The translations under genes and the position numbers were made by a program. The notes beneath the pieces are model-generated. The model saw nothing but the letters and a program-made list of their open reading frames with translations, did no database searches and was not told the origin of the DNA. DNA of 64,000 nt from positions 160,001 to 224,000 of the forward strand of contig CAVYJM010000006.1 of the NCBI GenBank assembly GCA_963768855.1, read 5' to 3'. Below, one piece after another: positions 1 through 64,000 of the stretch (positions are counted from its first letter, which is position 1; every line of letters starts with the position of its first letter). The stretch comes from an uncultured Thermoplasmata archaeon (GTDB lineage: Archaea > Thermoplasmatota > Thermoplasmata > RBG-16-68-12).

Positions 1-49
1 TTAACTATCTGGTCGGTTTCAGCGGATTCGCCCTACGGAGGAAGAAGAG

Positions 50-508
50 ATGGCAGAACCCGAACCGGGAAGCTTTGTGCACATCGAGTTCGCATCGACG
101 GATCCGCGGCGGACCCGCAAGTTCTTCGAGGACGTGTTCGGCTGGGAGTTCCAGTCCATGCCCGGGATGGAGTACCATGTGTACGCGACGCCTCGGGGTC
201 CCGGGGGCGCCGTGATGGGCCCGACCGAGGAACGGCCCTCGGGTGTGCTCAACTATCTCCTGTCCCGCGACATCGAGGCCGACGTGAGGCGGATTGAAGC
301 GGCGGGTGGCCGGATCCTCGTGCCGAAGAAGGAGGTCCCCGGCGTGGGATGGTGGGCGTTGTTCGAGGAGCCTACGGGGATCGTCCTCGCGCTATTCCAG
401 AGCCTGTCCCCGGATCGAGGTCCGGAGGCTCGTTATCGCGGCGGCTCCGCGCGACGAAGGGGTCCCGCGGGGAGCGGCAAGCCGAGCAGAAGACGCCCGG
501 GCTTATAG
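50..508 (+). CDS. VOC (glyoxalase/bleomycin-resistance) family protein with basic C-terminal tail
   Basis: FVHIEF..TDP.RTRKFFEDVFGW, NYLL..DIEA..RRIEAAGGRIL.PK.EVPGVGWWALFEEPTG is typical of VOC; GGAGG RBS upstream. Confidence 0.9.
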   Translation: MAEPEPGSFVHIEFASTDPRRTRKFFEDVFGWEFQSMPGMEYHVYATPRGPGGAVMGPTEERPSGVLNYLLSRDIEADVRRIEAAGGRILVPKKEVPGVGWWALFEEPTGIVLALFQSLSPDRGPEARYRGGSARRRGPAGSGKPSRRRPGL

Positions 509-537
509 CCCTCCGTTTCTTTAGGCGCTCCTCAGCC

Positions 538-1176
538 ATGAGCTCGCGAGCGGGGTCCGTCGCCGGACTGGGGAAGCAGCGCGTCGAGTCGCTCACGGAC
601 GGCATTTTTGGCACCGTGATGACGATCCTGGGACTCAGCCTCATCGTCCCCTACGTGACCGCCCCCGCAGACCAGCCTCTCCCCTCCCTCGGCGACATCC
701 TCCCTGGCGTGCTCATCTACGCGCTCAGCTTCGTGATCATGGGCGTGTTCTGGGTCGGCCACCATGTCGTCTTCCACTACATCCGCCGCACGGATCGCAC
801 GCTGATCTGGCTGAACAACGCGTTCCTCCTTTTCGTCGGCCTGCTTCCGCTCACGACCGCGCTCCTGGGCCGGCACGACCTCGTGCAGGCGGCGCTCGTC
901 GCCTACGGCCTCAATCTGATCGCGGTCCAGGCCGCGCTGTACGCGACGTTCTGGTATGCCACGGTCCACCACCATCTCGTCGACCTCGACTTGGGGCCGG
1001 AGATCATCCGGTCCGGCCGCCGTCGGATCCTCCTCGGGCCCTGCGTCTCCTCGATCGCGATCCTGCTCACGTTCGTCGACCCTTACCTGAGCCTGGGGAT
1101 CTTCGTCCTCTTCCCGGTCGTGTTCATCCTCCCCGGCCGGATCGACGTTTTCTTCCGGCGGCAGGAGCACCCATAG
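538..1176 (+). CDS. TMEM175/DUF1211 family membrane protein (putative K+ channel)
   Basis: RVESLTDGIFGTVMT, YALSF..MG.FW..HH, WLN..FL.FV.LLP.TT motifs; about 6 TM helices; ATG at 538 chosen over the longer ORF call. Confidence 0.85.
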   Translation: MSSRAGSVAGLGKQRVESLTDGIFGTVMTILGLSLIVPYVTAPADQPLPSLGDILPGVLIYALSFVIMGVFWVGHHVVFHYIRRTDRTLIWLNNAFLLFVGLLPLTTALLGRHDLVQAALVAYGLNLIAVQAALYATFWYATVHHHLVDLDLGPEIIRSGRRRILLGPCVSSIAILLTFVDPYLSLGIFVLFPVVFILPGRIDVFFRRQEHP

Positions 1177-1192
1177 CGGGAGGAGGGCCAGG

Positions 1193-1615
1193 ATGCCTTC
1201 GGCCTCGACGATCGCGTGTTTCTTCGACGGTGCCTGCAAGGGAAACCAGTTTGCGTCGAAGGGACCGATGTGGGTCGCGTACGTCATCGGGAAGGAGGAG
1301 CACGTCCACGAGATCCCGGACCTCCCGATGCCGCAGGGCACGCTCCGGAGCAACAACATCGCGGAATATGCCGCGCTCATCCGCCTCCTTCGCCGCGCGA
1401 GCGAGCTCGACGCCCGGCGTCCCGGGACCCGGTACCTGGTCCACGGTGACTCGCAGCTCGTCGTCTACCAGATGCAGGGGCGGTACCGGGTGCGGGAACC
1501 GCACCTCGTGCCGCTCCATGCGGAGGCGCGACGCCTCGCGGCGGGTCTGGCCGTCACCTTCCGCTGGGTCCCGCGCGACCAGAACCGGGCCGGGCACTTG
1601 CTCGAGGCCCTCTGA
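1193..1615 (+). CDS. Ribonuclease HI family protein (archaeal type)
   Basis: FFDGACKGN, SNNIAEYAALI, VHGDSQLVVYQMQGRYRV, WVPRDQN. Confidence 0.8.
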   Translation: MPSASTIACFFDGACKGNQFASKGPMWVAYVIGKEEHVHEIPDLPMPQGTLRSNNIAEYAALIRLLRRASELDARRPGTRYLVHGDSQLVVYQMQGRYRVREPHLVPLHAEARRLAAGLAVTFRWVPRDQNRAGHLLEAL

Positions 1616-1765
1616 TCAGATCGGCGACGCGCCGAGCGTGTAGCCTCCCGAGAGCGCCGCCTTGGGCGAATCCCGCAGGATCCAGTAGAGCCGCAGGCTC
1701 CCGCGACGCCGGGGCACGATCTTCGTGCCGTCCTGCTCGCGGATTGGGATGAATTCGAGCTTCAT
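1616..1765 (-). CDS. 49-aa microprotein A (MKLEFIPIREQDGTKIVPRRRGSLRLYWILRDSPK...)
   Basis: Not in the ORF track. ATG with GAGGAG upstream, fills the intergenic gap, ungapped similarity to the micro-ORF at 10920-11126. Confidence 0.6.
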   Translation of the reverse strand: MKLEFIPIREQDGTKIVPRRRGSLRLYWILRDSPKAALSGGYTLGASPI

Positions 1766-1817
1766 GGAGATCCTCTCCTCGGGGAATGGAAAAAAGGATG
1801 CGGATGGGGTCGTGAGG

Positions 1818-2192
1818 TCACAGGGACTTCACGAGGCCCCATGCCGCGCCCACGAGGACGACGAGGCCCGTCAGGAATCCCGCCGCCCCGCCCGCCAGGA
1901 TGAGCAGGGCCAACCCCGCGACCCCGGCGACGAGGACGCCGTTCCGCATGCTCTTGCGCGAGACCCCGTACGCCACGAAGCCCAGCAGCCCGAAGACGAC
2001 CAGATAGATCGCTCCGAGCGGCACGACCGCGGCCGAGGACTCGGTCAGGGCCCGCACCACGTAGGTCACGATGCCCGCGAGCACCGCGATGGCACTCCCC
2101 AGGACGATGGGGACCTGGTAGGTCTCCATGTGCTCGAGGGCGCGCCACGAGCGGTTCACGCGATCGGACACGTTGCTTGTTTCGGTTGCCAT
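1818..2192 (-). CDS. Small 4-TM membrane protein, unknown function
   Basis: Hydrophobic ORF; GAGGTGA RBS before ATG at 2192. Confidence 0.75.
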   Translation of the reverse strand: MATETSNVSDRVNRSWRALEHMETYQVPIVLGSAIAVLAGIVTYVVRALTESSAAVVPLGAIYLVVFGLLGFVAYGVSRKSMRNGVLVAGVAGLALLILAGGAAGFLTGLVVLVGAAWGLVKSL

Positions 2193-2225
2193 GAGTGCGT
2201 TCACCTCGGCTCCCCCTCTTCCAGC

Positions 2226-2280
2226 ACCCTACTTAACCGTGATTGGACGTCCGTCGAACCGCGTATGAAGGTGTTGTCGT
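2226..2280 (-). promoter_or_regulatory. Conserved 55-bp promoter/operator element, copy 1
   Basis: 42/55 ungapped identity to 11156-11210; TTAAGTA TATA-like box on the minus strand; GTTCGACGGAC imperfect palindrome. Confidence 0.7.
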
Positions 2281-2413
2281 GGTCCCGACGACCCGATTCC
2301 GAGCCACGCGTCCGACCCCGGGAAGGGCCTCCGGCACTTTCGCCGTCCTCCCCCGGGACAAGGGGGAAATACCCCGGCCGCGCATGCGGGGTCCCCCTGG
2401 TGGGGGAGGAAGG

Positions 2414-2875
2414 ATGACCACGGCCATCGACAAGCCCGGCAGTTTCGTGCATATCGAGATTGCATCGACCGATCCGGAGAGGACCCGGAAGTTCTTCGAG
2501 GACGTCTTCGACTGGGAGTTCAACGCGATTCCAGAGATGAACTACACGACGTACGAGGCGCCGAGTGGGCCCGGCGGCGGACTCATGACCCCGATGGAGA
2601 ACCAGCAGCCCGGGATCTTGAACTACCTGTTGTCTCACGACCTCGACGCGGATGTCAAGAAGATCGAACAGGCGGGCGGCCGGATCCTCATGCCCAAGAC
2701 GGAAATCCCTGGCATGGGGTGGTGGATCGTCTTCCAGGAGCCCACGGGCCTCGTCCTCGCCCTGTATCAGGGGCGCCAGCAGGCACGCCCTCCTCCCCGT
2801 CGCCCGGCCCGGAAGCCCGCGAGCCGCGCGCGCAAGTCCGCAGGCCGGTCGAAGGGACGGGGCCGCAAGAAGTAA
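2414..2875 (+). CDS. VOC family protein, paralog of 50-508, with Arg/Lys-rich tail
   Basis: PGSFVHIEIASTDPERTRKFFEDVF is nearly identical to the first copy; GGAGGAAGG RBS. Confidence 0.9.
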   Translation: MTTAIDKPGSFVHIEIASTDPERTRKFFEDVFDWEFNAIPEMNYTTYEAPSGPGGGLMTPMENQQPGILNYLLSHDLDADVKKIEQAGGRILMPKTEIPGMGWWIVFQEPTGLVLALYQGRQQARPPPRRPARKPASRARKSAGRSKGRGRKK

Positions 2876-3008
2876 GCCCGTCCCCCACGCGGGGCGAAAC
2901 AGAACAATCCTAGCAAGGGACAATGCCCCCCTCCCCCGATTACCCCGCCGGAGGTGGGTAGTTGTACGTCCCCACGATCTCGACCGCCGGTGTCCCGAAG
3001 CCGCCGAA

Positions 3009-5677
3009 CTAGCGACGGCTGCGCTGCGTAGGCGCCGAGCGCAGAATCTGGAGATCGGACTCGATCTTCGAAAGCAGCTCGCGATTTCCGACTCGGCCCG
3101 CAATCTCGCGGGCCTCCAGGAGATAGGATTGACTTTCTCCCCTCTTGTCCTGTTCGGAGTAGAAGCCCGCGACCTCGCGGAGGACGAGGGCCAGGTCCGC
3201 GGGGCTTCCATGGACCCTCAGATCCGCGATCCCTTCCTGCCACGCATGGGTGGCTCTTGACCAGTGCCCCAGGCGCAGCTCCAGTTCTCCCTCGTACGTC
3301 TTCAGGAAACCCAAGGTGTCCTTCTCCTCGAGGATCTCAAAGTAGTCCATCGCGAGGCGGAGCGTTACACCCGCTTCCTCGTAGCGGTGCAGTTGGAGCA
3401 GCGCATTCGTCTGGTTCATCGTGGCATAGGCCATGAGTCGGAGATTCCCCAGCAACCGAGCGGTCTCGAATCCGTCCGCATAGTGTCGGAGGCTTTCGGC
3501 ACCCCTTCCCGCTCCCGTGAGGGTCGCCCCCACGACGATGTGCGCGTGGGCCACCTCCGTGAGGTTGCCGGAACGTTCCGCCACGCGTAGCCCTTCAAGA
3601 TTGGACTCGAGTCCTTGATCCACGTGCCCCCGCTGTAACTGAAGGCTGCCGAGCGCGAGCAGCGTGCGCGACAGAGCGGCGCGATCCGACGATTCCGTGG
3701 CCAAGTCCACGGCCTCGCTCAGGTGACGGGCCGCCTGATCGATGTTTCCGAGGGCCTGTTCGGCCAAGGCCATCTCCCGTAGGACCTCCGTCATCTCGGC
3801 GGAGTTGTTCATCTCGAGCAGTCGGGCGCGGGACTCCACCAGATACCCGAGCGCCTTGGGATACGCGTTCCGGCATCGTTCCAGGAAAGCCATCTTCCGG
3901 AGGAGCCTCGGGACTCGTTCGAACCGGCGCGCGCTCTCCGAGAGCTTTCGGGCGTGCCCGTACTGGAACAGGGCGGGGCCCACATGACCGCGGACACGGA
4001 GGCTGTCTCCCAAGACCTCGGCAAAGACGCAATACGTGCCCGCCTGGGTTTCGTCAAGAGTGAGTCCGTGAACCAGGGAGGCGATGTCTTCCGCGGCGAC
4101 ACAGTCCAGGAGAGGACTGCCCTCTGAGTCGAGGAGCATGGCGGCCTCGGCGGACTGGCCCGCTTCGAGCAAGTGGTAGACGCCCTCCCAGCGCTCGCGG
4201 GAGTCGGCCGCCCGCAAGAGGCGTTCCGCTGCCCGGGCGTGGAGAGCCCGCCGCCTCGCGCCGGGAACTTGGGCTGTCACGAACCCCCTCACCAGGTCGT
4301 GCATCAGGTATCCGCCCGCAATGGTCCTCTCGAGCAGATTGCGCTCGGTGAGGCTCTCCAATGCGGGATGGTCTGTCTCGGCGACCTCCTCGAGGATGTG
4401 TTCGCTCACCGGTCGCCGGAAAACGGACGCGGCCTGCAGGACGGATCGGTCGGTGTCCGAGAGGGAGCCCCACACCTCTTCCTCAAGGTACCGTTGCACC
4501 GCCGCACCCCGCCCGGTCCCCGTGGACGCGGCGAGGTGGAGAAGAAGAGGGTGCCCCCGCGTGGTCCGGACGATCTCCTGTGCGGTACTGGAATCCGGCC
4601 CTAGCCCACGGCTCCGAAGGAGAGCCATCGAGGCCCCGGGGTCGAGACCGCGCAGGTGAAGGATCTCAGGCTCTCGCGCTCCTTCGGTCGACGCGTCCAG
4701 CCACCGCGGGAGCCGGCGCCCGAGCAGGACCACTTTGACTCGGAGATCTCGACTCATGCGGAGGAATAGGCCGCTGATGAGTTTGGTGACGTCCCGCGAC
4801 GCCTGATCCACATTGTCGAGGACCACCAAAGTCCGCCCGTCGGCCAAGTCGCGCTCCAAGAGGCGGGAGACGAAGGCCAGGTCGAGGGGAACGCCCTGTG
4901 CGAGATGTGCGGCCAGTCCGGGTTTCCCCTGGGCGGCTAGGAAGCCCCCGAAGTCCGCAAGGAGCCCCGCGGCCGTGGACGAGGGACGCGTCTCGAACCC
5001 GTACACAGGGACCCGCACTTGACGTCCCTGGATCCAAGCCGCCACGAGCGCGCTCTTCCCGATCCCCGCGAGGCCGGTGACGAACAGGACGGGCGAATCG
5101 GACGTCCACCAGGCGTCGAGGGTCTTCAGCTCCCCCGTCCTCCCGATGAACCGATCCACGCGCCGCAATCCGCTGCCCCACACGACGGGTCCACGATTCC
5201 GGGCGGCAGCGGCGGTGCGCGTGAGGTCCAGGCGGCCCTTCCGTACGGACGACAGGGCGCCGGTGAGGTCGATCCGGGTCGACGCGAGGGTTCGGCACTT
5301 CGACGACGCGCACGGTGAGCGATCCGACGTTCGGAGCGCGGACTGTGACCACCTGGGAACCGAGTCTCTCGCGCAGGGCCACGGCAGCCTTCCACCCCGT
5401 CTCGCTCAGGTGGTATTCGTACTTCGGCAGTGAATGACCGGCGAGGCGGATCCGGTCCCGGGTGACGAGCCCATTCGCGCTCGAGCCGGTCCAGCCACTT
5501 CGTGAGCGTGCTCCGGCCGGAGCGGGTCGCGGTCGCGATCCCGTCCTGCGTCTGCTCTTCCGGCCGCAAGGCCTCGGAGGAGAGGTGGACCAGGACGCGG
5601 TCCGACGTCACGAACGTGCGCTTCCGGACGTACTGGCGGACCAGGGAGAAGCCTCGCGGAGGGTATGCGCGGGGCAA
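3009..5677 (-). pseudogene. wHTH-STAND NTPase-TPR protein interrupted by two +1 frameshifts (about 5478 and 5290); pseudogene or assembly error
   Basis: Three frames join into one protein: wHTH (TQDGIATATRSGRSTLTKWLDRLE/GLVTRDR..Y.LSETG), Walker A GLAGIGKS, Walker B VVLDN, GHPL motif, TPRs; colinear with 6939-9737. Confidence 0.75.
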
Positions 5678-5741
5678 AATAGAACATTTCGGCCTCTGGT
5701 TTTAAGTCTATCCTCGTCTCTGAGCGTCGTCCGCAAAGCCT

Positions 5742-6128
5742 ATGGCATCCCCCCAGGCCAACGGCGAGCGAGCGTGGAACGCCTCGCCGTGGCTGCCCTT
5801 CGTGTACGCGGAAGTCATCCGCAGTCCGGAGACCTTCGGAGTCGTGATTCTCGGCGACAAGGACCGCGACCCCCTCCTCGTCACGCACGGCGTGATCCGC
5901 GACGAGATGTGGAAGTTCCATCACAGCCCGCGCTCCGCGGCGAGCGGCGCGCTCTTCTTCCGCTACGTCGAGACGGCCCTGGAGGGGGAGGCGGAACGCC
6001 TCGCCCACATCGTCCAGGAGGAGCTGGCGAAGCTCGCGGACCACCCGATCCTATGGGGGGACTTTCCCCCGCTGGCCCCGTCGGGTGCGCTGGAAGCCGT
6101 CGCGGTCAAGAGGTCCCCGACTTCCTGA
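5742..6128 (+). CDS. Hypothetical protein, 128 aa
   Basis: Protein-like composition, TTTAAG box about 40 nt upstream, no recognised motif. Confidence 0.55.
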   Translation: MASPQANGERAWNASPWLPFVYAEVIRSPETFGVVILGDKDRDPLLVTHGVIRDEMWKFHHSPRSAASGALFFRYVETALEGEAERLAHIVQEELAKLADHPILWGDFPPLAPSGALEAVAVKRSPTS

Positions 6129-6209
6129 TCGGACGGCCAAACGGATCCGGGGGACGCCGGCCTCGACCTCGGCCGTATGGCGTCCCTCGGCTGGAGATCC
6201 GACTCCGGA

Positions 6210-6338
6210 TCAGACGAAGCGGACGAGGTAGGCCGCCTTGATGAGGAGGGCCGCCTTGATCGCGAGCGCCGCCTTCACGGCGAGCGCGGCGCAAGCGAAC
6301 GAGGCCAGGACCCAGGGAACTGCGAACGTGGTCTTCAC
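6210..6338 (-). CDS. 42-aa hydrophobic/cationic repeat peptide (MKTTFAVPWVLASFACAALAVKAALAIKAALLIKAAYLVRFV)
   Basis: Not in the ORF track. GTG start overlaps the TGA of the upstream ORF (GTGA); three 18-nt repeats. Confidence 0.5.
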   Translation of the reverse strand: MKTTFAVPWVLASFACAALAVKAALAIKAALLIKAAYLVRFV

Positions 6339-6553
6339 CTCCCTTCGAATTCGGGATTGAGCCCCCTGTCGGCCGCTCCGGCGGAGGATCGGAGGACCCC
6401 GCGCAGGAGCTGTGCGGTTCGGGAGAGGACGGAGCCGCCTTGCGAGCCGTCCTCCCGGGTTCGTTGCTTCCGCGGCGGCCAGCCGGCGTAGCCGTCCAGG
6501 TCGTCCCGTCGGAACGTCCGGACGCCCGCGGCTCCCATCGCCGCGAACGCCAT
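6335..6553 (-). CDS. 72-aa hypothetical protein (MAFAAMGAAG...)
   Basis: TGATG coupling upstream and GTGA coupling downstream; composition is unconvincing on its own. Confidence 0.35.
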   Translation of the reverse strand: MAFAAMGAAGVRTFRRDDLDGYAGWPPRKQRTREDGSQGGSVLSRTAQLLRGVLRSSAGAADRGLNPEFEGR

Positions 6554-6804
6554 CACGCGCCTCCGGGTGCGGTGAGGGCCGCGGAGAGGGCCTCCGAGAT
6601 CTTGGTCAGAGCCCGGACGACCGTCCCGACCTTCCCTCCGTTCATCCGCGCGCGGCCCGCCCGGCGCGCGCGCAGGATCGCGGCAGTCACGGCCGCGCCG
6701 TCTCCGGCGTACTCGGCGCTCACCCACGCCCGCAGGTCCGCGGGGATCTGGGGGGCGTCCGTTCGCATCCGGCTCACAAGACTCGCTTGGGTTACGGGCA
6801 GCAT
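6553..6804 (-). CDS. 83-aa hypothetical protein (MLPVTQASLVSRM...)
   Basis: GGAGG six nt before ATG at 6804; helical-looking sequence. Confidence 0.5.
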   Translation of the reverse strand: MLPVTQASLVSRMRTDAPQIPADLRAWVSAEYAGDGAAVTAAILRARRAGRARMNGGKVGTVVRALTKISEALSAALTAPGGA

Positions 6805-6854
6805 TTTTTGCCTCCAGAGACGGTCCACGACCCGGAGGGTCAAGAGGGAAGCGC

Positions 6855-6875
6855 AGGAGTCCCGAGGGGACTCCT
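6855..6875. promoter_or_regulatory. Perfect 9-bp inverted repeat AGGAGTCCC-GAG-GGGACTCCT
   Basis: Lies between the divergent starts at 6804 (minus) and about 6939 (plus). Confidence 0.45.
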
Positions 6876-6938
6876 ATGCCGAGGCGGGAAAACGTACTTA
6901 GGGCCACATTCCGTTGACCCGAGGTTGCGAGGGAGCTT

Positions 6939-9737
6939 ATCGCGGTCCGCCTCACGGCCAAGGAACGCGTCCTTCTCCACCTCTTGGACTACGTGAGGTT
7001 CCGCGAGGGGCTCGAGGTCCCCCCGGAGATGACCCAGGAGGGCGTCGCCGCCGCCGCATGGGTCGAGCTGCGCCACGTGAGTCAGTACCTCCGCCCGCTC
7101 CTCGCGGACGAGCTCGTCCGGGAACGCACGTGCCATGTGAAAGGGGTCCGCCAGCGGCGCAAGGTGTACGACCTCACGGAGGCGGGGCAGCACGCCGCGT
7201 TTCGGTTGCGAGACCGCGTGAAGGCGGAGACCGTCCGGGTCCAGGATGGAGGCGGCGTGCACGAGGAGACCGTCGGGGTCGTGCTCGAGTCCCTCCGGGA
7301 CCGAGTCCCCCTCCTCGAGCTCGCGCGGCGTTCGATGAGGGATGGGAAGATCGACCTCGAGGCCCTGCGCGCCGGACCCCCGTCGCCCTTCGTCGAGATG
7401 ATCGCGGAAGCCCCGCGGCTGGACCGGTTCGTCGGCCGAAAGGCGGAGCTCGGGGCGATCCTGGCGGACGACGCGGGCCCGAAGATCTTCGTCGTCCGGG
7501 GGGTGGCGGGTATCGGCAAGTCCAGCATCGCGGCCAAGGCCTGCGAGATGCTCCACGGCAAGCGCAACCTGTTCTGGCACACCCTGCGCGCCTGGGACAC
7601 CCGGATTTCCGTCCTTTCGGCCCTGGGCGCCTTCCTCGCGTCCGTGGGCCGGCCCGGCCTCCGGGCCGTCCTGTCCCGCGGGGACGTTGGCCAGGCCGCG
7701 GACGTCCTCCGCGACGATCTGCCCGGGACCGCGGCGTTCCTCGTGTTCGACGATGCCCACGAGGCCGGAGGCGACGTGCTCGCCCTCTTCCGGTTCCTGA
7801 AGGACGCGTTGGCCGGGACCCCGGATGCGCGGGCCCTCATCCTCACGCGGCGTGCGTTGGCCTTCTACGACCGGCGCGACGTGTCGCTCACGGGGATCGT
7901 GCGGGAGATCGACCTGGCCGGCCTGACGACCGAGGACATCGCGACGTTCCTCTCTCCGGATCTGGACGTCGCGGTGGGGAACCTGGGGCGGAGGCTCGGG
8001 GGGCACCCCCTGTTCCTCCAGCTCGTGCAGTCGTCTCCTCATGCGCCGGTCCATGAGGGCGCGCTGCGGAACATGCGCCGGTTCCTGGAAGAGGAGGTCT
8101 ACGTGGACCTCTCGGAGCCCGAGAGGAAGGCCCTGAAGACCGCGGCCCTCTACCGCGTGCCGGTCCCGTGGCAAGCGTTGCATTGTGACCCGTCGGTCAC
8201 CCACGACGTCATCCTCGCGCTGAGCAACCGATCCCTCCTTCGTTTCGTCGGGCCCGATGCCATCGAGGTACACGACACGATCCGGAGCTTCTTCGCGGAG
8301 ATCCTCACGCCCACGGAGGCGGACACCCTGGGGATTTTCGCGGCGACGGAGCTCGGCGTCCTTGCCTCGCAGGCCCACGCCTCGGGGGATCTTGTCGGGT
8401 GCATCGCGTATCTCTCGAACGCGCTGCGGCTGCCGGTCAAAGACGAGTCTCGCGCCGCGTTGTTCGAGGCGCTGGGCGACGCGAACGAGCGGATCGGGGA
8501 CTTCCCCGCCACGTTGACGGCCTACAAGGAGGCCATGCGGGTCACCGACACGCCGGACGTCCACGCCCGTCTTCATCGGAAGACCGCGGCGGCCCTCGAG
8601 GCGCGAGGGGAGGTCAAGGCGGCGACGCGGGAGCTTGAGGCGACCCGGCGCATCCTCGGAGACAACGTGACGGTCGAGCGGGGGTGGGTCGATCTCATCC
8701 AGAGCCGCGCGGCGAGTCGGATCGAGGATCCGGAGAAGGCACGCGAGGCTGCCCAATCCGCCTTGGATGTCTTTGAGACCTTCGGAGAGACCGCGGCCGT
8801 CGTGCGCACCCTGTACGAGCTCGGGTACATTGAGATGGAGTCCCACCCCGGAGATCTCCGCGCCGCGGAGCGATACTTCCAGAAAGCTCTCACGTTGGCT
8901 CAGGGGTTGGGCGATCGAGCCCTCATCGCCAAGGTCCACACGGCTCTCGCGAACCTCTACGCGGGCCGCCTCGGCGACGTCGATCAGGGGTTGACGCACA
9001 TCGCCGCGGTTGAGGCGGATTCGGAGGCCCTTCAGGACCTGCAGGTGCGGAGGTCGTTCCGCATGCTCCAAGGCTGGTTCCAGCTCGACATCCGGGCGGA
9101 CTTCCCCGCGGCGGAGCGTGCCTTCGCGGAAGCCGCGGACCTCGCGCGGAAGCTCCACTTCGCTCCCTCGCTGGCGTTCACCCAGTCCGCCTTCGCACTG
9201 AGCCATTACTACCAGGGGAAGGTCGCCGACGCGCGCCGCGAATTCGAGGAATACGGGAGGGAGATTCTCGCCCAGGGGTTCCCCGCCTACGCGGTCGAGG
9301 CGTTCCTCCTGGTGGCGGAGTGCGATCTCCGCCTCGGGGACCTCGCCGGCTTCCATCAGGTGTCGGAGGAGATTGGACGGCCCGAGCTCGCAGAGGGCCG
9401 CAGGGCCCGCCCCGTTCGCGTGAAGGTCCTCCAGGCGATTCGTTGTCTACTGGAAGACGATCTGGAAGGAGCGCGGAACGCCTTCGATGCGGCGCTGCGG
9501 CTCGCCGGATCCGGCGACATGATCGAGGAAGCGCTCCTCCTCCACACGGTCCACTTCTACTGCGGCCTGGCCCTTCGCGTGTGCGGTAAACGGGAGGAGG
9601 GAGAGCAGCATCTTCGCGAGTCCCGGGAGTTCCTGGAGCGGTATCACCTCAAGGCCCGCCTCTCGATTCTGCCCGAGGCGGAGCGCGAGCTGGCTGAGAC
9701 CCTCGCTCGCGGGATCCGGTCCGTCGGCCACGTCTAG
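6939..9737 (+). CDS. wHTH-STAND NTPase-TPR protein (MalT/AP-ATPase-like regulator)
   Basis: N-terminal wHTH (LTAKERVLLHL..TQEGVA..VSQYL..L.DELV..YDLTEAG), RFVGR.AEL, Walker A GVAGIGKS, Walker B LVFDD, GGHPL, TPRs. Start uncertain (ATC 6939 or TTG 6984). Confidence 0.85.
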   Translation: MAVRLTAKERVLLHLLDYVRFREGLEVPPEMTQEGVAAAAWVELRHVSQYLRPLLADELVRERTCHVKGVRQRRKVYDLTEAGQHAAFRLRDRVKAETVRVQDGGGVHEETVGVVLESLRDRVPLLELARRSMRDGKIDLEALRAGPPSPFVEMIAEAPRLDRFVGRKAELGAILADDAGPKIFVVRGVAGIGKSSIAAKACEMLHGKRNLFWHTLRAWDTRISVLSALGAFLASVGRPGLRAVLSRGDVGQAADVLRDDLPGTAAFLVFDDAHEAGGDVLALFRFLKDALAGTPDARALILTRRALAFYDRRDVSLTGIVREIDLAGLTTEDIATFLSPDLDVAVGNLGRRLGGHPLFLQLVQSSPHAPVHEGALRNMRRFLEEEVYVDLSEPERKALKTAALYRVPVPWQALHCDPSVTHDVILALSNRSLLRFVGPDAIEVHDTIRSFFAEILTPTEADTLGIFAATELGVLASQAHASGDLVGCIAYLSNALRLPVKDESRAALFEALGDANERIGDFPATLTAYKEAMRVTDTPDVHARLHRKTAAALEARGEVKAATRELEATRRILGDNVTVERGWVDLIQSRAASRIEDPEKAREAAQSALDVFETFGETAAVVRTLYELGYIEMESHPGDLRAAERYFQKALTLAQGLGDRALIAKVHTALANLYAGRLGDVDQGLTHIAAVEADSEALQDLQVRRSFRMLQGWFQLDIRADFPAAERAFAEAADLARKLHFAPSLAFTQSAFALSHYYQGKVADARREFEEYGREILAQGFPAYAVEAFLLVAECDLRLGDLAGFHQVSEEIGRPELAEGRRARPVRVKVLQAIRCLLEDDLEGARNAFDAALRLAGSGDMIEEALLLHTVHFYCGLALRVCGKREEGEQHLRESREFLERYHLKARLSILPEAERELAETLARGIRSVGHV

Positions 9738-9937
9738 TCGTCGGGTGGTGCTTCCGCAGGAGGCAGATCCTGCGCAACCAGCGCGGCATCCTCCGCGAGC
9801 CGTTGCTGCCAGTAGTAGATCGCTGCCAGCTTCCGTTCCGTGGAGGGTTTCTTCTCGTCCAGTTTGGCCGTGATTCCCGCATAGGCCGTCTTGATGTTCG
9901 TCCACCCTGTTGGCACCGGGACCTTGCTCTTGACCAC
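9734..9937 (-). CDS. Hypothetical protein, about 67 aa
   Basis: GGAGG before GTG at 9937; MVKSKVPVPTGWTNIKTAYAG. Confidence 0.5.
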   Translation of the reverse strand: MVKSKVPVPTGWTNIKTAYAGITAKLDEKKPSTERKLAAIYYWQQRLAEDAALVAQDLPPAEAPPDD

Positions 9938-10042
9938 GTTCCTCCCCCGACCCGCATCCGAGGGGGACGCTAAAGGGATTACGGCCCCTCGCTCCTGCGC
10001 AATCTGCGGATTCACCGCCCGTGGAGGGTCCGGAAGGCCGTG

Positions 10043-10810
10043 TCACTCGTCCATCGGCGCACCGTGAATCGGGATGATTGCGCCCTTCACGAAGCGCGCC
10101 TCCTCCGTGCAGAGCCAAGCGACGAGTTCCGCGATGTCCTGGGGGGTGCCGTGCTTCCGGTTCGTCCAGGTCGGTCCACGACGCAGCGCGTCGAGCGCCT
10201 GCTGGAACGTGAAGGTCGGGATGTAGCCCGGAGCCACAGCGTTGATCGTGACGCCATGCGGCATCTCCACCTCGGAGAGGATGCGCGTCAGCCCGTGTCG
10301 CGCGATCTTGCCGACCGTGTAGTCGTAGGGCGGTTCCATGAACTCCTCCGAACGTTCCATGCCGAGGTTCACGATGCGTCCCCATCTGCGGCGCCGCATG
10401 TCGGGGAGCGCGGCCTTGATCGTGTGGAACATGCCGTCAATCTCCGCACGCAGGACGGCCTGCCAAAAGTCATCGGCGACCTTGGTGAGATCCGGTCGTG
10501 GATCCCAGCGCCCGCCCGCGTTGTTGACGAGGATGTCCACCGGGCCGAGCTCCCGTTTCGCTTCCGCGAACAGGTCCCGCACGGCCCGGCCGTCCTGGGT
10601 GCTCGCCTCGAGCAGGATCGCGCGCACGCCGAGCGACTCGACGGCTTTCAGGAGCCGCTGGTTGCCCGCCTCCCGGGTCCGGCGGTTCGTGCCTGTGTTC
10701 AGCACGATGTCGGCGCCCTCCCGCGCGAGCGTCAGGGCCGTGCTCCGGCCCATGCCGTTCCCGGTGCTCCCTGTGACGAGGGCGACGCGGCCCTGCAGCG
10801 GCGCGGTCAT
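10043..10810 (-). CDS. SDR family oxidoreductase
   Basis: VALVTGSTGNGMG, DILVNNAGG, Y.VGK, INAVAPG. Confidence 0.9.
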   Translation of the reverse strand: MTAPLQGRVALVTGSTGNGMGRSTALTLAREGADIVLNTGTNRRTREAGNQRLLKAVESLGVRAILLEASTQDGRAVRDLFAEAKRELGPVDILVNNAGGRWDPRPDLTKVADDFWQAVLRAEIDGMFHTIKAALPDMRRRRWGRIVNLGMERSEEFMEPPYDYTVGKIARHGLTRILSEVEMPHGVTINAVAPGYIPTFTFQQALDALRRGPTWTNRKHGTPQDIAELVAWLCTEEARFVKGAIIPIHGAPMDE

Positions 10811-10876
10811 GCCGCCGCGAACGGCAGACGCCGCCATGTACCCTGCGGTCGCCCGGGGGGCCCGCTCTCGCCGGAC

Positions 10877-10895
10877 CGCCTCCGCATCGGAGGCG
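10877..10895 (-). terminator. 8-bp hairpin CGCCTCCG-CAT-CGGAGGCG downstream of microprotein B
   Basis: Perfect inverted repeat about 25 nt after the stop; no U-tract. Confidence 0.3.
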
Positions 10896-10919
10896 TGGGT
10901 GTCCGTCGCAAGTAGCGGC

Positions 10920-11126
10920 TCAGGCGGACAGCCGCAGGGTCTTGGTCGGAGAACGGCGGACCGCTTGCCAGGGTGCCGGGAGAGGGGAGGGCTTGCGTGT
11001 CGAGGGCCCAGGCTTCCCGTCCGCGCGGGGTTCCTTCACGATCAGGAAGACCCGCACGGTCTCGGGGTGGAGGGGGAGGAGTTCCGAGGCCCCCGATTCC
11101 GACACCGTGACGAACTGTAGCTTCAC
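10920..11126 (-). CDS. 68-aa microprotein B (MKLQFVTVSESGASELLPLHPETVRVFLIVKEP...)
   Basis: GTG start with GAGG RBS; paralog of 1616-1765; directly downstream of promoter copy 2. Confidence 0.6.
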   Translation of the reverse strand: MKLQFVTVSESGASELLPLHPETVRVFLIVKEPRADGKPGPSTRKPSPLPAPWQAVRRSPTKTLRLSA

Positions 11127-11155
11127 GGTCCGCCTCGGTCTCCCCCTTGGTCCCG

Positions 11156-11210
11156 ACCCTACTAAACCGTTCTTGCACGTCCATCGAACGCTACTTGAAT
11201 CTGTTGTCGT
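11156..11210 (-). promoter_or_regulatory. Conserved 55-bp promoter/operator element, copy 2
   Basis: 42/55 identity to 2226-2280; TTTAGTA TATA-like box; GTTCGATGGAC core. Confidence 0.7.
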
Positions 11211-11318
11211 TCGTCCGGGGACAAGCCGCTCCCGTGGCGGCCGTCGAGACGGATGCCCGGACCGGGCGTCCGCGGCACGCACGGGGAAAGCTTATTCCGC
11301 CTCTCCGATACCCGGCCG

Positions 11319-12083
11319 ATGGCTCGTTTCGAGGGTCAGGTCGTCCTGGTGACGGGCGGCTCCTCGGGCATCGGCTATGCGACCGCGAAAGCGTTCCTCG
11401 AGGAGGGCGCGAAGGTCGCGATCACCGGGCGGAACGTGGTCCGACTCCAGCGGGCGGAGAAGGAGCTCGGCCGCTTCGGCACGGTCCTCGCGATCCGCGG
11501 GGACGTGTCGAGGGCCGCGGACGCGAAACGCATGGTGTCGGAGACCGCGAAGAAGCTGGGCCCGCTCGATGTCCTCGTGAACAACGCGGGCATCTACCTC
11601 AACAAGCCGGTCGAGGCGTTCTCGGAACGCGAGTACGACGCGGTCATGGACATCAACATGAAGGGCGCGTTCCTCTGCACGAAGTTCGCGGTCCCCGGGA
11701 TGGTCAAGCGGAAGCGCGGCGCGATCGTGAACGTGGCCTCGGATAGCGGCCTGGTCGGCACCGCGGGCTCGTCCGTGTACTGCGCGTCGAAGGGCGCGAT
11801 GGTCCTGTTCACGAAGGCGGTCGCCCTCGACCATGCGAAGGACAACCTCCGCGTGAACGTGGTCTGCCCGGGCGAGGTCAAGACCCCGATGATGGAGAAG
11901 GACGCCGCGGAATCGGGCCGCGGCTTCGACGAGTACTACCAGCGGGTCGTCGCTCCCATCCCGATGAAGCGCGCGGCCACGGCGGAGGAGATCGCCCGCT
12001 CGATCCTGTTCCTGGCGAGCGACGAGGCCTCGTTCATGACGGGGGCCGCGCTCTCCGTGGACGGCGGTTCGACCGCGCTCTAG
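11319..12083 (+). CDS. SDR family oxidoreductase
   Basis: TGGSSGIG, NNAGI, YCASK, VNVVCPG, VDGG. Confidence 0.93.
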   Translation: MARFEGQVVLVTGGSSGIGYATAKAFLEEGAKVAITGRNVVRLQRAEKELGRFGTVLAIRGDVSRAADAKRMVSETAKKLGPLDVLVNNAGIYLNKPVEAFSEREYDAVMDINMKGAFLCTKFAVPGMVKRKRGAIVNVASDSGLVGTAGSSVYCASKGAMVLFTKAVALDHAKDNLRVNVVCPGEVKTPMMEKDAAESGRGFDEYYQRVVAPIPMKRAATAEEIARSILFLASDEASFMTGAALSVDGGSTAL

Positions 12084-12673
12084 CGGTCGGGGTCCGAGGT
12101 CGGGGCCTCCTGGGCGATCCGCCGCCGGATTGTGAATCCCGCGATGCACAGGAGGACGCCGACGATCAAGGCGGGGATGCCCAGGTACGGGTTCGCGAAC
12201 GCGAAGAAGATCGATGAGAAGCCCGCCAGGAAGATGCCGATCTGAAGGAGCCGCTCGCGTGGGCTCGCCCGGAGCACGTCGCTCTCGATTTCCTTCCAGA
12301 ACCGGAGGAGGAGCGCGATGAGGATGATGACGACCGCCGCGGCGACGAAGAAGTCGAACGTCAGCGTGGAATAGTAGTCGCCGAAGGTGAGGAACAGGCC
12401 GACCTCGTCCCCGACGAAGCCCGCGCCGAGACCGAAGACGACCGCGTAGATGCGGTTGTACCGCACGTCGTTCTCCGCGATGCCGAGCCACCCGGCGATT
12501 CCCATCATCGCGAGCCCGTACCAGAAGTGGTGGAAGTGGATCCCCTGGGCGACGATGACGATGTCCGGGAAGACGGTGTGGAAGATTCTCGCGCCGAAGA
12601 AGCCCGCGGTGAAGGCGAGCGTGGCGAGGAACGACAGTCCGTGTTTGTGCTGCGGAGGCTGCGGCGATGCCAT
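12080..12673 (-). CDS. Integral membrane protein with HFHHFWYG and GAGFVGDE motifs
   Basis: About 6 TM helices; GAGGGAG RBS before ATG at 12673. Confidence 0.75.
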   Translation of the reverse strand: MASPQPPQHKHGLSFLATLAFTAGFFGARIFHTVFPDIVIVAQGIHFHHFWYGLAMMGIAGWLGIAENDVRYNRIYAVVFGLGAGFVGDEVGLFLTFGDYYSTLTFDFFVAAAVVIILIALLLRFWKEIESDVLRASPRERLLQIGIFLAGFSSIFFAFANPYLGIPALIVGVLLCIAGFTIRRRIAQEAPTSDPDR

Positions 12674-12756
12674 CGCATTCTCCCTCATGTGCAAGAATGA
12701 GATAAGGGTGGCGCGGGCCGGACGGCGTGTGGCGCCCCGGGGTCGCAGGGCGTCCC

Positions 12757-13098
12757 TCAGAGGACCGTGGCCACCCAGGACAGGACGCCGCCCGCGATGA
12801 CGAGCATCGCGTCGAGGCCGAAGCCCAGGATGAACAGGATGACTCCTGCGGCGGTCGTCAGGAAGCCCGCGAAGGAGAGGCGGGCCCGCGGGAACAGGAG
12901 CGCCCGGCCGCCCCGGTAGATCCACCACGCGCCCAGCAGGGCGCCGAGGCCGAGGAGGATGCCGAACAGCCCGACGAGGGCCCCTGCGCCGATGGAGCCC
13001 ACGAGGACCAGCACGCCGCCGAGGAACGCCAGAAGCGCCGCGACGGTGCTGATCATCCGGCGGACGAGCCGAGCCCGGAAGAAGCCCCTGCCGAACAT
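12757..13098 (-). CDS. Small 4-TM membrane protein, unknown function
   Basis: Gly/Leu/Ala-rich hydrophobic helices; start uncertain. Confidence 0.7.
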   Translation of the reverse strand: MFGRGFFRARLVRRMISTVAALLAFLGGVLVLVGSIGAGALVGLFGILLGLGALLGAWWIYRGGRALLFPRARLSFAGFLTTAAGVILFILGFGLDAMLVIAGGVLSWVATVL

Positions 13099-13219
13099 GA
13101 TGTTTTCCGGTGCGGGATTCCTTATCCCCTTTGCCCTTTGCAGGTGTCCCTCTCCGTACACTCGTGGCCGGTTCTTGCACGGCGGTGCGCAGTCGCGCGG
13201 GCCGCGGCGCGGGATTCAC

Positions 13220-14173
13220 CTAGCGCCGGGTCGTCCGCTTCCTCGTCCGGGTGGCCGTCCTCGTGCGGGCAGGCTCGGGCATCCCCGGGAGACGGGGCAG
13301 GTAACGTTTGGGGAGGACCATCTTGCACGTGCGGTGCGGGTCGACGTCCTGGCTGATGCGCAGGTCGGCCACGAGGGACGCGAGCATGTACGCGTCCTCC
13401 CACGCCAACCCGCGACCGCGGGCCAGCAGGTCGACGGCGTCCGACGTGACGAGCCGCGCAGCCTCGTCCAGATCGGGCGCGCTCGCGAGGGCATACCAGG
13501 CGTCCCGCGTCTCCACCACGGGCCGGTGCAGGTCGAGCCCCTTCAGCAGGTCGACGCGGAGCCTCGCGACCCCATCGATCTCGATCCCCGTGACGCAGAC
13601 CTCGCCGTCCGCCATGAGAGCGTGGACGTCGCCGAGGGCGAGCATCGCCCCGGGCTGGAAGACGGGCAGGTAGACCGCGTGGCCCGCGCGGATCTCGCGG
13701 GTGTCGAGGTTGCCGCCGTGGTCGCCGGGGTAGAAGGTCGAGAGGCTCTCCCGCGCGGTCGCCACGCCAATCGTGCCGATGTGCGGCTCGATCGGGAGGC
13801 GGATCTCCTCCGAGAACCGCGCGACGTCGTTCCGGATGGGCAGGATCCGGGTCTTCCCCACGCTCACCCGGTCCCCGAGGACGCCGAGCTTGGGTTCGGT
13901 GCCCACGTAGCCCACCTTGCCGACCTTGAGGCTGAGGATGGAGACCCGCAGGACGTCTCCCGGCTGGGCGCCGGAGACCTCGATCGGACCCGTCGCCCCG
14001 TTCACGTGGTCGAGGTCGATCTTGGACAGGAGGTCCGCCTCGGAGCGGATCTGGCCGCCGCAGGAGTCCTGGCATTCGACCTCGAACGTGTCGCCCGGAT
14101 GGACGGACGCCTTGGGCTGGAGGTCCGGCGTGAAGGCGAAGATCTGGCCGTCGGAGACGCGCACGCGTTGCAT
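13220..14173 (-). CDS. Acetamidase/formamidase family protein
   Basis: TGPIEV.GA.PGDVL, PHIGTIGVA, PGDHGGNLD, GDVHALMADGEVC.TGIE. Confidence 0.92.
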   Translation of the reverse strand: MQRVRVSDGQIFAFTPDLQPKASVHPGDTFEVECQDSCGGQIRSEADLLSKIDLDHVNGATGPIEVSGAQPGDVLRVSILSLKVGKVGYVGTEPKLGVLGDRVSVGKTRILPIRNDVARFSEEIRLPIEPHIGTIGVATARESLSTFYPGDHGGNLDTREIRAGHAVYLPVFQPGAMLALGDVHALMADGEVCVTGIEIDGVARLRVDLLKGLDLHRPVVETRDAWYALASAPDLDEAARLVTSDAVDLLARGRGLAWEDAYMLASLVADLRISQDVDPHRTCKMVLPKRYLPRLPGMPEPARTRTATRTRKRTTRR

Positions 14174-14255
14174 CGCAACCCCGGCCCGGGCAGGGCCGAC
14201 CCTCTACATAACCCCGAGGCGGACAGGTTATCTGCGGTCCCCGCGATGCCCGGTC

Positions 14256-14903
14256 GTGCGGCTCACCGTCGACCCCGGACTACGCGAATCCTTCCCGGGA
14301 CTGGACGCCCATCTCGTCCAGGTGGGCGGGCTCCGCGTCCAGGAGCGGGACGGGCGTCTCGATGCGTTCGTCCCCGTGCTGGTGCGTGAGTTCCGGGCGC
14401 GCCTGAGGCTCGAGACGTTGAAGGACGAGCCGAGCCTGCGGTCGTATCGGGATTTCTACTGGCGGGTCGGGATCGACCCCACGAAGATCCGCCCCGCCTC
14501 CGAGGCGCTCCTACGCCGCGTGCTCCAGGGGAAGGAGCTCCCGCGGATCAACACCCTCGTGGATGCGTACAACCTCGCGTCGATGCAGACGCGGATCGCG
14601 ATCGCCGCGTTCGACGCGGCGAACACGCACGGGGACGTTCGGATGAGGCTGGCGCGGGAGGGCGAGTCCTTCCTGGGGATCGGCATGGACGCGCCGGTGG
14701 TCCTCAAGGGGGTCGAGGTGGTTTGCGAGGATGACGAGGGCCTCGTGGCGATCTACCCTTACCGGGACTCGCACCGCACCCGCGTGACGACCGCGACGAC
14801 GGACACGGTCTTCATGACCTGCGGCGTGCCGGGGATCGAGCGCGTCACGCTCCTCCAAGCCGCGGAGACCACGAAGGAGTTCGTCGAGCGATTCTGTCGC
14901 TGA
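14256..14903 (+). CDS. B3/B4 (PheT-like) tRNA-binding/editing domain protein
   Basis: YRDFYWRVGIDPTK.RPASEALLRR, PRINTLVDAYNLAS. Confidence 0.88.
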   Translation: MRLTVDPGLRESFPGLDAHLVQVGGLRVQERDGRLDAFVPVLVREFRARLRLETLKDEPSLRSYRDFYWRVGIDPTKIRPASEALLRRVLQGKELPRINTLVDAYNLASMQTRIAIAAFDAANTHGDVRMRLAREGESFLGIGMDAPVVLKGVEVVCEDDEGLVAIYPYRDSHRTRVTTATTDTVFMTCGVPGIERVTLLQAAETTKEFVERFCR

Positions 14904-14949
14904 TTCCGCGGGCGAAGTCCCTTATTGCGCGGGCGAATAGACGGGCCGT

Positions 14950-15174
14950 ATGGCCGGGACAGAGCGGGTGGTCTTCGCGATTCGCGGGCTCGAGTGCGCG
15001 AGCTGCGCGATCGATGTGGGCCGCGCCCTGCGCAAGGTCCCGGGGATCGTGGAGATCAACATCAACTACATGATCAACAAGGGCTACGCGGAGTTCGACC
15101 CCGAGCGGATCACCTGGGAGGCGGTCTCCAAGGCCCTGACGGACCGCGGGTACACGATCGTCAAGACGCGGTGA
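14950..15174 (+). CDS. Heavy-metal-associated (HMA) domain protein, CopZ-like
   Basis: GLECASC motif, 74 aa. Confidence 0.9.
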   Translation: MAGTERVVFAIRGLECASCAIDVGRALRKVPGIVEININYMINKGYAEFDPERITWEAVSKALTDRGYTIVKTR

Positions 15175-15217
15175 GGGCGAACCCTTAATCCCCCGGGCGG
15201 AATGGGCGGAGCGGACC

Positions 15218-15838
15218 ATGGACGCGTTCTTCGACCAGCGCCTGATCGGCCAGATGCGGAACTTCGGGTATCTCCTCGGCGATCCGACGAAGAAGGTCGC
15301 CGCCGTGATCGACCCGAGCTTCGACGCGCGCATCCTTCAGCAGGTCGCCCGCGAGAACGGCTACTCGATCGATATCATCTTCAACACGCACCACCACCCC
15401 GACCACATCTTCGACAACGAGCGCCTGGCGGACGAGACGGGCGGGAAGGTCGCGGCCCACGAGCTGAGCATGGCCCGCAAGGACGTCATCCTCCACGACG
15501 GCGACATCGTGAAGGTCGGAGAGCTGAAGGTGAAGGTCGTGCACACGCCGGGCCATTCGCCGGATTCGTGCTGCTTCATCGTCGCGGGCCGGGTCTTCAC
15601 CGGGGACTGCCTGTTCGTCGGGGATTGCGGCCGCACGGACCTACCCGGATCGGACGTCCGGCAGATGTACGAATCCCTGTTCAACAAGGTCCGGAAGATG
15701 GACGACGATCTCGTCGTCTGCCCGGGACATCACTACGGCAAGACGCCGACGTCGACGATCGGCCGGGAGAAGAAGACGAACTACGTGCTCCAGCCGCGGA
15801 GCGTGGACGAGTTCGTCGAGTTTATGCAGACGCCTTAG
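15218..15838 (+). CDS. MBL-fold metallo-hydrolase (glyoxalase II/ETHE1-like)
   Basis: THHHPDH, HTPGHSPD, FTGDCLF, PGHHY. Confidence 0.92.
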   Translation: MDAFFDQRLIGQMRNFGYLLGDPTKKVAAVIDPSFDARILQQVARENGYSIDIIFNTHHHPDHIFDNERLADETGGKVAAHELSMARKDVILHDGDIVKVGELKVKVVHTPGHSPDSCCFIVAGRVFTGDCLFVGDCGRTDLPGSDVRQMYESLFNKVRKMDDDLVVCPGHHYGKTPTSTIGREKKTNYVLQPRSVDEFVEFMQTP

Positions 15839-18249
15839 CCGGACGCGATTTCCGCCTCAACAGGCGGTGCTTCGGTCTTCTTCTTTCGGGCGGGGGCCCT
15901 CTTCCTAGCAGGCTTCTTCGGCGCGCCCCCCGCCGGTTTCGAGGCGGCCTTCTTCCGCTTTCCGTTCTTCGCGGGACACTCCATGTTCAGGCACAGGATC
16001 CACGGCGGGCGGCCGCGCATGATGACCTTGACGACGGGGTGGCCGCAGGCCTTGCACCGGTCTGGCGTCGGAAGGATGAGGCCGCGGGACGGAAGCGGAT
16101 ACGAGTTCTTGCAGTCCGGGTAGCTCGTGCAGCCGACGAACCGCTTGCCGTAGGAACCGTGCCGGATGGTCAGTTCACCGGTGCCGCACTTGTCGCACTT
16201 GCCGATGAAGTTCTTTTCCCGCACGGTCGGGCAGTCCGAGGCGACGCAGAGCAGCGTCTCCCGCCCGCGGTCCGTGAGCTTGATCATCGGCGAGCCGCAC
16301 TCGGGGCAGATCTGCGCAGCGCTCTCGAGGAGGCCCATCTGCGGGAGCGGGTGCGTGTTGCGGCACAGGGGGTAGCGGTCGCAGCCGAGGAATCGCGTGC
16401 CCCGCCGCGAGCGGATGACCACGAGGTTGCCCTCCTTGCAGACGTTGCACTTCCCGATGTAGTTCTGCTCGCGCAGGGCGGAGGCGATCTCCTGGCCGAT
16501 CGCCTCGCGGTTCTTCTCGAGGGTCTCGAGGATCTCCGTGAGCATCTCCTGGGAGTTCTGGACGACGACTCTGGGCTCGAGGACGCCGCGGGCGATGCTC
16601 TCCATCTCCGCCTCGAGGTGGGCCGTCATCTCTGGCTGGGTGATGCGCGCCGCATGGTCCTCAAGAGCCTGGATCACCGCGCGCCCGCCGATCGTCGGCT
16701 TGGGGTATTTGCCCTCGATGAACTTGCGGTCGTAGAGCTTTTTGATGATCTCGTGCCGCGTCGACTTCGTGCCGAGGCCGAGCCTCTCCATCTCCTGGAT
16801 CAGGCTGCCTTCCGAATATCGGGCGGGAGGCTTCGTGCGGTCCGCGTGGACGTCCACGGGTCCGACCCGATCGAGCTGCTCCTGGACCACGAGGGTGGGC
16901 AGGGATGCCTCGCGCACCTGCCAGTAGGGATAGTACTTGCGCCAGCCCAGGGACCGCATCACGTAGCCCTGGGCCTTGAACGCCTGCCCCGCGAGGTCGA
17001 TCCTCGCCTCCGACGCCAAGGCGACCGCGTTCGGCGCGACCGTCGCGAAGAAGCGGCGGACGACGAGCTCGTAGATCCGCCAGTGGTCGTCGCGCTTGAC
17101 CTTCTCCCGCGTGGCGCCCGCCACCGGGTAGATGGGCGGGTGGTCCGTGGCCTGCGTGCGTCCGCGGCTCGGGCGGATGTGCTCCTGAGCGGCGAGCTCG
17201 CGCGCCTCCGCGGCGAACGGCGACTCGGCGAGCTTCTCGAGGACGGAGCGCAGGTTGACCGTCGAGGGATAGACGGTGTTGTCCGTGCGGGGATAGGAGA
17301 TGTAGCCGCCCTGGTAGAGGTCCTCCGCGATCTTCATCGCCTGGGCGGCGCCGAAGCCGAGCCGGTTCGCCTCCGCCACGAACATCGTCGTGTTGAAGGG
17401 CGGCGGGGGATGCTCCTCGCGCTCGTTCTGGATGTACTCGAGGACGGTGCCCTTGGACGCGGTCTCGGCCTGCGCCTTGGCCGCCTCGGCCTCCTTATGC
17501 GCCCAGTACGGCCCATGCTCGTGGTCCGCCTCGAACTCGGCGGGCTTGCCCTCGACCGTCTTGGAGAACTTGGCGTGGAGCGTCCAGTAGTCCTCCGGGA
17601 CGAAGTCCTCGATCACCCGCTCGCGGTCCACGACGAGGGCGAGCGTCGGGCTCTGGACGCGGCCGACGGACAGGAAGTCCTTCCCGACCTGCTTCGAGGC
17701 GAGGGACAGGAACCGCGTGAGGACGGCGCCCCAGGCGAGGTCGAGAGACTGCCGAGACTCCGCGGCGGCCGCAAGAGGGAAGTCGACCTCGGCGAGCTCG
17801 TTGAACGCGCGCTCGATGTCCCACTTCGTGAGGGCGCTGAACCGTGCGCGCTTGACGGCGACCTTCGGATTCGCGGAGCGGATGATCTCGAGGGCCTCGA
17901 CCCCGATCAGTTCGCCTTCTCGGTCGAAGTCCGTCGCGATGATGACCTCGTCCGCCTGGGATCCGAGGGTCTTGAGTGCCGCGGCGATCTTCCCCGCGGT
18001 CACGACCTTCTCCTGGTCGGCCCAGATCAGTTCCTTGAGGTCCGTCCGCTGCCAGTCGTTGAGGGCCGCGGGATAGTCCAGGTTGATGATGTGTCCGCGG
18101 AGGCCGACGACCTGGTACCGGTCGTCCCCCTTGGGCCACTCGAAGACCGTGGCGCCGTCCACGTAGGCGCGTTTTGCCTTCCCGTCGCTGAGGATGGTGG
18201 CGATGCGCACCGCTGCGTTGAACTTCTCCGTCACGATGAGTTGCCGCAC
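15835..18249 (-). CDS. topA: DNA topoisomerase I (type IA) with C-terminal zinc ribbons
   Basis: TOPRIM (VTEK, ATDFDREGE), GRVQSPTL, ISYPRTD catalytic Tyr, several C4 ribbons. Confidence 0.97.
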   Translation of the reverse strand: MRQLIVTEKFNAAVRIATILSDGKAKRAYVDGATVFEWPKGDDRYQVVGLRGHIINLDYPAALNDWQRTDLKELIWADQEKVVTAGKIAAALKTLGSQADEVIIATDFDREGELIGVEALEIIRSANPKVAVKRARFSALTKWDIERAFNELAEVDFPLAAAAESRQSLDLAWGAVLTRFLSLASKQVGKDFLSVGRVQSPTLALVVDRERVIEDFVPEDYWTLHAKFSKTVEGKPAEFEADHEHGPYWAHKEAEAAKAQAETASKGTVLEYIQNEREEHPPPPFNTTMFVAEANRLGFGAAQAMKIAEDLYQGGYISYPRTDNTVYPSTVNLRSVLEKLAESPFAAEARELAAQEHIRPSRGRTQATDHPPIYPVAGATREKVKRDDHWRIYELVVRRFFATVAPNAVALASEARIDLAGQAFKAQGYVMRSLGWRKYYPYWQVREASLPTLVVQEQLDRVGPVDVHADRTKPPARYSEGSLIQEMERLGLGTKSTRHEIIKKLYDRKFIEGKYPKPTIGGRAVIQALEDHAARITQPEMTAHLEAEMESIARGVLEPRVVVQNSQEMLTEILETLEKNREAIGQEIASALREQNYIGKCNVCKEGNLVVIRSRRGTRFLGCDRYPLCRNTHPLPQMGLLESAAQICPECGSPMIKLTDRGRETLLCVASDCPTVREKNFIGKCDKCGTGELTIRHGSYGKRFVGCTSYPDCKNSYPLPSRGLILPTPDRCKACGHPVVKVIMRGRPPWILCLNMECPAKNGKRKKAASKPAGGAPKKPARKRAPARKKKTEAPPVEAEIASG

Positions 18250-18366
18250 GACTCTCGTCGCACGCGGGGGGACTTATTTAACGATTTGGGGGTGAGTCGC
18301 GGACCTCGCTGCTCTCCATGTGCGGAAGCGTTTCTCCACGCGCGCACGCGCGTTTTTGCCGCGCGC

Positions 18367-19731
18367 TCACGAGGCCTTGGTCGTGAGCAGGAACGCGTCC
18401 ATCGCAAGGGCCGCGCGCTTGCCCGCCGCCATCGCGTGCACGACGCTCGCGCCGCCGCCCGCGTAGACGCCGGGGCGCTTCGTCGCGCCCGTCTCGGGAT
18501 CGGCTTGGAGGGTGCCGTCCTTCGCGAGCTTGACCTCCAGGTCCTTCGGCAGGATCTCGAGGTCCGCCTCTTGGCTCACGGCCAGGATCGCGGCATCGCA
18601 CTTCACGGTGATCGGCGGCGTGTTCGTCGGCACGGGCCGGCGTCGTCCGCTTTCGTCGGGCGGTCCGAGCTCCATCTGCTGGAGTTCGATCCCTTCGAGA
18701 CGCTTCGTGCCGAGGAAGCGCTTCGGCGCGACGAGGAACTGGAACTTCACGCCCTCGTCCATGGCCTCCTTGACCTCCTGGTCGTCCGCGGGCATCTCCT
18801 CGCGGCTCCGGCGGTACAGGATCGTGACCTCCTCCGCGCCATGGCGGAAGGCGGAGCGCGCGGAGTCCATCGCGACGTCGCCGCCCCCGATGACGACGAC
18901 CTTGGGCCGGATCGACTTGCGCTCGCCGCGCTTGGATTCCTTGAGGTACTTCAGCGCGGAGTACACGCCGTCGAGGTCCTCGCCGGGGATGCCCAGGCCG
19001 CGGGACTTGTGCGTCCCGATGCTCACGAAGACGGCATCGAACTCGAGGAGCAGGTCGTCCAGGTTGAGCTCACTCGGGAACTCGGCGTGGAAGACGAAGT
19101 GAACGGGGAGGTTCGCGAACCGCGCCATGTCCTCCTGGAACGTCTCGTCCGTGAGGCGATAGGCGGGGATCGTCCCGGACATCAGGCCGCCGAGGCGGTC
19201 CGAGGACTCGAAGACGGTCACGTCGTAACCGCGCTGGCCGAGGACCCATGCGTTCATCAGGCCCGCGGGGCCGCCCCCAATCACCCCGATCTTCATCCCG
19301 TTCGTCGGGACGACGGGCGCGTACGGTTTCGCGGGGTCTGCGTACATCATCGCGGCCTGCTTGAGATGGCGGACCGCGATCGCCTCGCCGCGCTTCACGA
19401 TGGGGCAGACGCGCTCGCAGTAGTGGTAGCAGACGTCGCCGAGGCACGAGGCCAGGGGGTTGTCTCGCAGGATCAGGTCGCGGGCGCCGTTGAAGTCCTC
19501 GGCGGCCATGAGCTTGATGTAGCCGCGCGCGTCCTGGTGGATCGGGCACTCCTCCATGCACCACGGCTTGCCGCACTGGATGCATCGCTGGGCCTCGATG
19601 AGGGCCTCCTCGCGGGTGTAGGGGATGAGGGCCTCGATGAACGCGCCGCGCCGCTCCATCGGATCGTTCTCGTGGATGGGCGTGCGCTTCGGGTTCAGTG
19701 GCTTCTTCTTGGGGGGCGCCTGCTCGGGCAT
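18367..19731 (-). CDS. GltD/SudA-like FAD- and NAD(P)-dependent Fe-S oxidoreductase
   Basis: RCIQC..PWC..ECP, C..VC...CE..C, GGGPAG, GGGDVAMD. Confidence 0.9.
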   Translation of the reverse strand: MPEQAPPKKKPLNPKRTPIHENDPMERRGAFIEALIPYTREEALIEAQRCIQCGKPWCMEECPIHQDARGYIKLMAAEDFNGARDLILRDNPLASCLGDVCYHYCERVCPIVKRGEAIAVRHLKQAAMMYADPAKPYAPVVPTNGMKIGVIGGGPAGLMNAWVLGQRGYDVTVFESSDRLGGLMSGTIPAYRLTDETFQEDMARFANLPVHFVFHAEFPSELNLDDLLLEFDAVFVSIGTHKSRGLGIPGEDLDGVYSALKYLKESKRGERKSIRPKVVVIGGGDVAMDSARSAFRHGAEEVTILYRRSREEMPADDQEVKEAMDEGVKFQFLVAPKRFLGTKRLEGIELQQMELGPPDESGRRRPVPTNTPPITVKCDAAILAVSQEADLEILPKDLEVKLAKDGTLQADPETGATKRPGVYAGGGASVVHAMAAGKRAALAMDAFLLTTKAS

Positions 19732-19846
19732 GGAAATCGTCTCCCTGTCGGCCCGAGGGACCCATGAACACTCCGAAAGGAGAGTAATAACAATGCGGAC
19801 TCGTGCAGGCCGACCCCACCGTTACCGTTCCGCGCTTCCCGAGCCG

Positions 19847-20509
19847 CTACGCGGACCGTCCCTTCTCGAACGCGTCGCGGAGTTCCTCCGCGGCGTGTCG
19901 CGGGTCCGGTGCGTCCATGATCGCCGAGACCACTGCGACGCCGGCGATGCCGTGCCGCGCGAGCTGCCGCGCTCGCTCCTCGGTGATGCCGCCGATCGCG
20001 AATACGGGCAGGCGGGTGCGACGCACCACCAGGTCGAGGAGATGCAGGGGGAACTCGGGCTCCTCGGGCTTCGTCGGGCTCGGGAAGAATGGTCCGATTC
20101 CGAGGTAGTCCGCGCCGGCGGCCTCCGCGCTCTGCTCCTCCCCGGGCTTTCCGTAGACCGTGACCCCCACCAATGCCGCAGGTCCCAGGAGCGCGCGCGC
20201 GATTCGCGGCGAGGGGTCGTCCCGGCCCACATGCACGCCGTCCGCCGCTAGGCGCTTCGCGAGCTGCGGGTCATCGTTCACGAGGAGAGGCACATTGCGC
20301 TGGTGGCAGAGATCCTTCAGCGCGTTGCACACGTCCTGCCGTTCCGCGTCGGAGTACTGGCCCTTGTCGCGGAACTGGACGAGGGAGACCCCGCCTTCGA
20401 GCGCGGCCTCCACCGTGGACACGAGGGCGGACACGGGCCGTTTCGGCGACGTCACGAGGTAGACGCCGCTCAGCTTCCACTTCTCGCGTCGACCCGGCTC
20501 CGCGCTCAG
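19847..20509 (-). CDS. thiE: Thiamine-phosphate synthase
   Basis: VQFRDK, LVND, ADGVHVGRDD, DYLGIGP.FPSPTK, AIGGI; probable CTG start overlapping the upstream TGA. Confidence 0.93.
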   Translation of the reverse strand: MSAEPGRREKWKLSGVYLVTSPKRPVSALVSTVEAALEGGVSLVQFRDKGQYSDAERQDVCNALKDLCHQRNVPLLVNDDPQLAKRLAADGVHVGRDDPSPRIARALLGPAALVGVTVYGKPGEEQSAEAAGADYLGIGPFFPSPTKPEEPEFPLHLLDLVVRRTRLPVFAIGGITEERARQLARHGIAGVAVVSAIMDAPDPRHAAEELRDAFEKGRSA

Positions 20510-21570
20510 ACGATCTCCCCAGACAGGGCCCGGCTGAAGGCGACCCAGAAGGGATCTCGCTCCGCCGGCCCGAAGGCCGCGCCCCGGTCCCTGCACGGGC
20601 CGCCCCGCTTCGTGAAGGCCCCGACGTCCACGGCAAGGATTCCCTTGCGCTTCAACCTCGCGATGACCCGCTCGCTCGAGTCCGGATGGACCGCCAGGAG
20701 GAGCGTGCCCTCGCTGATCGCGTCGAGCGGCTCCATGCCGAAGACCCGGCAGACCTCGACCACGGCTGGGTCGATGGGCACCTTGGTCAGGTCCACGTCG
20801 ACCCCCAAGCGCGACGCCTGGGACATCTCCCAGACCGCGTTCCGCACGCCGCCTTCCGTGGCGTCGTGCATCGCCCAGACGCCGTCGTTGCGGAGGCCTG
20901 CGGCGGCGACGGCGGTGAGCGCGTCGTCGACGGTGCTCATCGAGTCGAAGAGGGCCTTCGCCTGCGCGGTCCTCTCCGGGGAGAGGTGCCGCGAGGTAAT
21001 CTCACCGAACGTGTTCGCGAGGATGGCGGTGGCCTCGAGAGCCGCGGTCTTCGTGACGAGGAGGCGGTTTCCCGGCCGTGCCATGTCCGAGGTCACCCAG
21101 CCGTCCTTCGCGGCGATCGCGAGGAACGTGGCCCCGCCGACCATGGGGTAGTTGCAGCCTTCATACCGCCCCGTGTGCCCCGTCACGATTGCGGTGCCAT
21201 ACTTCCTTGCCTCGCGGTCCATGACCTTCAGCATCGCCTCGATCTGGTCGTCCTCGATGTCCATCGGGAGGTTCCAGTCCATCGTCGCGTACTGTGGCGC
21301 CACGCCCGAGGTCGCGAGGTCGGATGCCAGGATGTGGAAGGCGAACCAGGCGGCCCGCTCCCAGCCGTACGGCGGGACGATGTAGATCGGGTCCGTCGTC
21401 GAGATGAGCGCCCGGCCGTCCGGGAGACGCACAACCCCCACGTCGACGCCGTTCGCGGGCCCCTTCGCGATGTCCTTGCGCCTCGCCCCGAGCCGATGGG
21501 AGATCACGTTCTCGAAGAAGGCGCGGCTGATCTTGCCCATGGGATACTTGGGCTTCGGCACGTCCGTCAT
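20506..21570 (-). CDS. AIR synthase (PurM/HypE/ThiL) superfamily protein
   Basis: GP..GVDVG, TTDP, SDLATSG, GHTG, MHDATEGG, ISEGTLL. Confidence 0.85.
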   Translation of the reverse strand: MTDVPKPKYPMGKISRAFFENVISHRLGARRKDIAKGPANGVDVGVVRLPDGRALISTTDPIYIVPPYGWERAAWFAFHILASDLATSGVAPQYATMDWNLPMDIEDDQIEAMLKVMDREARKYGTAIVTGHTGRYEGCNYPMVGGATFLAIAAKDGWVTSDMARPGNRLLVTKTAALEATAILANTFGEITSRHLSPERTAQAKALFDSMSTVDDALTAVAAAGLRNDGVWAMHDATEGGVRNAVWEMSQASRLGVDVDLTKVPIDPAVVEVCRVFGMEPLDAISEGTLLLAVHPDSSERVIARLKRKGILAVDVGAFTKRGGPCRDRGAAFGPAERDPFWVAFSRALSGEIV

Positions 21571-21612
21571 GGTCCGGGAGACTCCTCAGGGTCCCCGGGC
21601 TGAAAAGCTCCT

Positions 21613-21703
21613 GGTGTTCCCTACGCCCGCATGACCGGGATCAGGTTCCAAGGGTCTATCCCTCACTCGGGATACTCTCAGCCCTTCTGGGCTCCCCGAG
21701 AGA
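21613..21703 (-). ncRNA. TPP (thi-box) riboswitch
   Basis: Minus strand GGGGAGCCC..GGGCUGAGA..P3a UAUCCC/GGGAUA..ACCCUUGGAACCUGAUCCCGGUCAUGCGGGCGUAGGGAA fits the TPP consensus and lies upstream of a thiE operon. Confidence 0.92.
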
Positions 21704-21827
21704 AGCATGCCGGAGGGCTACTTGAACGTTCCCCGCATCGGAGCCTAGGCATGCGGGCGGTTCACGTCCGTCATACAGACCTTACGGAAAGTACCTAAGT
21801 CGCCAGCTAGATTTCGGTGGCCGAGGG

Positions 21828-22265
21828 ATGTCTGTGGAGGATGTCACCGCCTATCGGATGAGGCATCGGCTTCGGGCTTGGACGCGGCAGCGCCGGAGGT
21901 GGCTGGCCGTGGCGGTCGTGATGGTGGCCGTCGTCCTCGCTGGAGCATTTGTTTTCGAGGTGACGCAGCAACCACAAGTGGCGATCGATTCCTCTGCGAG
22001 CCAAGCGAACGCCAACATCTATGGCGTGGCCTACATTACGGTGTGGTTCACCCTCACAAACTCGGGGCAGGTGGACGGGATTGCGACCGTCAACTTGGTT
22101 GTGGTGAAGGACACACTGCACTCAGTGGTCGCTCAAGAGCGCTATCTCGTGCCTGCTCACGCGAGCATGGACTTCCAGCTTTCAGTACCCTGGCCTTTCT
22201 ATCTCGGCTCGACCTCCGACCTTGGGTCCCCCTACGCCGATCTGGTATCCGTGGTCAAGGCCTGA
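21828..22265 (+). CDS. Single-TM anchored, beta-rich exported protein
   Basis: Basic N-terminus, one TM helix, then VWFTLTNSG..G.ATV.L Ig-like pattern. Confidence 0.65.
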   Translation: MSVEDVTAYRMRHRLRAWTRQRRRWLAVAVVMVAVVLAGAFVFEVTQQPQVAIDSSASQANANIYGVAYITVWFTLTNSGQVDGIATVNLVVVKDTLHSVVAQERYLVPAHASMDFQLSVPWPFYLGSTSDLGSPYADLVSVVKA

Positions 22266-22278
22266 GCAGGGTCGGACC

Positions 22279-23142
22279 TCAAGTCGTGGCCAGTAACTTC
22301 GCGATGTTCACCGGATAGTCCGCCACGGGCACGCCCGCGTCGTTGAAGGCCTTCACCTTGGACTCCGCGGTGCCCATATTGCCCTGGATGATCGCGCCCG
22401 CATGCCCCATCCGCTTCCCCGGCGGCGCGGTGCGACCGGCCACGTAGGCCACCACGGGCTTCGTGACGTTCCGTTGGATGTACGCGGCCGCCTCCTCCTC
22501 GGCGGTGCCGCCAATCTCGCCCACGACGACGATGCGCTTCGTCTTCCGGTCTCCCTGGAACAGCTCGAGGGCCTCGTGGGTGTTCGTCCCGATGATCGGA
22601 TCCCCGCCGATCCCGACGCAGGTGGACTGCCCGAACCCCGCCTGGGTCATCGCATTGACGATTTCATAGGTCAGGGTGCCGCTGCGGCTGATCACGCCGC
22701 AGTCGCCGGGCTTGAAGATGTGGCTGGGCATGATTCCCAGCTTCGACTCCGCGGGCGTGATGATCCCGGGGCAGTTCGGCCCGATCACGACGGCGCCCTT
22801 CGTCCGCGCGTAGGGGATGAACTCGAGGGTGTCGTGGAACGGGATGCGCTCCGTGATGATCACGACGAGCTTGAGGCCCGCCTCCATCGCCTCGATCGCC
22901 GCGTCCTTCGTGAACGGTGCGGGGACGAAGATGATCGACGCGTTCGCTCGCTTCTTGTCCACGGCCTGCTGCACGCTGTCGAAGACCGGGACGCCCTCGA
23001 CCTTCGTCCCGCCCTTTCCCGGAGAGCATCCGGCCACGACCTTCGTGCCGAAGTCGAGCATCGCGCGGGTGTGGAACTGGCCCTGGTGGCCCGTGATGCC
23101 CTGTACGACGACGCGCGAGCGCTTCGTGAGGAGGACGGCCAT
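22279..23142 (-). CDS. sucD: Succinyl-CoA ligase alpha subunit
   Basis: [27 protein letters not shown]. Confidence 0.97.
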
Positions 23143-23143
23143 C

Positions 23144-24253
23144 TCAGCTCCCCCCTTTCTTGACTTTGACGGCGAGCTCCGCGGCCTCCTCCATCGTCTC
23201 CGCGGGATACATCCCGACGCCCCGCAGGATCTCCTTGGCCTGGTCCTCGTTCACGCCCTTGATCCGCGCGACGACGGGCACGTCCGCGTGCATGACCTCC
23301 AACGCCTTCTTCACGCCGAGGGCGACCGTGTCCGCCTTCGTGATGCCGCCGAAGATGTTCAGCAGGATGACGGAGGGGTGGGCCTTGAGCAGGATCTCGA
23401 ACGCCTGCGCGACCTTCTCCGGGTCGTCCGTGCCGCCGAGGTCCAGGAACGTGCCGCCCTTCCCGCCCTTCAGGTTCAGGACGTCCAGCGTCGCCATCGT
23501 CAGCCCGGCGCCGTTCGCGATCACGCCGATGTCCCCGTCGAGCTGGATGAACGTGATCCCCTTCTCGTGCGCCTCCTCTTCGAGGGGGGTCCGGTCCTGG
23601 TCCAGCTTCGCGTACTCCAGGTGACGGAACTCCGCGTTGTCGTCGACGACGAGCTTCGCGTCCCCGGCCACGACCTTCCCGCCCTTCGTGACGACGAGCG
23701 GGTTGATCTCGACGAGCTCCGCGTCCTCCTTGCGGAAGAGCTCGTACGCCTTGCGCGCGATGTCCTCGACCTGGTCCCCGACGTGGTCCGCGAGGCCGAG
23801 CTTCGTCACGAGCGTCCGCAGGACGTACGGCTGGAGGCCGATCAGGGTGGGGATGTGCTGCATGAAGAGCTGGTCGTGCGGGACGCTCTCGATCTCCACC
23901 CCGCCCATCGCGCTGGCGATCATGAGCGGCTCTCGCGCGGAGCGGTCGATCGTGAAGCTGAGGTAGAGTTCCTTGTCGATGTCGAGGCGCTCCTCGAGGT
24001 AGACCATCTTCACCTTGTAGCCCTTGATGTCCATGCCGAGGATCTGCGAGGCGACGGAATGGGCTTCCTCGATCGTCTCCGCGGGTTTGATGCCGCCCGC
24101 CTTGCCCCGTCCGCCGATGAGGACCTGGGCCTTGACCATGCACGGGAGGGACGGGTGGTGAATCTCCTCGGGCCGCCCCGCGACGACGCCCCGCGGGATC
24201 GGGATGCCGTACTTCGCGTAGATGGCCTTCGCCTTGTACTCGAGGAACTTCAT
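23144..24253 (-). CDS. sucC: Succinyl-CoA ligase beta subunit
   Basis: MKFLEYKAK, KAQVLIGGRGKAGG, EINPL, NGAGLTMAT, NIFGGIT. Confidence 0.96.
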   Translation of the reverse strand: MKFLEYKAKAIYAKYGIPIPRGVVAGRPEEIHHPSLPCMVKAQVLIGGRGKAGGIKPAETIEEAHSVASQILGMDIKGYKVKMVYLEERLDIDKELYLSFTIDRSAREPLMIASAMGGVEIESVPHDQLFMQHIPTLIGLQPYVLRTLVTKLGLADHVGDQVEDIARKAYELFRKEDAELVEINPLVVTKGGKVVAGDAKLVVDDNAEFRHLEYAKLDQDRTPLEEEAHEKGITFIQLDGDIGVIANGAGLTMATLDVLNLKGGKGGTFLDLGGTDDPEKVAQAFEILLKAHPSVILLNIFGGITKADTVALGVKKALEVMHADVPVVARIKGVNEDQAKEILRGVGMYPAETMEEAAELAVKVKKGGS

Positions 24254-24364
24254 GGGAGACCGGCCGGCCCATGGCTCCGGCGTGATTAAGCTTTGGCGTG
24301 GGCCGCGCAGGGGGGCTCCGGACAGGTAGGATTTTGACCCTCTCGGTCCTCCCGCCGCACGACC

Positions 24365-25570
24365 ATGGAACGGGGGACCTCGGATTCCGACCGGCCGGCC
24401 GCGCCTCGAGCCCGGCTCGTCTTCGCCTGGCTGTTCGTCGGCTCGACCGCCGCGTCGTACGGCGTCTTCCTCCTTGCCCTCCTCTCCTTCCTCGTCGTCT
24501 CGGGCCTCGGGTTCACCGAGGCGACGCTCGGCGCGGCGATGGCGGCCCTGGACATCGGCGGATTCGCGAGTCCCTTCATCGCGGGGATCTTCGCGGACCG
24601 GGCAGGTTTGAAGCCGGTCAGCCTGGCCGGACTCGGATGCGTCGCTGCGGGCGCCTTCCTGTCCGGAATCTCCCCCACGGTCCTCCCCTTCATCGCGGGC
24701 CAGTTCCTGCTCGGGGCGGGCCTCGCGATGTTCGGCGTCATGGCGTATGCCTGGATCAACGAGAGCCTGGGCGAGCGGAGGGGAGCCTTCCTCGGGGTCT
24801 ACGTCGTGTCCATCGCCCTCGGCCTCGGAGTCGCGGGCCTCACGGTCGCGTTCCTCCTCCCCCTGGCGCCCTCCTGGAGGACGTACTACCTCCTCGCGGC
24901 CATCCTGGCGATCGTCCCGATGGGCGCCCTGGCCGTCTTCCTCCCGCGGGGCATGGGCGTCCCGCTGCGGCCCAAGGACATCCGGAAGGCCCTGCGGAAT
25001 CGGGACGTTCAGTGGATCGCGGGACTCCAGTTCCTCGTGGGCTTCGGCTGGAGTGCCTACAGCTGGCTGCCCTTCTTCCTCGCGGTGGTCCAGGGGCTCG
25101 ACCTGAGGGTCGCGGTCCTCCTCTTCGTCGGGAGCGCGGCCGTGTGGGCCGCTTCCGGCGTGCTCTTTGGCCGGATCGCGGACCGCGGATGGTCCCGCTC
25201 CCTGATCGTCCTCGGCGGGCTGGCCACGGGGATCGCCTACGCGGGCGTCTTTGTCGCCAGGGACCTCACGCTCTCCGCCGTCTGTCTCCTCGTCTTCGCG
25301 TTCTTCTGGCCCTGCGGCTCCCTGATCCCGATCACGTTCCTGGGACAGCGCCTGGGCCCGAAGGCGCAGCGGACGGAGGTAGGGCTCCAGGAGAACATGT
25401 TCCTCTCGGGGGAGGGCGTCGGCGCGGCGCTCGCCGGCGTCCTGGCGGGAGTCTGGGGTCTCACCGCGGCCCTCTTCGTCGTCTCGACCTCGGGGACCCT
25501 CCTGGCGGCCCTCCTCTTCTTCGTGGCCTTCGGGATCGGGAGGGACGGGACGACCACGGCGGTCTCGTGA
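24365..25570 (+). CDS. MFS transporter
   Basis: About 12 TM helices; GIFADRAG and GRIADRGW motif-A repeats. Confidence 0.9.
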   Translation: MERGTSDSDRPAAPRARLVFAWLFVGSTAASYGVFLLALLSFLVVSGLGFTEATLGAAMAALDIGGFASPFIAGIFADRAGLKPVSLAGLGCVAAGAFLSGISPTVLPFIAGQFLLGAGLAMFGVMAYAWINESLGERRGAFLGVYVVSIALGLGVAGLTVAFLLPLAPSWRTYYLLAAILAIVPMGALAVFLPRGMGVPLRPKDIRKALRNRDVQWIAGLQFLVGFGWSAYSWLPFFLAVVQGLDLRVAVLLFVGSAAVWAASGVLFGRIADRGWSRSLIVLGGLATGIAYAGVFVARDLTLSAVCLLVFAFFWPCGSLIPITFLGQRLGPKAQRTEVGLQENMFLSGEGVGAALAGVLAGVWGLTAALFVVSTSGTLLAALLFFVAFGIGRDGTTTAVS

Positions 25571-25648
25571 TGGAGTTCGATCCGGTCCGGCGCAGAGGCG
25601 GCGAGTACGTACCAACGATTTTAGAGGTCGGGAGCGAGTGGGCCGCGC

Positions 25649-25990
25649 ATGACCTTCCGACGCGTGTCCATCTCGACCCGGGTCTTCTCGAGGCGCAGCT
25701 CCGTCCTGACGTGGATCAACCGCCGTCCCGTCCTCGTGGCCAAAGTCGGGGACGAGATCTACGCGATGGATGCGGTCTGCGCCCACATGGGTTGCGCTCT
25801 CCTTACTGAGGTGAGTGGCCCGCAGGTCACGTGCCCCGCCCATGAGGCGGTCTGGGACGTCCGAACGGGGGCGTTGGTCTCCGAGCCGAAGATCAAGCCC
25901 GAGATGCCCTGCGAGGAGGAAGGTCTCAAGGCCCCTCTGCGGACGTATCCGGCTCGCGAGCACGACGGCTTCGTCGAAATCGACATCTGA
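25649..25990 (+). CDS. Rieske [2Fe-2S] ferredoxin
   Basis: CAHMGC...CPAH. Confidence 0.9.
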   Translation: MTFRRVSISTRVFSRRSSVLTWINRRPVLVAKVGDEIYAMDAVCAHMGCALLTEVSGPQVTCPAHEAVWDVRTGALVSEPKIKPEMPCEEEGLKAPLRTYPAREHDGFVEIDI

Positions 25991-26024
25991 CGGACGGGAG
26001 AGACGCTCGCCTCGGGCTACCGGC

Positions 26025-26888
26025 TCAGATCGGCGTGCCCGTGCTGGTCACGAGCTCCCGGTACGCCTTCATGAGCGCCTTCGTCTGCGACCCTGGCTTG
26101 CCGTCGCCGATCTGCCGGCCGTCCACCTCGACCACGGGACCGATCTCCGCGGCCGTGCCCGTGATGAACGCCTCTTCCGAGGCCCAGACATCGTACAAGG
26201 TGAAGAGCCGCTCCTCCGACTTCAGCCCGATCTGGGGCGCGAGCTCGAGGATCGTCTCCCGCGTGACGCCCGGCAGGTTCGTCGAAGACCAGGGCGTGGT
26301 CACGGTGTGGTTGCGGACGATGAAGAAATTGTCCGCGGTCGCCTCGGAGACATAGCCGTGGATGTCGAGCATGAGGGCCTCGTCGGCCCCGTACTGGTTC
26401 GCCTCGACGCGGGCCATGATGTTGTTCAGGTAGTTGAGCGACTTGATCGAGGGGCTCAGGCTCTGCGGGGGGACGCGGCGGTACGAGGAGGTCACGACCT
26501 TCATGCCCCGCTCGTAGACCTTGCCGTACAGGCTGATCTGGGGCTGGGCGATGATGACGACGCTCGATCCCTTCTTGCACTTGCGCGGGTCGAGTCCCAG
26601 GTCCCCCGGGCCGCGCGTCACGACGGGACGGATGTAGCCGTCGTGGATGTCGTTCTTGCGGCACGCCTCGACGATGAGCGCCGCCATCTCCTCCTTCGTA
26701 TGCGGGATCTTGAGGTCGATGGCCTTCGCGCTGTTGAAGAGCCGGTCCATATGGCGGTCGAGCTTGAAGATCCGCCCGTTGTACGCGCGGATCCCCTCGA
26801 AGACGCCGTCCCCATAGAGGAGACCGTGGTCGAAGACGCTGATCTTCGCCTCCGACTGAGGGTAGAACTTGCCGTCGACGTAGACCAT
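26025..26888 (-). CDS. ilvE: Branched-chain amino acid aminotransferase
   Basis: DHGLLYGDGVFEGIR, KSLNYL, LPGVTR, TGTAAE; start may be TTG at 26897. Confidence 0.95.
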   Translation of the reverse strand: MVYVDGKFYPQSEAKISVFDHGLLYGDGVFEGIRAYNGRIFKLDRHMDRLFNSAKAIDLKIPHTKEEMAALIVEACRKNDIHDGYIRPVVTRGPGDLGLDPRKCKKGSSVVIIAQPQISLYGKVYERGMKVVTSSYRRVPPQSLSPSIKSLNYLNNIMARVEANQYGADEALMLDIHGYVSEATADNFFIVRNHTVTTPWSSTNLPGVTRETILELAPQIGLKSEERLFTLYDVWASEEAFITGTAAEIGPVVEVDGRQIGDGKPGSQTKALMKAYRELVTSTGTPI

Positions 26889-26965
26889 GAGTTCCAAGGC
26901 TGGAGCCCCCAACGGGCCTCGATAACAACGCACCCGCTAAAAGCGTTTTGCGGGAATCGGACGTC

Positions 26966-27880
26966 TCACCGGAACCGCTCGCCCGTGAGCCGCTCGAACA
27001 GCCCGACGTACAGGTCCGAGACTTGTCTTACGACGTCGTCCGGGAGGGCGGGGATGTCCGGCTCCGGCTTCTTCCCCGCGCGGGCGTCCATGAGCGCCTG
27101 GTGGTACCCGGTCTTCCGGTAGTACTGGCGGACGAACTCCTTGCTGAGCTCGACGTGCTCCCCCTTCGCGTACGCCTCGGCGTCCCACCATCGGTCCTCG
27201 TCGGCGGTGCCGAACGTGTCGATCAACATGAGCGCGCGTTCCCTGTCCATCGCGAACTCCTTCTTCCCGTCCACATGGATCAGGCCGCGCCTCTTCACGT
27301 CCGCGTTGATCTTCGCGTCGATCTTGAGGACCGCCGACACGAGGTCGTCGTACTCGCGCTCGGAGAGCTTCGAGATCTCGAGGGCCTCCTCCCTTGTGAG
27401 CTCGCGGTCCACCTTCTCCAGTTTCGTCGTGACCTCGACGAACGGCTCGGGGAACGGCTCTCCGTAGGCGGGCACGTGTCCCTTCGGGAAACCGACGTCC
27501 TCCGGGCGCACCTTGCCCGATTTCAGGCGGTCGTGCATCGAGCCCGCGACGTAGTAGCGCGCGATGACCTCGAGCGGGATGAGGAAGTTCCTCGTCGTCG
27601 GGGTGATCCGGTCGTAGTCCGGGATGACCTGGACGCGCTTCACGCGCATCTTGTTGGGCCCGCTCACCCGCAGAAAGTGGGTGCGGAGGCCCAGGTCCTT
27701 CACCACCTGGAACCAGTGGGCCGACGTGCGGCAGAGAGTCTCTCCCTTGTACGGGATCAGGCTGGGGATGACCTTGTCGAAGACGCTGATCTGGTCTGTG
27801 AAGACGAACTCGAGTTCGTCGGCGGCGACCTCGTAGACTTCCTTGACCTTGCCCTTCCGTAGGAACTTCATCGGCTCCAC
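26966..27880 (-). CDS. purC: SAICAR synthetase
   Basis: GKVKEVY, TDQISVFD, KG, PLEVIARYY.AGS, TTKLE, DGKKEF, SKEFVR. Confidence 0.95.
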   Translation of the reverse strand: MEPMKFLRKGKVKEVYEVAADELEFVFTDQISVFDKVIPSLIPYKGETLCRTSAHWFQVVKDLGLRTHFLRVSGPNKMRVKRVQVIPDYDRITPTTRNFLIPLEVIARYYVAGSMHDRLKSGKVRPEDVGFPKGHVPAYGEPFPEPFVEVTTKLEKVDRELTREEALEISKLSEREYDDLVSAVLKIDAKINADVKRRGLIHVDGKKEFAMDRERALMLIDTFGTADEDRWWDAEAYAKGEHVELSKEFVRQYYRKTGYHQALMDARAGKKPEPDIPALPDDVVRQVSDLYVGLFERLTGERFR

Positions 27881-27908
27881 CCCGGCGCGGCAGATGGAGC
27901 CGTCGTTT

Positions 27909-28466
27909 TTAGGGCTTGTGGTATTCGATGCGGGCTGCGACCTCGTCCGCGAGCTGACCGTCGAAGTACTTCCTCAGCAGATGGAGTCCGAGGTCTATCG
28001 ACGCGGTCACGCCCCCGGACGTTGTGACGAGGCCGTCCTCCACGACGCGATCCTCGACGACCGTTGCCACGTCCCGCAGCTCGTCGCGCGCGGTGTGGTG
28101 GGTCGTGACCCGGCGGCCCGCGAGCAGGCCAGCCGCCTTTAGGATGACCGCCCCTGTGCAGACGCTCGCGATGGGCTTCTCCGTGCCGAAGGCGAGGAGT
28201 TCGTCCAGGAGGCCGGGGTCCTTCATGACCTCCTTGTAACCGAGGCCGCCAGGCACGACGAGGAGGTCCAGATCGTCGAAATCCGCGCGGACGTCGTGGG
28301 CGAGCATTTTCATCCCGAGGGCCGCGGTAATCGTCTCCTTCCGCGCCCGAGTGCGGACGATCAGGTCGAGCTGCGGATGGAGTTGCTTCGCCTTCGCGAG
28401 GACCTCGTAGACGCCCATCGCGTCGAGCTCCTCGACGCCATCGAAGAGGAGGATGCCCACCCGCAT
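27909..28466 (-). CDS. DJ-1/PfpI family protein
   Basis: GVEELDA, VPGG.G, SVCTGA, TSGGV. Confidence 0.92.
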   Translation of the reverse strand: MRVGILLFDGVEELDAMGVYEVLAKAKQLHPQLDLIVRTRARKETITAALGMKMLAHDVRADFDDLDLLVVPGGLGYKEVMKDPGLLDELLAFGTEKPIASVCTGAVILKAAGLLAGRRVTTHHTARDELRDVATVVEDRVVEDGLVTTSGGVTASIDLGLHLLRKYFDGQLADEVAARIEYHKP

Positions 28467-28493
28467 GCGGACCGTGGTTGGCGGGAAGCCTAC

Positions 28494-29150
28494 TTAGTCC
28501 TTTTCATCCGCTTTCGTTGCGTGCAACGCACCCTTGTCGACGAGCCACTGCCGCGCGTCGACGTAGTCGCGGGGCTCGAAGTCCACGTGGTCCCGCAGCT
28601 TGCCGTTCGAGTTGATCCCCATCCGGACGCCAGCCTCCCTCAGGAGCGGCACGTCCATGAGGCCGTCGCCGAAGGCGAGGATGTCCTCCTTGGGGACGCT
28701 CCACCGCGACGCGAGCCCGCGGACGATATCGCCCTTCAGCCGTGGGCTCACCTGCACGCGCACGTCGCCGGTGAATGTGCCCGCCTCGTACACGAACTCG
28801 TTGCTGAAGATCGCGTCCGCCTCGAAGAGGACCATCGCGGCCTCCGCGACCTCTCGCGGACCGCCCGTCACGATCGCCACCTTGTTCCCTTGAGAGCGGA
28901 GCCAGTGGACGAACTCCTGGGCCCCCGGAACGGGACGCAGATGGCGCGCGGCGCGCAGGACCTGCGACTGGCTGAGCCCGCCGAGCAACTGGGCGCGCAG
29001 GCGGAACCCCTGCTCCCAGTCGATCCGGCCGTCGATCCCCGCCCGCGTGATCTCCGCGACCTCGTCCTCCTTTCCTAGCAAAGAGGCAAGTTCCGGCAGG
29101 AATTCATTGAAAATCAATGTATTTTCGAGGTCAAATACAACGAGTTTCAC
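28494..29150 (-). CDS. serB: Phosphoserine phosphatase-like HAD hydrolase
   Basis: VFDLENTL, VTGG, K, GDGLMD. Confidence 0.8.
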   Translation of the reverse strand: MKLVVFDLENTLIFNEFLPELASLLGKEDEVAEITRAGIDGRIDWEQGFRLRAQLLGGLSQSQVLRAARHLRPVPGAQEFVHWLRSQGNKVAIVTGGPREVAEAAMVLFEADAIFSNEFVYEAGTFTGDVRVQVSPRLKGDIVRGLASRWSVPKEDILAFGDGLMDVPLLREAGVRMGINSNGKLRDHVDFEPRDYVDARQWLVDKGALHATKADEKD

Positions 29151-29259
29151 GACGACGGCCTTCGGCTCCCTGAGACAACCGGTCCTATAAATGCCCTCCG
29201 GGTCCGGAGAGCTCCTCGATTTCGGCTGGCTTAAACGTGGCGCCTCGGTCCGCAGGAGG

Positions 29260-30006
29260 TCAGAAGACCTCCATGTCCCCGTGGACCTCGAGGCCCTGGT
29301 CCGTTATGCTGTAGGGCTTGATGGATCGCGGGTGCTGGAGCCGCCGCATCTTCATGACCTGGATGACCAGCTGGACGTCGCCGTTCTCACGCTCGTTGAA
29401 CCGGAGGCCGATCACGCCGTCCGAGACGTACTCGACGAGGCCGTCCCGGCTGCTCCGAGGGTTGTCGTCCTTCACCTCGGCGGTGAAGATGCAGGTCGCC
29501 CCCGTGGTCTTGAGCTGTTGGCACAGGCCGAACAGGCGCGCGCGCCTCTCGTTGTCGTCCCCGAACATCATGTTCAGGAGGCTGACCGAGTCGACGACCA
29601 CGCGGGTCGCGTTGAACTTCTTGATGAACTCCGGGAGCTCGGAGCGGACGCGAGTGACCGTCGCCTTGGCGTCGGCGGGCTCGAGCTTGATGATGGCCAG
29701 TTTCTTGTCCTTCAGGTGGGGCCGGAGGTCCCAGCCGAACGAGGCGGCGTTCGCCGTGATCGATTCGACGTCCTCCTCCAGGGAGATGAAGATGCCCTTC
29801 TCCCCGTTGATCAGACCCTGCATGAGGAACTGCATCCCGAAGGTCGTCTTGCCCGTCCCGAAGGAGCCCATGACCGTGATGATGTGCCCGCGGGGCACGC
29901 CCCCGCCGAGCATCTCGTCCAGGCCGTCGATCCCCGTGAGCACGAGGTCTACGCCGGTCGTCGCCGTCTCCGCGTCCTTCTGGGGTGCCGCTTCCGTCTC
30001 GGTCAT
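29260..30006 (-). CDS. KaiC/RAD55-like RecA-superfamily ATPase
   Basis: TGIDGLD.MLGGG, Walker A GSFGTGKT, VVVDS, KMR. Confidence 0.92.
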   Translation of the reverse strand: MTETEAAPQKDAETATTGVDLVLTGIDGLDEMLGGGVPRGHIITVMGSFGTGKTTFGMQFLMQGLINGEKGIFISLEEDVESITANAASFGWDLRPHLKDKKLAIIKLEPADAKATVTRVRSELPEFIKKFNATRVVVDSVSLLNMMFGDDNERRARLFGLCQQLKTTGATCIFTAEVKDDNPRSSRDGLVEYVSDGVIGLRFNERENGDVQLVIQVMKMRRLQHPRSIKPYSITDQGLEVHGDMEVF

Positions 30007-30015
30007 CTGATCACC

Positions 30016-30912
30016 TCACGAGATGCGCTCCATGTAGACGACGACCAGCCCCTGGTTCGCCGAGATCATCGTCGGGAACCGCGCGATCTTGTCGCGGGGC
30101 AGATGGGGCAGGACGCCCGTGAACTTCTCCAGGTACATGTACCGCTGCCGGGTCGAGGACCGCTGGGACGTCTTCCACTCGAACACGAGGCAGCCGTCCG
30201 TCGAGTCCATGAGCATCTGTTCGTACCGCGGCTCCAGGATCCCGTTCGTGAGGAGCAGGTACACGAGGCCATCCCACTTCTTCGCCGCGCGCTGGAGGCC
30301 CTTGACCGTCGTCACGAGGTCCCGCATCTCGACCGCTTCGGAGACCGCGAGGTCCGTGATCGAGTCGATGACGACCATGGAGCCCTGGCCTTCCTCTTCG
30401 AGGAAGGTGACGAGCTCCTCTAGGATGTTCGTCGACGGCAGGTCGAAGGCGTCCTGGTGCGTCCAGCTCTGGGGCACGACGGAATGACGGTAGTACGTGG
30501 AGGAGAAGTCCTTGAAGATCGTCCGGTCACGGAAGGCGTAGAAGTACTCCGAGTTGAAGGAGGTCGCCAGCTCCGTGAGGACCGTCTCGCGGGACCGGGA
30601 GAACGTCACGTAGGCGATCTTGGAGGGCAGGTCGGACGTGTCGCAGTGGTCGCCGAGGTAGTAATGCCAGGAGCTCGGGCGCTCGTTCACGATCGCGATC
30701 TTGGACGCGGCCGTGTACGCGAACTCCTGCATCCCTGCGCCGATGTCCCCCTTCAAGAGGACCGTGGAGCCGCTGGGGAACCCGCCGTCCACGATACTGT
30801 CCAGGTCCGCGATGCCCGTCGGGACCTTGCGGATTACGATCGGTTCGTCCCTCGTCTCCTCGGACGGGAGAGTGCTCGAGCTAGTCCAAGACTCATCTTC
30901 CGTTAGAGTCAT
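30016..30912 (-). CDS. KaiC/RAD55-like protein with degenerate Walker A
   Basis: PTGI.DLD..VDGGFP, GDIGAGMQ in place of GxxGxGKT, VIDS, EKF. Confidence 0.85.
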   Translation of the reverse strand: MTLTEDESWTSSSTLPSEETRDEPIVIRKVPTGIADLDSIVDGGFPSGSTVLLKGDIGAGMQEFAYTAASKIAIVNERPSSWHYYLGDHCDTSDLPSKIAYVTFSRSRETVLTELATSFNSEYFYAFRDRTIFKDFSSTYYRHSVVPQSWTHQDAFDLPSTNILEELVTFLEEEGQGSMVVIDSITDLAVSEAVEMRDLVTTVKGLQRAAKKWDGLVYLLLTNGILEPRYEQMLMDSTDGCLVFEWKTSQRSSTRQRYMYLEKFTGVLPHLPRDKIARFPTMISANQGLVVVYMERIS

Positions 30913-31144
30913 CCCACTCGAGTCTCGCGAAGCGGTTCGTCGACATAAAGGCTTTTTGTAAAGGGTAGGAACGCAGTGGATCGGCATCGTCGCGGACCTA
31001 CCTCGGTGCCCCCTCGACTTTCATCTGTCACGTGCGATAATATCTCAAGAACCCGCGCGCGAGCGCGCGTGGGTCGGGGCGTTGTGGCCCGGAAAAATCC
31101 GAGAAACCTTATGACCGAGGTCGCCCTAGGCGCCCGGGACCCGG

Positions 31145-31990
31145 ATGGAAAGGGCCGCTTCTTTGTCAAACATCACGCGGTTCGCGCGGGTGGTGGACCA
31201 GCCCGAGTCGTCCCTCGACCTCGGGGAGGCCGCCCTGCTCATCGCGGAGGACGCACACCCGGGCCTCGACATCGCCGGCTACCTGAAGCGGCTCGACGAG
31301 CTCGCGGAGCCCCTCCGGGACCGCGTGCGTCCGCGGACGTCCCTCTGGGAGCGGGTCCAGACGCTGAACGGCCATCTCTTCGGGGAGCTCGGGTTCCGTG
31401 GCAACGTCGAGGACTACTACGATCCGCGGAACTCGTACCTGAACGAGGTGCTCGACCGGCGCCTTGGCATCCCGATCACGCTGAGCGTCCTCTACATCGA
31501 GGCCGCCCGCCGGATCGGGCTGACCGTCGTCGGGATCGGCCTCCCGGGGCACTTCATCGTCGAGGCCCGCCGGGACACCTCCTCCGTCCTCTTGGACCCC
31601 TTCCAGGGCGGGGAGGCGCTGACCCTGGAGGATTGCGAGCGCCTCGTCCAGGACGTCTACGGTAGCAGCGTCCCGTTCTCCGAGGAGCAGCTCGCCCCGG
31701 TCCGGAAGCGGCAGATCCTCACGCGGATGCTGAACAATCTGAAGAAGAACTACCTGGCCGAGGACGACCCGGGCCGCGCCTGGCCCGTCGTCGAGAAGAT
31801 GCTCTACCTCGACCCGGACAGCGCGCTGGACCACCGGGACCGTGGTCTCCTCGCATACCGGATGAACCGCTTCGCGGAGGCGCGGAGCGACCTGCGCTTC
31901 TACCTCGAGCGGTGCCCGGACGCCCCGGACCGGGTCGCCATCCGGGCCTCCCTGTCTGCGATCGAGGCCATCCTCCAGATGATGGCTTGA
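31145..31990 (+). CDS. SirB1/transglutaminase-like protein with C-terminal TPR
   Basis: YYDPRNSYLN.VLDRR.GIPITLS, GLPGHF, DPF, RMLNNLK, RDRG. Confidence 0.9.
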   Translation: MERAASLSNITRFARVVDQPESSLDLGEAALLIAEDAHPGLDIAGYLKRLDELAEPLRDRVRPRTSLWERVQTLNGHLFGELGFRGNVEDYYDPRNSYLNEVLDRRLGIPITLSVLYIEAARRIGLTVVGIGLPGHFIVEARRDTSSVLLDPFQGGEALTLEDCERLVQDVYGSSVPFSEEQLAPVRKRQILTRMLNNLKKNYLAEDDPGRAWPVVEKMLYLDPDSALDHRDRGLLAYRMNRFAEARSDLRFYLERCPDAPDRVAIRASLSAIEAILQMMA

Positions 31991-32076
31991 GCGCTCCGGA
32001 TCGTGATTATCAGGTCGTGATAGCGACGACGTCAGCTACTTGAAGGCAACCCGGGGTTGGAGGCCCGGGTCGCCCC

Positions 32077-32535
32077 ATGGCCTCGACATCCATCCGCAAC
32101 CCCCTCGCGGGATTCATGCTGGCCGTCCTCGCGTCGCTCGTCCTGACCGCCGTGGCGGGCTTCGCGAGCACGTTCATCCCCTATCTCGAGTTCCGGCTCT
32201 TCTTCCTCGGCTTCGCCCTCTTCGGAGCGGGAGCCTTCGCCGGACGGAAGACGTACCTGGGCTCCCTCGGCTTCGTGGGGTCGTACCTCGGGGCGTTCCT
32301 CGGGTTCTACCTCGTCGAGCAGCTCTTCTGGGTCAACCCCTGGATGGAGCTGCTTGCCCTCGGTCTGGCCGTCTCGGCCGGCCTGGGCGGGTTCATGATG
32401 GGGAAGATTGGCGTGCACCGTCTCGAGCGGCAGCAGCGCGTCACCCCGGCCCTCCGCCGGTGCAGCCGCTGCGGAGCGCGCGTCGGCCTCTCGGCCCGCA
32501 AGTGCTGGTCCTGCAAGGCCTTCCTGACGTACTGA
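32077..32535 (+). CDS. 4-TM membrane protein with C-terminal zinc ribbon
   Basis: Hydrophobic helices followed by CSRC...CWSC. Confidence 0.8.
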   Translation: MASTSIRNPLAGFMLAVLASLVLTAVAGFASTFIPYLEFRLFFLGFALFGAGAFAGRKTYLGSLGFVGSYLGAFLGFYLVEQLFWVNPWMELLALGLAVSAGLGGFMMGKIGVHRLERQQRVTPALRRCSRCGARVGLSARKCWSCKAFLTY

Positions 32536-32572
32536 GCGCGGGGTTTATGGCCCGCGGCCGCGTCGGCGGGCC

Positions 32573-33007
32573 ATGGCGCGCATCGAGAAGAGCGTGATGA
32601 TCGCGGCGGACCCCGAGACGGTCTGGTCCCTGGCCTCCGCGCTGGACCGGGAGCCGGAGATCTGGAAGGGCACGAAGTCCGTGCGCACGCTCTCGTCGGA
32701 CGGGAACGTGCTGGAGCGCGAAGTGACCCTCGCCTTCCGGGACCGGGTCGAACGGGAGCGGGTCCGACTCGAACCCCCGAACCGAGTCGTCCACGAGCTC
32801 TTGGCGGGGCCCATGCGGGGGACGAAGACGGTCTCCGTGACCCCGAAGGGCGACGGGCAGACGGAGCTCACCGCCGTCTACGACGTGAAGCTCGCGGGTC
32901 TGCTCAAGCTCGGGACCGGGCCGTTCACGAAGCATGCCGCCGAAGGCGTCGAACACGCTCTGCAGCGGATCAAAGACATGGCGGAGGGCCGGACGCCCTC
33001 CGCCTGA
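32573..33007 (+). CDS. SRPBCC/START (polyketide cyclase, CoxG-like) protein
   Basis: IEKSV.IAA.PE.VW...EPEIW helix-grip pattern. Confidence 0.85.
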   Translation: MARIEKSVMIAADPETVWSLASALDREPEIWKGTKSVRTLSSDGNVLEREVTLAFRDRVERERVRLEPPNRVVHELLAGPMRGTKTVSVTPKGDGQTELTAVYDVKLAGLLKLGTGPFTKHAAEGVEHALQRIKDMAEGRTPSA

Positions 33008-33010
33008 GGT

Positions 33011-33904
33011 TCAGATCTTCTTCATGCGCCCCAGGATCGGCTCGTAGATCAGTCCCTTGTCCAGGAGGCTGTTGATCGACTCCTCGAGCTTGTCCTTCGA
33101 GACGCCCGCCTTGCCCGCGGAGTCGAGGATGCCCTCCCAGGGGGCGCCCTTGCCGTCCTTGTCGAGGGACGTGATCACCTCGAGGACCTTGTCCTCGTCC
33201 GCGGTCGGCTCCTCGGGCTCCTTCGGCTCCGCCCTCGGGGCGGCCTCCGTCACGGTCGGCTCGGCCTCCTCCGGACGGCCCTCGCGGTACTCCGGCAGGA
33301 GGTACCGCAGGGCCTCCGCGAGCATCGCGGTGTACCGCGAGAGGTCCGCCTTCCCGTAGTGGCCGGTCGCCTGGACGATCCCGTCGGCCAGGGCCTGCTT
33401 GACCCCGACCTGGGCGAGGGCTTCCTTCGTGAGGGGGTCCATCTTCTGGGCCTCCGACATCGCGTCGAGGCGCTTCCGCAGGGAGCGACAGGCCTCCAGG
33501 ATCCAGAAGTCCCGCACGCGCTCGTCGACGGCCTTGATGACCTCGGGGCGGACCGACGTGTACACGGTCCCCGGCTCGGGCGAGTAGACGCGGCTCTTGC
33601 CCACGATCGCGCCGAAGACGGGCGGCTTGAGCTTCGAGAGGGCCGCGGCGGCCTCGGGCTGGTACTGGCCCGCGTACACGTGGAACGTTCCCGTCGGGTC
33701 CGAGACCCGGGCGCGCCACATGGGCTGCATGTCCGTGCCCACGTTCTCGACGTCCGTGATCACGCCGACGACAAAGATGCGGTTCACCTTCGCGCCGAGG
33801 GGCGTGATGACGTAGGAGGGCGCGCGCTCGCCGGTCCCCTCGACCTCGAGGGTGGCGTCGTTGTACTCGCCGGCGAAGAGCCGCCAGGCGACCTCGCGCA
33901 TCAT
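33011..33904 (-). CDS. RPA-associated OB-fold protein with C-terminal wHTH (RPA2-like)
   Basis: REVAWR.FA.E, TPLGAKVNR..VVG, DPTG.F.VYAGQYQP; LL.KG.IYEP; ATGA-coupled to RPA. Confidence 0.85.
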   Translation of the reverse strand: MMREVAWRLFAGEYNDATLEVEGTGERAPSYVITPLGAKVNRIFVVGVITDVENVGTDMQPMWRARVSDPTGTFHVYAGQYQPEAAAALSKLKPPVFGAIVGKSRVYSPEPGTVYTSVRPEVIKAVDERVRDFWILEACRSLRKRLDAMSEAQKMDPLTKEALAQVGVKQALADGIVQATGHYGKADLSRYTAMLAEALRYLLPEYREGRPEEAEPTVTEAAPRAEPKEPEEPTADEDKVLEVITSLDKDGKGAPWEGILDSAGKAGVSKDKLEESINSLLDKGLIYEPILGRMKKI

Positions 33905-35240
33905 GCGGGTCCCTCCATCTGCTCGAGCATCTCACGAGCCTCTGTCTGCACGTCCACGCGGAGCATCTTCGCCGTGTCGACGATCATCATGAGCCCGTAG
34001 TCGTCCGAGGTGACGTTCCCCCGCGCCTCGATGGGCTGGGCCACGAGGAGGTCGGAGAGTTCGTCCCGTACCACGTCGACGGACATGGCCTCCTTCGCCT
34101 GGGCGATCGCCGTGTCGATCGTCTTGTCGAGGAGGGCCTCCGTGAGCTCGCGGTTGAAGACCGCGGTCAGCGCGCCGCTGCCGTCGTCCAGGACGGCCTT
34201 CACGCGCAGGTCCGCCTCGCCCTTCACCTCGCCGTGGATCCGGCACGCGCCCTTCCGCAGGACCCGGCGGCACTCGGGGCAGCGGTACACGAGCCCGGAG
34301 CCCTCGCGCAGGTCGATCAGGATGCCGCGCACGGTGACGTCCACGCCCCCGCCGCGTTCCGCGAGGTCCTCGATCCACATCCGCGGGCTCTCGCCCACCT
34401 TGGCGGACGGCGGCAGGGCGTCGTCTTTGAGCTTTGTGACCGTCGCGCGGTCATCGAAACTGAGCTGGGGGATGCCCCGCCACGATTTGACGTAGGCGCC
34501 CTCGATGCGCAGGACGTCGTCCTCCTGGAGGCCGAAGTCCTTCCACGCGCTGAATTGGCTCTTGCCCGTCTCGTCGGCCAGGACGCCGCTGTGGACGGCC
34601 TTCTTCGCGCCGTCCACCTCGACCTCCCGCGTCTCGACGGACAGGACGCGCGCCGTCACGGCCACGTTCGACGCGCCCTCGCGCAGGTCGACGACCTTCA
34701 TCTCCGTCGGCTTGCCGAGGTAGGGCATGCCGCCTCCGGCCGAGGGCTTGTACTCGGGCAGGGCGTCCGGCTTCTCCTTGGTGACCGCCGTGCGCACCCC
34801 GAAGTTGACCTGGACCTGGCCGCGGTACTCCTTCGTGTAGGCGTTCTGCACGCGGATCACGTCGCCCTTGGTCAGGGTCATGTTCAGCGGCTCCCAGGCC
34901 GTGAAGGGCACTGTGGCGGAGGGGTCCCCGAGGATGCCGTACAGGATCCGCTTCGTGCCGCTGTCCACGGTCACGTCCTTCTCGTTCACGCTCACGATCC
35001 GCGCCAGGAGGTTCACGGACTGCTCCCCCGGCGCGAGCTCGCGGATCGTCTTGTTGATGCCGACCGCGAGGCCGGACGGGTTCCCGCCGTGCTTCTTGAC
35101 GATGGACCGCTTCGCCGTGTCCAGGGAGACGCGATACACGTTGAGGTAGCTGGACAGCTCCTTCTCGATCTCCGATTCGCTCACTTTTCCGCCGAGCGCC
35201 CGGGTGATGTCCTGAACATGGGGCGCTAGTTCTTCTCTCG
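33901..35240 (-). CDS. rpa: Replication protein A (OB folds plus zinc finger)
   Basis: Repeated OB folds (GILGD..TVPFTAW, GVLADETG..QF.AW), CPEC...C.IHG; start codon not resolved. Confidence 0.88.
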
Positions 35241-35389
35241 TAGAATCACGTTCCCGAGGCGTGTCGATTTCTCGCCTCGTTTCTGGGTACACCCCGGCGG
35301 TATAAAGGGTCTCGTCGGGGTGGGTGAAAGTGCATCCTCCGCGGCGCGAAATCCTATTAACCCCCGGTGGTCTCGGCCGGACGGATCGG

Positions 35390-35482
35390 ATGAAGCTCAG
35401 CCGCGACGCCAAGTTCTGGATCGTGGTCGCCCTGGCGTTCATCGCCCTCGGCATCCTGCTGGACCTCTTCGTCGGCTTCTAG
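35390..35482 (+). CDS. 30-aa single-TM microprotein (MKLSRDAKFWIVVALAFIALGILLDLFVGF)
   Basis: Not in the ORF track. ATG about 30 nt after a TATTAA box; clean TM helix. Confidence 0.65.
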   Translation: MKLSRDAKFWIVVALAFIALGILLDLFVGF

Positions 35483-35527
35483 GGCTCACCGCAAAGCTTC
35501 ATCTCGGCCCTCCCCTTCGTCGGGCCC

Positions 35528-36325
35528 GTGGACACCCAGGAACTCCTGCGGGCCTGCCTGAGCTTCGAGCGGACTTGGGCGGAGACCGGGTCCGTCGTCC
35601 GGAAGACGCCGTATGGGGTCACGGTCCGGAACGACCGCTTCCCCCGGATCTACATGGCGAACCTGGCCTGGGTCGAGCGCCTCCCGAGCGGCGGGGTCGA
35701 CGAGGTCCTCGCGGACCTCGAGGAGGCCTTCCAAGGCAGCTCGGTGCGCCACCGCAACGTCGTGTTCGAGGATGCCCAGGTGGCCTTCGAGAACCAGGAA
35801 GCCTTCGCCTCCCGCGGCTTCCAGCCGCTCGCGGAGCTCGCCATGGCGCGCCTCGGCCTTCCCGCCTGCGTGACGAACCCGGACGTGGAGGTCCGCGAGG
35901 TGGGCCACGCCGCGCCGGAGGACGACTACCGCCGGCTGCGGATGCGAGTGTTCGAGGGCCTCGAGTATGCTCCGGACGAATCCGAGCAGCTGTACGCGAT
36001 CGCCCGCGACCACGCCGGCCTCCACGGCGAGCGGCACTACGTCGGGTACGTCGAAGGGACCCCCGCCGCGACGATCTCCCTCTGGGCGCGCGGGCGGTTC
36101 GCCTGCATCGGCGACGTGGCCACGATGCCCGAGTTCCGGAACCGCGGCGTCGCCCGGACGCTCGTGTTCGACGTCTCGAAGCGCGCCCTCGCGGCCGGAT
36201 GCGAGTACAGCGTGCTGTTCGCGGACCTCTTCGACTCGCCCCAGGCCATGTACAAGACGCTCGGCTACCAGCCCGTCGGCGAGGTGCGGAGCTTCCTGAG
36301 GGTGGCGCCTCCCGCCCCGGCGTGA
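35528..36325 (+). CDS. GNAT family N-acetyltransferase
   Basis: VATMPEFRNRGVA, MYKTLGY. Confidence 0.85.
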   Translation: MDTQELLRACLSFERTWAETGSVVRKTPYGVTVRNDRFPRIYMANLAWVERLPSGGVDEVLADLEEAFQGSSVRHRNVVFEDAQVAFENQEAFASRGFQPLAELAMARLGLPACVTNPDVEVREVGHAAPEDDYRRLRMRVFEGLEYAPDESEQLYAIARDHAGLHGERHYVGYVEGTPAATISLWARGRFACIGDVATMPEFRNRGVARTLVFDVSKRALAAGCEYSVLFADLFDSPQAMYKTLGYQPVGEVRSFLRVAPPAPA

Positions 36326-36368
36326 GGCCGCGCGAAGCTTCAAGGGACGGAGCGACGGTGGGTGTTCC

Positions 36369-37160
36369 ATGGACCTTGGACTGAAGAGCAAGGTCGCCCT
36401 CGTGGCCGCCGCGAGCCAGGGAATGGGTCGGGCCGTCGCCCTCAACCTCGCGAGGGAGGGCTGCCAGGTCGCGATCTGCGCCCGGAACGCCGGGCCGCTC
36501 AAGGAGGCCGCTCGGGCGATCCACGACGAGACGGGCGCCGACGTCCTGAGCGTCGCGGCGGACGTCTCGAAGCTGGCCGACGCGACCGCGTTCGTGGACA
36601 AGGCGCGGGCCGCCTTCGGGGGCGTTGACATCCTCGTCGTGAACGCGGGCGGGCCGCCCACGGGACGGTTCGAGACCCTCACGGAGGAGCAGTGGGCGAA
36701 GGCCTACGACCTCACGTTGATGAGCGCCGTCCGGCTCATCCGGGCGACGGTCCCGGCGATGCGTCCCCGGGGAGGTGGCTCGATCGTGGCGATCACATCC
36801 CTGACCGTGAAGCAGCCCCTGGACAACCTCCTCCTGTCGAACGCGATGCGGGCCGCGGTGATCGGCCTCGTGAAGACACTCTCCCGCGAGCTCGGCCCCG
36901 ACAAGATCCGCGTGAACGCGGTCGCGCCCGGGTTCGTGGCCACGGAGCGCCTCCTCGAGATCCAGCGGGTCCGCGCCGAGCACGAGAAGCGGGTCCTCGA
37001 GGACGTCCAGACGGAGGAGACTCGCGCGATCCCCCTGGGCCGATACGGCCGTCCGGAGGAGGTCGCGGACCTAGTGACCTACCTCGTCTCGGACCGCGCG
37101 TCCTACGTCACGGGGAACGTCATCCAGGTGGATGGCGGGATGTACCGCGGCGTGCACTGA
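36369..37160 (+). CDS. SDR family oxidoreductase
   Basis: MDLGL.SKVALV.AASQGMG, NAGGPP, SNAMR, VNAVAPG, VDGG. Confidence 0.93.
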   Translation: MDLGLKSKVALVAAASQGMGRAVALNLAREGCQVAICARNAGPLKEAARAIHDETGADVLSVAADVSKLADATAFVDKARAAFGGVDILVVNAGGPPTGRFETLTEEQWAKAYDLTLMSAVRLIRATVPAMRPRGGGSIVAITSLTVKQPLDNLLLSNAMRAAVIGLVKTLSRELGPDKIRVNAVAPGFVATERLLEIQRVRAEHEKRVLEDVQTEETRAIPLGRYGRPEEVADLVTYLVSDRASYVTGNVIQVDGGMYRGVH

Positions 37161-37188
37161 CGCCCCGGTCACCCCGCGCCGTGTTCGT

Positions 37189-38196
37189 TCAATTCTCGAC
37201 GGTGACCGTCCCGACCATGCCCATCATGTCGTGGAGCCCGCAGATGTACGAGTAGGTCCCCGCCGCCGTGAAGGTCACGTTGAACATGTTGCCCCACGGA
37301 AGGAAGGACAGCAGGAATCCCGAGCTCAGGTTGAACGAGCCGTCGTAGGACGTGGCGCTGTCGAACGGGAAGCTCCGGTTCGCCGGGGCGACGAGTCCCG
37401 CGTCCCCGCCCAGGGGTTCGGCCCCGAAGGTCACGGTGTGGGGGGTGAACGGGTCTCGGTTCACGAAGTGGACCGTATCCCCCACGTGGACCGTCAGGTC
37501 GGAGGAGAAGAACCGCATGACCGTGGACACGCCGTTGCCGCCGCCGACCGCGACCTCGATGCCAGTGCCCCCGATGTCAGCCGCCGTCGCCGCAGCCTCG
37601 ATGGAAGCCTCTTCGATGTCCCGGGCATGGGCGATGTCGACGGTCATCCGGGCGTGGGCCTGCTTCTGGTACTGTGCGTCCGTCTTGGGCAGCTTCTGGG
37701 CGTCGGGGACGACCGTGATCGTCCCGTTCATCAGCGGATGGAGGGCGCATTGGACCGTGTACGTGCCAGGCCCGACGTCCATCGTGACGGCGATGCTGTT
37801 GCCGAAGGGCCCTTCGGGGACCAGGATTCCGGAGTTCACGATTCCTGTGTTGTCGAACGTGGCCGTTCCAGGCCCCGTGAGGTTCTGCGGCGCGAAGAAC
37901 GCGAACGGGTCGGCGACCGGGCCGGTGAGACCGAAGGTGACCGTGTGAGGCTCGATGAGGTTGTTCGTGAACACAATCACGTCGCCCCGGTGGACCGTGA
38001 TGGCGTTCGGGTAGTACGCCATCCCCATCAGGGACATGTCCGCGTTGGCCGCTCCCAGGGTCACGTGGAAGGTGGCCGGCGGGGCCGCCCGGCTGGACGG
38101 CAACGCCGCAACCCCCGTAAACGCCAGGGCGAGGACAAGCAGCGCGATCACACTACGAGCACCGAATCTGAAGGTTCTGCGACTCACAAAATTCAC
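37189..38196 (-). CDS. Secreted two-domain cupredoxin
   Basis: Signal peptide; two PHTVTFG plus CALHPLM and CGLHDMMGM type-1 Cu sites. Confidence 0.88.
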   Translation of the reverse strand: MNFVSRRTFRFGARSVIALLVLALAFTGVAALPSSRAAPPATFHVTLGAANADMSLMGMAYYPNAITVHRGDVIVFTNNLIEPHTVTFGLTGPVADPFAFFAPQNLTGPGTATFDNTGIVNSGILVPEGPFGNSIAVTMDVGPGTYTVQCALHPLMNGTITVVPDAQKLPKTDAQYQKQAHARMTVDIAHARDIEEASIEAAATAADIGGTGIEVAVGGGNGVSTVMRFFSSDLTVHVGDTVHFVNRDPFTPHTVTFGAEPLGGDAGLVAPANRSFPFDSATSYDGSFNLSSGFLLSFLPWGNMFNVTFTAAGTYSYICGLHDMMGMVGTVTVEN

Positions 38197-38228
38197 TCCG
38201 AACGTTATGGCCTAGGGCCCCCCTAGAT

Positions 38229-38242
38229 TTCGGTTGGACTAA
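38229..38242. promoter_or_regulatory. Candidate DtxR-family operator TTCGG-TTGG-ACTAA
   Basis: One half-site mismatch to the box at 56787; overlaps the cupredoxin TATA-like TTTTAGT. Confidence 0.4.
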
Positions 38243-38324
38243 AAGCATGTGGTACATTTTTTGACCTCACGTCGATTTCCGGCCCGGCCCGTCGAGCCCG
38301 CGACGCGCGGTCGCTGACGGCGAT

Positions 38325-38657
38325 TCAGGCCTGCCGCTTCGGCTGCTTCGTCGGTGCGTTGGAGCAGGACCAGCAGGTGTGGCGGGTCGAGCCGTTCCAG
38401 GCACCGCATCGTCCGCAGCGCCACGTGTCGGCGGCCATGGGCCCCATCTCGGGGAAGAAGCGGTTCACGGAGATCGCCGCGCCGCAGTCCCAGCAGACCG
38501 TGCGCTCGGCCTCGTTCATGAGGTCGCAGTGGGGGCAATCCCAGCTCGGGGCGACGTTCCCGCCGAGCCTCTTCCTCCGGAAGCGCCAGTCGAGCGTGGT
38601 GAAGGCAAACGTGGCGAGGAACAGGAAGAGGAGTGCGGTCGGGAGAAGGTCGTCCAC
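38325..38657 (-). CDS. Single-TM protein with double zinc ribbon
   Basis: CPHC, CWDC, CGRC, CWSC. Confidence 0.8.
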   Translation of the reverse strand: MDDLLPTALLFLFLATFAFTTLDWRFRRKRLGGNVAPSWDCPHCDLMNEAERTVCWDCGAAISVNRFFPEMGPMAADTWRCGRCGAWNGSTRHTCWSCSNAPTKQPKRQA

Positions 38658-38737
38658 GACGGTCTCGATGCGGGGACGCGGGGCATATAGCCTGTGCAGT
38701 GGAAATCAGGTCCGATATTTGTTGTGTCGCGCGAGGC

Positions 38738-39361
38738 TCACTGGTTGAACGTCTCGACCTTCTCGTACGTCTGCTTGAGGTACTTGATCAGGATGTCGCG
38801 GTTCCGGCGGAGGTGGCTCTCGTACCAGACCTTGACGAGTTCGGCGAGGATCTTGTGCAGGTCGTCCAGGCTCACGCGGTCGATCGCGACGTCGTACAGG
38901 GTGTGGATCGTCCAGATCCGCTTCCAGCCGCTGTACTTGTAGTAGTGCTCCCCTTCGGAGTACTCGAACGCCATCTTGAGGTGGATTTTGCCCTCGACCT
39001 CGACGTAGTTGATCTTGACCGCGTCGCCGACACGGCCTTCGTCCATGGAGCGGTCGAGGAGCTGGACGGACTGCACCGCGGCGGGGTTGAAGCCGGGCCG
39101 CCACTTCCAGTCCCCCTCGGGGAACGTGTCCGTGAAGACACCCCAGTTGCTGTACGAGGGCTCCATCGTGAAGTGGACGTTGATCTTGTTGAACCGCTTC
39201 CAGACCTTCCAGAAATCCTCGATGAGCGCCCGGTTCAGCTCGAGGCGGACCTCGTTCTGCTCGCCGACGTCCTCGATGATCTCCTTCGTCTTCTTCTCAA
39301 GTTCCGCGTCGAGGGATGAGAACCAGTCATCCCCCTTGTCCGCGGCCTTCTTCGCGGCCAT
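38738..39361 (-). CDS. Soluble hypothetical protein, about 207 aa
   Basis: Strong coding bias; no recognised motif. Confidence 0.8.
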   Translation of the reverse strand: MAAKKAADKGDDWFSSLDAELEKKTKEIIEDVGEQNEVRLELNRALIEDFWKVWKRFNKINVHFTMEPSYSNWGVFTDTFPEGDWKWRPGFNPAAVQSVQLLDRSMDEGRVGDAVKINYVEVEGKIHLKMAFEYSEGEHYYKYSGWKRIWTIHTLYDVAIDRVSLDDLHKILAELVKVWYESHLRRNRDILIKYLKQTYEKVETFNQ

Positions 39362-39426
39362 GGCCAAGTCCCTTCTCACCGACAGCGAATCAAGTCAAGT
39401 GTTATATAGGTTCTCGTGTCGAACGC

Positions 39427-40248
39427 TCACTCCTCCGACGACAGGTGCATGCAGGCGTAGAAGATCCGGAAGGCCGCCCGGAAGTCCTCGGCCGAGAACT
39501 CGACCCGGGTGCCGCCGACCCGGGTCACGAGCGGCTCGAGCTCCGCGCGGTCTGCGGCCTCCGTCCCCTTGAAGTCGATGGCCATGGCCACGGGCTTCGC
39601 CGCGACCAGCGGCTCGATCTCCGCGGCCTCCCGCACGGCCTTCTCGGCCTCGGTCCGAATCCGGTCGCACGCTCTGCGAGGATGGAGGTGCTTCGCTGCG
39701 TGCGTGTTGATCGCCTCCTTGACCGCGACCGTGTGCACACCGCGCAGGAGGGCCTGCGCCTCCGCGGCCAACGAGGTGTCTCCGGTAACCAGGACGACCG
39801 GCACGCCGAACTCGCCCGCCACGTAGGCGTTCAGCCCGGTCTCGCCGACCGCGCGGCCGTTTACCTCGACGCTCCGGATTCGTCCGGTGAAGGTGTGGTC
39901 GATGATCGCGCGGGGTGTGCCCGCCATCGCGTGGTAGCCGACGAACAGGGCGGCGTCGAACGAGCCGTCGAGGTCCTGGACCATGGAGAATGGGCGCGGG
40001 CTGCCGCGTAGCAGGGTGGCGGCCTCGTGCAACTCCTCCGGGATCAGGTTGTCGAAGTTCCAGTGGGAGTCTGCGACGAGGACCTCAGTCGCCCCCGCCT
40101 TGAGGGCGCCTTCGATTGCGGCGTTCGCTTCCGCGGTCATCCGGTGGCAGTTTGCCTGGTAGGCCTCGCCACCGTTCTCGGGATCTGTTTCCTTCTCGCC
40201 GACGACGCCGCAGATTCCCTCCATGTCCACGGAAAGGAAGACCTTCAA
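39427..40248 (-). CDS. dppA: M55 family D-aminopeptidase
   Basis: SVDMEG, DSH, GYHA...HT, GETGLNA. Confidence 0.92.
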   Translation of the reverse strand: MKVFLSVDMEGICGVVGEKETDPENGGEAYQANCHRMTAEANAAIEGALKAGATEVLVADSHWNFDNLIPEELHEAATLLRGSPRPFSMVQDLDGSFDAALFVGYHAMAGTPRAIIDHTFTGRIRSVEVNGRAVGETGLNAYVAGEFGVPVVLVTGDTSLAAEAQALLRGVHTVAVKEAINTHAAKHLHPRRACDRIRTEAEKAVREAAEIEPLVAAKPVAMAIDFKGTEAADRAELEPLVTRVGGTRVEFSAEDFRAAFRIFYACMHLSSEE

Positions 40249-40415
40249 CCCATGTGCCCCCAGACCCCGAGAAGGAATGCATCGCCTTAACGATTCGTGA
40301 GGTGCGTGTGTCGCCGCGGACGTGCGGATTCCCCGCCACACATTTATGAACTGATGGTTCATGGGAAGGCTCACGTGAAATGGGGTCTGCCCCCCGGAGG
40401 AGTTAGACCCTGACC

Positions 40416-40463
40416 ATGGCGAAGAAGGCTGCGAAGAAGACGAAGAAGGGCAAGCACAACTAA
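40416..40463 (+). CDS. 15-aa Lys-rich micro-ORF (MAKKAAKKTKKGKHN)
   Basis: Not in the ORF track. TTTATGAA box at 40343, GGAGGAG at about 40396, in-frame upstream stop, AAG-only Lys codons. Confidence 0.45.
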   Translation: MAKKAAKKTKKGKHN

Positions 40464-40496
40464 TCGCGCTTGCGCCTCCGATGTTGTGGAGGTCTC

Positions 40497-42374
40497 TCAG
40501 TTCTTTTCTTTCTTTTCTTCCTGAATTCTCTTCTGTAGCCGTGTGCGGACGACGTCGCTCACGACCTTCCCGTCCGCGCGCCCCCGGAGCTTCTCCATGG
40601 CGCGGCCCATGATCCCCTTCTCCGCGGCGGCTCCGCGGGAGCGGATGAGGTCCTCCGAGGCGTCCAGGACCTCGTCGACCGTCCTCTCGACCTCCTCGCG
40701 ACCGAGCCCCTGGACGCCGACCGCCTTCAGGGCGTCCGATGCGCGGCCCCCGGTCGTTGCCATGTGCCGCAGGAGATCCGGGATCGCCTCCTTGGCGAAC
40801 CGCCCCGCTTTCAGGAGGGAGAACAGCTCCCGCAGGTGGTCTTCCGGGATTCCGTCGACGTCCAGGCCTTCCCGCCGCAGCTCGGAATAGTGGTAGAGGA
40901 GGACCGTGGCCACGAGCGTGGCCTCGCCGAACTCCTTCGCGATGAGCTCGAAGAGGTCGTCGCTGCCTTCCTGCACGAGCTGTCGCGCCTGCTGCTCGTG
41001 GATCGCGTAGGCCTGCACGAGTCGCGGGACCTTCGCCTCGGGCCGCTCAGGGAGGTGCTCGCGGATCCGCTTCAGGCGGTCTTCGTGGACGCGCAGCGGC
41101 GGCACGTCCGTCTCCGGATACATGCGCGCTTTCCCGGGCAAGGGGCGGCTGTAGACCGAGGTCCCGTCGGGACGTGGATCGCGCGTCTCCTCAGGGACGC
41201 CCTGGACCGCGTAGCGTGCGCGGGGGAGCATCTCCTCGATCGCGTGGAGCCCCTTCGCCTCCTCGTCCGCCACCAGGACGAAGGCGTCGGCGTCCCCGAG
41301 CTTCAGCACCTTCCGGACCGCATCGACCTCCGCCTGGGTCACGCCGTAGGCGGGAAGCTCGTCCGAATGGAAGATGCCGCCGACCCCAGCGACCCGGGCA
41401 TGCGCCGCCAGTTCGGGCCCGAGCTTCCCTTTCAGGAGTCCCGCGAACTTCGGCAAGGGCCATCCGATCACCCTTCCCCCCTTCTTGAGGGCAGCCTGGA
41501 TGACCTTGGACAGGGAGGCAGTGAAGGCGGCGGTGAGGTCGACTCCCGCCTCGGGCACCGCCCCGCCGCCGCGCCGCGCGAGCTCCTTCGCGACATCGAT
41601 GAGCATGAGCTGCCGCTCCGCCTCCTTCTGCACGAACGTCTCGATGAGGCGCAGCTCCTGGACGCCCTTGATCTCGATGCGCGCCCCGCCGCGGATGGAA
41701 ATGTTGACGTCCTCGCGGATCGTGCCGATCCCACGGACCACCCGGCGCGTCGCGCGCAGGAGGGACCCGATCGCCAGGGCGACCTCACGCGCCTCTTCGG
41801 GGGTGGCGATGTCCGGGGTCGTGGAGACCTCTGCGAGCGGGATGCCGAGGCGGTCGAGGCGGTAGAAGATCTCGTCGACCTTCTCGCCCACCTTGCGGGC
41901 CGCGTCCTCCTCGAGGAGGATCGTCGGGACGCCGATCCGCTTCCCATTCACCTCGATCGCGCCGTCCATCGACACGAGGGCGGACCGCTGGAAGCCCGCC
42001 GTGTTCGAGCCGTCGATGACGATCTTGCGCATGAAGTCGACTTCCCGCACGGGCTTGGCGCCGAGCAGGAGGGAGATTTCCAGGGCGATGTCGAGGGCCT
42101 CCTCGTTCGGGTGGTGCGGCGGTTCCTCGTCCGCCTCGACGAGGCACGTGTTCGGTGTGGCCTCGTAGACGAATGTGAGATGGCGTCGCGCCTCCTCGAT
42201 CGCGGCGGCGTCCACTTCGCCGAGTTCGCTCTGCGTGGGCCGCAGACGGCGCTGGAACCGGATGCCGTCGTCCTCCTCGGAGAGGCGGGAGGCGCAGTTG
42301 CAGAACAGCTTGTGGGTGAGGAGCTGCTGGTGAATCTCGAGCCCGACCTTCAACCCCAGGGCCTTGTAGTCCAT
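40497..42374 (-). CDS. gatE: Glu-tRNA(Gln) amidotransferase subunit E
   Basis: GLEIHQQL, RRLRPTQSELGE.D.AA, DGSNTAGFQR, RPLPG.ARMYPETD. Confidence 0.97.
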   Translation of the reverse strand: MDYKALGLKVGLEIHQQLLTHKLFCNCASRLSEEDDGIRFQRRLRPTQSELGEVDAAAIEEARRHLTFVYEATPNTCLVEADEEPPHHPNEEALDIALEISLLLGAKPVREVDFMRKIVIDGSNTAGFQRSALVSMDGAIEVNGKRIGVPTILLEEDAARKVGEKVDEIFYRLDRLGIPLAEVSTTPDIATPEEAREVALAIGSLLRATRRVVRGIGTIREDVNISIRGGARIEIKGVQELRLIETFVQKEAERQLMLIDVAKELARRGGGAVPEAGVDLTAAFTASLSKVIQAALKKGGRVIGWPLPKFAGLLKGKLGPELAAHARVAGVGGIFHSDELPAYGVTQAEVDAVRKVLKLGDADAFVLVADEEAKGLHAIEEMLPRARYAVQGVPEETRDPRPDGTSVYSRPLPGKARMYPETDVPPLRVHEDRLKRIREHLPERPEAKVPRLVQAYAIHEQQARQLVQEGSDDLFELIAKEFGEATLVATVLLYHYSELRREGLDVDGIPEDHLRELFSLLKAGRFAKEAIPDLLRHMATTGGRASDALKAVGVQGLGREEVERTVDEVLDASEDLIRSRGAAAEKGIMGRAMEKLRGRADGKVVSDVVRTRLQKRIQEEKKEKN

Positions 42375-42448
42375 TTGCCTCGGAAAGGCCGGGGGGCTCG
42401 AATAAGGCTTTCGTGGTCCGCGTCCCGCGCGATTCCGCCCGTCGCCCC

Positions 42449-42841
42449 CTACGCCCCCTCGCCCGGTGGCCGCTCCAGCCTCGCCTCGAGCTCCTCGATG
42501 CGGGCCGCGGCGTTCTTCAGCTCGCCCCAGAGGATGTGGTGCCTCCGCGCCGCACGGTATTCGCGCAGGGCCTCGGGGTCCGCCGGCTCCGCCTCGCCGT
42601 CCGTGGACAGGATGTTCTTCACGTAGAATTCCCGGTCCAGCTCCGGGAGGGCGGACACGCGGCGGATCAGGTGCGCGGGATAGTCCGGCCGAAGCGTCGA
42701 CGCGTCGCGGAGGGCCATCATGATTGCATACTCGGCGCAGCAGTTCATGTCTCCCTGGGGAGGCTCATGGCTGCCGTGCGCCTTTCGGTGGGCCTCCACG
42801 AGCATGTCCCACACCTGACCGTACTCTTCGGGGACGGACAT
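42449..42841 (-). CDS. Hypothetical protein, about 130 aa
   Basis: Helical ORF between gatD and gatE containing AHRKAHGSH and NCCAEY. Confidence 0.65.
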   Translation of the reverse strand: MSVPEEYGQVWDMLVEAHRKAHGSHEPPQGDMNCCAEYAIMMALRDASTLRPDYPAHLIRRVSALPELDREFYVKNILSTDGEAEPADPEALREYRAARRHHILWGELKNAAARIEELEARLERPPGEGA

Positions 42842-42895
42842 CGATCTCGCCGTCCGAGACAACCGGACGGGGCGTATCAAGCTGCGCGGAAACAC

Positions 42896-43369
42896 TCAGG
42901 CCTGGCGCCGGCGGTCCTCGGGCTTGTACGGGGACTCGAGCGTGCCCTCTTCCCGCATCTCCCGGTGCTCCTTCTCCTTCTTGAGCCATGCCAGCAGACG
43001 GGCGGCCGCGCCGAAGGGACGGAACTCGAAGATGACCTTCCCGTGCTCCGCGTCCTGCGTGTGGAGGAGCACGCGGCGCTTCTTATGGACGACGTCCGTG
43101 GCCTCCTCGAAGGGGATCTCGTGGTATCGCTTGCCCTTCTTCCCTCCAGGCAGGTCGAGCCACGCGTCGTCGAGGAGCAGGATCCGCTGCCGCGTCTGCC
43201 ACGCCCACCCGTGGCGGCGCTCGACCAGGGAGCGTTTCGTGAAGGCGCCCCCCTTGTAGATCTCGTAGTTCAGGGCGCGGAACCCGATGACCTGGTCCTT
43301 CTCCTTCAGGACGGGCTCGTTCGCCGCGGTCATGACGACGCCGACCTCTCCGACCTGGTCGATCTTCAT
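42896..43369 (-). CDS. Hypothetical protein, 157 aa
   Basis: Strong coding pattern, co-oriented with gatD/gatE. Confidence 0.75.
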   Translation of the reverse strand: MKIDQVGEVGVVMTAANEPVLKEKDQVIGFRALNYEIYKGGAFTKRSLVERRHGWAWQTRQRILLLDDAWLDLPGGKKGKRYHEIPFEEATDVVHKKRRVLLHTQDAEHGKVIFEFRPFGAAARLLAWLKKEKEHREMREEGTLESPYKPEDRRRQA

Positions 43370-43436
43370 CCGGGCCCGTTGCGCGTCAACCCCTGGCCGC
43401 GCATAAGCTTAACGAAAGGTCCCCGCGATCCTGGCG

Positions 43437-44741
43437 TCAGTCCGAGAACTCGTCGAGGCCGATGCGCGGGTTCAGCTCGCCCGCGAGGTTCGTCCCCATT
43501 GCCTTCGCCACGTCGGCGGGCTCGCGGGTGTGGCCCAGGACCCACATCAGCTTGACGTAGGCCACCTCCGGGAGCATGTCCTCGCCGCTGATGACCCCCG
43601 CCTTGATCAGGTCGCGGCCCGTGTCGTAGACGCGCATCGACACGCGTCCCTGGAGGGTCTGGGTCGTCATGACGATGGGGATGCCGTCCCGGGTCGCGCG
43701 GTGGACCGCCGGGATGAGGTCGTGGGCCGTGTGCCCCAATCCCGTTCCGGCGAGGACGACCCCGTGCGCCTCCTTCAGGCAGTTCTCGAGGGCCGCGGGC
43801 TTCATCCCCGGGAAGAAGTGGATCAGGGCGACGTCCAGGTCGAGCCGGCTGTCGACCTTCACGGGTCCCTTGGCCCGCGGCTGGACGGGCTCGGTGAACT
43901 CGACGGGTCCCTCGGGGCGGACCGTCCCCAGGGGTGTGGCGTTCATGGAGCGGAACGCATCGCGCCGCGAGGAGTGCATCTTCCGGACCTTCGTCCCGCG
44001 GTGGATCCAGTCATACGAGTCCGAGGTCTCGGCGTGCATGACCGCCACGACCTCCCCGAAGTCCGCGGTGGCCGTCCGCGCGCCGCAGATCAGGTTGGAG
44101 GCCGCATCGGAGGACGGTCGGTCCGAGGAGCGCTGGGATCCGACGACGACCACGGGCCCGGTCAGGTCGCGCAGCATGAACGACAGGGCCGCGGTCGTGA
44201 AGTGCAGCGTGTCCGTCCCGTGCGGGATGAGGATGCCCGCGGCGCCCGCGTTCAGCTCCTTCCCCGTCTCCTGCGCGAGGTGCTGCCAGTTCTCCGGCTT
44301 CAGGTCCTCGCTGTAAATGCTGTAGATCACCCGCGCCCGTACGTTGCAGACCTCGAGGAGCTCGGGGACACTGAAGACGAGCTCCTCTGCGGTGACCGCG
44401 GGGTGCACGGCCCCCGTGCGGTAGTCCACGTACGACGCAATCGTGCCCCCGGTTCCCAGGACCGCGATCGTGGGCTTCGCTTTCGAGGAAGGCGGGAGGT
44501 TCCGGTCCACCCCGTGGGCGGCGTGCTTCGCCGTGACCTCCACGGACTCGACGTCTTCCACGGCAATCCCGATGTTGTAACCGCTCCCCAGCTTGACCGT
44601 GAGGATGTCCTCGCCGCTGAAGCTCGTGTGGGGCATGAGGACGCCTTCAAAGGTCTCTCCACGAGCCTTCACGCGCAGCGCGTCGCCCTGGACCGCCTTG
44701 GCCTTCTCCAGGAGGGCGTGGATCCTCGGCGGGTACTCCAT
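43437..44741 (-). CDS. gatD: Glu-tRNA(Gln) amidotransferase subunit D
   Basis: KLGSGYNIG, GTGGTIAS..DY.TGAV, HGTDT, SQRSSDRPSSD, MHSSRRDAF. Confidence 0.97.
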   Translation of the reverse strand: MEYPPRIHALLEKAKAVQGDALRVKARGETFEGVLMPHTSFSGEDILTVKLGSGYNIGIAVEDVESVEVTAKHAAHGVDRNLPPSSKAKPTIAVLGTGGTIASYVDYRTGAVHPAVTAEELVFSVPELLEVCNVRARVIYSIYSEDLKPENWQHLAQETGKELNAGAAGILIPHGTDTLHFTTAALSFMLRDLTGPVVVVGSQRSSDRPSSDAASNLICGARTATADFGEVVAVMHAETSDSYDWIHRGTKVRKMHSSRRDAFRSMNATPLGTVRPEGPVEFTEPVQPRAKGPVKVDSRLDLDVALIHFFPGMKPAALENCLKEAHGVVLAGTGLGHTAHDLIPAVHRATRDGIPIVMTTQTLQGRVSMRVYDTGRDLIKAGVISGEDMLPEVAYVKLMWVLGHTREPADVAKAMGTNLAGELNPRIGLDEFSD

Positions 44742-44804
44742 CGGGCCACGGAACGGGGTCACCCGATAAGGGCTTTGTGGAGCGAGGGCCATTCCCGCCC
44801 CGCG

Positions 44805-45056
44805 ATGCGGACCGCCCGGGACGTCCTCAACGAACTGCGCTGGAGGAAGGGCCGCAGCCTCAAGCGGGCTGAGATCTGGGTCGCGGACCGGACCTCGCCG
44901 GAGGGCGGTCGCGTCCTCTCCGGCGCCGAGATCACGGAGCTGGGTCACCGTTACTTCTCGACGGTCCGAGCCACGATCCCCTTCTACAAGATCGTGAAGA
45001 TCACGTGCGGGGGCGAGGTGCTCTTCGAACGTCCCGTACCCCACGCGCGTCCGTGA
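44805..45056 (+). CDS. DUF504/MJ1316 RNA cyclic-phosphate end-recognition domain protein
   Basis: MRTARDVLNELRW, DR.S.EG, IPFYKI..I. Confidence 0.75.
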   Translation: MRTARDVLNELRWRKGRSLKRAEIWVADRTSPEGGRVLSGAEITELGHRYFSTVRATIPFYKIVKITCGGEVLFERPVPHARP

Positions 45057-45193
45057 ACGGATGACAGGCGGATCGGCTTGGCCGGAGGCCGCCACGTCGT
45101 TGCGCCATCGAGCTGCAAGGCAACCTTGTTTAAGGTTGACTTGGAGCGGGCCCAACCCTTTTCGCGCGGCCCGGCATCTCGCCCGTGGTCCCC

Positions 45194-45475
45194 ATGTCCA
45201 GTTTCCCCGACGAGGTCCTCACGCGCACGAAGAAGGGCGAGATCGAGGTGCGTTCCCTGATCGATCGCGGTCGGTTTGTCCGGTACAACTACCTCCATCC
45301 GGAGACGGGCGAGCCCATGGAGGGCGGCAAGGTGAAGCTCGTCCTGATCTCGGAAGGCGGTCGCGCCGAGGAGTTCTTCATCATCCCGACGAAGTCGAAG
45401 CGCGATCTGCTCATCCCCGCCGCGGAGAAGGGTGCGCGGAAGATCTGGGACGGCAAGCAGCCCGTCGACCTGTGA
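45194..45475 (+). CDS. Hypothetical protein, about 93 aa
   Basis: Strong coding pattern; beta-rich. Confidence 0.75.
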   Translation: MSSFPDEVLTRTKKGEIEVRSLIDRGRFVRYNYLHPETGEPMEGGKVKLVLISEGGRAEEFFIIPTKSKRDLLIPAAEKGARKIWDGKQPVDL

Positions 45476-45535
45476 CAACCGAGCCACGGAGCTGGGTGCG
45501 CCCGCACGCCGTCGCGGGCGACGCGAGTGGACGCG

Positions 45536-46501
45536 TCAGCGCCCCGCCGGAGTCGTGAACTTGTCCAGGGTCGTGTGGTGCACCGCAAGCCCGAGGAGGA
45601 CACTCGCGTCCTGCGCGAACTCGCCGAGGTCGTGGGCGGCGGCTTCCACGGCCTGTTGTTCCTCGGGAAGGAGGGGCCATTCCTCCACGCGCAACAGGTG
45701 TCCTTTCCCGACCACGGCGGGCGCCCCGAGCGCGAGGTCCCGCACGCCGAATTCGCCTTGGAGGACGACCGAGGCCGGCACGGTCGAGGGCCGCGGGGAG
45801 ACCAAGGCGTGCAGGAGGCTCGCCGTCGCGCCCGCGGGTCCGTACGCGGTCCCGCCCTTCCCCTGGATGATCTTCGTGCTGACGGCTCGGAGATCCTCGA
45901 GGATCGTTGTCTTCTCCTCCGCGCTGAGCTCGACGGGCCGCCCCTGGATTCGGACGCGGCTGAACAGGGGCACGACCCGCTCGCCATGCTCCCCGAGGAC
46001 GAGGGCCTCCACCTGGGAGGGATTGACCCGGAATCGGTCCGCGAGCAGGCAGCGGAGCCGGACCGAATCGAGCAGCGCCCCGGACCCGAGGACCCGGTCC
46101 CTCGTCAGGCCCGAGGCCTCCCAGGCGATCGTCGTCAGGACGTCGACCGGGTTCGTGAGGACGACGAGGGTCGCGCGCGGGGCCACGGCCACGATCTGGC
46201 GGCTCAGGTCCCGGACGAGGGGTGCGTTCGCATGGAGCAGGTCGAGCCGCGTCATCCCTGGTTTGCGGCCCTGGCCCGCGACCAGCAGGATCACGTCGGA
46301 GCCGGCCAGGTCCTCGAGGGCGCCCGCCCGGACGATGCTGTCGGACCGCTCCGCGATCCCGCTCCGGATGTCCTCCGCCTGGGCCCAGGCGAGTCCCTCG
46401 ACGACGTCATAGAGGACGATCTCGTCCCACGTCCCGTCGCGGGCGACGGCGAAGGCGATTTCGCCTCCGAGCTTCCCCACGCCGACGACGCCGACCTTCA
46501 T
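45536..46501 (-). CDS. mdh: Malate/lactate dehydrogenase family protein
   Basis: GVGKLG, RKPGMTRLDLL..N, TNPVD, LDSVR, GEHG. Confidence 0.88.
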   Translation of the reverse strand: MKVGVVGVGKLGGEIAFAVARDGTWDEIVLYDVVEGLAWAQAEDIRSGIAERSDSIVRAGALEDLAGSDVILLVAGQGRKPGMTRLDLLHANAPLVRDLSRQIVAVAPRATLVVLTNPVDVLTTIAWEASGLTRDRVLGSGALLDSVRLRCLLADRFRVNPSQVEALVLGEHGERVVPLFSRVRIQGRPVELSAEEKTTILEDLRAVSTKIIQGKGGTAYGPAGATASLLHALVSPRPSTVPASVVLQGEFGVRDLALGAPAVVGKGHLLRVEEWPLLPEEQQAVEAAAHDLGEFAQDASVLLGLAVHHTTLDKFTTPAGR

Positions 46502-46577
46502 CCGGACCGCCCGGTGCACGACACGGATGGAGGCCTATAAGCCATGTTGCGCACGGATTCCGCTGGACCACGCGGGT

Positions 46578-47309
46578 TCAGGCGGGCTGCAGCTCGTAGG
46601 AGATGCGGTCCGTCTCCTTCCCCTTGGACCGTTTCTCGAGGATGTGGATCCGGCCGATCTCCCTCGTGTTCTTCAGGTGCGTGCCCCCGCACGGGCAGTA
46701 GTCCGCGGGCCCGATCTCGATGACCCGCAGCCGCCGGATGCTCTGCGGGATCAGGTCCAGGAGCGAGCGGTCCTCGACCTTGTTCTGCACGACGACGCGG
46801 TCCTCCTCGAAGATCCGCACGTCGAGGGCGGCCTCTACGACCGCGTTGCACTCCTCCTCGATGCGCTCCAGGTCCTCCGGCGAGAAGTTCGCGGGTTGGA
46901 AGTCGACGCGGCTGAAGTCCGCGTGGATCTGGTTCCCGACGGTCCGCGCGGCGTAGATCCGGAACACGAGCCCGGACATCAGGTGCTGGGACGTGTGCAT
47001 CCGCATGTGCTTGTACCGCCGGTCCCAGTCGATCACGCCGTGCACGTCGTCCGACTCGGGCATGCGCTCCACGTGGTGCTTGACGACGCCCTTCTCCTTC
47101 GTTACCCGCAGGACCTTCGCCTCGTCTCCGGGCCACCGCAGGAGCCCGTGGTCGTCCGGCTGTCCGCCCCCCTCGGCGTAGAACAGGGTCTGGTCGAGGA
47201 CCACGTAGTCGGGGCCGCGCTCCGTTATCTTGGCATCGAACTCGCGGCGATAGCAGGGGTCCGGATCCTGCCCCTTCCTCTCTTCCATGTACAGGACGCG
47301 GGTGGACAT
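46578..47309 (-). CDS. alaX: Alanyl-tRNA editing protein AlaX
   Basis: TLFYAEGGGQP.D, MRMHTSQH, CPCGGTH. Confidence 0.92.
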   Translation of the reverse strand: MSTRVLYMEERKGQDPDPCYRREFDAKITERGPDYVVLDQTLFYAEGGGQPDDHGLLRWPGDEAKVLRVTKEKGVVKHHVERMPESDDVHGVIDWDRRYKHMRMHTSQHLMSGLVFRIYAARTVGNQIHADFSRVDFQPANFSPEDLERIEEECNAVVEAALDVRIFEEDRVVVQNKVEDRSLLDLIPQSIRRLRVIEIGPADYCPCGGTHLKNTREIGRIHILEKRSKGKETDRISYELQPA

Positions 47310-47418
47310 CCTGGCCGGGAAACCGCGACGGACCATAAAGGGTTCGCGTCAGCGGCCGGCCGCAGGTTCATTCCGTCCGCGGGAACCGTCTTATCGGGGG
47401 TCCCCCTTCCCCGCCGCG

Positions 47419-48510
47419 ATGGTCGCTCGGCTCGCATCCCCGAAGGAGAAATATGGGCCGCTCGAGGTCTTCCCAGTCCGCGGGTCGCCCCGGCAGGTCG
47501 GCGAGGCGCTCGGAGAGCGATTCGCCCACGAGGCGGACCGGGCCGTCGAGATCTTCCGGAAGGAGCTCACCTGGGAGAAGGGCGCCACGGTGGAGGGCGC
47601 GAAGCGGTACGCCCGCAAGGTCCTCCCGCGGATTGAGGCGTGGGTCCCCGACTTCATCGAGGAGATGCGGGGATACGCCGCTGGCAGCGGCGTCCCCTTC
47701 GATGTGCTCCTGGCGCAGTGGTCGGGTCACAGCCCGTCCGCCGGCCTGAAGGGCTGCACGGACGTCGCCGCGGGGCCGGAGCAGACCGCGGACGGGAGCG
47801 TGCTCGTCGCCCACAACGAGGACTACACGCCGGACTACGACGGCCTCGTCGTGCCCGTCCACGTCGCGGTCGAGGGCAAGCCCGCGTTCTTCGCGATGTC
47901 CTACCAAGGGCTCTTCCCGACGATGGGCTTCAATGACGCGGGGATCAGCCTGACCGGGAACGCGGTGAGCCCGAACGACGTCCGGATCGGGATCCCGAAG
48001 ATGTTCGCCCCCCGCCGCGTCCTCGAGTCCAGCACGTTGAAGGAAGCCCTCGAGTCCGCGATGCCGGCGGGACGCGGGTCCAGCTTCAACAACATCGTCT
48101 GCTCGAGGGAGGGTGAGCTCTATTCCGTCGAGGGCTCCGCCACGGACTTCGAGGCCCTCTACGGCGACGGCGGCTGGCTCGTCCACACGAATCACTACGT
48201 GGGCGAGCGGATGTTGAAGTACGAGCGGGATCCGCAGGAGAAGTTCTGCTCCATCCTGCGCTACAACCGGGCGCGGAAGCTCATGGAGGCCACGCTGGGC
48301 CACGTGACCCCCGAGACGATCGTGCGGATCCAGCGGGACCATCTCTCCCGCCCGGACTCGATCTGCCGCCATGAGAACCCGAAGGACCCCGAGGCGGATC
48401 GCGTGAAGACCCTCTTCGGGTCGATCGTGAATCTCACCACGGGAGACGTCTACATCAGCGGATCGACCCCGTGCGAGACGGAGTACCGCGTCTTCCGGCT
48501 GACCGGCTGA
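47419..48510 (+). CDS. C45 family Ntn-hydrolase/acyltransferase
   Basis: KGCT nucleophile, AHNED, GFNDAG, HTNHY. Confidence 0.9.
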   Translation: MVARLASPKEKYGPLEVFPVRGSPRQVGEALGERFAHEADRAVEIFRKELTWEKGATVEGAKRYARKVLPRIEAWVPDFIEEMRGYAAGSGVPFDVLLAQWSGHSPSAGLKGCTDVAAGPEQTADGSVLVAHNEDYTPDYDGLVVPVHVAVEGKPAFFAMSYQGLFPTMGFNDAGISLTGNAVSPNDVRIGIPKMFAPRRVLESSTLKEALESAMPAGRGSSFNNIVCSREGELYSVEGSATDFEALYGDGGWLVHTNHYVGERMLKYERDPQEKFCSILRYNRARKLMEATLGHVTPETIVRIQRDHLSRPDSICRHENPKDPEADRVKTLFGSIVNLTTGDVYISGSTPCETEYRVFRLTG

Positions 48511-48516
48511 TCCCGC

Positions 48517-49653
48517 TCACTTGCCGAGCAGGGATCGCGCGATGACCATCCGCTGCACCTCGGACGTCCCTTCGTACAGCTCCGTGATCTTCTGGTCACG
48601 ATACAGCTTCTCGACGACGTAGTCCTTGATGAAGCCGTAGCCGCCGTGGATCTGGACCGCGGCGTCGACCGCGCGGTGCGCCGCCTCCGAGGCGAACAGT
48701 TTCGCGACGCTCGACTCGTACGTGTGCTTCTGGCCCACGTCCTTGAGACGCGCGACCTTGTACGTGAGGAGGCGGGCCGCTTCGATCTCCGTGGCCATAT
48801 CGGCGAGCTTCCACTGGATCGCCTCGAATTCGGCGATCTTCGCTCCGAAGGCCTCGCGCTCCTTCGCGTACTTCAGGGACTCCTCGAGAGCGCGCTGGGC
48901 GATGCCGAGGGCCTGCGCCGCGATCCCGATCCGGCCCCCATCCAGCGTGGCGAGGGCGATGTTGAACCCCTTCCCCTCCTGACCCAGGAGGTTCTCCTTC
49001 GGGATCCGCATGCCGTCAAGACCTACCAGCATCGTGTCGCTTGCGCGGATCCCCATCTTGTTCTCTTTCCGGAGGAGCTTGTAGCCGGGTGCGTCCGTGG
49101 GCACGATGAAGCCCGAGATGTCGTACTTCTTCTCCCCCGTGCGCGCATACGTCACGAGGACCTTGGCCGCGGAGGCGTTCGTGATGAACGCCTTCGTGCC
49201 GTCGAGGACCCACTCGTCCCCCTCGAGGCGGGCGGTCGCACGCATCGCGGCGGCGTCCGAGCCGCTTCCGGGCTCCGTGAGGGCGTACGCCCCGACCCAC
49301 TCCCCCTTCGCGAGCGGCACGAGATACTTCTGCTTCTGCTCCTCCGTCCCCCAGCGCAGGATCGGCTCGCATGCGAGGCCGTTGCAGACTGCGGCGATCA
49401 CGGAGGCGCTCGCGTCCCCGCGGGCGAGCTCCTCGATCGCGATCGCGTAGCAGACCGTGTCGAGTCCGGAGCCGCCATACTTCTCCGGGACGAAGATGCC
49501 CAGGAGGCCAAGCTCGCCCATCTTCGTCGCCCAGTGGCCCGGGAACTCCTGGCTCTCATCGTACTTCATCGACTCGGGGATGATCTCCTGCTCGACGAAG
49601 TCCCGGACCATCTTCCGGGTCATTGCCTGCGTCTCGCTGAGCTCGAAGTCCAT
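48517..49653 (-). CDS. Acyl-CoA dehydrogenase
   Basis: ALTEPGSGSDA, GTKAFITN, KMGIRASDT, RIGIAAQ, IYEGTSE-like LYEGTSEVQR. Confidence 0.96.
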   Translation of the reverse strand: MDFELSETQAMTRKMVRDFVEQEIIPESMKYDESQEFPGHWATKMGELGLLGIFVPEKYGGSGLDTVCYAIAIEELARGDASASVIAAVCNGLACEPILRWGTEEQKQKYLVPLAKGEWVGAYALTEPGSGSDAAAMRATARLEGDEWVLDGTKAFITNASAAKVLVTYARTGEKKYDISGFIVPTDAPGYKLLRKENKMGIRASDTMLVGLDGMRIPKENLLGQEGKGFNIALATLDGGRIGIAAQALGIAQRALEESLKYAKEREAFGAKIAEFEAIQWKLADMATEIEAARLLTYKVARLKDVGQKHTYESSVAKLFASEAAHRAVDAAVQIHGGYGFIKDYVVEKLYRDQKITELYEGTSEVQRMVIARSLLGK

Positions 49654-49734
49654 CGCCCGGAGGTAGGCCCCGCCAGAGGATAAAATTTCGGCCGTCCGGA
49701 AAGGTTCAAGCCGGCCGTCCCGTTCGCCGCTCCC

Positions 49735-50622
49735 GTGGCCGCGCTCCGCCTCGAGCCCTTGCAGACGTTGGACGCGCAGGAGTACTGGCGCATCTATGTC
49801 GAGGGCCGCACCGACCTGCCGACGCGCTCCGTGCCCGCGCACGTCGAGCGCTACCTCGCGCTGCCGAAGGACGAGCAGCGCACGCACTACGCGATCCGCC
49901 AGGGAGAGGCGATGATCGGGACCGTGCGCCTCCTCCCCGACACGATCACGGGCTTCTCGCTCGAGCCGGCCCACGCGGGCGAGGCGCGCGCGGCGATTAT
50001 CCGGGCGCTGGATCTCCTCCGGTCCGGCGGCGCGGGAGCCATCACGGCCTCGTTCGACGAGGCGTACGAAAGGGACTTTGAGGCCCTCGGGTTCCGCCGG
50101 GCCTTCGCGAGGATGCGGATGGAGGCGCCCACGGAGCGACGTCCGCCCCCCGCGGTCCCCCTCAAGCCGCCGGAGGAGGCTGAGGTCCCCGGCCTCGCGC
50201 GGTTCTTCATGGACGTGTACGCCGGTCATGTGGAACAGCAGTATGGCATGCACGTTGGCTCCGAGGAGGACTGGCGCGGCTACATCTCCGGGGTCCTCCG
50301 GGGCGAGGCGGGCCGCTTCATGCCCGAGGCGTCCTTCGTGTCGCTGGAGGAGGGGCGTCTCGCGGGAGCGATCCTCGTGAGCCACTGGATGGGGTCCCCG
50401 CTGGTCGCTGAGCTGGGCGTGGCCGCGGATCGCCGGCGCCGCGGGATCGCCCGCGCGCTCGTGTCCGCCGCGTCGACGCGCCTCGCCGGCCTCGAGGAGA
50501 CCCGGTGGGCGCTCTACGTTACGCTCGGCAACGATCCTGCGATTACGCTGTACCGCGGGCTCGGCTTCGCCCCGTCGGGCGGAGAGACCGTTACGGCGCG
50601 GCTCGATGCGCCGCCCGGGTGA
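49735..50622 (+). CDS. Tandem GNAT acetyltransferase
   Basis: GVAADRRRRGIA, N.PAI.LYRGLGF; a second degenerate GNAT domain at the N-terminus. Confidence 0.82.
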   Translation: MAALRLEPLQTLDAQEYWRIYVEGRTDLPTRSVPAHVERYLALPKDEQRTHYAIRQGEAMIGTVRLLPDTITGFSLEPAHAGEARAAIIRALDLLRSGGAGAITASFDEAYERDFEALGFRRAFARMRMEAPTERRPPPAVPLKPPEEAEVPGLARFFMDVYAGHVEQQYGMHVGSEEDWRGYISGVLRGEAGRFMPEASFVSLEEGRLAGAILVSHWMGSPLVAELGVAADRRRRGIARALVSAASTRLAGLEETRWALYVTLGNDPAITLYRGLGFAPSGGETVTARLDAPPG

Positions 50623-50694
50623 CGATTCTCAGGGCTGAGATTGAAGGGCCTACCCTTAAGGCCCGCCGCCCCAGCATGGCGGGGAGGCGAGCCT

Positions 50695-50985
50695 ATGATT
50701 CTCCTCGAGAGCTTCGTCGTGCTCCTCCTGAGCATCCTGTGCGGCGTGCTGGGGGCGTTCCTGCTGGCCCACCGCGGCGTGCGGATGATGCGCGGCGGTC
50801 TTCTGTACCGCTTGAGCGTCGGCCTCGCGGCCGTGGGGATCGCTCTGAGCCTGAGCGCGGCGGCCCGCGTGATCGGGCTGGACGTGATCGTCTCGGACGG
50901 GTTCCAGGTCGTCGCCCTCGTCGTCCTGTTCTTCATCGGCTACAGCGCGTGGCTGAGCGCGCACACGATGCAGTCCGAGGCATGA
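50695..50985 (+). CDS. 3-TM small membrane protein
   Basis: GGGGAGG RBS; three hydrophobic helices. Confidence 0.7.
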   Translation: MILLESFVVLLLSILCGVLGAFLLAHRGVRMMRGGLLYRLSVGLAAVGIALSLSAAARVIGLDVIVSDGFQVVALVVLFFIGYSAWLSAHTMQSEA

Positions 50986-51236
50986 TCCGCGTGGGCGTGC
51001 AGGCAGCGTACGAGCGCATCGCGGAGGACCTGCGGTCCATCTGGGGAGACATGGCCCTCGCCATGCTCCGCAAGCGCATCCGCGACGTGCACGCCGACCC
51101 GAACGCCCTCACGAGGCAGGACCTGGAGCAGATCGTGGACCTCCTGCGCGCGAAGACGCTCCCGTCCGTCCTCGGCGAGGACGGCGCCGAGGCGAAGGCC
51201 CGCCAGTACCTCGCGTGGGTCGCGAGCTCGGCCTGA
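50982..51236 (+). CDS. 84-aa helical hypothetical protein
   Basis: ATGA overlap with the upstream gene; IWGDMALAMLRKRIRD..LTRQDL..IVD.L. Confidence 0.7.
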   Translation: MIRVGVQAAYERIAEDLRSIWGDMALAMLRKRIRDVHADPNALTRQDLEQIVDLLRAKTLPSVLGEDGAEAKARQYLAWVASSA

Positions 51237-51240
51237 CGCC

Positions 51241-51708
51241 TCACCGCGCCGTGTCGTGGGAGGCTTTCACGAGTCGGACGACCTTGTACATCTCGAGCTC
51301 GGAACGGGACCACGGGTGCAGATCCTCCGGGAGGGGCGCGTCGATCGCCTCCGTGCGCACGAGGTGGCTGCCCTTCTCCAGCGTGGCGTCGTCCGCCAGA
51401 TGCGCCTCGAACTCAAAGGTGAGCACCCAGTCGCCTCCCATCGCGGATCGCACCCCCACCAGGCGGATCGTCCTCGGAGTCTCCCCCGTCTGCTCCCTCA
51501 GGAAGCGGGTCGCGCACAGGCGGGGATGCACCCCGTAGTTGAGGACGCCTCCGGGCAGGGTCCATGAATCGCCGAACACGGGGTCTTTGTGCTGGCGGAT
51601 GAGGACGAGCCGGTCGCGGTGGTGCGCGAAGATCACGCAGCGGAGCTCGAGCCCGCCCGCCGCGGTTCCGGCCCCGACCGGGAACAGAGCCTTCTCGACT
51701 TCCTCCAT
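51241..51708 (-). CDS. NUDIX hydrolase
   Basis: WTLPGG...G..P..CA.R.LREQTG Nudix-like box. Confidence 0.8.
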   Translation of the reverse strand: MEEVEKALFPVGAGTAAGGLELRCVIFAHHRDRLVLIRQHKDPVFGDSWTLPGGVLNYGVHPRLCATRFLREQTGETPRTIRLVGVRSAMGGDWVLTFEFEAHLADDATLEKGSHLVRTEAIDAPLPEDLHPWSRSELEMYKVVRLVKASHDTAR

Positions 51709-51794
51709 GACCCCGCAATCGGTCAGGGGTGACGGACCCGATAAGTGTTCCGTGCCGAGGGAGGATCCGCGGGATCGTGATCTCGCGAGCCGGT

Positions 51795-53372
51795 TCACGC
51801 CGCGGGGAAGCTGATCGTGTGGCCTTCCGCTTGCCGGCGCGTCTTCGCGGGCTGCCGGATCCGGAAGCCGCGGTCCTCGCCGTAGCGGCGCATGATCTGC
51901 AGGATATAGCGGCCTCCGAGGCGGCCCGTGGCCACGACCATCGCCCGGAGGGGCAGCGGGAGCTTCGTGAGATCCCAGAGGAGCGAGTCCATCTCGAGAA
52001 CCTCATGGCGCCACGCACGGTATGCGATGTTGAAGCGCGCCTCGTCGATCATCTCGTCGATGCTGTAGAACTCCTCCCCGCGGAGTGCGCCGACCGGCAC
52101 GAAGGTGAGCGGGGCGGTCACGAAGTGGCTGTTCGGGATCTGCTCCATCCGGTCGATCAGGTCCACGGTCAGCCACGCGTCCTCGGGGGTCTCGCCGGGC
52201 AGGCCCATGATGATTGTGTACGCGGGAAACCAGTAGTTCCGGTTCAGGATCTCCGTCCCCTCGATTACCACATCGGGCCACTCTTCCGCGCTGAACGGGG
52301 CGGCCTTGCGGTTCAGCACGGCCTTGGAGAGCTTCGGGCTTCCCGTCTCGATGCCGCTCTGGACTCCGATCCACTTGTCCGGTCCCGCGTGGACGATCTT
52401 GGAGAGATCCTCAATGAGACCCGGGTTCGTCACGGCTGCACTGACCGTGCCGTGGGTCGGATAGCAGTGCGAGACGCCGGGCTGCTTCATCACGTGCTCG
52501 AAGAGGCCCTTCACCGCGTCCTCATTGGGCTCGAAGGTCTTCCAGTTCTCCAGCTGGTACAGGAAGATGTCGTCCGAGTGAAGCTGGATCGAGCTTCCGT
52601 TCGGCGCGCGGGCGTTGACGGCGACCTCGTCTGCAATGAAGTCGAGAGGGAAGTATCTCGGACGGCGGAGCGTGACCTCGCAGAACTCGCAGCCGCGGCC
52701 GCATCCGCGCATGACCTCGACCATGTTGTGCATGACGGGCCCGAGGATCTTCGGGACTTCCTCGACGCGGGGCGCGGTCCGGTTGTTGAACCGCAGGACG
52801 GGCGGCGCGCTCCCGCTCCGCACTTGGTCGAAAACGTCCGCGATGAAATGGTCGCATTCCCCGTAGACGATGTGGTCGATCCCCAGTTCCTCCTGGAGAC
52901 CGGGGCGGTTGTCGAACTGCCACGCGCCGGGTCCGCCGAGGATGACCTTGTACTTCCGGTTGGGCTTCTGGCTCTGCGCGGCGAGCTCGAGGAACTTCGC
53001 CTTCGTGTAGGGCGTCAGGACGCCGCCCATCGTGAAGGACATGCTCACGGGCCCGAGGCCGAGCGGGTCCATCGTGTGCAGCCCGACGACCTCCGTGTCG
53101 TCCGTGATGTAGCGGTCGATCATCTGCGGCGGGGCCACGACGACCTGGTCCCGGCCGTACGCCTTCACGAGCCCCGCCTCCACCTTGCGCAGTCCGTACG
53201 GCGCGCGGATCGGCTGGCCCGTCGCGTCGAGCTGGGGCGGGTCCGCGAGGATACGGTACACGAGGCGGGAGTACCAGTAGTCCGTCGGGATGCAGCTGAA
53301 GAAGGTCGCAAGCGGGACGCCGCGGTAATCCGTCATCAGGGTGTAGTCCGCCGCCAGCACGACCTTGGCCAT
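51795..53372 (-). CDS. Radical SAM protein with B12-binding-like N-terminal domain
   Basis: MRGCGRGCEFC CxxxCxxC, GIETGS, GLPGET; GGPGAW and GECD in the N-terminal region. Confidence 0.88.
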   Translation of the reverse strand: MAKVVLAADYTLMTDYRGVPLATFFSCIPTDYWYSRLVYRILADPPQLDATGQPIRAPYGLRKVEAGLVKAYGRDQVVVAPPQMIDRYITDDTEVVGLHTMDPLGLGPVSMSFTMGGVLTPYTKAKFLELAAQSQKPNRKYKVILGGPGAWQFDNRPGLQEELGIDHIVYGECDHFIADVFDQVRSGSAPPVLRFNNRTAPRVEEVPKILGPVMHNMVEVMRGCGRGCEFCEVTLRRPRYFPLDFIADEVAVNARAPNGSSIQLHSDDIFLYQLENWKTFEPNEDAVKGLFEHVMKQPGVSHCYPTHGTVSAAVTNPGLIEDLSKIVHAGPDKWIGVQSGIETGSPKLSKAVLNRKAAPFSAEEWPDVVIEGTEILNRNYWFPAYTIIMGLPGETPEDAWLTVDLIDRMEQIPNSHFVTAPLTFVPVGALRGEEFYSIDEMIDEARFNIAYRAWRHEVLEMDSLLWDLTKLPLPLRAMVVATGRLGGRYILQIMRRYGEDRGFRIRQPAKTRRQAEGHTISFPAA

Positions 53373-53629
53373 TCGATCCCCCACCTCGTCTCGAAACGTT
53401 CCTTCCGAAAGGTTCCGTCCGCGTGGATTGGTAGCCCAGTGATTCGACATCCACCATAGTTATACGTTTCGCATTCGGGCTCGCGACATCGCCGCTCGTC
53501 GCCGATCCATAGACCGTTCGGCTCTCCTCGGGATCCATCGCCCCGCCCTTCCCCGGACGCGGCGTGCCTGGGGCGAATGCGAAAGGGTAAAGGGAATCTG
53601 GTCTCTGGGCGCCTCCGGTCGGGATCGAC

Positions 53630-54100
53630 ATGGTCGAGGTTGGACAGAGGGCCCCGGAGTTCACGATGCCGAGCGACGAAGGCAAGCCGGTTACGCTCTC
53701 GAAGGAGCTGGGCCAGGGCCCGGTCGTCCTGTCGTTCTACGTGTTCGACTTCACCGGCGTCTGCACGGGCCAGCTGTGCGCGATGCGGGATTCGATGGGG
53801 AACCTGCAGCAGCACGGCGCGAAGGTCTTCGGGATCAGCACCGACAGCGCCGCGAGCCACAAGGCGTTCCGCGCCGCGAACAACGGGAACCACCCGCTGC
53901 TCAGCGACTGGAACAAGACGGTCAGCAAGTCCTACGGCGTTCTGTACGACAAGTTCGGGGACTACCTCGGCGCCTCGAAGCGCTCCGTCTTCGTGCTCGA
54001 CAAGGACGGCGTCGTGCGGTACAGGTGGGTCACGGAGGACTCGAAGATCCCTCCGGACGCGAAGCGCGTGCTCGAGGAAGTCAAGAAGCTGACGAAGTGA
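53630..54100 (+). CDS. Peroxiredoxin (BCP/AhpE-like)
   Basis: VGQRAPEF, FTGVCT.QLC, GISTD, LLSDW, RSVFVLD..GVVRY. Confidence 0.9.
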   Translation: MVEVGQRAPEFTMPSDEGKPVTLSKELGQGPVVLSFYVFDFTGVCTGQLCAMRDSMGNLQQHGAKVFGISTDSAASHKAFRAANNGNHPLLSDWNKTVSKSYGVLYDKFGDYLGASKRSVFVLDKDGVVRYRWVTEDSKIPPDAKRVLEEVKKLTK

Positions 54101-55302
54101 GGCCGAGCTCCCGCACGGCCGCGGCTACGCTGTCAACCGTCGGAATCGATCGAGACTCGGGTCGGTCGTCCCCTCGTCCGGCGCCCGTGTTCACGAGGAC
54201 CACTTGGTCCTCGGACCGGATCACGCCTTCGTCGTACAAGCGCCGCAGCCCCGCCAAGGTCGCCGCGCCCTCCAGGCACGCCGAGACGCCCTCGAGGGCC
54301 GCCAGGTTCGCCGCGGCGAGGGCCATCGCCTCCTCCGTGACGGTCACCGCCGACGCCGTTCGTCTCTCGTAGGGCGCGTAGGACGATCCGATCCGCCAGG
54401 GTCGCCGGGACCCGTAGCCCCGCCGCGCGGGTCCTCGGATCCGGCCAGGGTTCCGCCCTCTCCCTCCGCTCCTTCCATGCGCGGACCAGCGGGGCGCAGC
54501 CTTCCGCCTGCACGAGCCCGATCCGGGGCCAGGGTCCCTCGTACCATCCGAGCTCCTGGAGCTCCTGGAGCGCCTTCCAGATTCCCGCCACACCCGTGCC
54601 ACCCCCGGTCGGGAAGAGGATCCAGTCGGGCATGCCGTCCAGGTCCTCCCAGATCTCATAGAGCATTGTCTTCTTCCCCTCGACCCGGTACGGTTCTCGG
54701 AGCGTCGCCACATTGAACGCTTCCGTTGCGACGGCCACTTCCTGGGCGAGGCGCCCCGCCTGCGTGATGTCCCCGCGCACGTGAGCCACTTTCGCTCCGT
54801 GGTCGAGGGCCGCCCGGACCGCGTCCGCTGGCGCGTCCGGCGTCATGAGGATCGTGGCCTCGAGCCCGTACGTTGCAGCGTAGAGCGCCAGGGCCGCGCC
54901 TGCGTTCCCGGCGGTGGGTGCGACGAGGGATTTGGCGCCCAGGGACTTCGCCATGGGGACCGCCACGGCCATCCCGCGGGCTTTGAACGTCCGGGTGGGG
55001 TTGCCTCCCTCGTCTTTCACGTAGAGCGCCGCGAGCTTCAGCCGGGCCACGCGCCCTCTTGATCCAATCCGCTCGAGCCGGAGGAGCGGCGTTCCGCCTT
55101 CCCCCCGGGCTCGAATCTCCTCCTCCGGGAGTGGGAGCAAGGGCGCGTAGCGCCAGAGGTCCCGGCGGCGCAGGAGTTCCTCCCGCCGAACCGCGGAAAG
55201 GTCGTACCGCGCGAACAACGGAGCGCCGCATTCGCAGAGGTTCGCGAGCCGAGCCTCGCGGCGTCGACCGCAAGCTGTGCACTCGAGGAACTCCGGACGC
55301 AT
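54081..55302 (-). pseudogene. thrC: Threonine synthase family PLP enzyme with one +1 frameshift near 54351
   Basis: KDEGGNPT.TFKARG, PTAGNAG, EGKKT, PTGGGTG; the C-terminus (EGAATLAG, VLVNTG) is in a different frame. Confidence 0.8.
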
Positions 55303-55382
55303 GGCCCCGCGATGGTCCGACCGCCGCATCACCGTTTGGCTTTGCGCATGTCTTTATCCGGGCGGATGCTTTGGCACGACGG

Positions 55383-56207
55383 ATGTGCGCCGCGGTCTCG
55401 GAGGTCGACCTCGATCGAACGTATCGAGGTATGATCGAGGACATGAGGAAGCGCGGTCGGATCCTCGTCGCGTTCTCCGGAGGTGTCGACAGCGGTCTCA
55501 TCGCGCGGATCGCCTTCGACGCGCTCGGCCCCGACGCGCTTGCCGTCCTCGCGGACGCAGAGTCCCTCTCTCGCCACGAGCTCGAGGAGGCGGTGGCCGA
55601 GGCCGCAGAGATCGGGATCCCGCTTCGGATCCTGCGGATGTCCGAGCTCATGAACGAGTCCTATGTCGCCAACCCGACGAACCGGTGCTACTTCTGCCGC
55701 AAGGAGCTTGGACGTAACCTGCGCCCTCTCGCCGCAGAGCTCGGGTTCGATGTGATCGCAGACGGTGTCAACGTCTCGGACCTAGGAGACCACCGCCCCG
55801 GGATCCAGGCCATGAACGAGGAGGGCTTCTGGCACCCCCTCGTCGAACATGGTCTCGGGAAGGCGGAGGTCCGTGCCCTCGCGCGGCAGCTCGGCCTCAG
55901 CTTCCACGACAAGCCGAGCAACGCATGTCTGTCATCTCGGATCGCCTACGGGGAGGTCATCACCGTGGAGAAGTTGCAGCAGGTCGACGTCGCAGAACAG
56001 GCTCTCCGGGTCCTGGGCTTCCCGGTCGTGCGGGTGCGTGCCCACGAAGGCATCGCGCGGATCGAGGTTCCGAAGGAGGACATCCCCCGCCTGACGGCGC
56101 CCGAGGTGTCCGAGAAGGCGCTGCAGGCCGTTCGGGACGCGGGCTTCGTCTACGTGACCGTGGACCTCCGCGGGTACCGGAGCGGATCGATGAACGAGGG
56201 CCTCTAG
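55383..56207 (+). CDS. larE: LarE-family ATP-dependent sulfur transferase
   Basis: AFSGGVDS, RCYFCR, DGVN..D..DHRPG, KPSNACLSSR..YG, DLRGYRSGS.N. Confidence 0.92.
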   Translation: MCAAVSEVDLDRTYRGMIEDMRKRGRILVAFSGGVDSGLIARIAFDALGPDALAVLADAESLSRHELEEAVAEAAEIGIPLRILRMSELMNESYVANPTNRCYFCRKELGRNLRPLAAELGFDVIADGVNVSDLGDHRPGIQAMNEEGFWHPLVEHGLGKAEVRALARQLGLSFHDKPSNACLSSRIAYGEVITVEKLQQVDVAEQALRVLGFPVVRVRAHEGIARIEVPKEDIPRLTAPEVSEKALQAVRDAGFVYVTVDLRGYRSGSMNEGL

Positions 56208-56647
56208 CGCTTCGCAACCAAGTACTTGCAATGGAGCTTCGTGAGGTCGTAGCAGTCCGGGCATGTCGCGGGCCAGTCGATCTCCTTCTGTAATCGCCGC
56301 GTCGTGTCGTCGCTCAGCACGTGCTCCATCTCGCAGGCTTCGTCGTGGTATTTGCCCTCGGGGACTCCGAGGTGGACCAGGAAGTATTCCATCGTGCAGT
56401 GCCGCCGCAGGATCTTCTGCGCGATGTCTTTGCCCTTCTTGGTCAGGGTCGCCCCTTGGTACTTCGCGTACTTGACGAGCTTCTCCTTCTGGAGCCGCTC
56501 GAGCATCTCCGTCACGCTCGAGGGCGCCACCTTCAGGTAGTGGGAGATCTCGCCGGTCTTGGCCGTGCTGTGGTTCTGCTCGGAGAGCAGGAAGATGTAC
56601 TTCAGGTACATCTCGACGTTCTCCGTCAGCTCGGGTGCCTTCGCCAT
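56204..56647 (-). CDS. DtxR/MntR family metal-dependent transcriptional regulator
   Basis: E.YLK.I, SVTEMLERL, LT.KG...A..I.RRH, EAC.MEH. Confidence 0.92.
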   Translation of the reverse strand: MAKAPELTENVEMYLKYIFLLSEQNHSTAKTGEISHYLKVAPSSVTEMLERLQKEKLVKYAKYQGATLTKKGKDIAQKILRRHCTMEYFLVHLGVPEGKYHDEACEMEHVLSDDTTRRLQKEIDWPATCPDCYDLTKLHCKYLVAKR

Positions 56648-56650
56648 AGT

Positions 56651-56664
56651 TTCGGCTTTCCCAA
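56651..56664. promoter_or_regulatory. Candidate DtxR-family operator TTCGG-CTTT-CCCAA (autoregulatory)
   Basis: Immediately upstream of the regulator ATG; same spacing as the box at 56787. Confidence 0.5.
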
Positions 56665-56786
56665 ACGGGCGACCCTCCATAAAGCCTCCAGCCGAACGGC
56701 TCCAGGCGGATATGTACTGTACTTGCGGTAGGCTTAGCCCGGTGGCGCAGCGGGCCCGGCGCGATTTAGGTTGTTCCGTGTTCTGT

Positions 56787-56800
56787 TTCGGCTGACCTAA
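56787..56800. promoter_or_regulatory. Candidate DtxR-family operator TTCGG-CTGA-CCTAA
   Basis: Imperfect palindrome abutting the TTAAATA TATA box of FTR1. Confidence 0.6.
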
Positions 56801-56849
56801 CCGTTAAATAATACAGTGTTATAGAGCGCGCTCGGACGAGGAATCGGTC

Positions 56850-57755
56850 GTGGCGACAGCAGGCATCGCACCGGGAGTGATCATCGGTCTGCGGGAGGGG
56901 GTCGAGGCCGCCCTCGTCGTGGGCATCATCCTGGGGTATCTCGTCAAGATCGATCGCCCCGGCCTTCGCCGGTACGTCTACGGGGGTACCGCGGCCGCGT
57001 TCGCCGCGAGCGCGGGACTCGCCGGAGCCCTGTTCCTCCTGGGCGCTGAGTTCGAGGGAAGCGCCGAGGCCGCCTTCGAAGGGTTCGCCCTCATCCTCGC
57101 GGTCGTCGTCCTGACCTCGATGGTCTTCTGGATGATGAAGGCGTCCAAGAGCCTCTCCGTCCACGTGCAGAAGCGGATCGACTCCTACCTGGACGGGAGC
57201 CACCTCTTCGGCCTCGTGGTCCTTTCGTTCCTCGTCGTCTTCCGGGAAGGGGTCGAGACGGCCCTCCTCATGTTCGGTGCAGGCGCGGAGACCTCCGCCG
57301 CGGATGCCACCCTCGGCGTCGGGATCGGTCTCCTGATCGCCGGCGTCATCGGTGTGGGCATCATGCGTCTATCGTGGCGAATCCCTCTCCACCGCTTCTT
57401 CCAGATCACGGGCGTGGCGCTCGTCGTGATCGGCGCGGGACTCTTCGCAACGGGAGTCAACGAGCTCCAGGAAGCGTTCGGTTGGACGGTCGGAAACGGC
57501 CTCGTGTACAACCTGCGTGCGGTCTTCTCGTCCGGCCCGGAGAACCCCCTGGGCTACCTGCTTCGCGGGATCGTCGGGTACAGCGACGCGCCGACCGTCC
57601 TCGAGTCGGTCGCCTACGTCGCCTACTGGATCTTCACGGGGCTCGTCTATCTCGGAATTCGGAGCGGCAAGATGTCGGTCGTGACCGATCCGCTCCGCAG
57701 GATGTGGAGATCCCTGGTGCCCCGCGCAGCGAAGGCGCCGCGCGAAACGGAATGA
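56850..57755 (+). CDS. FTR1/EfeU family iron permease
   Basis: Two REGxE motifs (LREGVEA, FREGVET); about 7 TM helices. Confidence 0.93.
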   Translation: MATAGIAPGVIIGLREGVEAALVVGIILGYLVKIDRPGLRRYVYGGTAAAFAASAGLAGALFLLGAEFEGSAEAAFEGFALILAVVVLTSMVFWMMKASKSLSVHVQKRIDSYLDGSHLFGLVVLSFLVVFREGVETALLMFGAGAETSAADATLGVGIGLLIAGVIGVGIMRLSWRIPLHRFFQITGVALVVIGAGLFATGVNELQEAFGWTVGNGLVYNLRAVFSSGPENPLGYLLRGIVGYSDAPTVLESVAYVAYWIFTGLVYLGIRSGKMSVVTDPLRRMWRSLVPRAAKAPRETE

Positions 57756-57833
57756 ACGGGCCTCCAGCTGCGGTGTTGGATTCGACAGGTGTGACGCGCC
57801 CGTGGGCCCGGCGCGCCGCTCGTCTCGCCGGCT

Positions 57834-58259
57834 CTACGGGTTGATCTTGATGGCTTTCGTCGGGCACGCGGTCTCGCACGCCATGCAGTCGATGCAGTCC
57901 GACTCCCGGATGGGCTCGGACTTGTCCGTGCGATACTGGTTGTACTGCTCGCCGCCCTTTTCCATGACCAGGTCGTTCCCGGTGCCCTTCTTGCCCGGAG
58001 CAAAGTTCCACTCGAAGACGTCGACGGGGCAGACGTCCATGCAGACGCCGTCCGCGACGCAGGCTTCCCAGTCCACCGCGACGTGGGTCCCGTGGATCCC
58101 GAGCTTCGTCGGATAGGGATTGCCGTTCGCGTCCGTCCGCTGGACGCCCTCGCCCAGGATCTTGTGGTTGTTGTGGGTGCCCGTCTCCGGATACTCATCG
58201 GGCTTGTTCATGAAATCCGGATCAATCGGCTTCGGTGCATAGTCCACCTCACGCGACAT
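57834..58259 (-). CDS. zfx: Zinc-containing ferredoxin (Thermoplasma/Sulfolobales type)
   Basis: PKPID, HNNH, YPTKLGIHGTHVAVDW..C.ADG.C.DVCP, CIDCMACETACP. Confidence 0.9.
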   Translation of the reverse strand: MSREVDYAPKPIDPDFMNKPDEYPETGTHNNHKILGEGVQRTDANGNPYPTKLGIHGTHVAVDWEACVADGVCMDVCPVDVFEWNFAPGKKGTGNDLVMEKGGEQYNQYRTDKSEPIRESDCIDCMACETACPTKAIKINP

Positions 58260-58460
58260 CAGGGTACCTCCGAATGGTATGAGACCCGGTCCTTGGAGGG
58301 GCCGGGCGGCTTTGGAATACGCCTTCCCCTTTTGAGGATTCCGGTATTACCGCGATGAATCTCTCCCGATACGCCCTGATATGTGCTAGCAACGCACGGC
58401 GGCGCCGCGCCTCCGGGGAATCGGCGAAACCTATTTGCCCGCACCGGCGCTCGCGGACTC

Positions 58461-59645
58461 GTGGCGCGGCGGGAGCGGGGCAGAGCGACGCGGGCGATCC
58501 ACGGTCGGCGTCGGAAAGGGTACGCTCCCCTCGTGACGCCGATTTACGCGAGCTCGACCTGGGCGCTCGACTCGGTCCGCCAGGGCGCGGACTTCTCCCA
58601 CGCAACGGCGCCCGCGGCGTTCTACACGCGATGGGGCAACCCCACCCTGCGCGATCTCGAGGACGTGCTCGCGGATCTCGAGGGCGGATCCCGCGCCCTC
58701 GTCGCCGGATCAGGGATGGGCGCGATCGCCTCCGCGATCCTGTCTTGCGTGGACGCGGGCGACCACGTCGTCGCGGGGGCAAGCCTCTACACGGCCACGA
58801 CGGAGATCTTCACGCGGCTCCTCCCGCGGTTCCAGGTCGGCACCACGTTCGTCGACCCGCGCGTCCCCGGGTCTTGGTCCGAGGCGGTGACGCCGGACAC
58901 CCGGCTCGTCTACGTGGAGTCCCCCGCCAATCCGACCATGATGATCACGGACTTCCGGGAGGCCGTGAAGGCGGCCCGGTCCGTCGGAGCGACCGTCCTC
59001 GCCGACAACACCTTCGCAACCCCCATCAACCAACGCCCGCTCGAGTTCGGGGTGGACGGAGTCCTGCACAGCGCCACGAAGTATCTGGGCGGGCACAGCG
59101 ACGTCGTGGCGGGCGCGTTCGTCGCGCGTTCCCCGCGGCTCTACAATCGCGTGTGGTTCAACTACAAGATGCTCGGCCCATCCCTGGGCCCGTTCGAAGG
59201 GTTCCTCGTGCGGCGCGGCGTGAAGTCCCTCCCGCTCCGCGTCCGCCAGCACAACGCGAACGCGCAGGCGCTCGCGGAGTTCCTCGAGGATCGGACCGCC
59301 GTGCGCGTCGTGCACTATCCCGGCCTACGGTCGTTCCCCCAGCACAGGCTCGCTCGTCAACAGATGGACGGCTTCGGGGCCATGCTCAGCTTCGAGCTGA
59401 AGGGCGGATACCGCGCGGGGAAGCGCTTCGTCGAGTCCGTCCGGGTGGCGACGCTCGCCGTGAGCCTGGGCGGGATGGAGACCCTCGTGCAGCATCCCGC
59501 CTCGATGACCCACGGTCCGCTCACGGACGCGGAGCGCAAGACGAGCGGAGTCACGGAGGGCCTGGTCCGCGTGAGCGTCGGGCTCGAGGACTTGGACGAC
59601 CTCCTCGCGGACTTCGAGCAGGCGGTCAAAGCGGCCTCCCGCTGA
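58461..59645 (+). CDS. PLP trans-sulfuration enzyme (cystathionine gamma-synthase/methionine gamma-lyase family)
   Basis: TRAIHG, YTRWGNPT, ESPANP, DNTFATP, HSATKYLGGHSD, VSLGG.ETL. Confidence 0.93.
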   Translation: MARRERGRATRAIHGRRRKGYAPLVTPIYASSTWALDSVRQGADFSHATAPAAFYTRWGNPTLRDLEDVLADLEGGSRALVAGSGMGAIASAILSCVDAGDHVVAGASLYTATTEIFTRLLPRFQVGTTFVDPRVPGSWSEAVTPDTRLVYVESPANPTMMITDFREAVKAARSVGATVLADNTFATPINQRPLEFGVDGVLHSATKYLGGHSDVVAGAFVARSPRLYNRVWFNYKMLGPSLGPFEGFLVRRGVKSLPLRVRQHNANAQALAEFLEDRTAVRVVHYPGLRSFPQHRLARQQMDGFGAMLSFELKGGYRAGKRFVESVRVATLAVSLGGMETLVQHPASMTHGPLTDAERKTSGVTEGLVRVSVGLEDLDDLLADFEQAVKAASR

Positions 59646-59658
59646 CCGAGCCGCCGGG

Positions 59659-60105
59659 CTACTTCAGCACGCCTTCGAAGCGGAGGAGTTTCTTCTTGTA
59701 GTCGAGGCCGCCCGTGAAGCCGCCCAGGCTGTCCGCCCCGACCACGCGGTGGCATGGGATGACGACGCCGATCGGATTCTTCCCTAGCGCGTTCCCCACC
59801 GCCCGTTGAGCGTTCGGGTGACCGATGGCCTTCGCAATCTGCCCGTACGTCGCGACCTTGCCGAAGGGGATCTGCCGCGTCGCCTCGTAGACGCGCCGCT
59901 CGAACGGCGTGGAGTCGCTCAGGTCGACAGGGATGGCCCGCAGATCTCGACGCCTCCCCTGGAAGTACTCCCGGATCTCTGCTTCGATGCGGTCCCCCCG
60001 GCCGTGTGTGGGTCGTTCGCGAGTGAAGCCCATTTCTCGAAGCCGGCCCGCCTCGGTCACGAGCCGGACGTTGCCGAGCGGGGTCGCCAGGACGCGCCGT
60101 TCCAT
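59659..60105 (-). CDS. ogt: Methylated-DNA-protein-cysteine methyltransferase
   Basis: IPFG...TYGQIA, RAVG.A..KNP, IPCHRVV. Confidence 0.93.
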   Translation of the reverse strand: MERRVLATPLGNVRLVTEAGRLREMGFTRERPTHGRGDRIEAEIREYFQGRRRDLRAIPVDLSDSTPFERRVYEATRQIPFGKVATYGQIAKAIGHPNAQRAVGNALGKNPIGVVIPCHRVVGADSLGGFTGGLDYKKKLLRFEGVLK

Positions 60106-60181
60106 GTTCGCACCGGGGCGGGGAAGGGCCGGGGCCGATATGGCGTTTGCCCCGGCGAACGCGGGCTCGCGCTCTGGCGGA

Positions 60182-63100
60182 TCAGGACTTCGCTTCGACG
60201 CCGAGCTGCGCCGCGAGGACTTTCAACTCTTCTTCCTTCTTCCGGAGTTTCTCCTCGCGGTCCAGGAGATCGAGAGCCTTCTTCTGGATGATCTTCACGC
60301 GGTTCTCGATGTCGCGTTTCCATTCGTCCATGTCGATCGTGCTCTTGCCCGCCTTCTCGGCCTCGACCAGCTTCGCCCTGAGCTTGTCGTTCTCCTGCTT
60401 CGCCTTCTCGATGCGCGCGGTCAGCTCTTCCTTCTCCGAATCCATGGCGCGGTCCTTCTGGTCGAGGATCTGGGCCCGGGATTCCAGGAGGTGGCTCTGC
60501 TCGTCGACCTTGACCTCGCGTCCGCGGAGCTTCTCCTCGCGGTCGAGGACATCGAGCGCCTTCTTCTGGAGGAATCGCATGTTCTTCGCGACCTCGGCCT
60601 GCATGGCGTCCGCCTGGGTTTTGAGCTTCTCGGCGTCGGTCCGGATGCCCTCGGCGTCCTTTCGGGCCTCCGAGGCCACGCGGTGGTCCTCGTCGACCTG
60701 CGCGGCCCGGGCCTCGTGCTCGCGGCGCAGACGCTCGAGGGTCTGCATCCCTTCCCGGAGTTCGGCGTCCCGCTGCGAGAGCGTCGCCTCGCGCTTCGCG
60801 AGTTCCTGATCCCGGCCGGTGACCCCCTTCTCGCGCGTGACGAGCTCCGCCTCCTTGCGGTTCAGGTCCTCCATGAGGTTGTCCGCGCGCTGGAGCTCGG
60901 TGGACAGGACCTGCTCCCGCGTCGTCACGTCCACGAGCTTGGCCTCCACCGCGGCGTGACGGCTCTCGTCTTCCGCCTGGCGCTTGTCCAGCTGGGCGGC
61001 CAAGGCACCGATCCGCTCGGCCTCCTGGTCTAGGGCCGTCTTGCGTCCCTTGAGGCTTTCCGTGGTCTCGAGCGTCTTCTTCTCCGCGTCGCTCAGGCGG
61101 GCCTGGAGGGCCCCAAGCTCCTTCGCTCGGGAACCGAGCTCGATCTCCTGCTCGCCGAGCCGCTGGGCCGCGTCGCGGAGCTGCGCGTTTTGGGCCTCGA
61201 GGTCCTTCTCCGCCTTCTCAGCGTCCGCACGCCTCCGCTCGATGACCGTCTGGGCCGCGGCGAGCTCATCGCCCTGCCGCTTCGCGGCCTTCTCCGCCTC
61301 GGCTGCGACGTACGCGCGCCGCTGCGCTTCCTCGATGAGCCGCTCGGCTTGCTGGGTCTGTTCTCCGGCCGCGTCCCGCGTGGCCTCCAGCTGTTTCAGC
61401 TCCTCATTCCGGCGCGCGGACCATCCGGCCTTCTCGGACTCGAAGGTCTGGCGGGTCTTCAGGAGCTCGTCCTCCATCGCTTTCAGCTCGCCGAAGCGCT
61501 TGTCGGCGCGGGCCGCGGATGCATCGATCTCGGCCTGCTTCGCGCTCTGTCCCTTCGCCTGGTCCTCGAGCCGCGTCCGCTCGATCTGCGCCTGGGTGAG
61601 GGTCGCGTTCACGCTGCGTTCCCTCTGCTCGAGGTCCTCCATGCGCTTCCGAATCTCGGTCTGGCGGGTCTCCGTGCTGGCGGCGAGTTGGGCCTCTTGG
61701 GACTTCAGTGTAGCCTGGAGGTCCTTCCATTCTTGCTGACGCGCGATGGCCTCGGCTTCGAACTTCTGGACCGTCTCGTCGAACTGAGTCCGGCGAGCGT
61801 TTTGCTCTTGCTCGCCATGGGCCAGGGCCTGCTCTCGGGCGGCGATCTCGGCGGCCCGGGCCTCCGCCTGCCGCTCGCGGGACTCGATCTCGCGGATGCG
61901 GGTCTCGAGGTCCTGCTCCTCGGACCGCAGTTCCTCCTCCCGGGCCGCGAGGGATTTCTCGCGAGCGGCCATCTCCTTGGCCTTCCCGCCCAGCTTTTCC
62001 TGGAGGGCGCTGGATTCCCGCTCGAGGCGCTCCCTCTCCGACAGGAGGTCGGCCTCCTTGGCGGCTAGGGATTGCCGGACCGCATCCGTCTCGTTGCGGA
62101 GCCGGAGGGATTCGGCATCGAGGCGCTCGCGCGTCTGCCCAAGCTCGAGTTGCCTCGCCTCGACCTGCTTCTCCATCGCCTGGTAATCGATCTTCTCCCG
62201 GGCGAGCCGGTCCTCGTCCGCCCGGAGGGCGGACTGCTGGCTCACGAGCGCCGCCTCGCGCGACACGAGATCCGCCTCGTGGACATCCAGTTCCCCCTTC
62301 CGCTGCAAGAGCTCCGCCTCGCGATCCTTGACCTTCTGGGTCTGGGTCGCAAGCTCGCGCTCGGACTGGGCCTTCCGGCCTGCGAGCTCCGCCTCCTGGG
62401 TCTGGAGGGTCTCCACGCGCTTCTCGAGGTCGACGGCTTGGTTCGCCGCCTCCTCGCGGAGGCTGCGTTCGCGGGACTCGATTTCGAGGGAGCGTTGCTC
62501 GAGGTCCGTCTGAAGCCGTTCTCCCTCCGCCTTCAGCGCGCTGGCGGCTCGCAGTCCCTCCGTGGCGAGCTTCTCACGCTTCACGATCTCGGTCTCGTTC
62601 CGCGCGACCCACTCGACGTCCGCCTGGACTTTCGTCTCGCGTTCCCCAAGCTCCTCTTCGCGCTGCTCCACCCGGATCATGCGGCCGGCCCAGGACTCGC
62701 GGAGGTCCTGCATCTCCTTCTCGAAGGTCTCTCTCTGCTCCTTGAGCAAGGCCTGCTCGGATTCGATCGTGGCCTGCCAGGTGCGGAGCTCCTCGGCCTT
62801 TCGGGCCTCCTCGTCCCGGAACTTCGCGGTCTTCCCTTCGAAGTCACGGGTCATCGCGCCGAGCTCGGCCTTGCGGGTCTCGACCTCGGCGCGCGCCTTC
62901 TCCAGCTTGTCCGCCTCGATCTCCAGCGTCTCTTCTCGGGCTGCGAGCTCGGAGAGCCGACGAGCGTTCTCCTCGGCCTGGCCTCGGATTTCAGCTTCAC
63001 GATCGGCCTGGCCCTGCTCCTTGGCCTCCAGCTCGATTTCCTTGGAAGCGATCCACTGGCTCTTCTCGAGCCTCAGGGCCTCGAACGTTTCATTGTCCTT

Positions 63101-64000
63101 TGTGAGTCGCATCCGCGCCTCGCCGAGCGTGCGCTCTTGGCTCGCGGTCTGCGCTTCGCGCTTTTGCATTTCCTGCGCGAACTCGGCCTTCTTCGCCTCG
63201 AGCTCCTGATGTTCCGCATCGAAGGCGCCCCTGGCGTCCTGGAGGAGCATCTTCTCCTGCGCGAGCGCGGTCTCGCGTTCCTTCAGCTGCTCCATCTGTT
63301 GCTCGATCTCCAGCGCTTTGGCAGCCACGAGGTCCTGCTGGCCTTGGGACACGTTGCGTTCCTCCGCGAGCGCCTTCTCGCGCGCCGCGAGATCGTCCTC
63401 CTTTTGGACGAGGGCAGCCTCGCGCGGACCGAGATTCTCCTTCAGGCTGGTCAGATCCTGAGTTTTCTTCGTGACGTCCGCCTCTTGCTCCGCGAGCGCG
63501 GCCGTCTTCGCGTCGAGAGCCTTGCGCTCCTCGACAGCCTCCAGCGTCAGGTCGTCCAGCGCCTTGCGCTCGTCTGCGAGGTCCTGCGCACGGGTGGCGA
63601 GCGCCACCTCCCGCGAGTGGAGATCCTCGAGCTGGGCGCGGATTTCCTTCTCCCGCGTCGACACGACGTCCTCCCTCAGGGCGAGGGCTGAGTCACGGGA
63701 TGAGAGTTCAGCCTCGCGTGCCGCGAGGCTCTGCTCGCGCGGTTCGAGGTCGGATAGCTTCGCCTGCAGGGTCCGCGCGGCATCCGCGTTTTCCTTCTCG
63801 CGTGCCTCGACCGCCGACATCGTCGCCTTGAGGCTCTCCTCTTCCTGATCGATCTGAACGCTGAGGTCGTCGAGCGATTTGCGTTCCTCGGCGAGTTCGG
63901 CTTGCAGGGCGTCGATCTGGTCGGCCTTTGTGCGGTAGTCTTCGAGGTCCGCGGTCAGCTTTGTCTGCGCCGCAGCAAGGGACTGATCCTTGTCCGCGAG
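60182..64000 (-). CDS. Very long coiled-coil protein (>1270 aa, start lies beyond the window)
   Basis: Frame is open from 64000 to 60182; continuous E/K/R/A/L/Q heptad-like sequence, almost no Pro, no NTPase motif in the visible part. Confidence 0.88.
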   Translation of the reverse strand, partial: LADKDQSLAAAQTKLTADLEDYRTKADQIDALQAELAEERKSLDDLSVQIDQEEESLKATMSAVEAREKENADAARTLQAKLSDLEPREQSLAAREAELSSRDSALALREDVVSTREKEIRAQLEDLHSREVALATRAQDLADERKALDDLTLEAVEERKALDAKTAALAEQEADVTKKTQDLTSLKENLGPREAALVQKEDDLAAREKALAEERNVSQGQQDLVAAKALEIEQQMEQLKERETALAQEKMLLQDARGAFDAEHQELEAKKAEFAQEMQKREAQTASQERTLGEARMRLTKDNETFEALRLEKSQWIASKEIELEAKEQGQADREAEIRGQAEENARRLSELAAREETLEIEADKLEKARAEVETRKAELGAMTRDFEGKTAKFRDEEARKAEELRTWQATIESEQALLKEQRETFEKEMQDLRESWAGRMIRVEQREEELGERETKVQADVEWVARNETEIVKREKLATEGLRAASALKAEGERLQTDLEQRSLEIESRERSLREEAANQAVDLEKRVETLQTQEAELAGRKAQSERELATQTQKVKDREAELLQRKGELDVHEADLVSREAALVSQQSALRADEDRLAREKIDYQAMEKQVEARQLELGQTRERLDAESLRLRNETDAVRQSLAAKEADLLSERERLERESSALQEKLGGKAKEMAAREKSLAAREEELRSEEQDLETRIREIESRERQAEARAAEIAAREQALAHGEQEQNARRTQFDETVQKFEAEAIARQQEWKDLQATLKSQEAQLAASTETRQTEIRKRMEDLEQRERSVNATLTQAQIERTRLEDQAKGQSAKQAEIDASAARADKRFGELKAMEDELLKTRQTFESEKAGWSARRNEELKQLEATRDAAGEQTQQAERLIEEAQRRAYVAAEAEKAAKRQGDELAAAQTVIERRRADAEKAEKDLEAQNAQLRDAAQRLGEQEIELGSRAKELGALQARLSDAEKKTLETTESLKGRKTALDQEAERIGALAAQLDKRQAEDESRHAAVEAKLVDVTTREQVLSTELQRADNLMEDLNRKEAELVTREKGVTGRDQELAKREATLSQRDAELREGMQTLERLRREHEARAAQVDEDHRVASEARKDAEGIRTDAEKLKTQADAMQAEVAKNMRFLQKKALDVLDREEKLRGREVKVDEQSHLLESRAQILDQKDRAMDSEKEELTARIEKAKQENDKLRAKLVEAEKAGKSTIDMDEWKRDIENRVKIIQKKALDLLDREEKLRKKEEELKVLAAQLGVEAKS

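What the first reader, a model, noticed from the sequence alone, without database searches (positions are those of the whole stretch)
1..13100. Candidate STAND-controlled microprotein module occupying the first 13 kb
Seen: two divergent wHTH-STAND-TPR genes in the middle, a coupled chain of micro-ORFs between them, and on the flanks two copies of one promoter element, each upstream of a paralogous micro-ORF, plus duplicated VOC genes and small membrane proteins. Established: MalT-clade STAND proteins are ligand-activated DNA-binding regulators, and archaeal activators bind just upstream of BRE/TATA. Inference: the STANDs may sense a ligand through their TPRs and activate the duplicated promoter, giving an undescribed stress or defence regulon. 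Nothing in the sequence proves this link.
Basis: partly seen in the sequence, partly recalled or inferred. Interest (0 to 1): 0.7.

Follow-up and report, generated by a model that had tools for sequence, protein, structure and literature searches.

The report
STAND regulators with private microprotein operons
The first 13 kb is not one regulon but several independent units side by side; the interesting one is an archaeal STAND-type sensor-regulator gene that stays paired, across many related genomes, with a back-to-back operon of tiny fast-evolving proteins, a candidate target or ligand for a regulator family with no known function.

Summary
Two divergent wHTH-NTPase-TPR (PH0952-type STAND) genes enclose a coupled minus-strand chain of 83, 72 and 42 codons. 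A ~90-nt promoter-like element occurs twice, and the VOC genes are duplicated.

Corrections:
- STAND1 carries two +1 frameshifts, which split off its wHTH.
- Element copy 1 lies directly before a 124-aa membrane gene (mem128). The microprotein s49 is the second gene.

- The element is the promoter of mem128(-s49) units throughout the genus, usually far from any STAND.
- One relative has both STAND cassettes but no element.
- Another has both element copies but lacks STAND2-orfABC at the syntenic site.
- No copy lies in the STAND control regions.

What holds is narrower. In 15 loci from two genera, through rearrangements, STAND2-type genes sit about 180 nt back-to-back with an orfA-family microgene. 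A small hydrophobic peptide gene often follows orfA. The shared control region is better conserved than the ORFs.

Local regulation of orfABC by STAND2 is inferred, not shown. The earlier scan notes cover this same stretch.

The parts
50..508 (+). VOC1, a glyoxalase/bleomycin-resistance fold protein with a basic C-terminal tail
   Evidence: Pfam Glyoxalase 31.4 bits. 65% amino-acid identity to VOC2.
538..1176 (+). TMEM175-family membrane protein
   Evidence: Pfam TMEM175 E 2e-22. Codon score.
1193..1615 (+). RNase H-like protein
   Evidence: Pfam RVT_3 36.4 bits.
1616..1765 (-). s49, a 49-aa microprotein; second gene of the mem128 unit and paralogue of s68
   Evidence: BLASTP to s68 E 9e-7. 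Homologues follow mem128 in at least 8 genomes. Third-position excess of substitutions: 9/7/17 and 14/7/24.
1818..2192 (-). mem128, a small multi-pass membrane protein with no Pfam family
   Evidence: Codon score 0.77 per codon. Homologues lie directly downstream of the element in 21 loci. Substitutions 31/23/45.
2197..2285 (-). Promoter-like element, copy 1: distal box, proximal box GTTCGACGGACGTCCAA, TATA-like TTAAGTA, SD GAGGTGA
   Evidence: R1 score 70.5 bits. TTAAGT-type hexamers are enriched 30-35 nt before starts genome-wide.
2414..2875 (+). VOC2; its own TATA-like box near 2365-2375 is conserved in G013, which lacks element copy 1
3009..5677 (-). STAND1 (wHTH-NOD-TPR), broken by two +1 frameshifts at about 5473-5477 and about 5290-5303
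   Evidence: tblastn of the intact G013 orthologue falls in three frames. Pfam AAA_16 35.3 bits and TPR/ANAPC5. MarR 25.4 bits in the orthologue's N-terminus.
5678..5741 (.). 64-nt control region shared by STAND1 and DUF7508, with one TTTTAAGT box
   Evidence: Sequence. Hexamer enrichment.
5742..6128 (+). DUF7508 small protein, back-to-back with STAND1
   Evidence: Pfam DUF7508 29.4 bits. Paired with a STAND1 orthologue in G013, G023, G005, G076, G009 and G014.
6210..6338 (-). orfC, a 42-aa hydrophobic peptide with 18-nt repeats that ends in RFV
   Evidence: Codon score 0.85 per codon. TRF period 18. 71% identical in G013. Analogous 25-32-aa peptides follow orfA in G003, G075, G068 and G076.
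6335..6553 (-). orfB, 72 aa, coupled to orfA and orfC
   Evidence: Same junctions in G009, G013 and G076, with a conserved C-terminal GL.PE..GR.
6553..6804 (-). orfA, an 83-aa microprotein and founder of a narrow family
   Evidence: SD GGAGG plus ATG. 75 representative clusters of 75-120 aa, nearly all aligned full length. 15 loci lie back-to-back with STAND2-type genes. Caveat: no third-position excess.
6805..6944 (.). Control region shared by orfA and STAND2: TATA-like CTAAGTA (6895-6901, minus strand), 9-bp palindrome/hairpin (6855-6875), anti-SD stretch TTGACCCTCC (about 6833-6842)
   Evidence: 76-85% identical to G013 and G009, more than the ORFs. 15-locus alignment. Consensus fold 91% paired versus 42-61% in slid controls. 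Fold z -2.97. Palindrome unique in the genome.
6945..9737 (+). STAND2 (wHTH-NOD-TPR, PH0952 type); the first canonical start is TTG 6984, but conserved coding begins at or before 6948
9734..9937 (-). s67, a microprotein convergent with STAND2 whose stop overlaps STAND2's stop
   Evidence: Found with STAND2 in G009, G013 and G005, and with both tandem STAND2 copies in G076. Substitutions 7/7/20.
10043..10810 (-). SDRa, a short-chain dehydrogenase
   Evidence: Pfam adh_short E 2.6e-34.
10920..11126 (-). s68, a 68-aa microprotein and paralogue of s49
   Evidence: Orthologues in G009, G013, G023 and G076.
11121..11214 (-). Promoter-like element, copy 2, directly before s68
   Evidence: R1 score 84.3 bits. 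81-89% conserved in G009, G076, G013 and G023.
11319..12083 (+). SDRb, a short-chain dehydrogenase with its own GCTTATT box about 30 nt before the ATG
   Evidence: Pfam E 1.7e-61. Sequences.
12080..12688 (-). mem202, a membrane protein
   Evidence: Codon score 0.77 per codon. Syntenic in G013, G009 and G076.
12757..13098 (-). mem113, a membrane protein unrelated to mem128

Best explanation
The stretch is a juxtaposition of independent conserved units, not one STAND-controlled regulon.

(A) STAND2 cassette. A PH0952-type signal-transducing ATPase (MarR/ArsR-like wHTH, NOD, TPR sensor) is transcribed back-to-back with a translationally coupled microprotein operon, orfA-orfB-orfC. They share a ~140-180-nt control region that holds one TATA-like box, a 9-bp palindrome/hairpin and an SD-sequestering stretch. 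A further microgene, s67, abuts the 3' end of STAND2.

Most likely (inferred), STAND2 acts locally. Its wHTH would bind the shared control region and set transcription of orfABC, and probably of itself, when its TPR sensor is triggered. The structured leader would add translational control of orfA. The microproteins would be the output or a feedback ligand.

(B) STAND1 cassette. This is a paralogue paired in the same way with a DUF7508 protein. In this genome it is disabled, or at least separated from its wHTH, by two +1 frameshifts.

(C) Repeated element. It is the promoter plus upstream operator of the genus-wide mem128(-s49) unit. The second copy drives s68, a clade-specific duplicate of s49. 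Its regulator is unknown, and nothing ties it to the STANDs.
For: SHOWN.
- Architecture of STAND2 and its closest relative PH0952.
- The orfA profile hits 47 of 79 genomes of the order. The 13 best loci, plus one from another genus and one more, all have a STAND2-type gene divergent about 180 nt away.
- The flanks of this pair differ between genomes: DUF7508, VOC, a roadblock-like gene or a GTPase-like gene. Pairing that survives rearrangement argues for function.
- The cassette behaves as a unit. It is absent between DUF7508 and SDRa in G023, and [STAND2+s67] is tandemly duplicated in G076.
- The control region is 85% and 76% identical to G009 and G013. orfA is 78% and 57% identical.
- Leader structure: 91% of cells paired versus 42-61% in slid controls. 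Six G-U wobble cells fit pairing only on the orfA-sense RNA.
- The STAND1-DUF7508 pairing recurs in 6 other genomes.
- STAND1 frameshifts.
- The element lies directly before mem128 homologues in 21 loci and before s68 in 5. Its TATA-like hexamer and spacing fit the genome-wide pattern. A third, degenerate copy precedes the mem128 paralogue at C6:1006260.

INFERRED. That STAND2 binds the shared region, and the direction of control.
Against: - No binding, transcript or protein data exist. No RNA run was available.
- orfA, orfB and orfC show no third-position excess of substitutions: 22/16/16, 18/24/21 and 9/7/6. STAND2 shows 117/92/342 in the same genome pair. The proteins are therefore barely constrained, or the constraint is not on the protein. 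Their coding status rests on GC3 periodicity, conserved start, stop and junctions, and a small invariant core (Y..EY).
- About half of the fuller-length STAND2 homologues examined have no recognisable orfA neighbour. In family f7 the weak orfA-like hits lie convergent, past the 3' end of the STAND.
- All genomes are kin within one order, so the loci are not independent.
- The STAND1 frameshifts could be assembly errors. Contigs laid on the site did not settle this.
Confidence: 0.6

Rival explanations
1. First reader's model. One or both STANDs sense a ligand and activate, in trans, the duplicated promoter before mem128-s49 and s68, which makes the 13 kb one stress or defence regulon.
For: In this genome the two element copies flank the STAND pair almost symmetrically: s49 and s68 each lie about 1.2 kb past a STAND 3' end. 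Linkage of the element with STAND1 is kept in G014, G009:C4 and G023. The conserved boxes abut the TATA box, where archaeal activators bind.
Against: - The element sits directly before mem128 in 21 loci, nearly all with no STAND in the fetched flanks, e.g. beside thiolase/HMG-CoA synthase genes in G019 and G073.
- 18 genomes have the element but no DUF7508 hit, the marker used for the STAND1 cassette.
- G023 has both copies without STAND2-orfABC at the syntenic site.
- G005 has both cassettes, but no element and no mem128 were found.
- The element shares nothing with either STAND control region.
- STAND1 is frameshifted here.
Confidence: 0.1
2. NLR-like defence or abortive response. STAND2 senses an invader protein through its TPRs and switches on orfC, a membrane-active cationic amphipathic peptide, as a suicide or growth-arrest effector. 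orfA and orfB would act as modulators or immunity factors.
For: - STAND NTPases with TPR sensors include antiphage Avs proteins (general knowledge).
- orfC is a 42-aa hydrophobic peptide with Lys every 6 residues. Small hydrophobic peptides follow orfA in six genomes.
- The microproteins evolve fast, with dN close to dS.
- The cassette is present, absent or duplicated among close relatives, and the family has 3-12 copies per genome.
Against: - PADLOC models give no hit for any component.
- The N-terminal domain is a DNA-binding wHTH, not a nuclease, protease or NADase effector.
- The surroundings are ordinary chromosome, with TBP and TFB 10-12 kb upstream and no integrase or tRNA.
- Toxicity of orfC is untested.
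Confidence: 0.13
3. Peptide or protein-ligand signalling. A product of the orfABC operon is the cognate ligand or anti-activator of the neighbouring TPR sensor. The models are RRNPP regulators with their adjacent propeptide genes, or MalT with its inhibitory proteins. The pair would then be a self-contained feedback or quorum-like circuit.
For: - TPR sensors commonly bind peptides or protein termini, and MalT is held inactive by partner proteins (PMC10427625 abstract).
- A regulator with a tiny adjacent gene, plus rapid evolution of the small gene, is the pattern expected of receptor-ligand pairs.
- The N-terminal half of orfC looks signal-peptide-like in G000.
Against: - The signal-peptide-like feature is not conserved in G013.
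- There is no export or processing gene nearby.
- The AF2 model of orfA has low confidence (pLDDT 60).
- No complex prediction or interaction data are available.
Confidence: 0.1
4. The central micro-ORFs are not genes. The region between DUF7508 and STAND2 would be a long conserved non-coding control region or RNA, whose open frames persist by chance in 68% G+C DNA.
For: - Substitutions are spread evenly over codon positions in orfA, orfB and orfC. Every calibrating gene shows a 2-4-fold third-position excess.
- An 83-codon open frame has roughly a 20% chance at this G+C content (own estimate).
- The leader is more conserved than the ORFs.
Against: - GC3 reaches 0.82-0.92 in exactly the three proposed frames. 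Codon-usage scores are 0.47-0.85 per codon, as for real genes.
- SD-ATG and both overlap junctions are conserved in G009, G013 and G076.
- Of the 75 representative proteins the profile finds, nearly all are about 75-120 aa and align end to end.
- A Y..EY core is near-invariant down to 22% identity.
Confidence: 0.07

Closest known systems
PH0952 of Pyrococcus horikoshii (PDB 6MFV), the PH0952 clade of STAND ATPases (Lisa et al. 2019, PMC6468293)
   Same: Same order of parts: an N-terminal ArsR/MarR-like wHTH effector, a NOD (NBD-HD-WHD) and a TPR sensor. The STAND2 NOD aligns to 6MFV with E 1.4e-17. Both are predicted archaeal transcription factors with no known inducer or target.
   Different: In this lineage the family is expanded to 3-12 copies per genome. 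One subfamily is hard-wired to a back-to-back microprotein operon, and another to a DUF7508 gene. No such partner is described for PH0952, and PH0952's own neighbourhood was not examined here.
MalT of Escherichia coli (MalT clade STAND activator)
   Same: A ligand-switched STAND with a TPR-like sensor that activates transcription after multimerising. It is held in check by partner proteins such as MalY and MalK. There are weak TPR_MalT and NCBIfam MalT hits.
   Different: MalT's DNA-binding domain is a C-terminal LuxR-type HTH. Here it is an N-terminal wHTH, and the matches are far below the family cut-offs (32 versus 45 bits; 22 versus 537 bits).
RRNPP peptide-sensing regulators (Rap, NprR, PlcR, PrgX) with adjacent propeptide genes
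   Same: An N-terminal HTH plus a C-terminal TPR sensor, encoded next to a very small, fast-evolving gene.
   Different: RRNPP proteins have no NTPase module and are bacterial (Firmicutes). No export or processing signal is established for orfA, orfB or orfC. The resemblance is recalled from general knowledge and was not tested.
Avs / bacterial NLR-like antiphage STANDs
   Same: A STAND NTPase with a TPR sensor, variable presence among close relatives, and a multi-copy family.
   Different: No PADLOC hit. The effector domain is a DNA-binding wHTH rather than a nuclease, protease or similar. The locus is not a defence-island context.

Membership tests
PH0952-clade STAND (wHTH-NOD-TPR) | P-loop NOD of the STAND class | tested here: met
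   STAND2 residues 164-468 align to 6MFV residues 8-298, E 1.4e-17. Pfam AAA_16 scores 35.3 bits for STAND1 (above cut-off) and 23.8 bits for STAND2 (below cut-off). The Walker A motifs GVAGIGKSS and GLAGIGKSA are visible.
PH0952-clade STAND (wHTH-NOD-TPR) | C-terminal TPR sensor | tested here: met
   STAND2: TPR_12 36.4 bits against a cut-off of 30.1. STAND1: ANAPC5 28.8 bits against 23, and TPR_12 26.9 bits, below cut-off.
PH0952-clade STAND (wHTH-NOD-TPR) | N-terminal winged-helix DNA-binding effector domain | tested here: met
   STAND2: AF2 model with pLDDT 85.6 and an H-H-H-wing topology. Top Foldseek hits are MarR-family regulators, AspA and Sso10a (prob 1.0, E about 1e-3). STAND1: MarR scores 25.4 bits against a cut-off of 24.6 in the intact G013 orthologue. 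In the window this domain is out of frame.
PH0952-clade STAND (wHTH-NOD-TPR) | Inducer-triggered ADP/ATP switch, multimerisation and transcription control | not testable with these tools
   Needs biochemistry. Not shown for PH0952 either, which is a 'putative transcription regulator'.
MalT proper (E. coli type) | C-terminal LuxR/GerE-type HTH and the equivalog-level score | tested here: not met
   No GerE/LuxR domain was found. NCBIfam MalT scores 22 bits against a cut-off of 537, and TPR_MalT scores 32 against 45.
Known antiphage STAND systems (Avs, bNACHT and others in PADLOC) | Match to a defence-system model, and an enzymatic or pore-forming effector domain fused to the STAND | tested here: not met
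   PADLOC gives only a sub-threshold generic TPR hit (E 0.005) and nothing for the small ORFs. The N-terminal domain is a wHTH.
Archaeal BRE/TATA promoter with an upstream regulator site (for the repeated element) | TATA-like box at the usual distance from the start, conserved sequence immediately upstream, and orientation towards a gene | tested here: met
   TTAAGTA or TTTAGTA lies 44-48 nt before the start codons, followed by an SD. TTAAGT and CTTAAG hexamers are enriched 4.5-4.7-fold, peaking 30-35 nt before starts, in 1549 genes of this genome. A mem128 or s68 gene follows in 26 loci. The transcription start itself is not testable here.
RRNPP-like peptide signalling | A secreted, processed propeptide encoded beside an HTH-TPR receptor | tested here: inconclusive
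   An HTH, a TPR sensor and an adjacent tiny gene are all present. An NTPase module intervenes, and the signal-peptide-like segment of orfC is not conserved in G013. Export cannot be tested.

The most novel reading that the evidence does not exclude
A subfamily of archaeal PH0952-type STAND regulators forms a self-contained circuit with a back-to-back operon of fast-evolving microproteins: orfA, plus a small hydrophobic peptide ending in RF[VIL]. The microproteins would serve as the regulator's cognate ligand or anti-activator, or as its membrane-active effector. Either way this would be an NLR-like peptide-signalling or abortive-response module in archaea, with an extra layer of control from a structured, SD-sequestering leader.
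Probability: 0.2. Interest if true: 0.75.

Novelty: new variant of a known kind. Interest (0 to 1): 0.45.

Why it matters
STAND ATPases with TPR sensors are understood in bacteria (MalT) and in immunity (NLRs, Avs). The archaeal wHTH-NOD-TPR clade, solved structurally as PH0952, has no known inducer, target or phenotype.

A partner operon that stays 180 nt away through rearrangements gives that clade a first concrete candidate target or ligand. It also provides a defined control region to test by EMSA, DAP-seq or reporter assays.

The work adds four unannotated microprotein families (orfA, orfC-type peptides, s49/s68, s67) and a genus-wide promoter/operator for a small membrane-protein unit.

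It also removes an attractive but unsupported 13-kb 'regulon'.

Tried and rejected
- I first read the repeat on the + strand, where short ORFs (LDVRRT... and LHVHRT...) lie inside it. I rejected them because their 'proteins' diverge completely beyond the repeat in G013.
- I suspected that the 840-900-aa DUF7508 hits in other families were DUF7508-STAND fusions. They are GltD-like oxidoreductases with a C-terminal DUF7508.
- Rfam at E<=1 over 1-14500 found nothing.
- PADLOC, NCBIfam and Pfam found nothing for any small ORF.
- The AF2 model of orfA reached only pLDDT 60, so no fold search was run.
- The search for related loci failed twice: the orfA alignment was too variable, and STAND2 as a single query found no relatives. 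The organism was therefore not named. It is archaeal by its TBP and TFB genes. 'Thermoplasmata' comes only from an earlier unchecked note.
- Sequencing runs: no RNA holder was listed. Contigs of four wetland or sediment runs laid on 1-14500 were too fragmentary to confirm or refute the STAND1 frameshifts. One related-strain contig shows -1/+1/-1 indels at 5295-5305.
- s94 (9447-9731, -) is the antisense shadow of the STAND2 3' end, not a gene.
- No transcription factor is consistently next to the mem128 units. The neighbours differ by clade: HTH_10-like, TrmB-like or DsbA-like.

Full report
CONTEXT

The window is G000:C6:160001-224000 of a 2.87-Mb, 24-contig, ~68% G+C assembly that is 93.6% complete with 7.7% contamination. 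TBP and TFB genes lie 10-12 kb upstream, so the organism is an archaeon. There is no tRNA or integrase nearby. Related DNA occurs in wetland and freshwater-sediment metagenomes.

At this G+C content spurious ORFs abound. I therefore called genes with a GC3 frame plot and a codon-usage log-odds model trained on 753 long ORFs of the genome. I then checked the calls by Pfam and by synteny.

GENE MAP OF 1-14,500

| Gene | Coordinates | Strand |
|---|---|---|
| VOC1 | 50-508 | + |
| TMEM175 | 538-1176 | + |
| RNase H-like | 1193-1615 | + |
| s49 | 1616-1765 | - |
| mem128 | 1818-2192 | - |
| VOC2 | 2414-2875 | + |
| STAND1 | 3009-5677 | - |
| DUF7508 | 5742-6128 | + |
| orfC | 6210-6338 | - |
| orfB | 6335-6553 | - |
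| orfA | 6553-6804 | - |
| STAND2 | ~6945-9737 | + |
| s67 | 9734-9937 | - |
| SDRa | 10043-10810 | - |
| s68 | 10920-11126 | - |
| SDRb | 11319-12083 | + |
| mem202 | 12080-12688 | - |
| mem113 | 12757-13098 | - |
| acetamidase-like | 13220-14164 | - |

THE TWO STANDS

The STAND2 NTPase core aligns to the solved archaeal STAND PH0952 (6MFV) with E 1.4e-17. [quoted passage not shown] It names no inducer or target.

An AlphaFold2 model of the first 165 residues of STAND2, built on 17 homologues, has pLDDT 85.6. It shows three helices, a beta-wing and a dimerisation-like helix. Its best Foldseek matches are MarR-family regulators, AspA and Sso10a. Pfam finds AAA_16 and TPR_12. No defence model matches, and MalT/AfsR models match only remotely. 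The family is present in all 41 genomes sampled in the order, at 1-12 matches per genome.

STAND1 is not intact. The 896-codon G013 orthologue aligns to the window in three frames: residues 4-75 at 5477-5692, residues 77-137 at 5290-5472, and residues 133-881 at 3057-5303. This implies two single-base insertions, one of them in a CCC run. The wHTH is therefore out of frame with the NTPase. Contigs from public runs did not settle whether this is real.

The universally conserved N-terminus of STAND2, RLTAKERVLLHLLDY, forms helix 1 of the wHTH. It lies upstream of the first ATG, GTG or TTG in its frame. At the aligned start position, at least five homologues have GTG (the rows read out). This genome has GTC.

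THE MICRO-ORF CHAIN

On the minus strand, orfA has GGAGG-N6-ATG. The orfB ATG shares one base with orfA's TGA. The orfC GTG overlaps orfB's TGA by four bases. The same ORFs and junctions are present in G013 (all three), G009 (orfC cut by the contig end) and G076.

A seven-sequence orfA profile, searched through all 79 genomes of the order, found 47 genomes with a hit. The 13 best loci all carry a STAND2-type gene divergent about 180 nt away. So do one locus from a second genus and one further locus. The outer flanks of the pair differ between genomes. G023 lacks the whole STAND2-orfABC-s67 block, so DUF7508 there abuts SDRa. G076 has [STAND2+s67] in tandem. In six genomes orfA(-orfB) is followed by a 25-42-aa hydrophobic peptide that ends in R-F/I/A-V/I/L/F.

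A 15-sequence orfA profile finds only 75 representative clusters among 1.84 billion proteins. Nearly all are 75-120 aa and align end to end. No Pfam, NCBIfam or PADLOC family matches.

Caveat on coding. Substitutions between G000 and G009 or G013 show no third-position excess in the chain:

| Gene | Differences at codon positions 1/2/3 |
|---|---|
| orfA | 22/16/16 and 35/32/40 |
| orfB | 18/24/21 |
| orfC | 9/7/6 |
| STAND2 | 117/92/342 |
| SDRa | 24/21/92 |
| DUF7508 | 22/20/54 |
| mem128 | 31/23/45 |
| s49 | 9/7/17 |
| s67 | 7/7/20 |

 The first 100 codons of STAND2 show the normal pattern, so local recombination does not explain the difference. Against a non-coding reading stand GC3 of 0.82-0.92 in the proposed frames, gene-like codon scores, conserved boundaries, and a Y..EY core retained down to 22% identity. 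I read these as real but very weakly constrained microproteins.

THE SHARED CONTROL REGION

The orfA-STAND2 spacer is 85% identical to G009 and 76% identical to G013. That is more than orfA itself, at 78% and 57%. All 15 loci keep a TATA-like CTAAGTA/CTAAGAA box. In the subgroup nearest this genome, the region continues with a 9-bp palindrome (AGGAGTCCC-N3-GGGACTCCT, 6855-6875), which is unique in the genome. After it comes TTGACCCTCC, complementary to the orfA SD region GGAGGCAA.

On nine sequences the two helices are 91% paired, against 42-61% when the partners are slid. Four pairs change on both sides. Six G-U cells pair only on the orfA-sense RNA. The single-sequence fold has z = -2.97.

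The second subgroup has different inverted repeats at the same places. Rfam has nothing here. Most genes of this genome have TATA-like hexamers 30-35 nt before the start codon, which means short or absent leaders. A ~90-nt structured leader is therefore unusual.

THE REPEATED ELEMENT

Read on the minus strand, both copies have the same layout: a distal box CGACAACAG.TTCAA, a proximal box GTTCGAYGGAYGTSCAA, TT(A/T)AGTA, about 18 nt, an SD CGAGG(T/C)G(A/G)AC, and then the start of mem128 or s68. The 34-nt core occurs only twice in the genome.

I built a sequence-only covariance model from 11 copies and searched the order. It finds the element in 31 of 37 genomes of the genus, usually once or twice each. 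In 21 loci it lies directly before a mem128 homologue, and in five before s68. An s49/s68-type micro-ORF follows mem128 in at least eight genomes. A third, degenerate copy precedes the mem128 paralogue at C6:1006260. The s68 arrangement is confined to G000, G009, G013, G023 and G076.

TEST OF THE PROPOSED LINK

- Among the ~3-kb loci fetched around the element hits, a STAND appears only in G000 and G014. G009:C4 and G023 keep the linkage.
- In G019 and G073 the unit sits beside thiolase/HMG-CoA synthase genes. Its neighbours vary by clade.
- Of 25 genus genomes with the element at E<1e-4, 18 have no DUF7508 hit, the marker used for the STAND1 cassette. Three have no orfA hit.
- G005, 94% complete, has both cassettes, but neither the element nor mem128 was found.
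- Scoring every position of 1-14500 with the model finds nothing in 5678-5741 or 6805-6944.

Trans-regulation by one of the many STAND paralogues cannot be excluded.

DUF7508

Stand-alone ~130-aa DUF7508 genes occur in eight genomes of the genus. Apart from this genome, six of them lie back-to-back with a STAND1 orthologue. G064 was not examined. In three other families the domain is the C-terminus of a GltD-like oxidoreductase, so it is not STAND-specific.

VERDICT

The 13-kb 'module' is not. What remains, and is new as far as these libraries show, is a PH0952-type regulator subfamily locked to a microprotein operon through a strongly conserved control region. The mechanism I propose is local, sensor-dependent control of orfABC by STAND2, with the microproteins as output or feedback. 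That mechanism is inferred from anatomy and conserved neighbourhood only.

The earlier notes of this scan describe the same features on this same stretch and are not independent evidence.

Noticed in passing
window 5290-5303 and 5473-5477 (minus strand): STAND1 is split over three reading frames by two single-base insertions relative to its intact G013 orthologue, which separates the wHTH from the NTPase-TPR body. It is either a pseudogene or an assembly error. A related-strain contig shows compensating indels at 5295-5305.
   Followed up: partly
window 6915-6984: The conserved, structurally required N-terminus of STAND2 (RLTAKERVLLHL) has no ATG, GTG or TTG upstream of it in frame. At the aligned start position, at least five homologues have GTG, others have CTG, ATT or GCG, and this genome has GTC. 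This suggests a non-canonical start.
   Followed up: partly
window 6805-6880 (minus strand): The orfA leader has a 9-bp hairpin and an anti-SD helix (TTGACCCTCC : GGAGGCAA). They are 91% paired across nine genomes with some covariation, and there is no Rfam family. It is a candidate cis-regulatory RNA in a genome where most genes have short or no leaders.
   Followed up: partly
L085-L089, L092, L095, L096 (families f2, f3, f4 of the order): In other families of the order, DUF7508 is the C-terminal domain of an ~840-900-aa GltD-like Fe-S/FAD oxidoreductase. In this genus it is a free-standing ~130-aa protein beside STAND1.
   Followed up: partly
L082 (G076:C81) 1091-7624: STAND2 is tandemly duplicated together with the convergent microgene s67, so each copy keeps its own s67. 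s67 shows a normal coding substitution pattern (7/7/20).
   Followed up: partly
window 2197-2414; L120, L123, L079: A VOC (glyoxalase-fold) gene is the divergent neighbour of the element-mem128 unit in G000, G014, G023 and G071. Both VOC paralogues here carry Arg/Lys-rich C-terminal tails. The element could also act on the VOC promoter.
   Followed up: no
G000:C6:1005956-1006346 (outside the window): A third, degenerate copy of the promoter element lies before a 36%-identical mem128 paralogue, with no s49-like ORF after it.
   Followed up: yes
window 6231-6287: orfC is built on about 2.5 copies of an 18-nt repeat, which gives a Lys-every-six amphipathic helix (KAALAI-type).
   Followed up: yes
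window 1616-2320 versus L015 6867-6972: The whole s49-mem128-element block (~700 nt) is missing between the RNase H-like gene and VOC in G013. It is present in G014 and G023, so it is an indel unit.
   Followed up: partly
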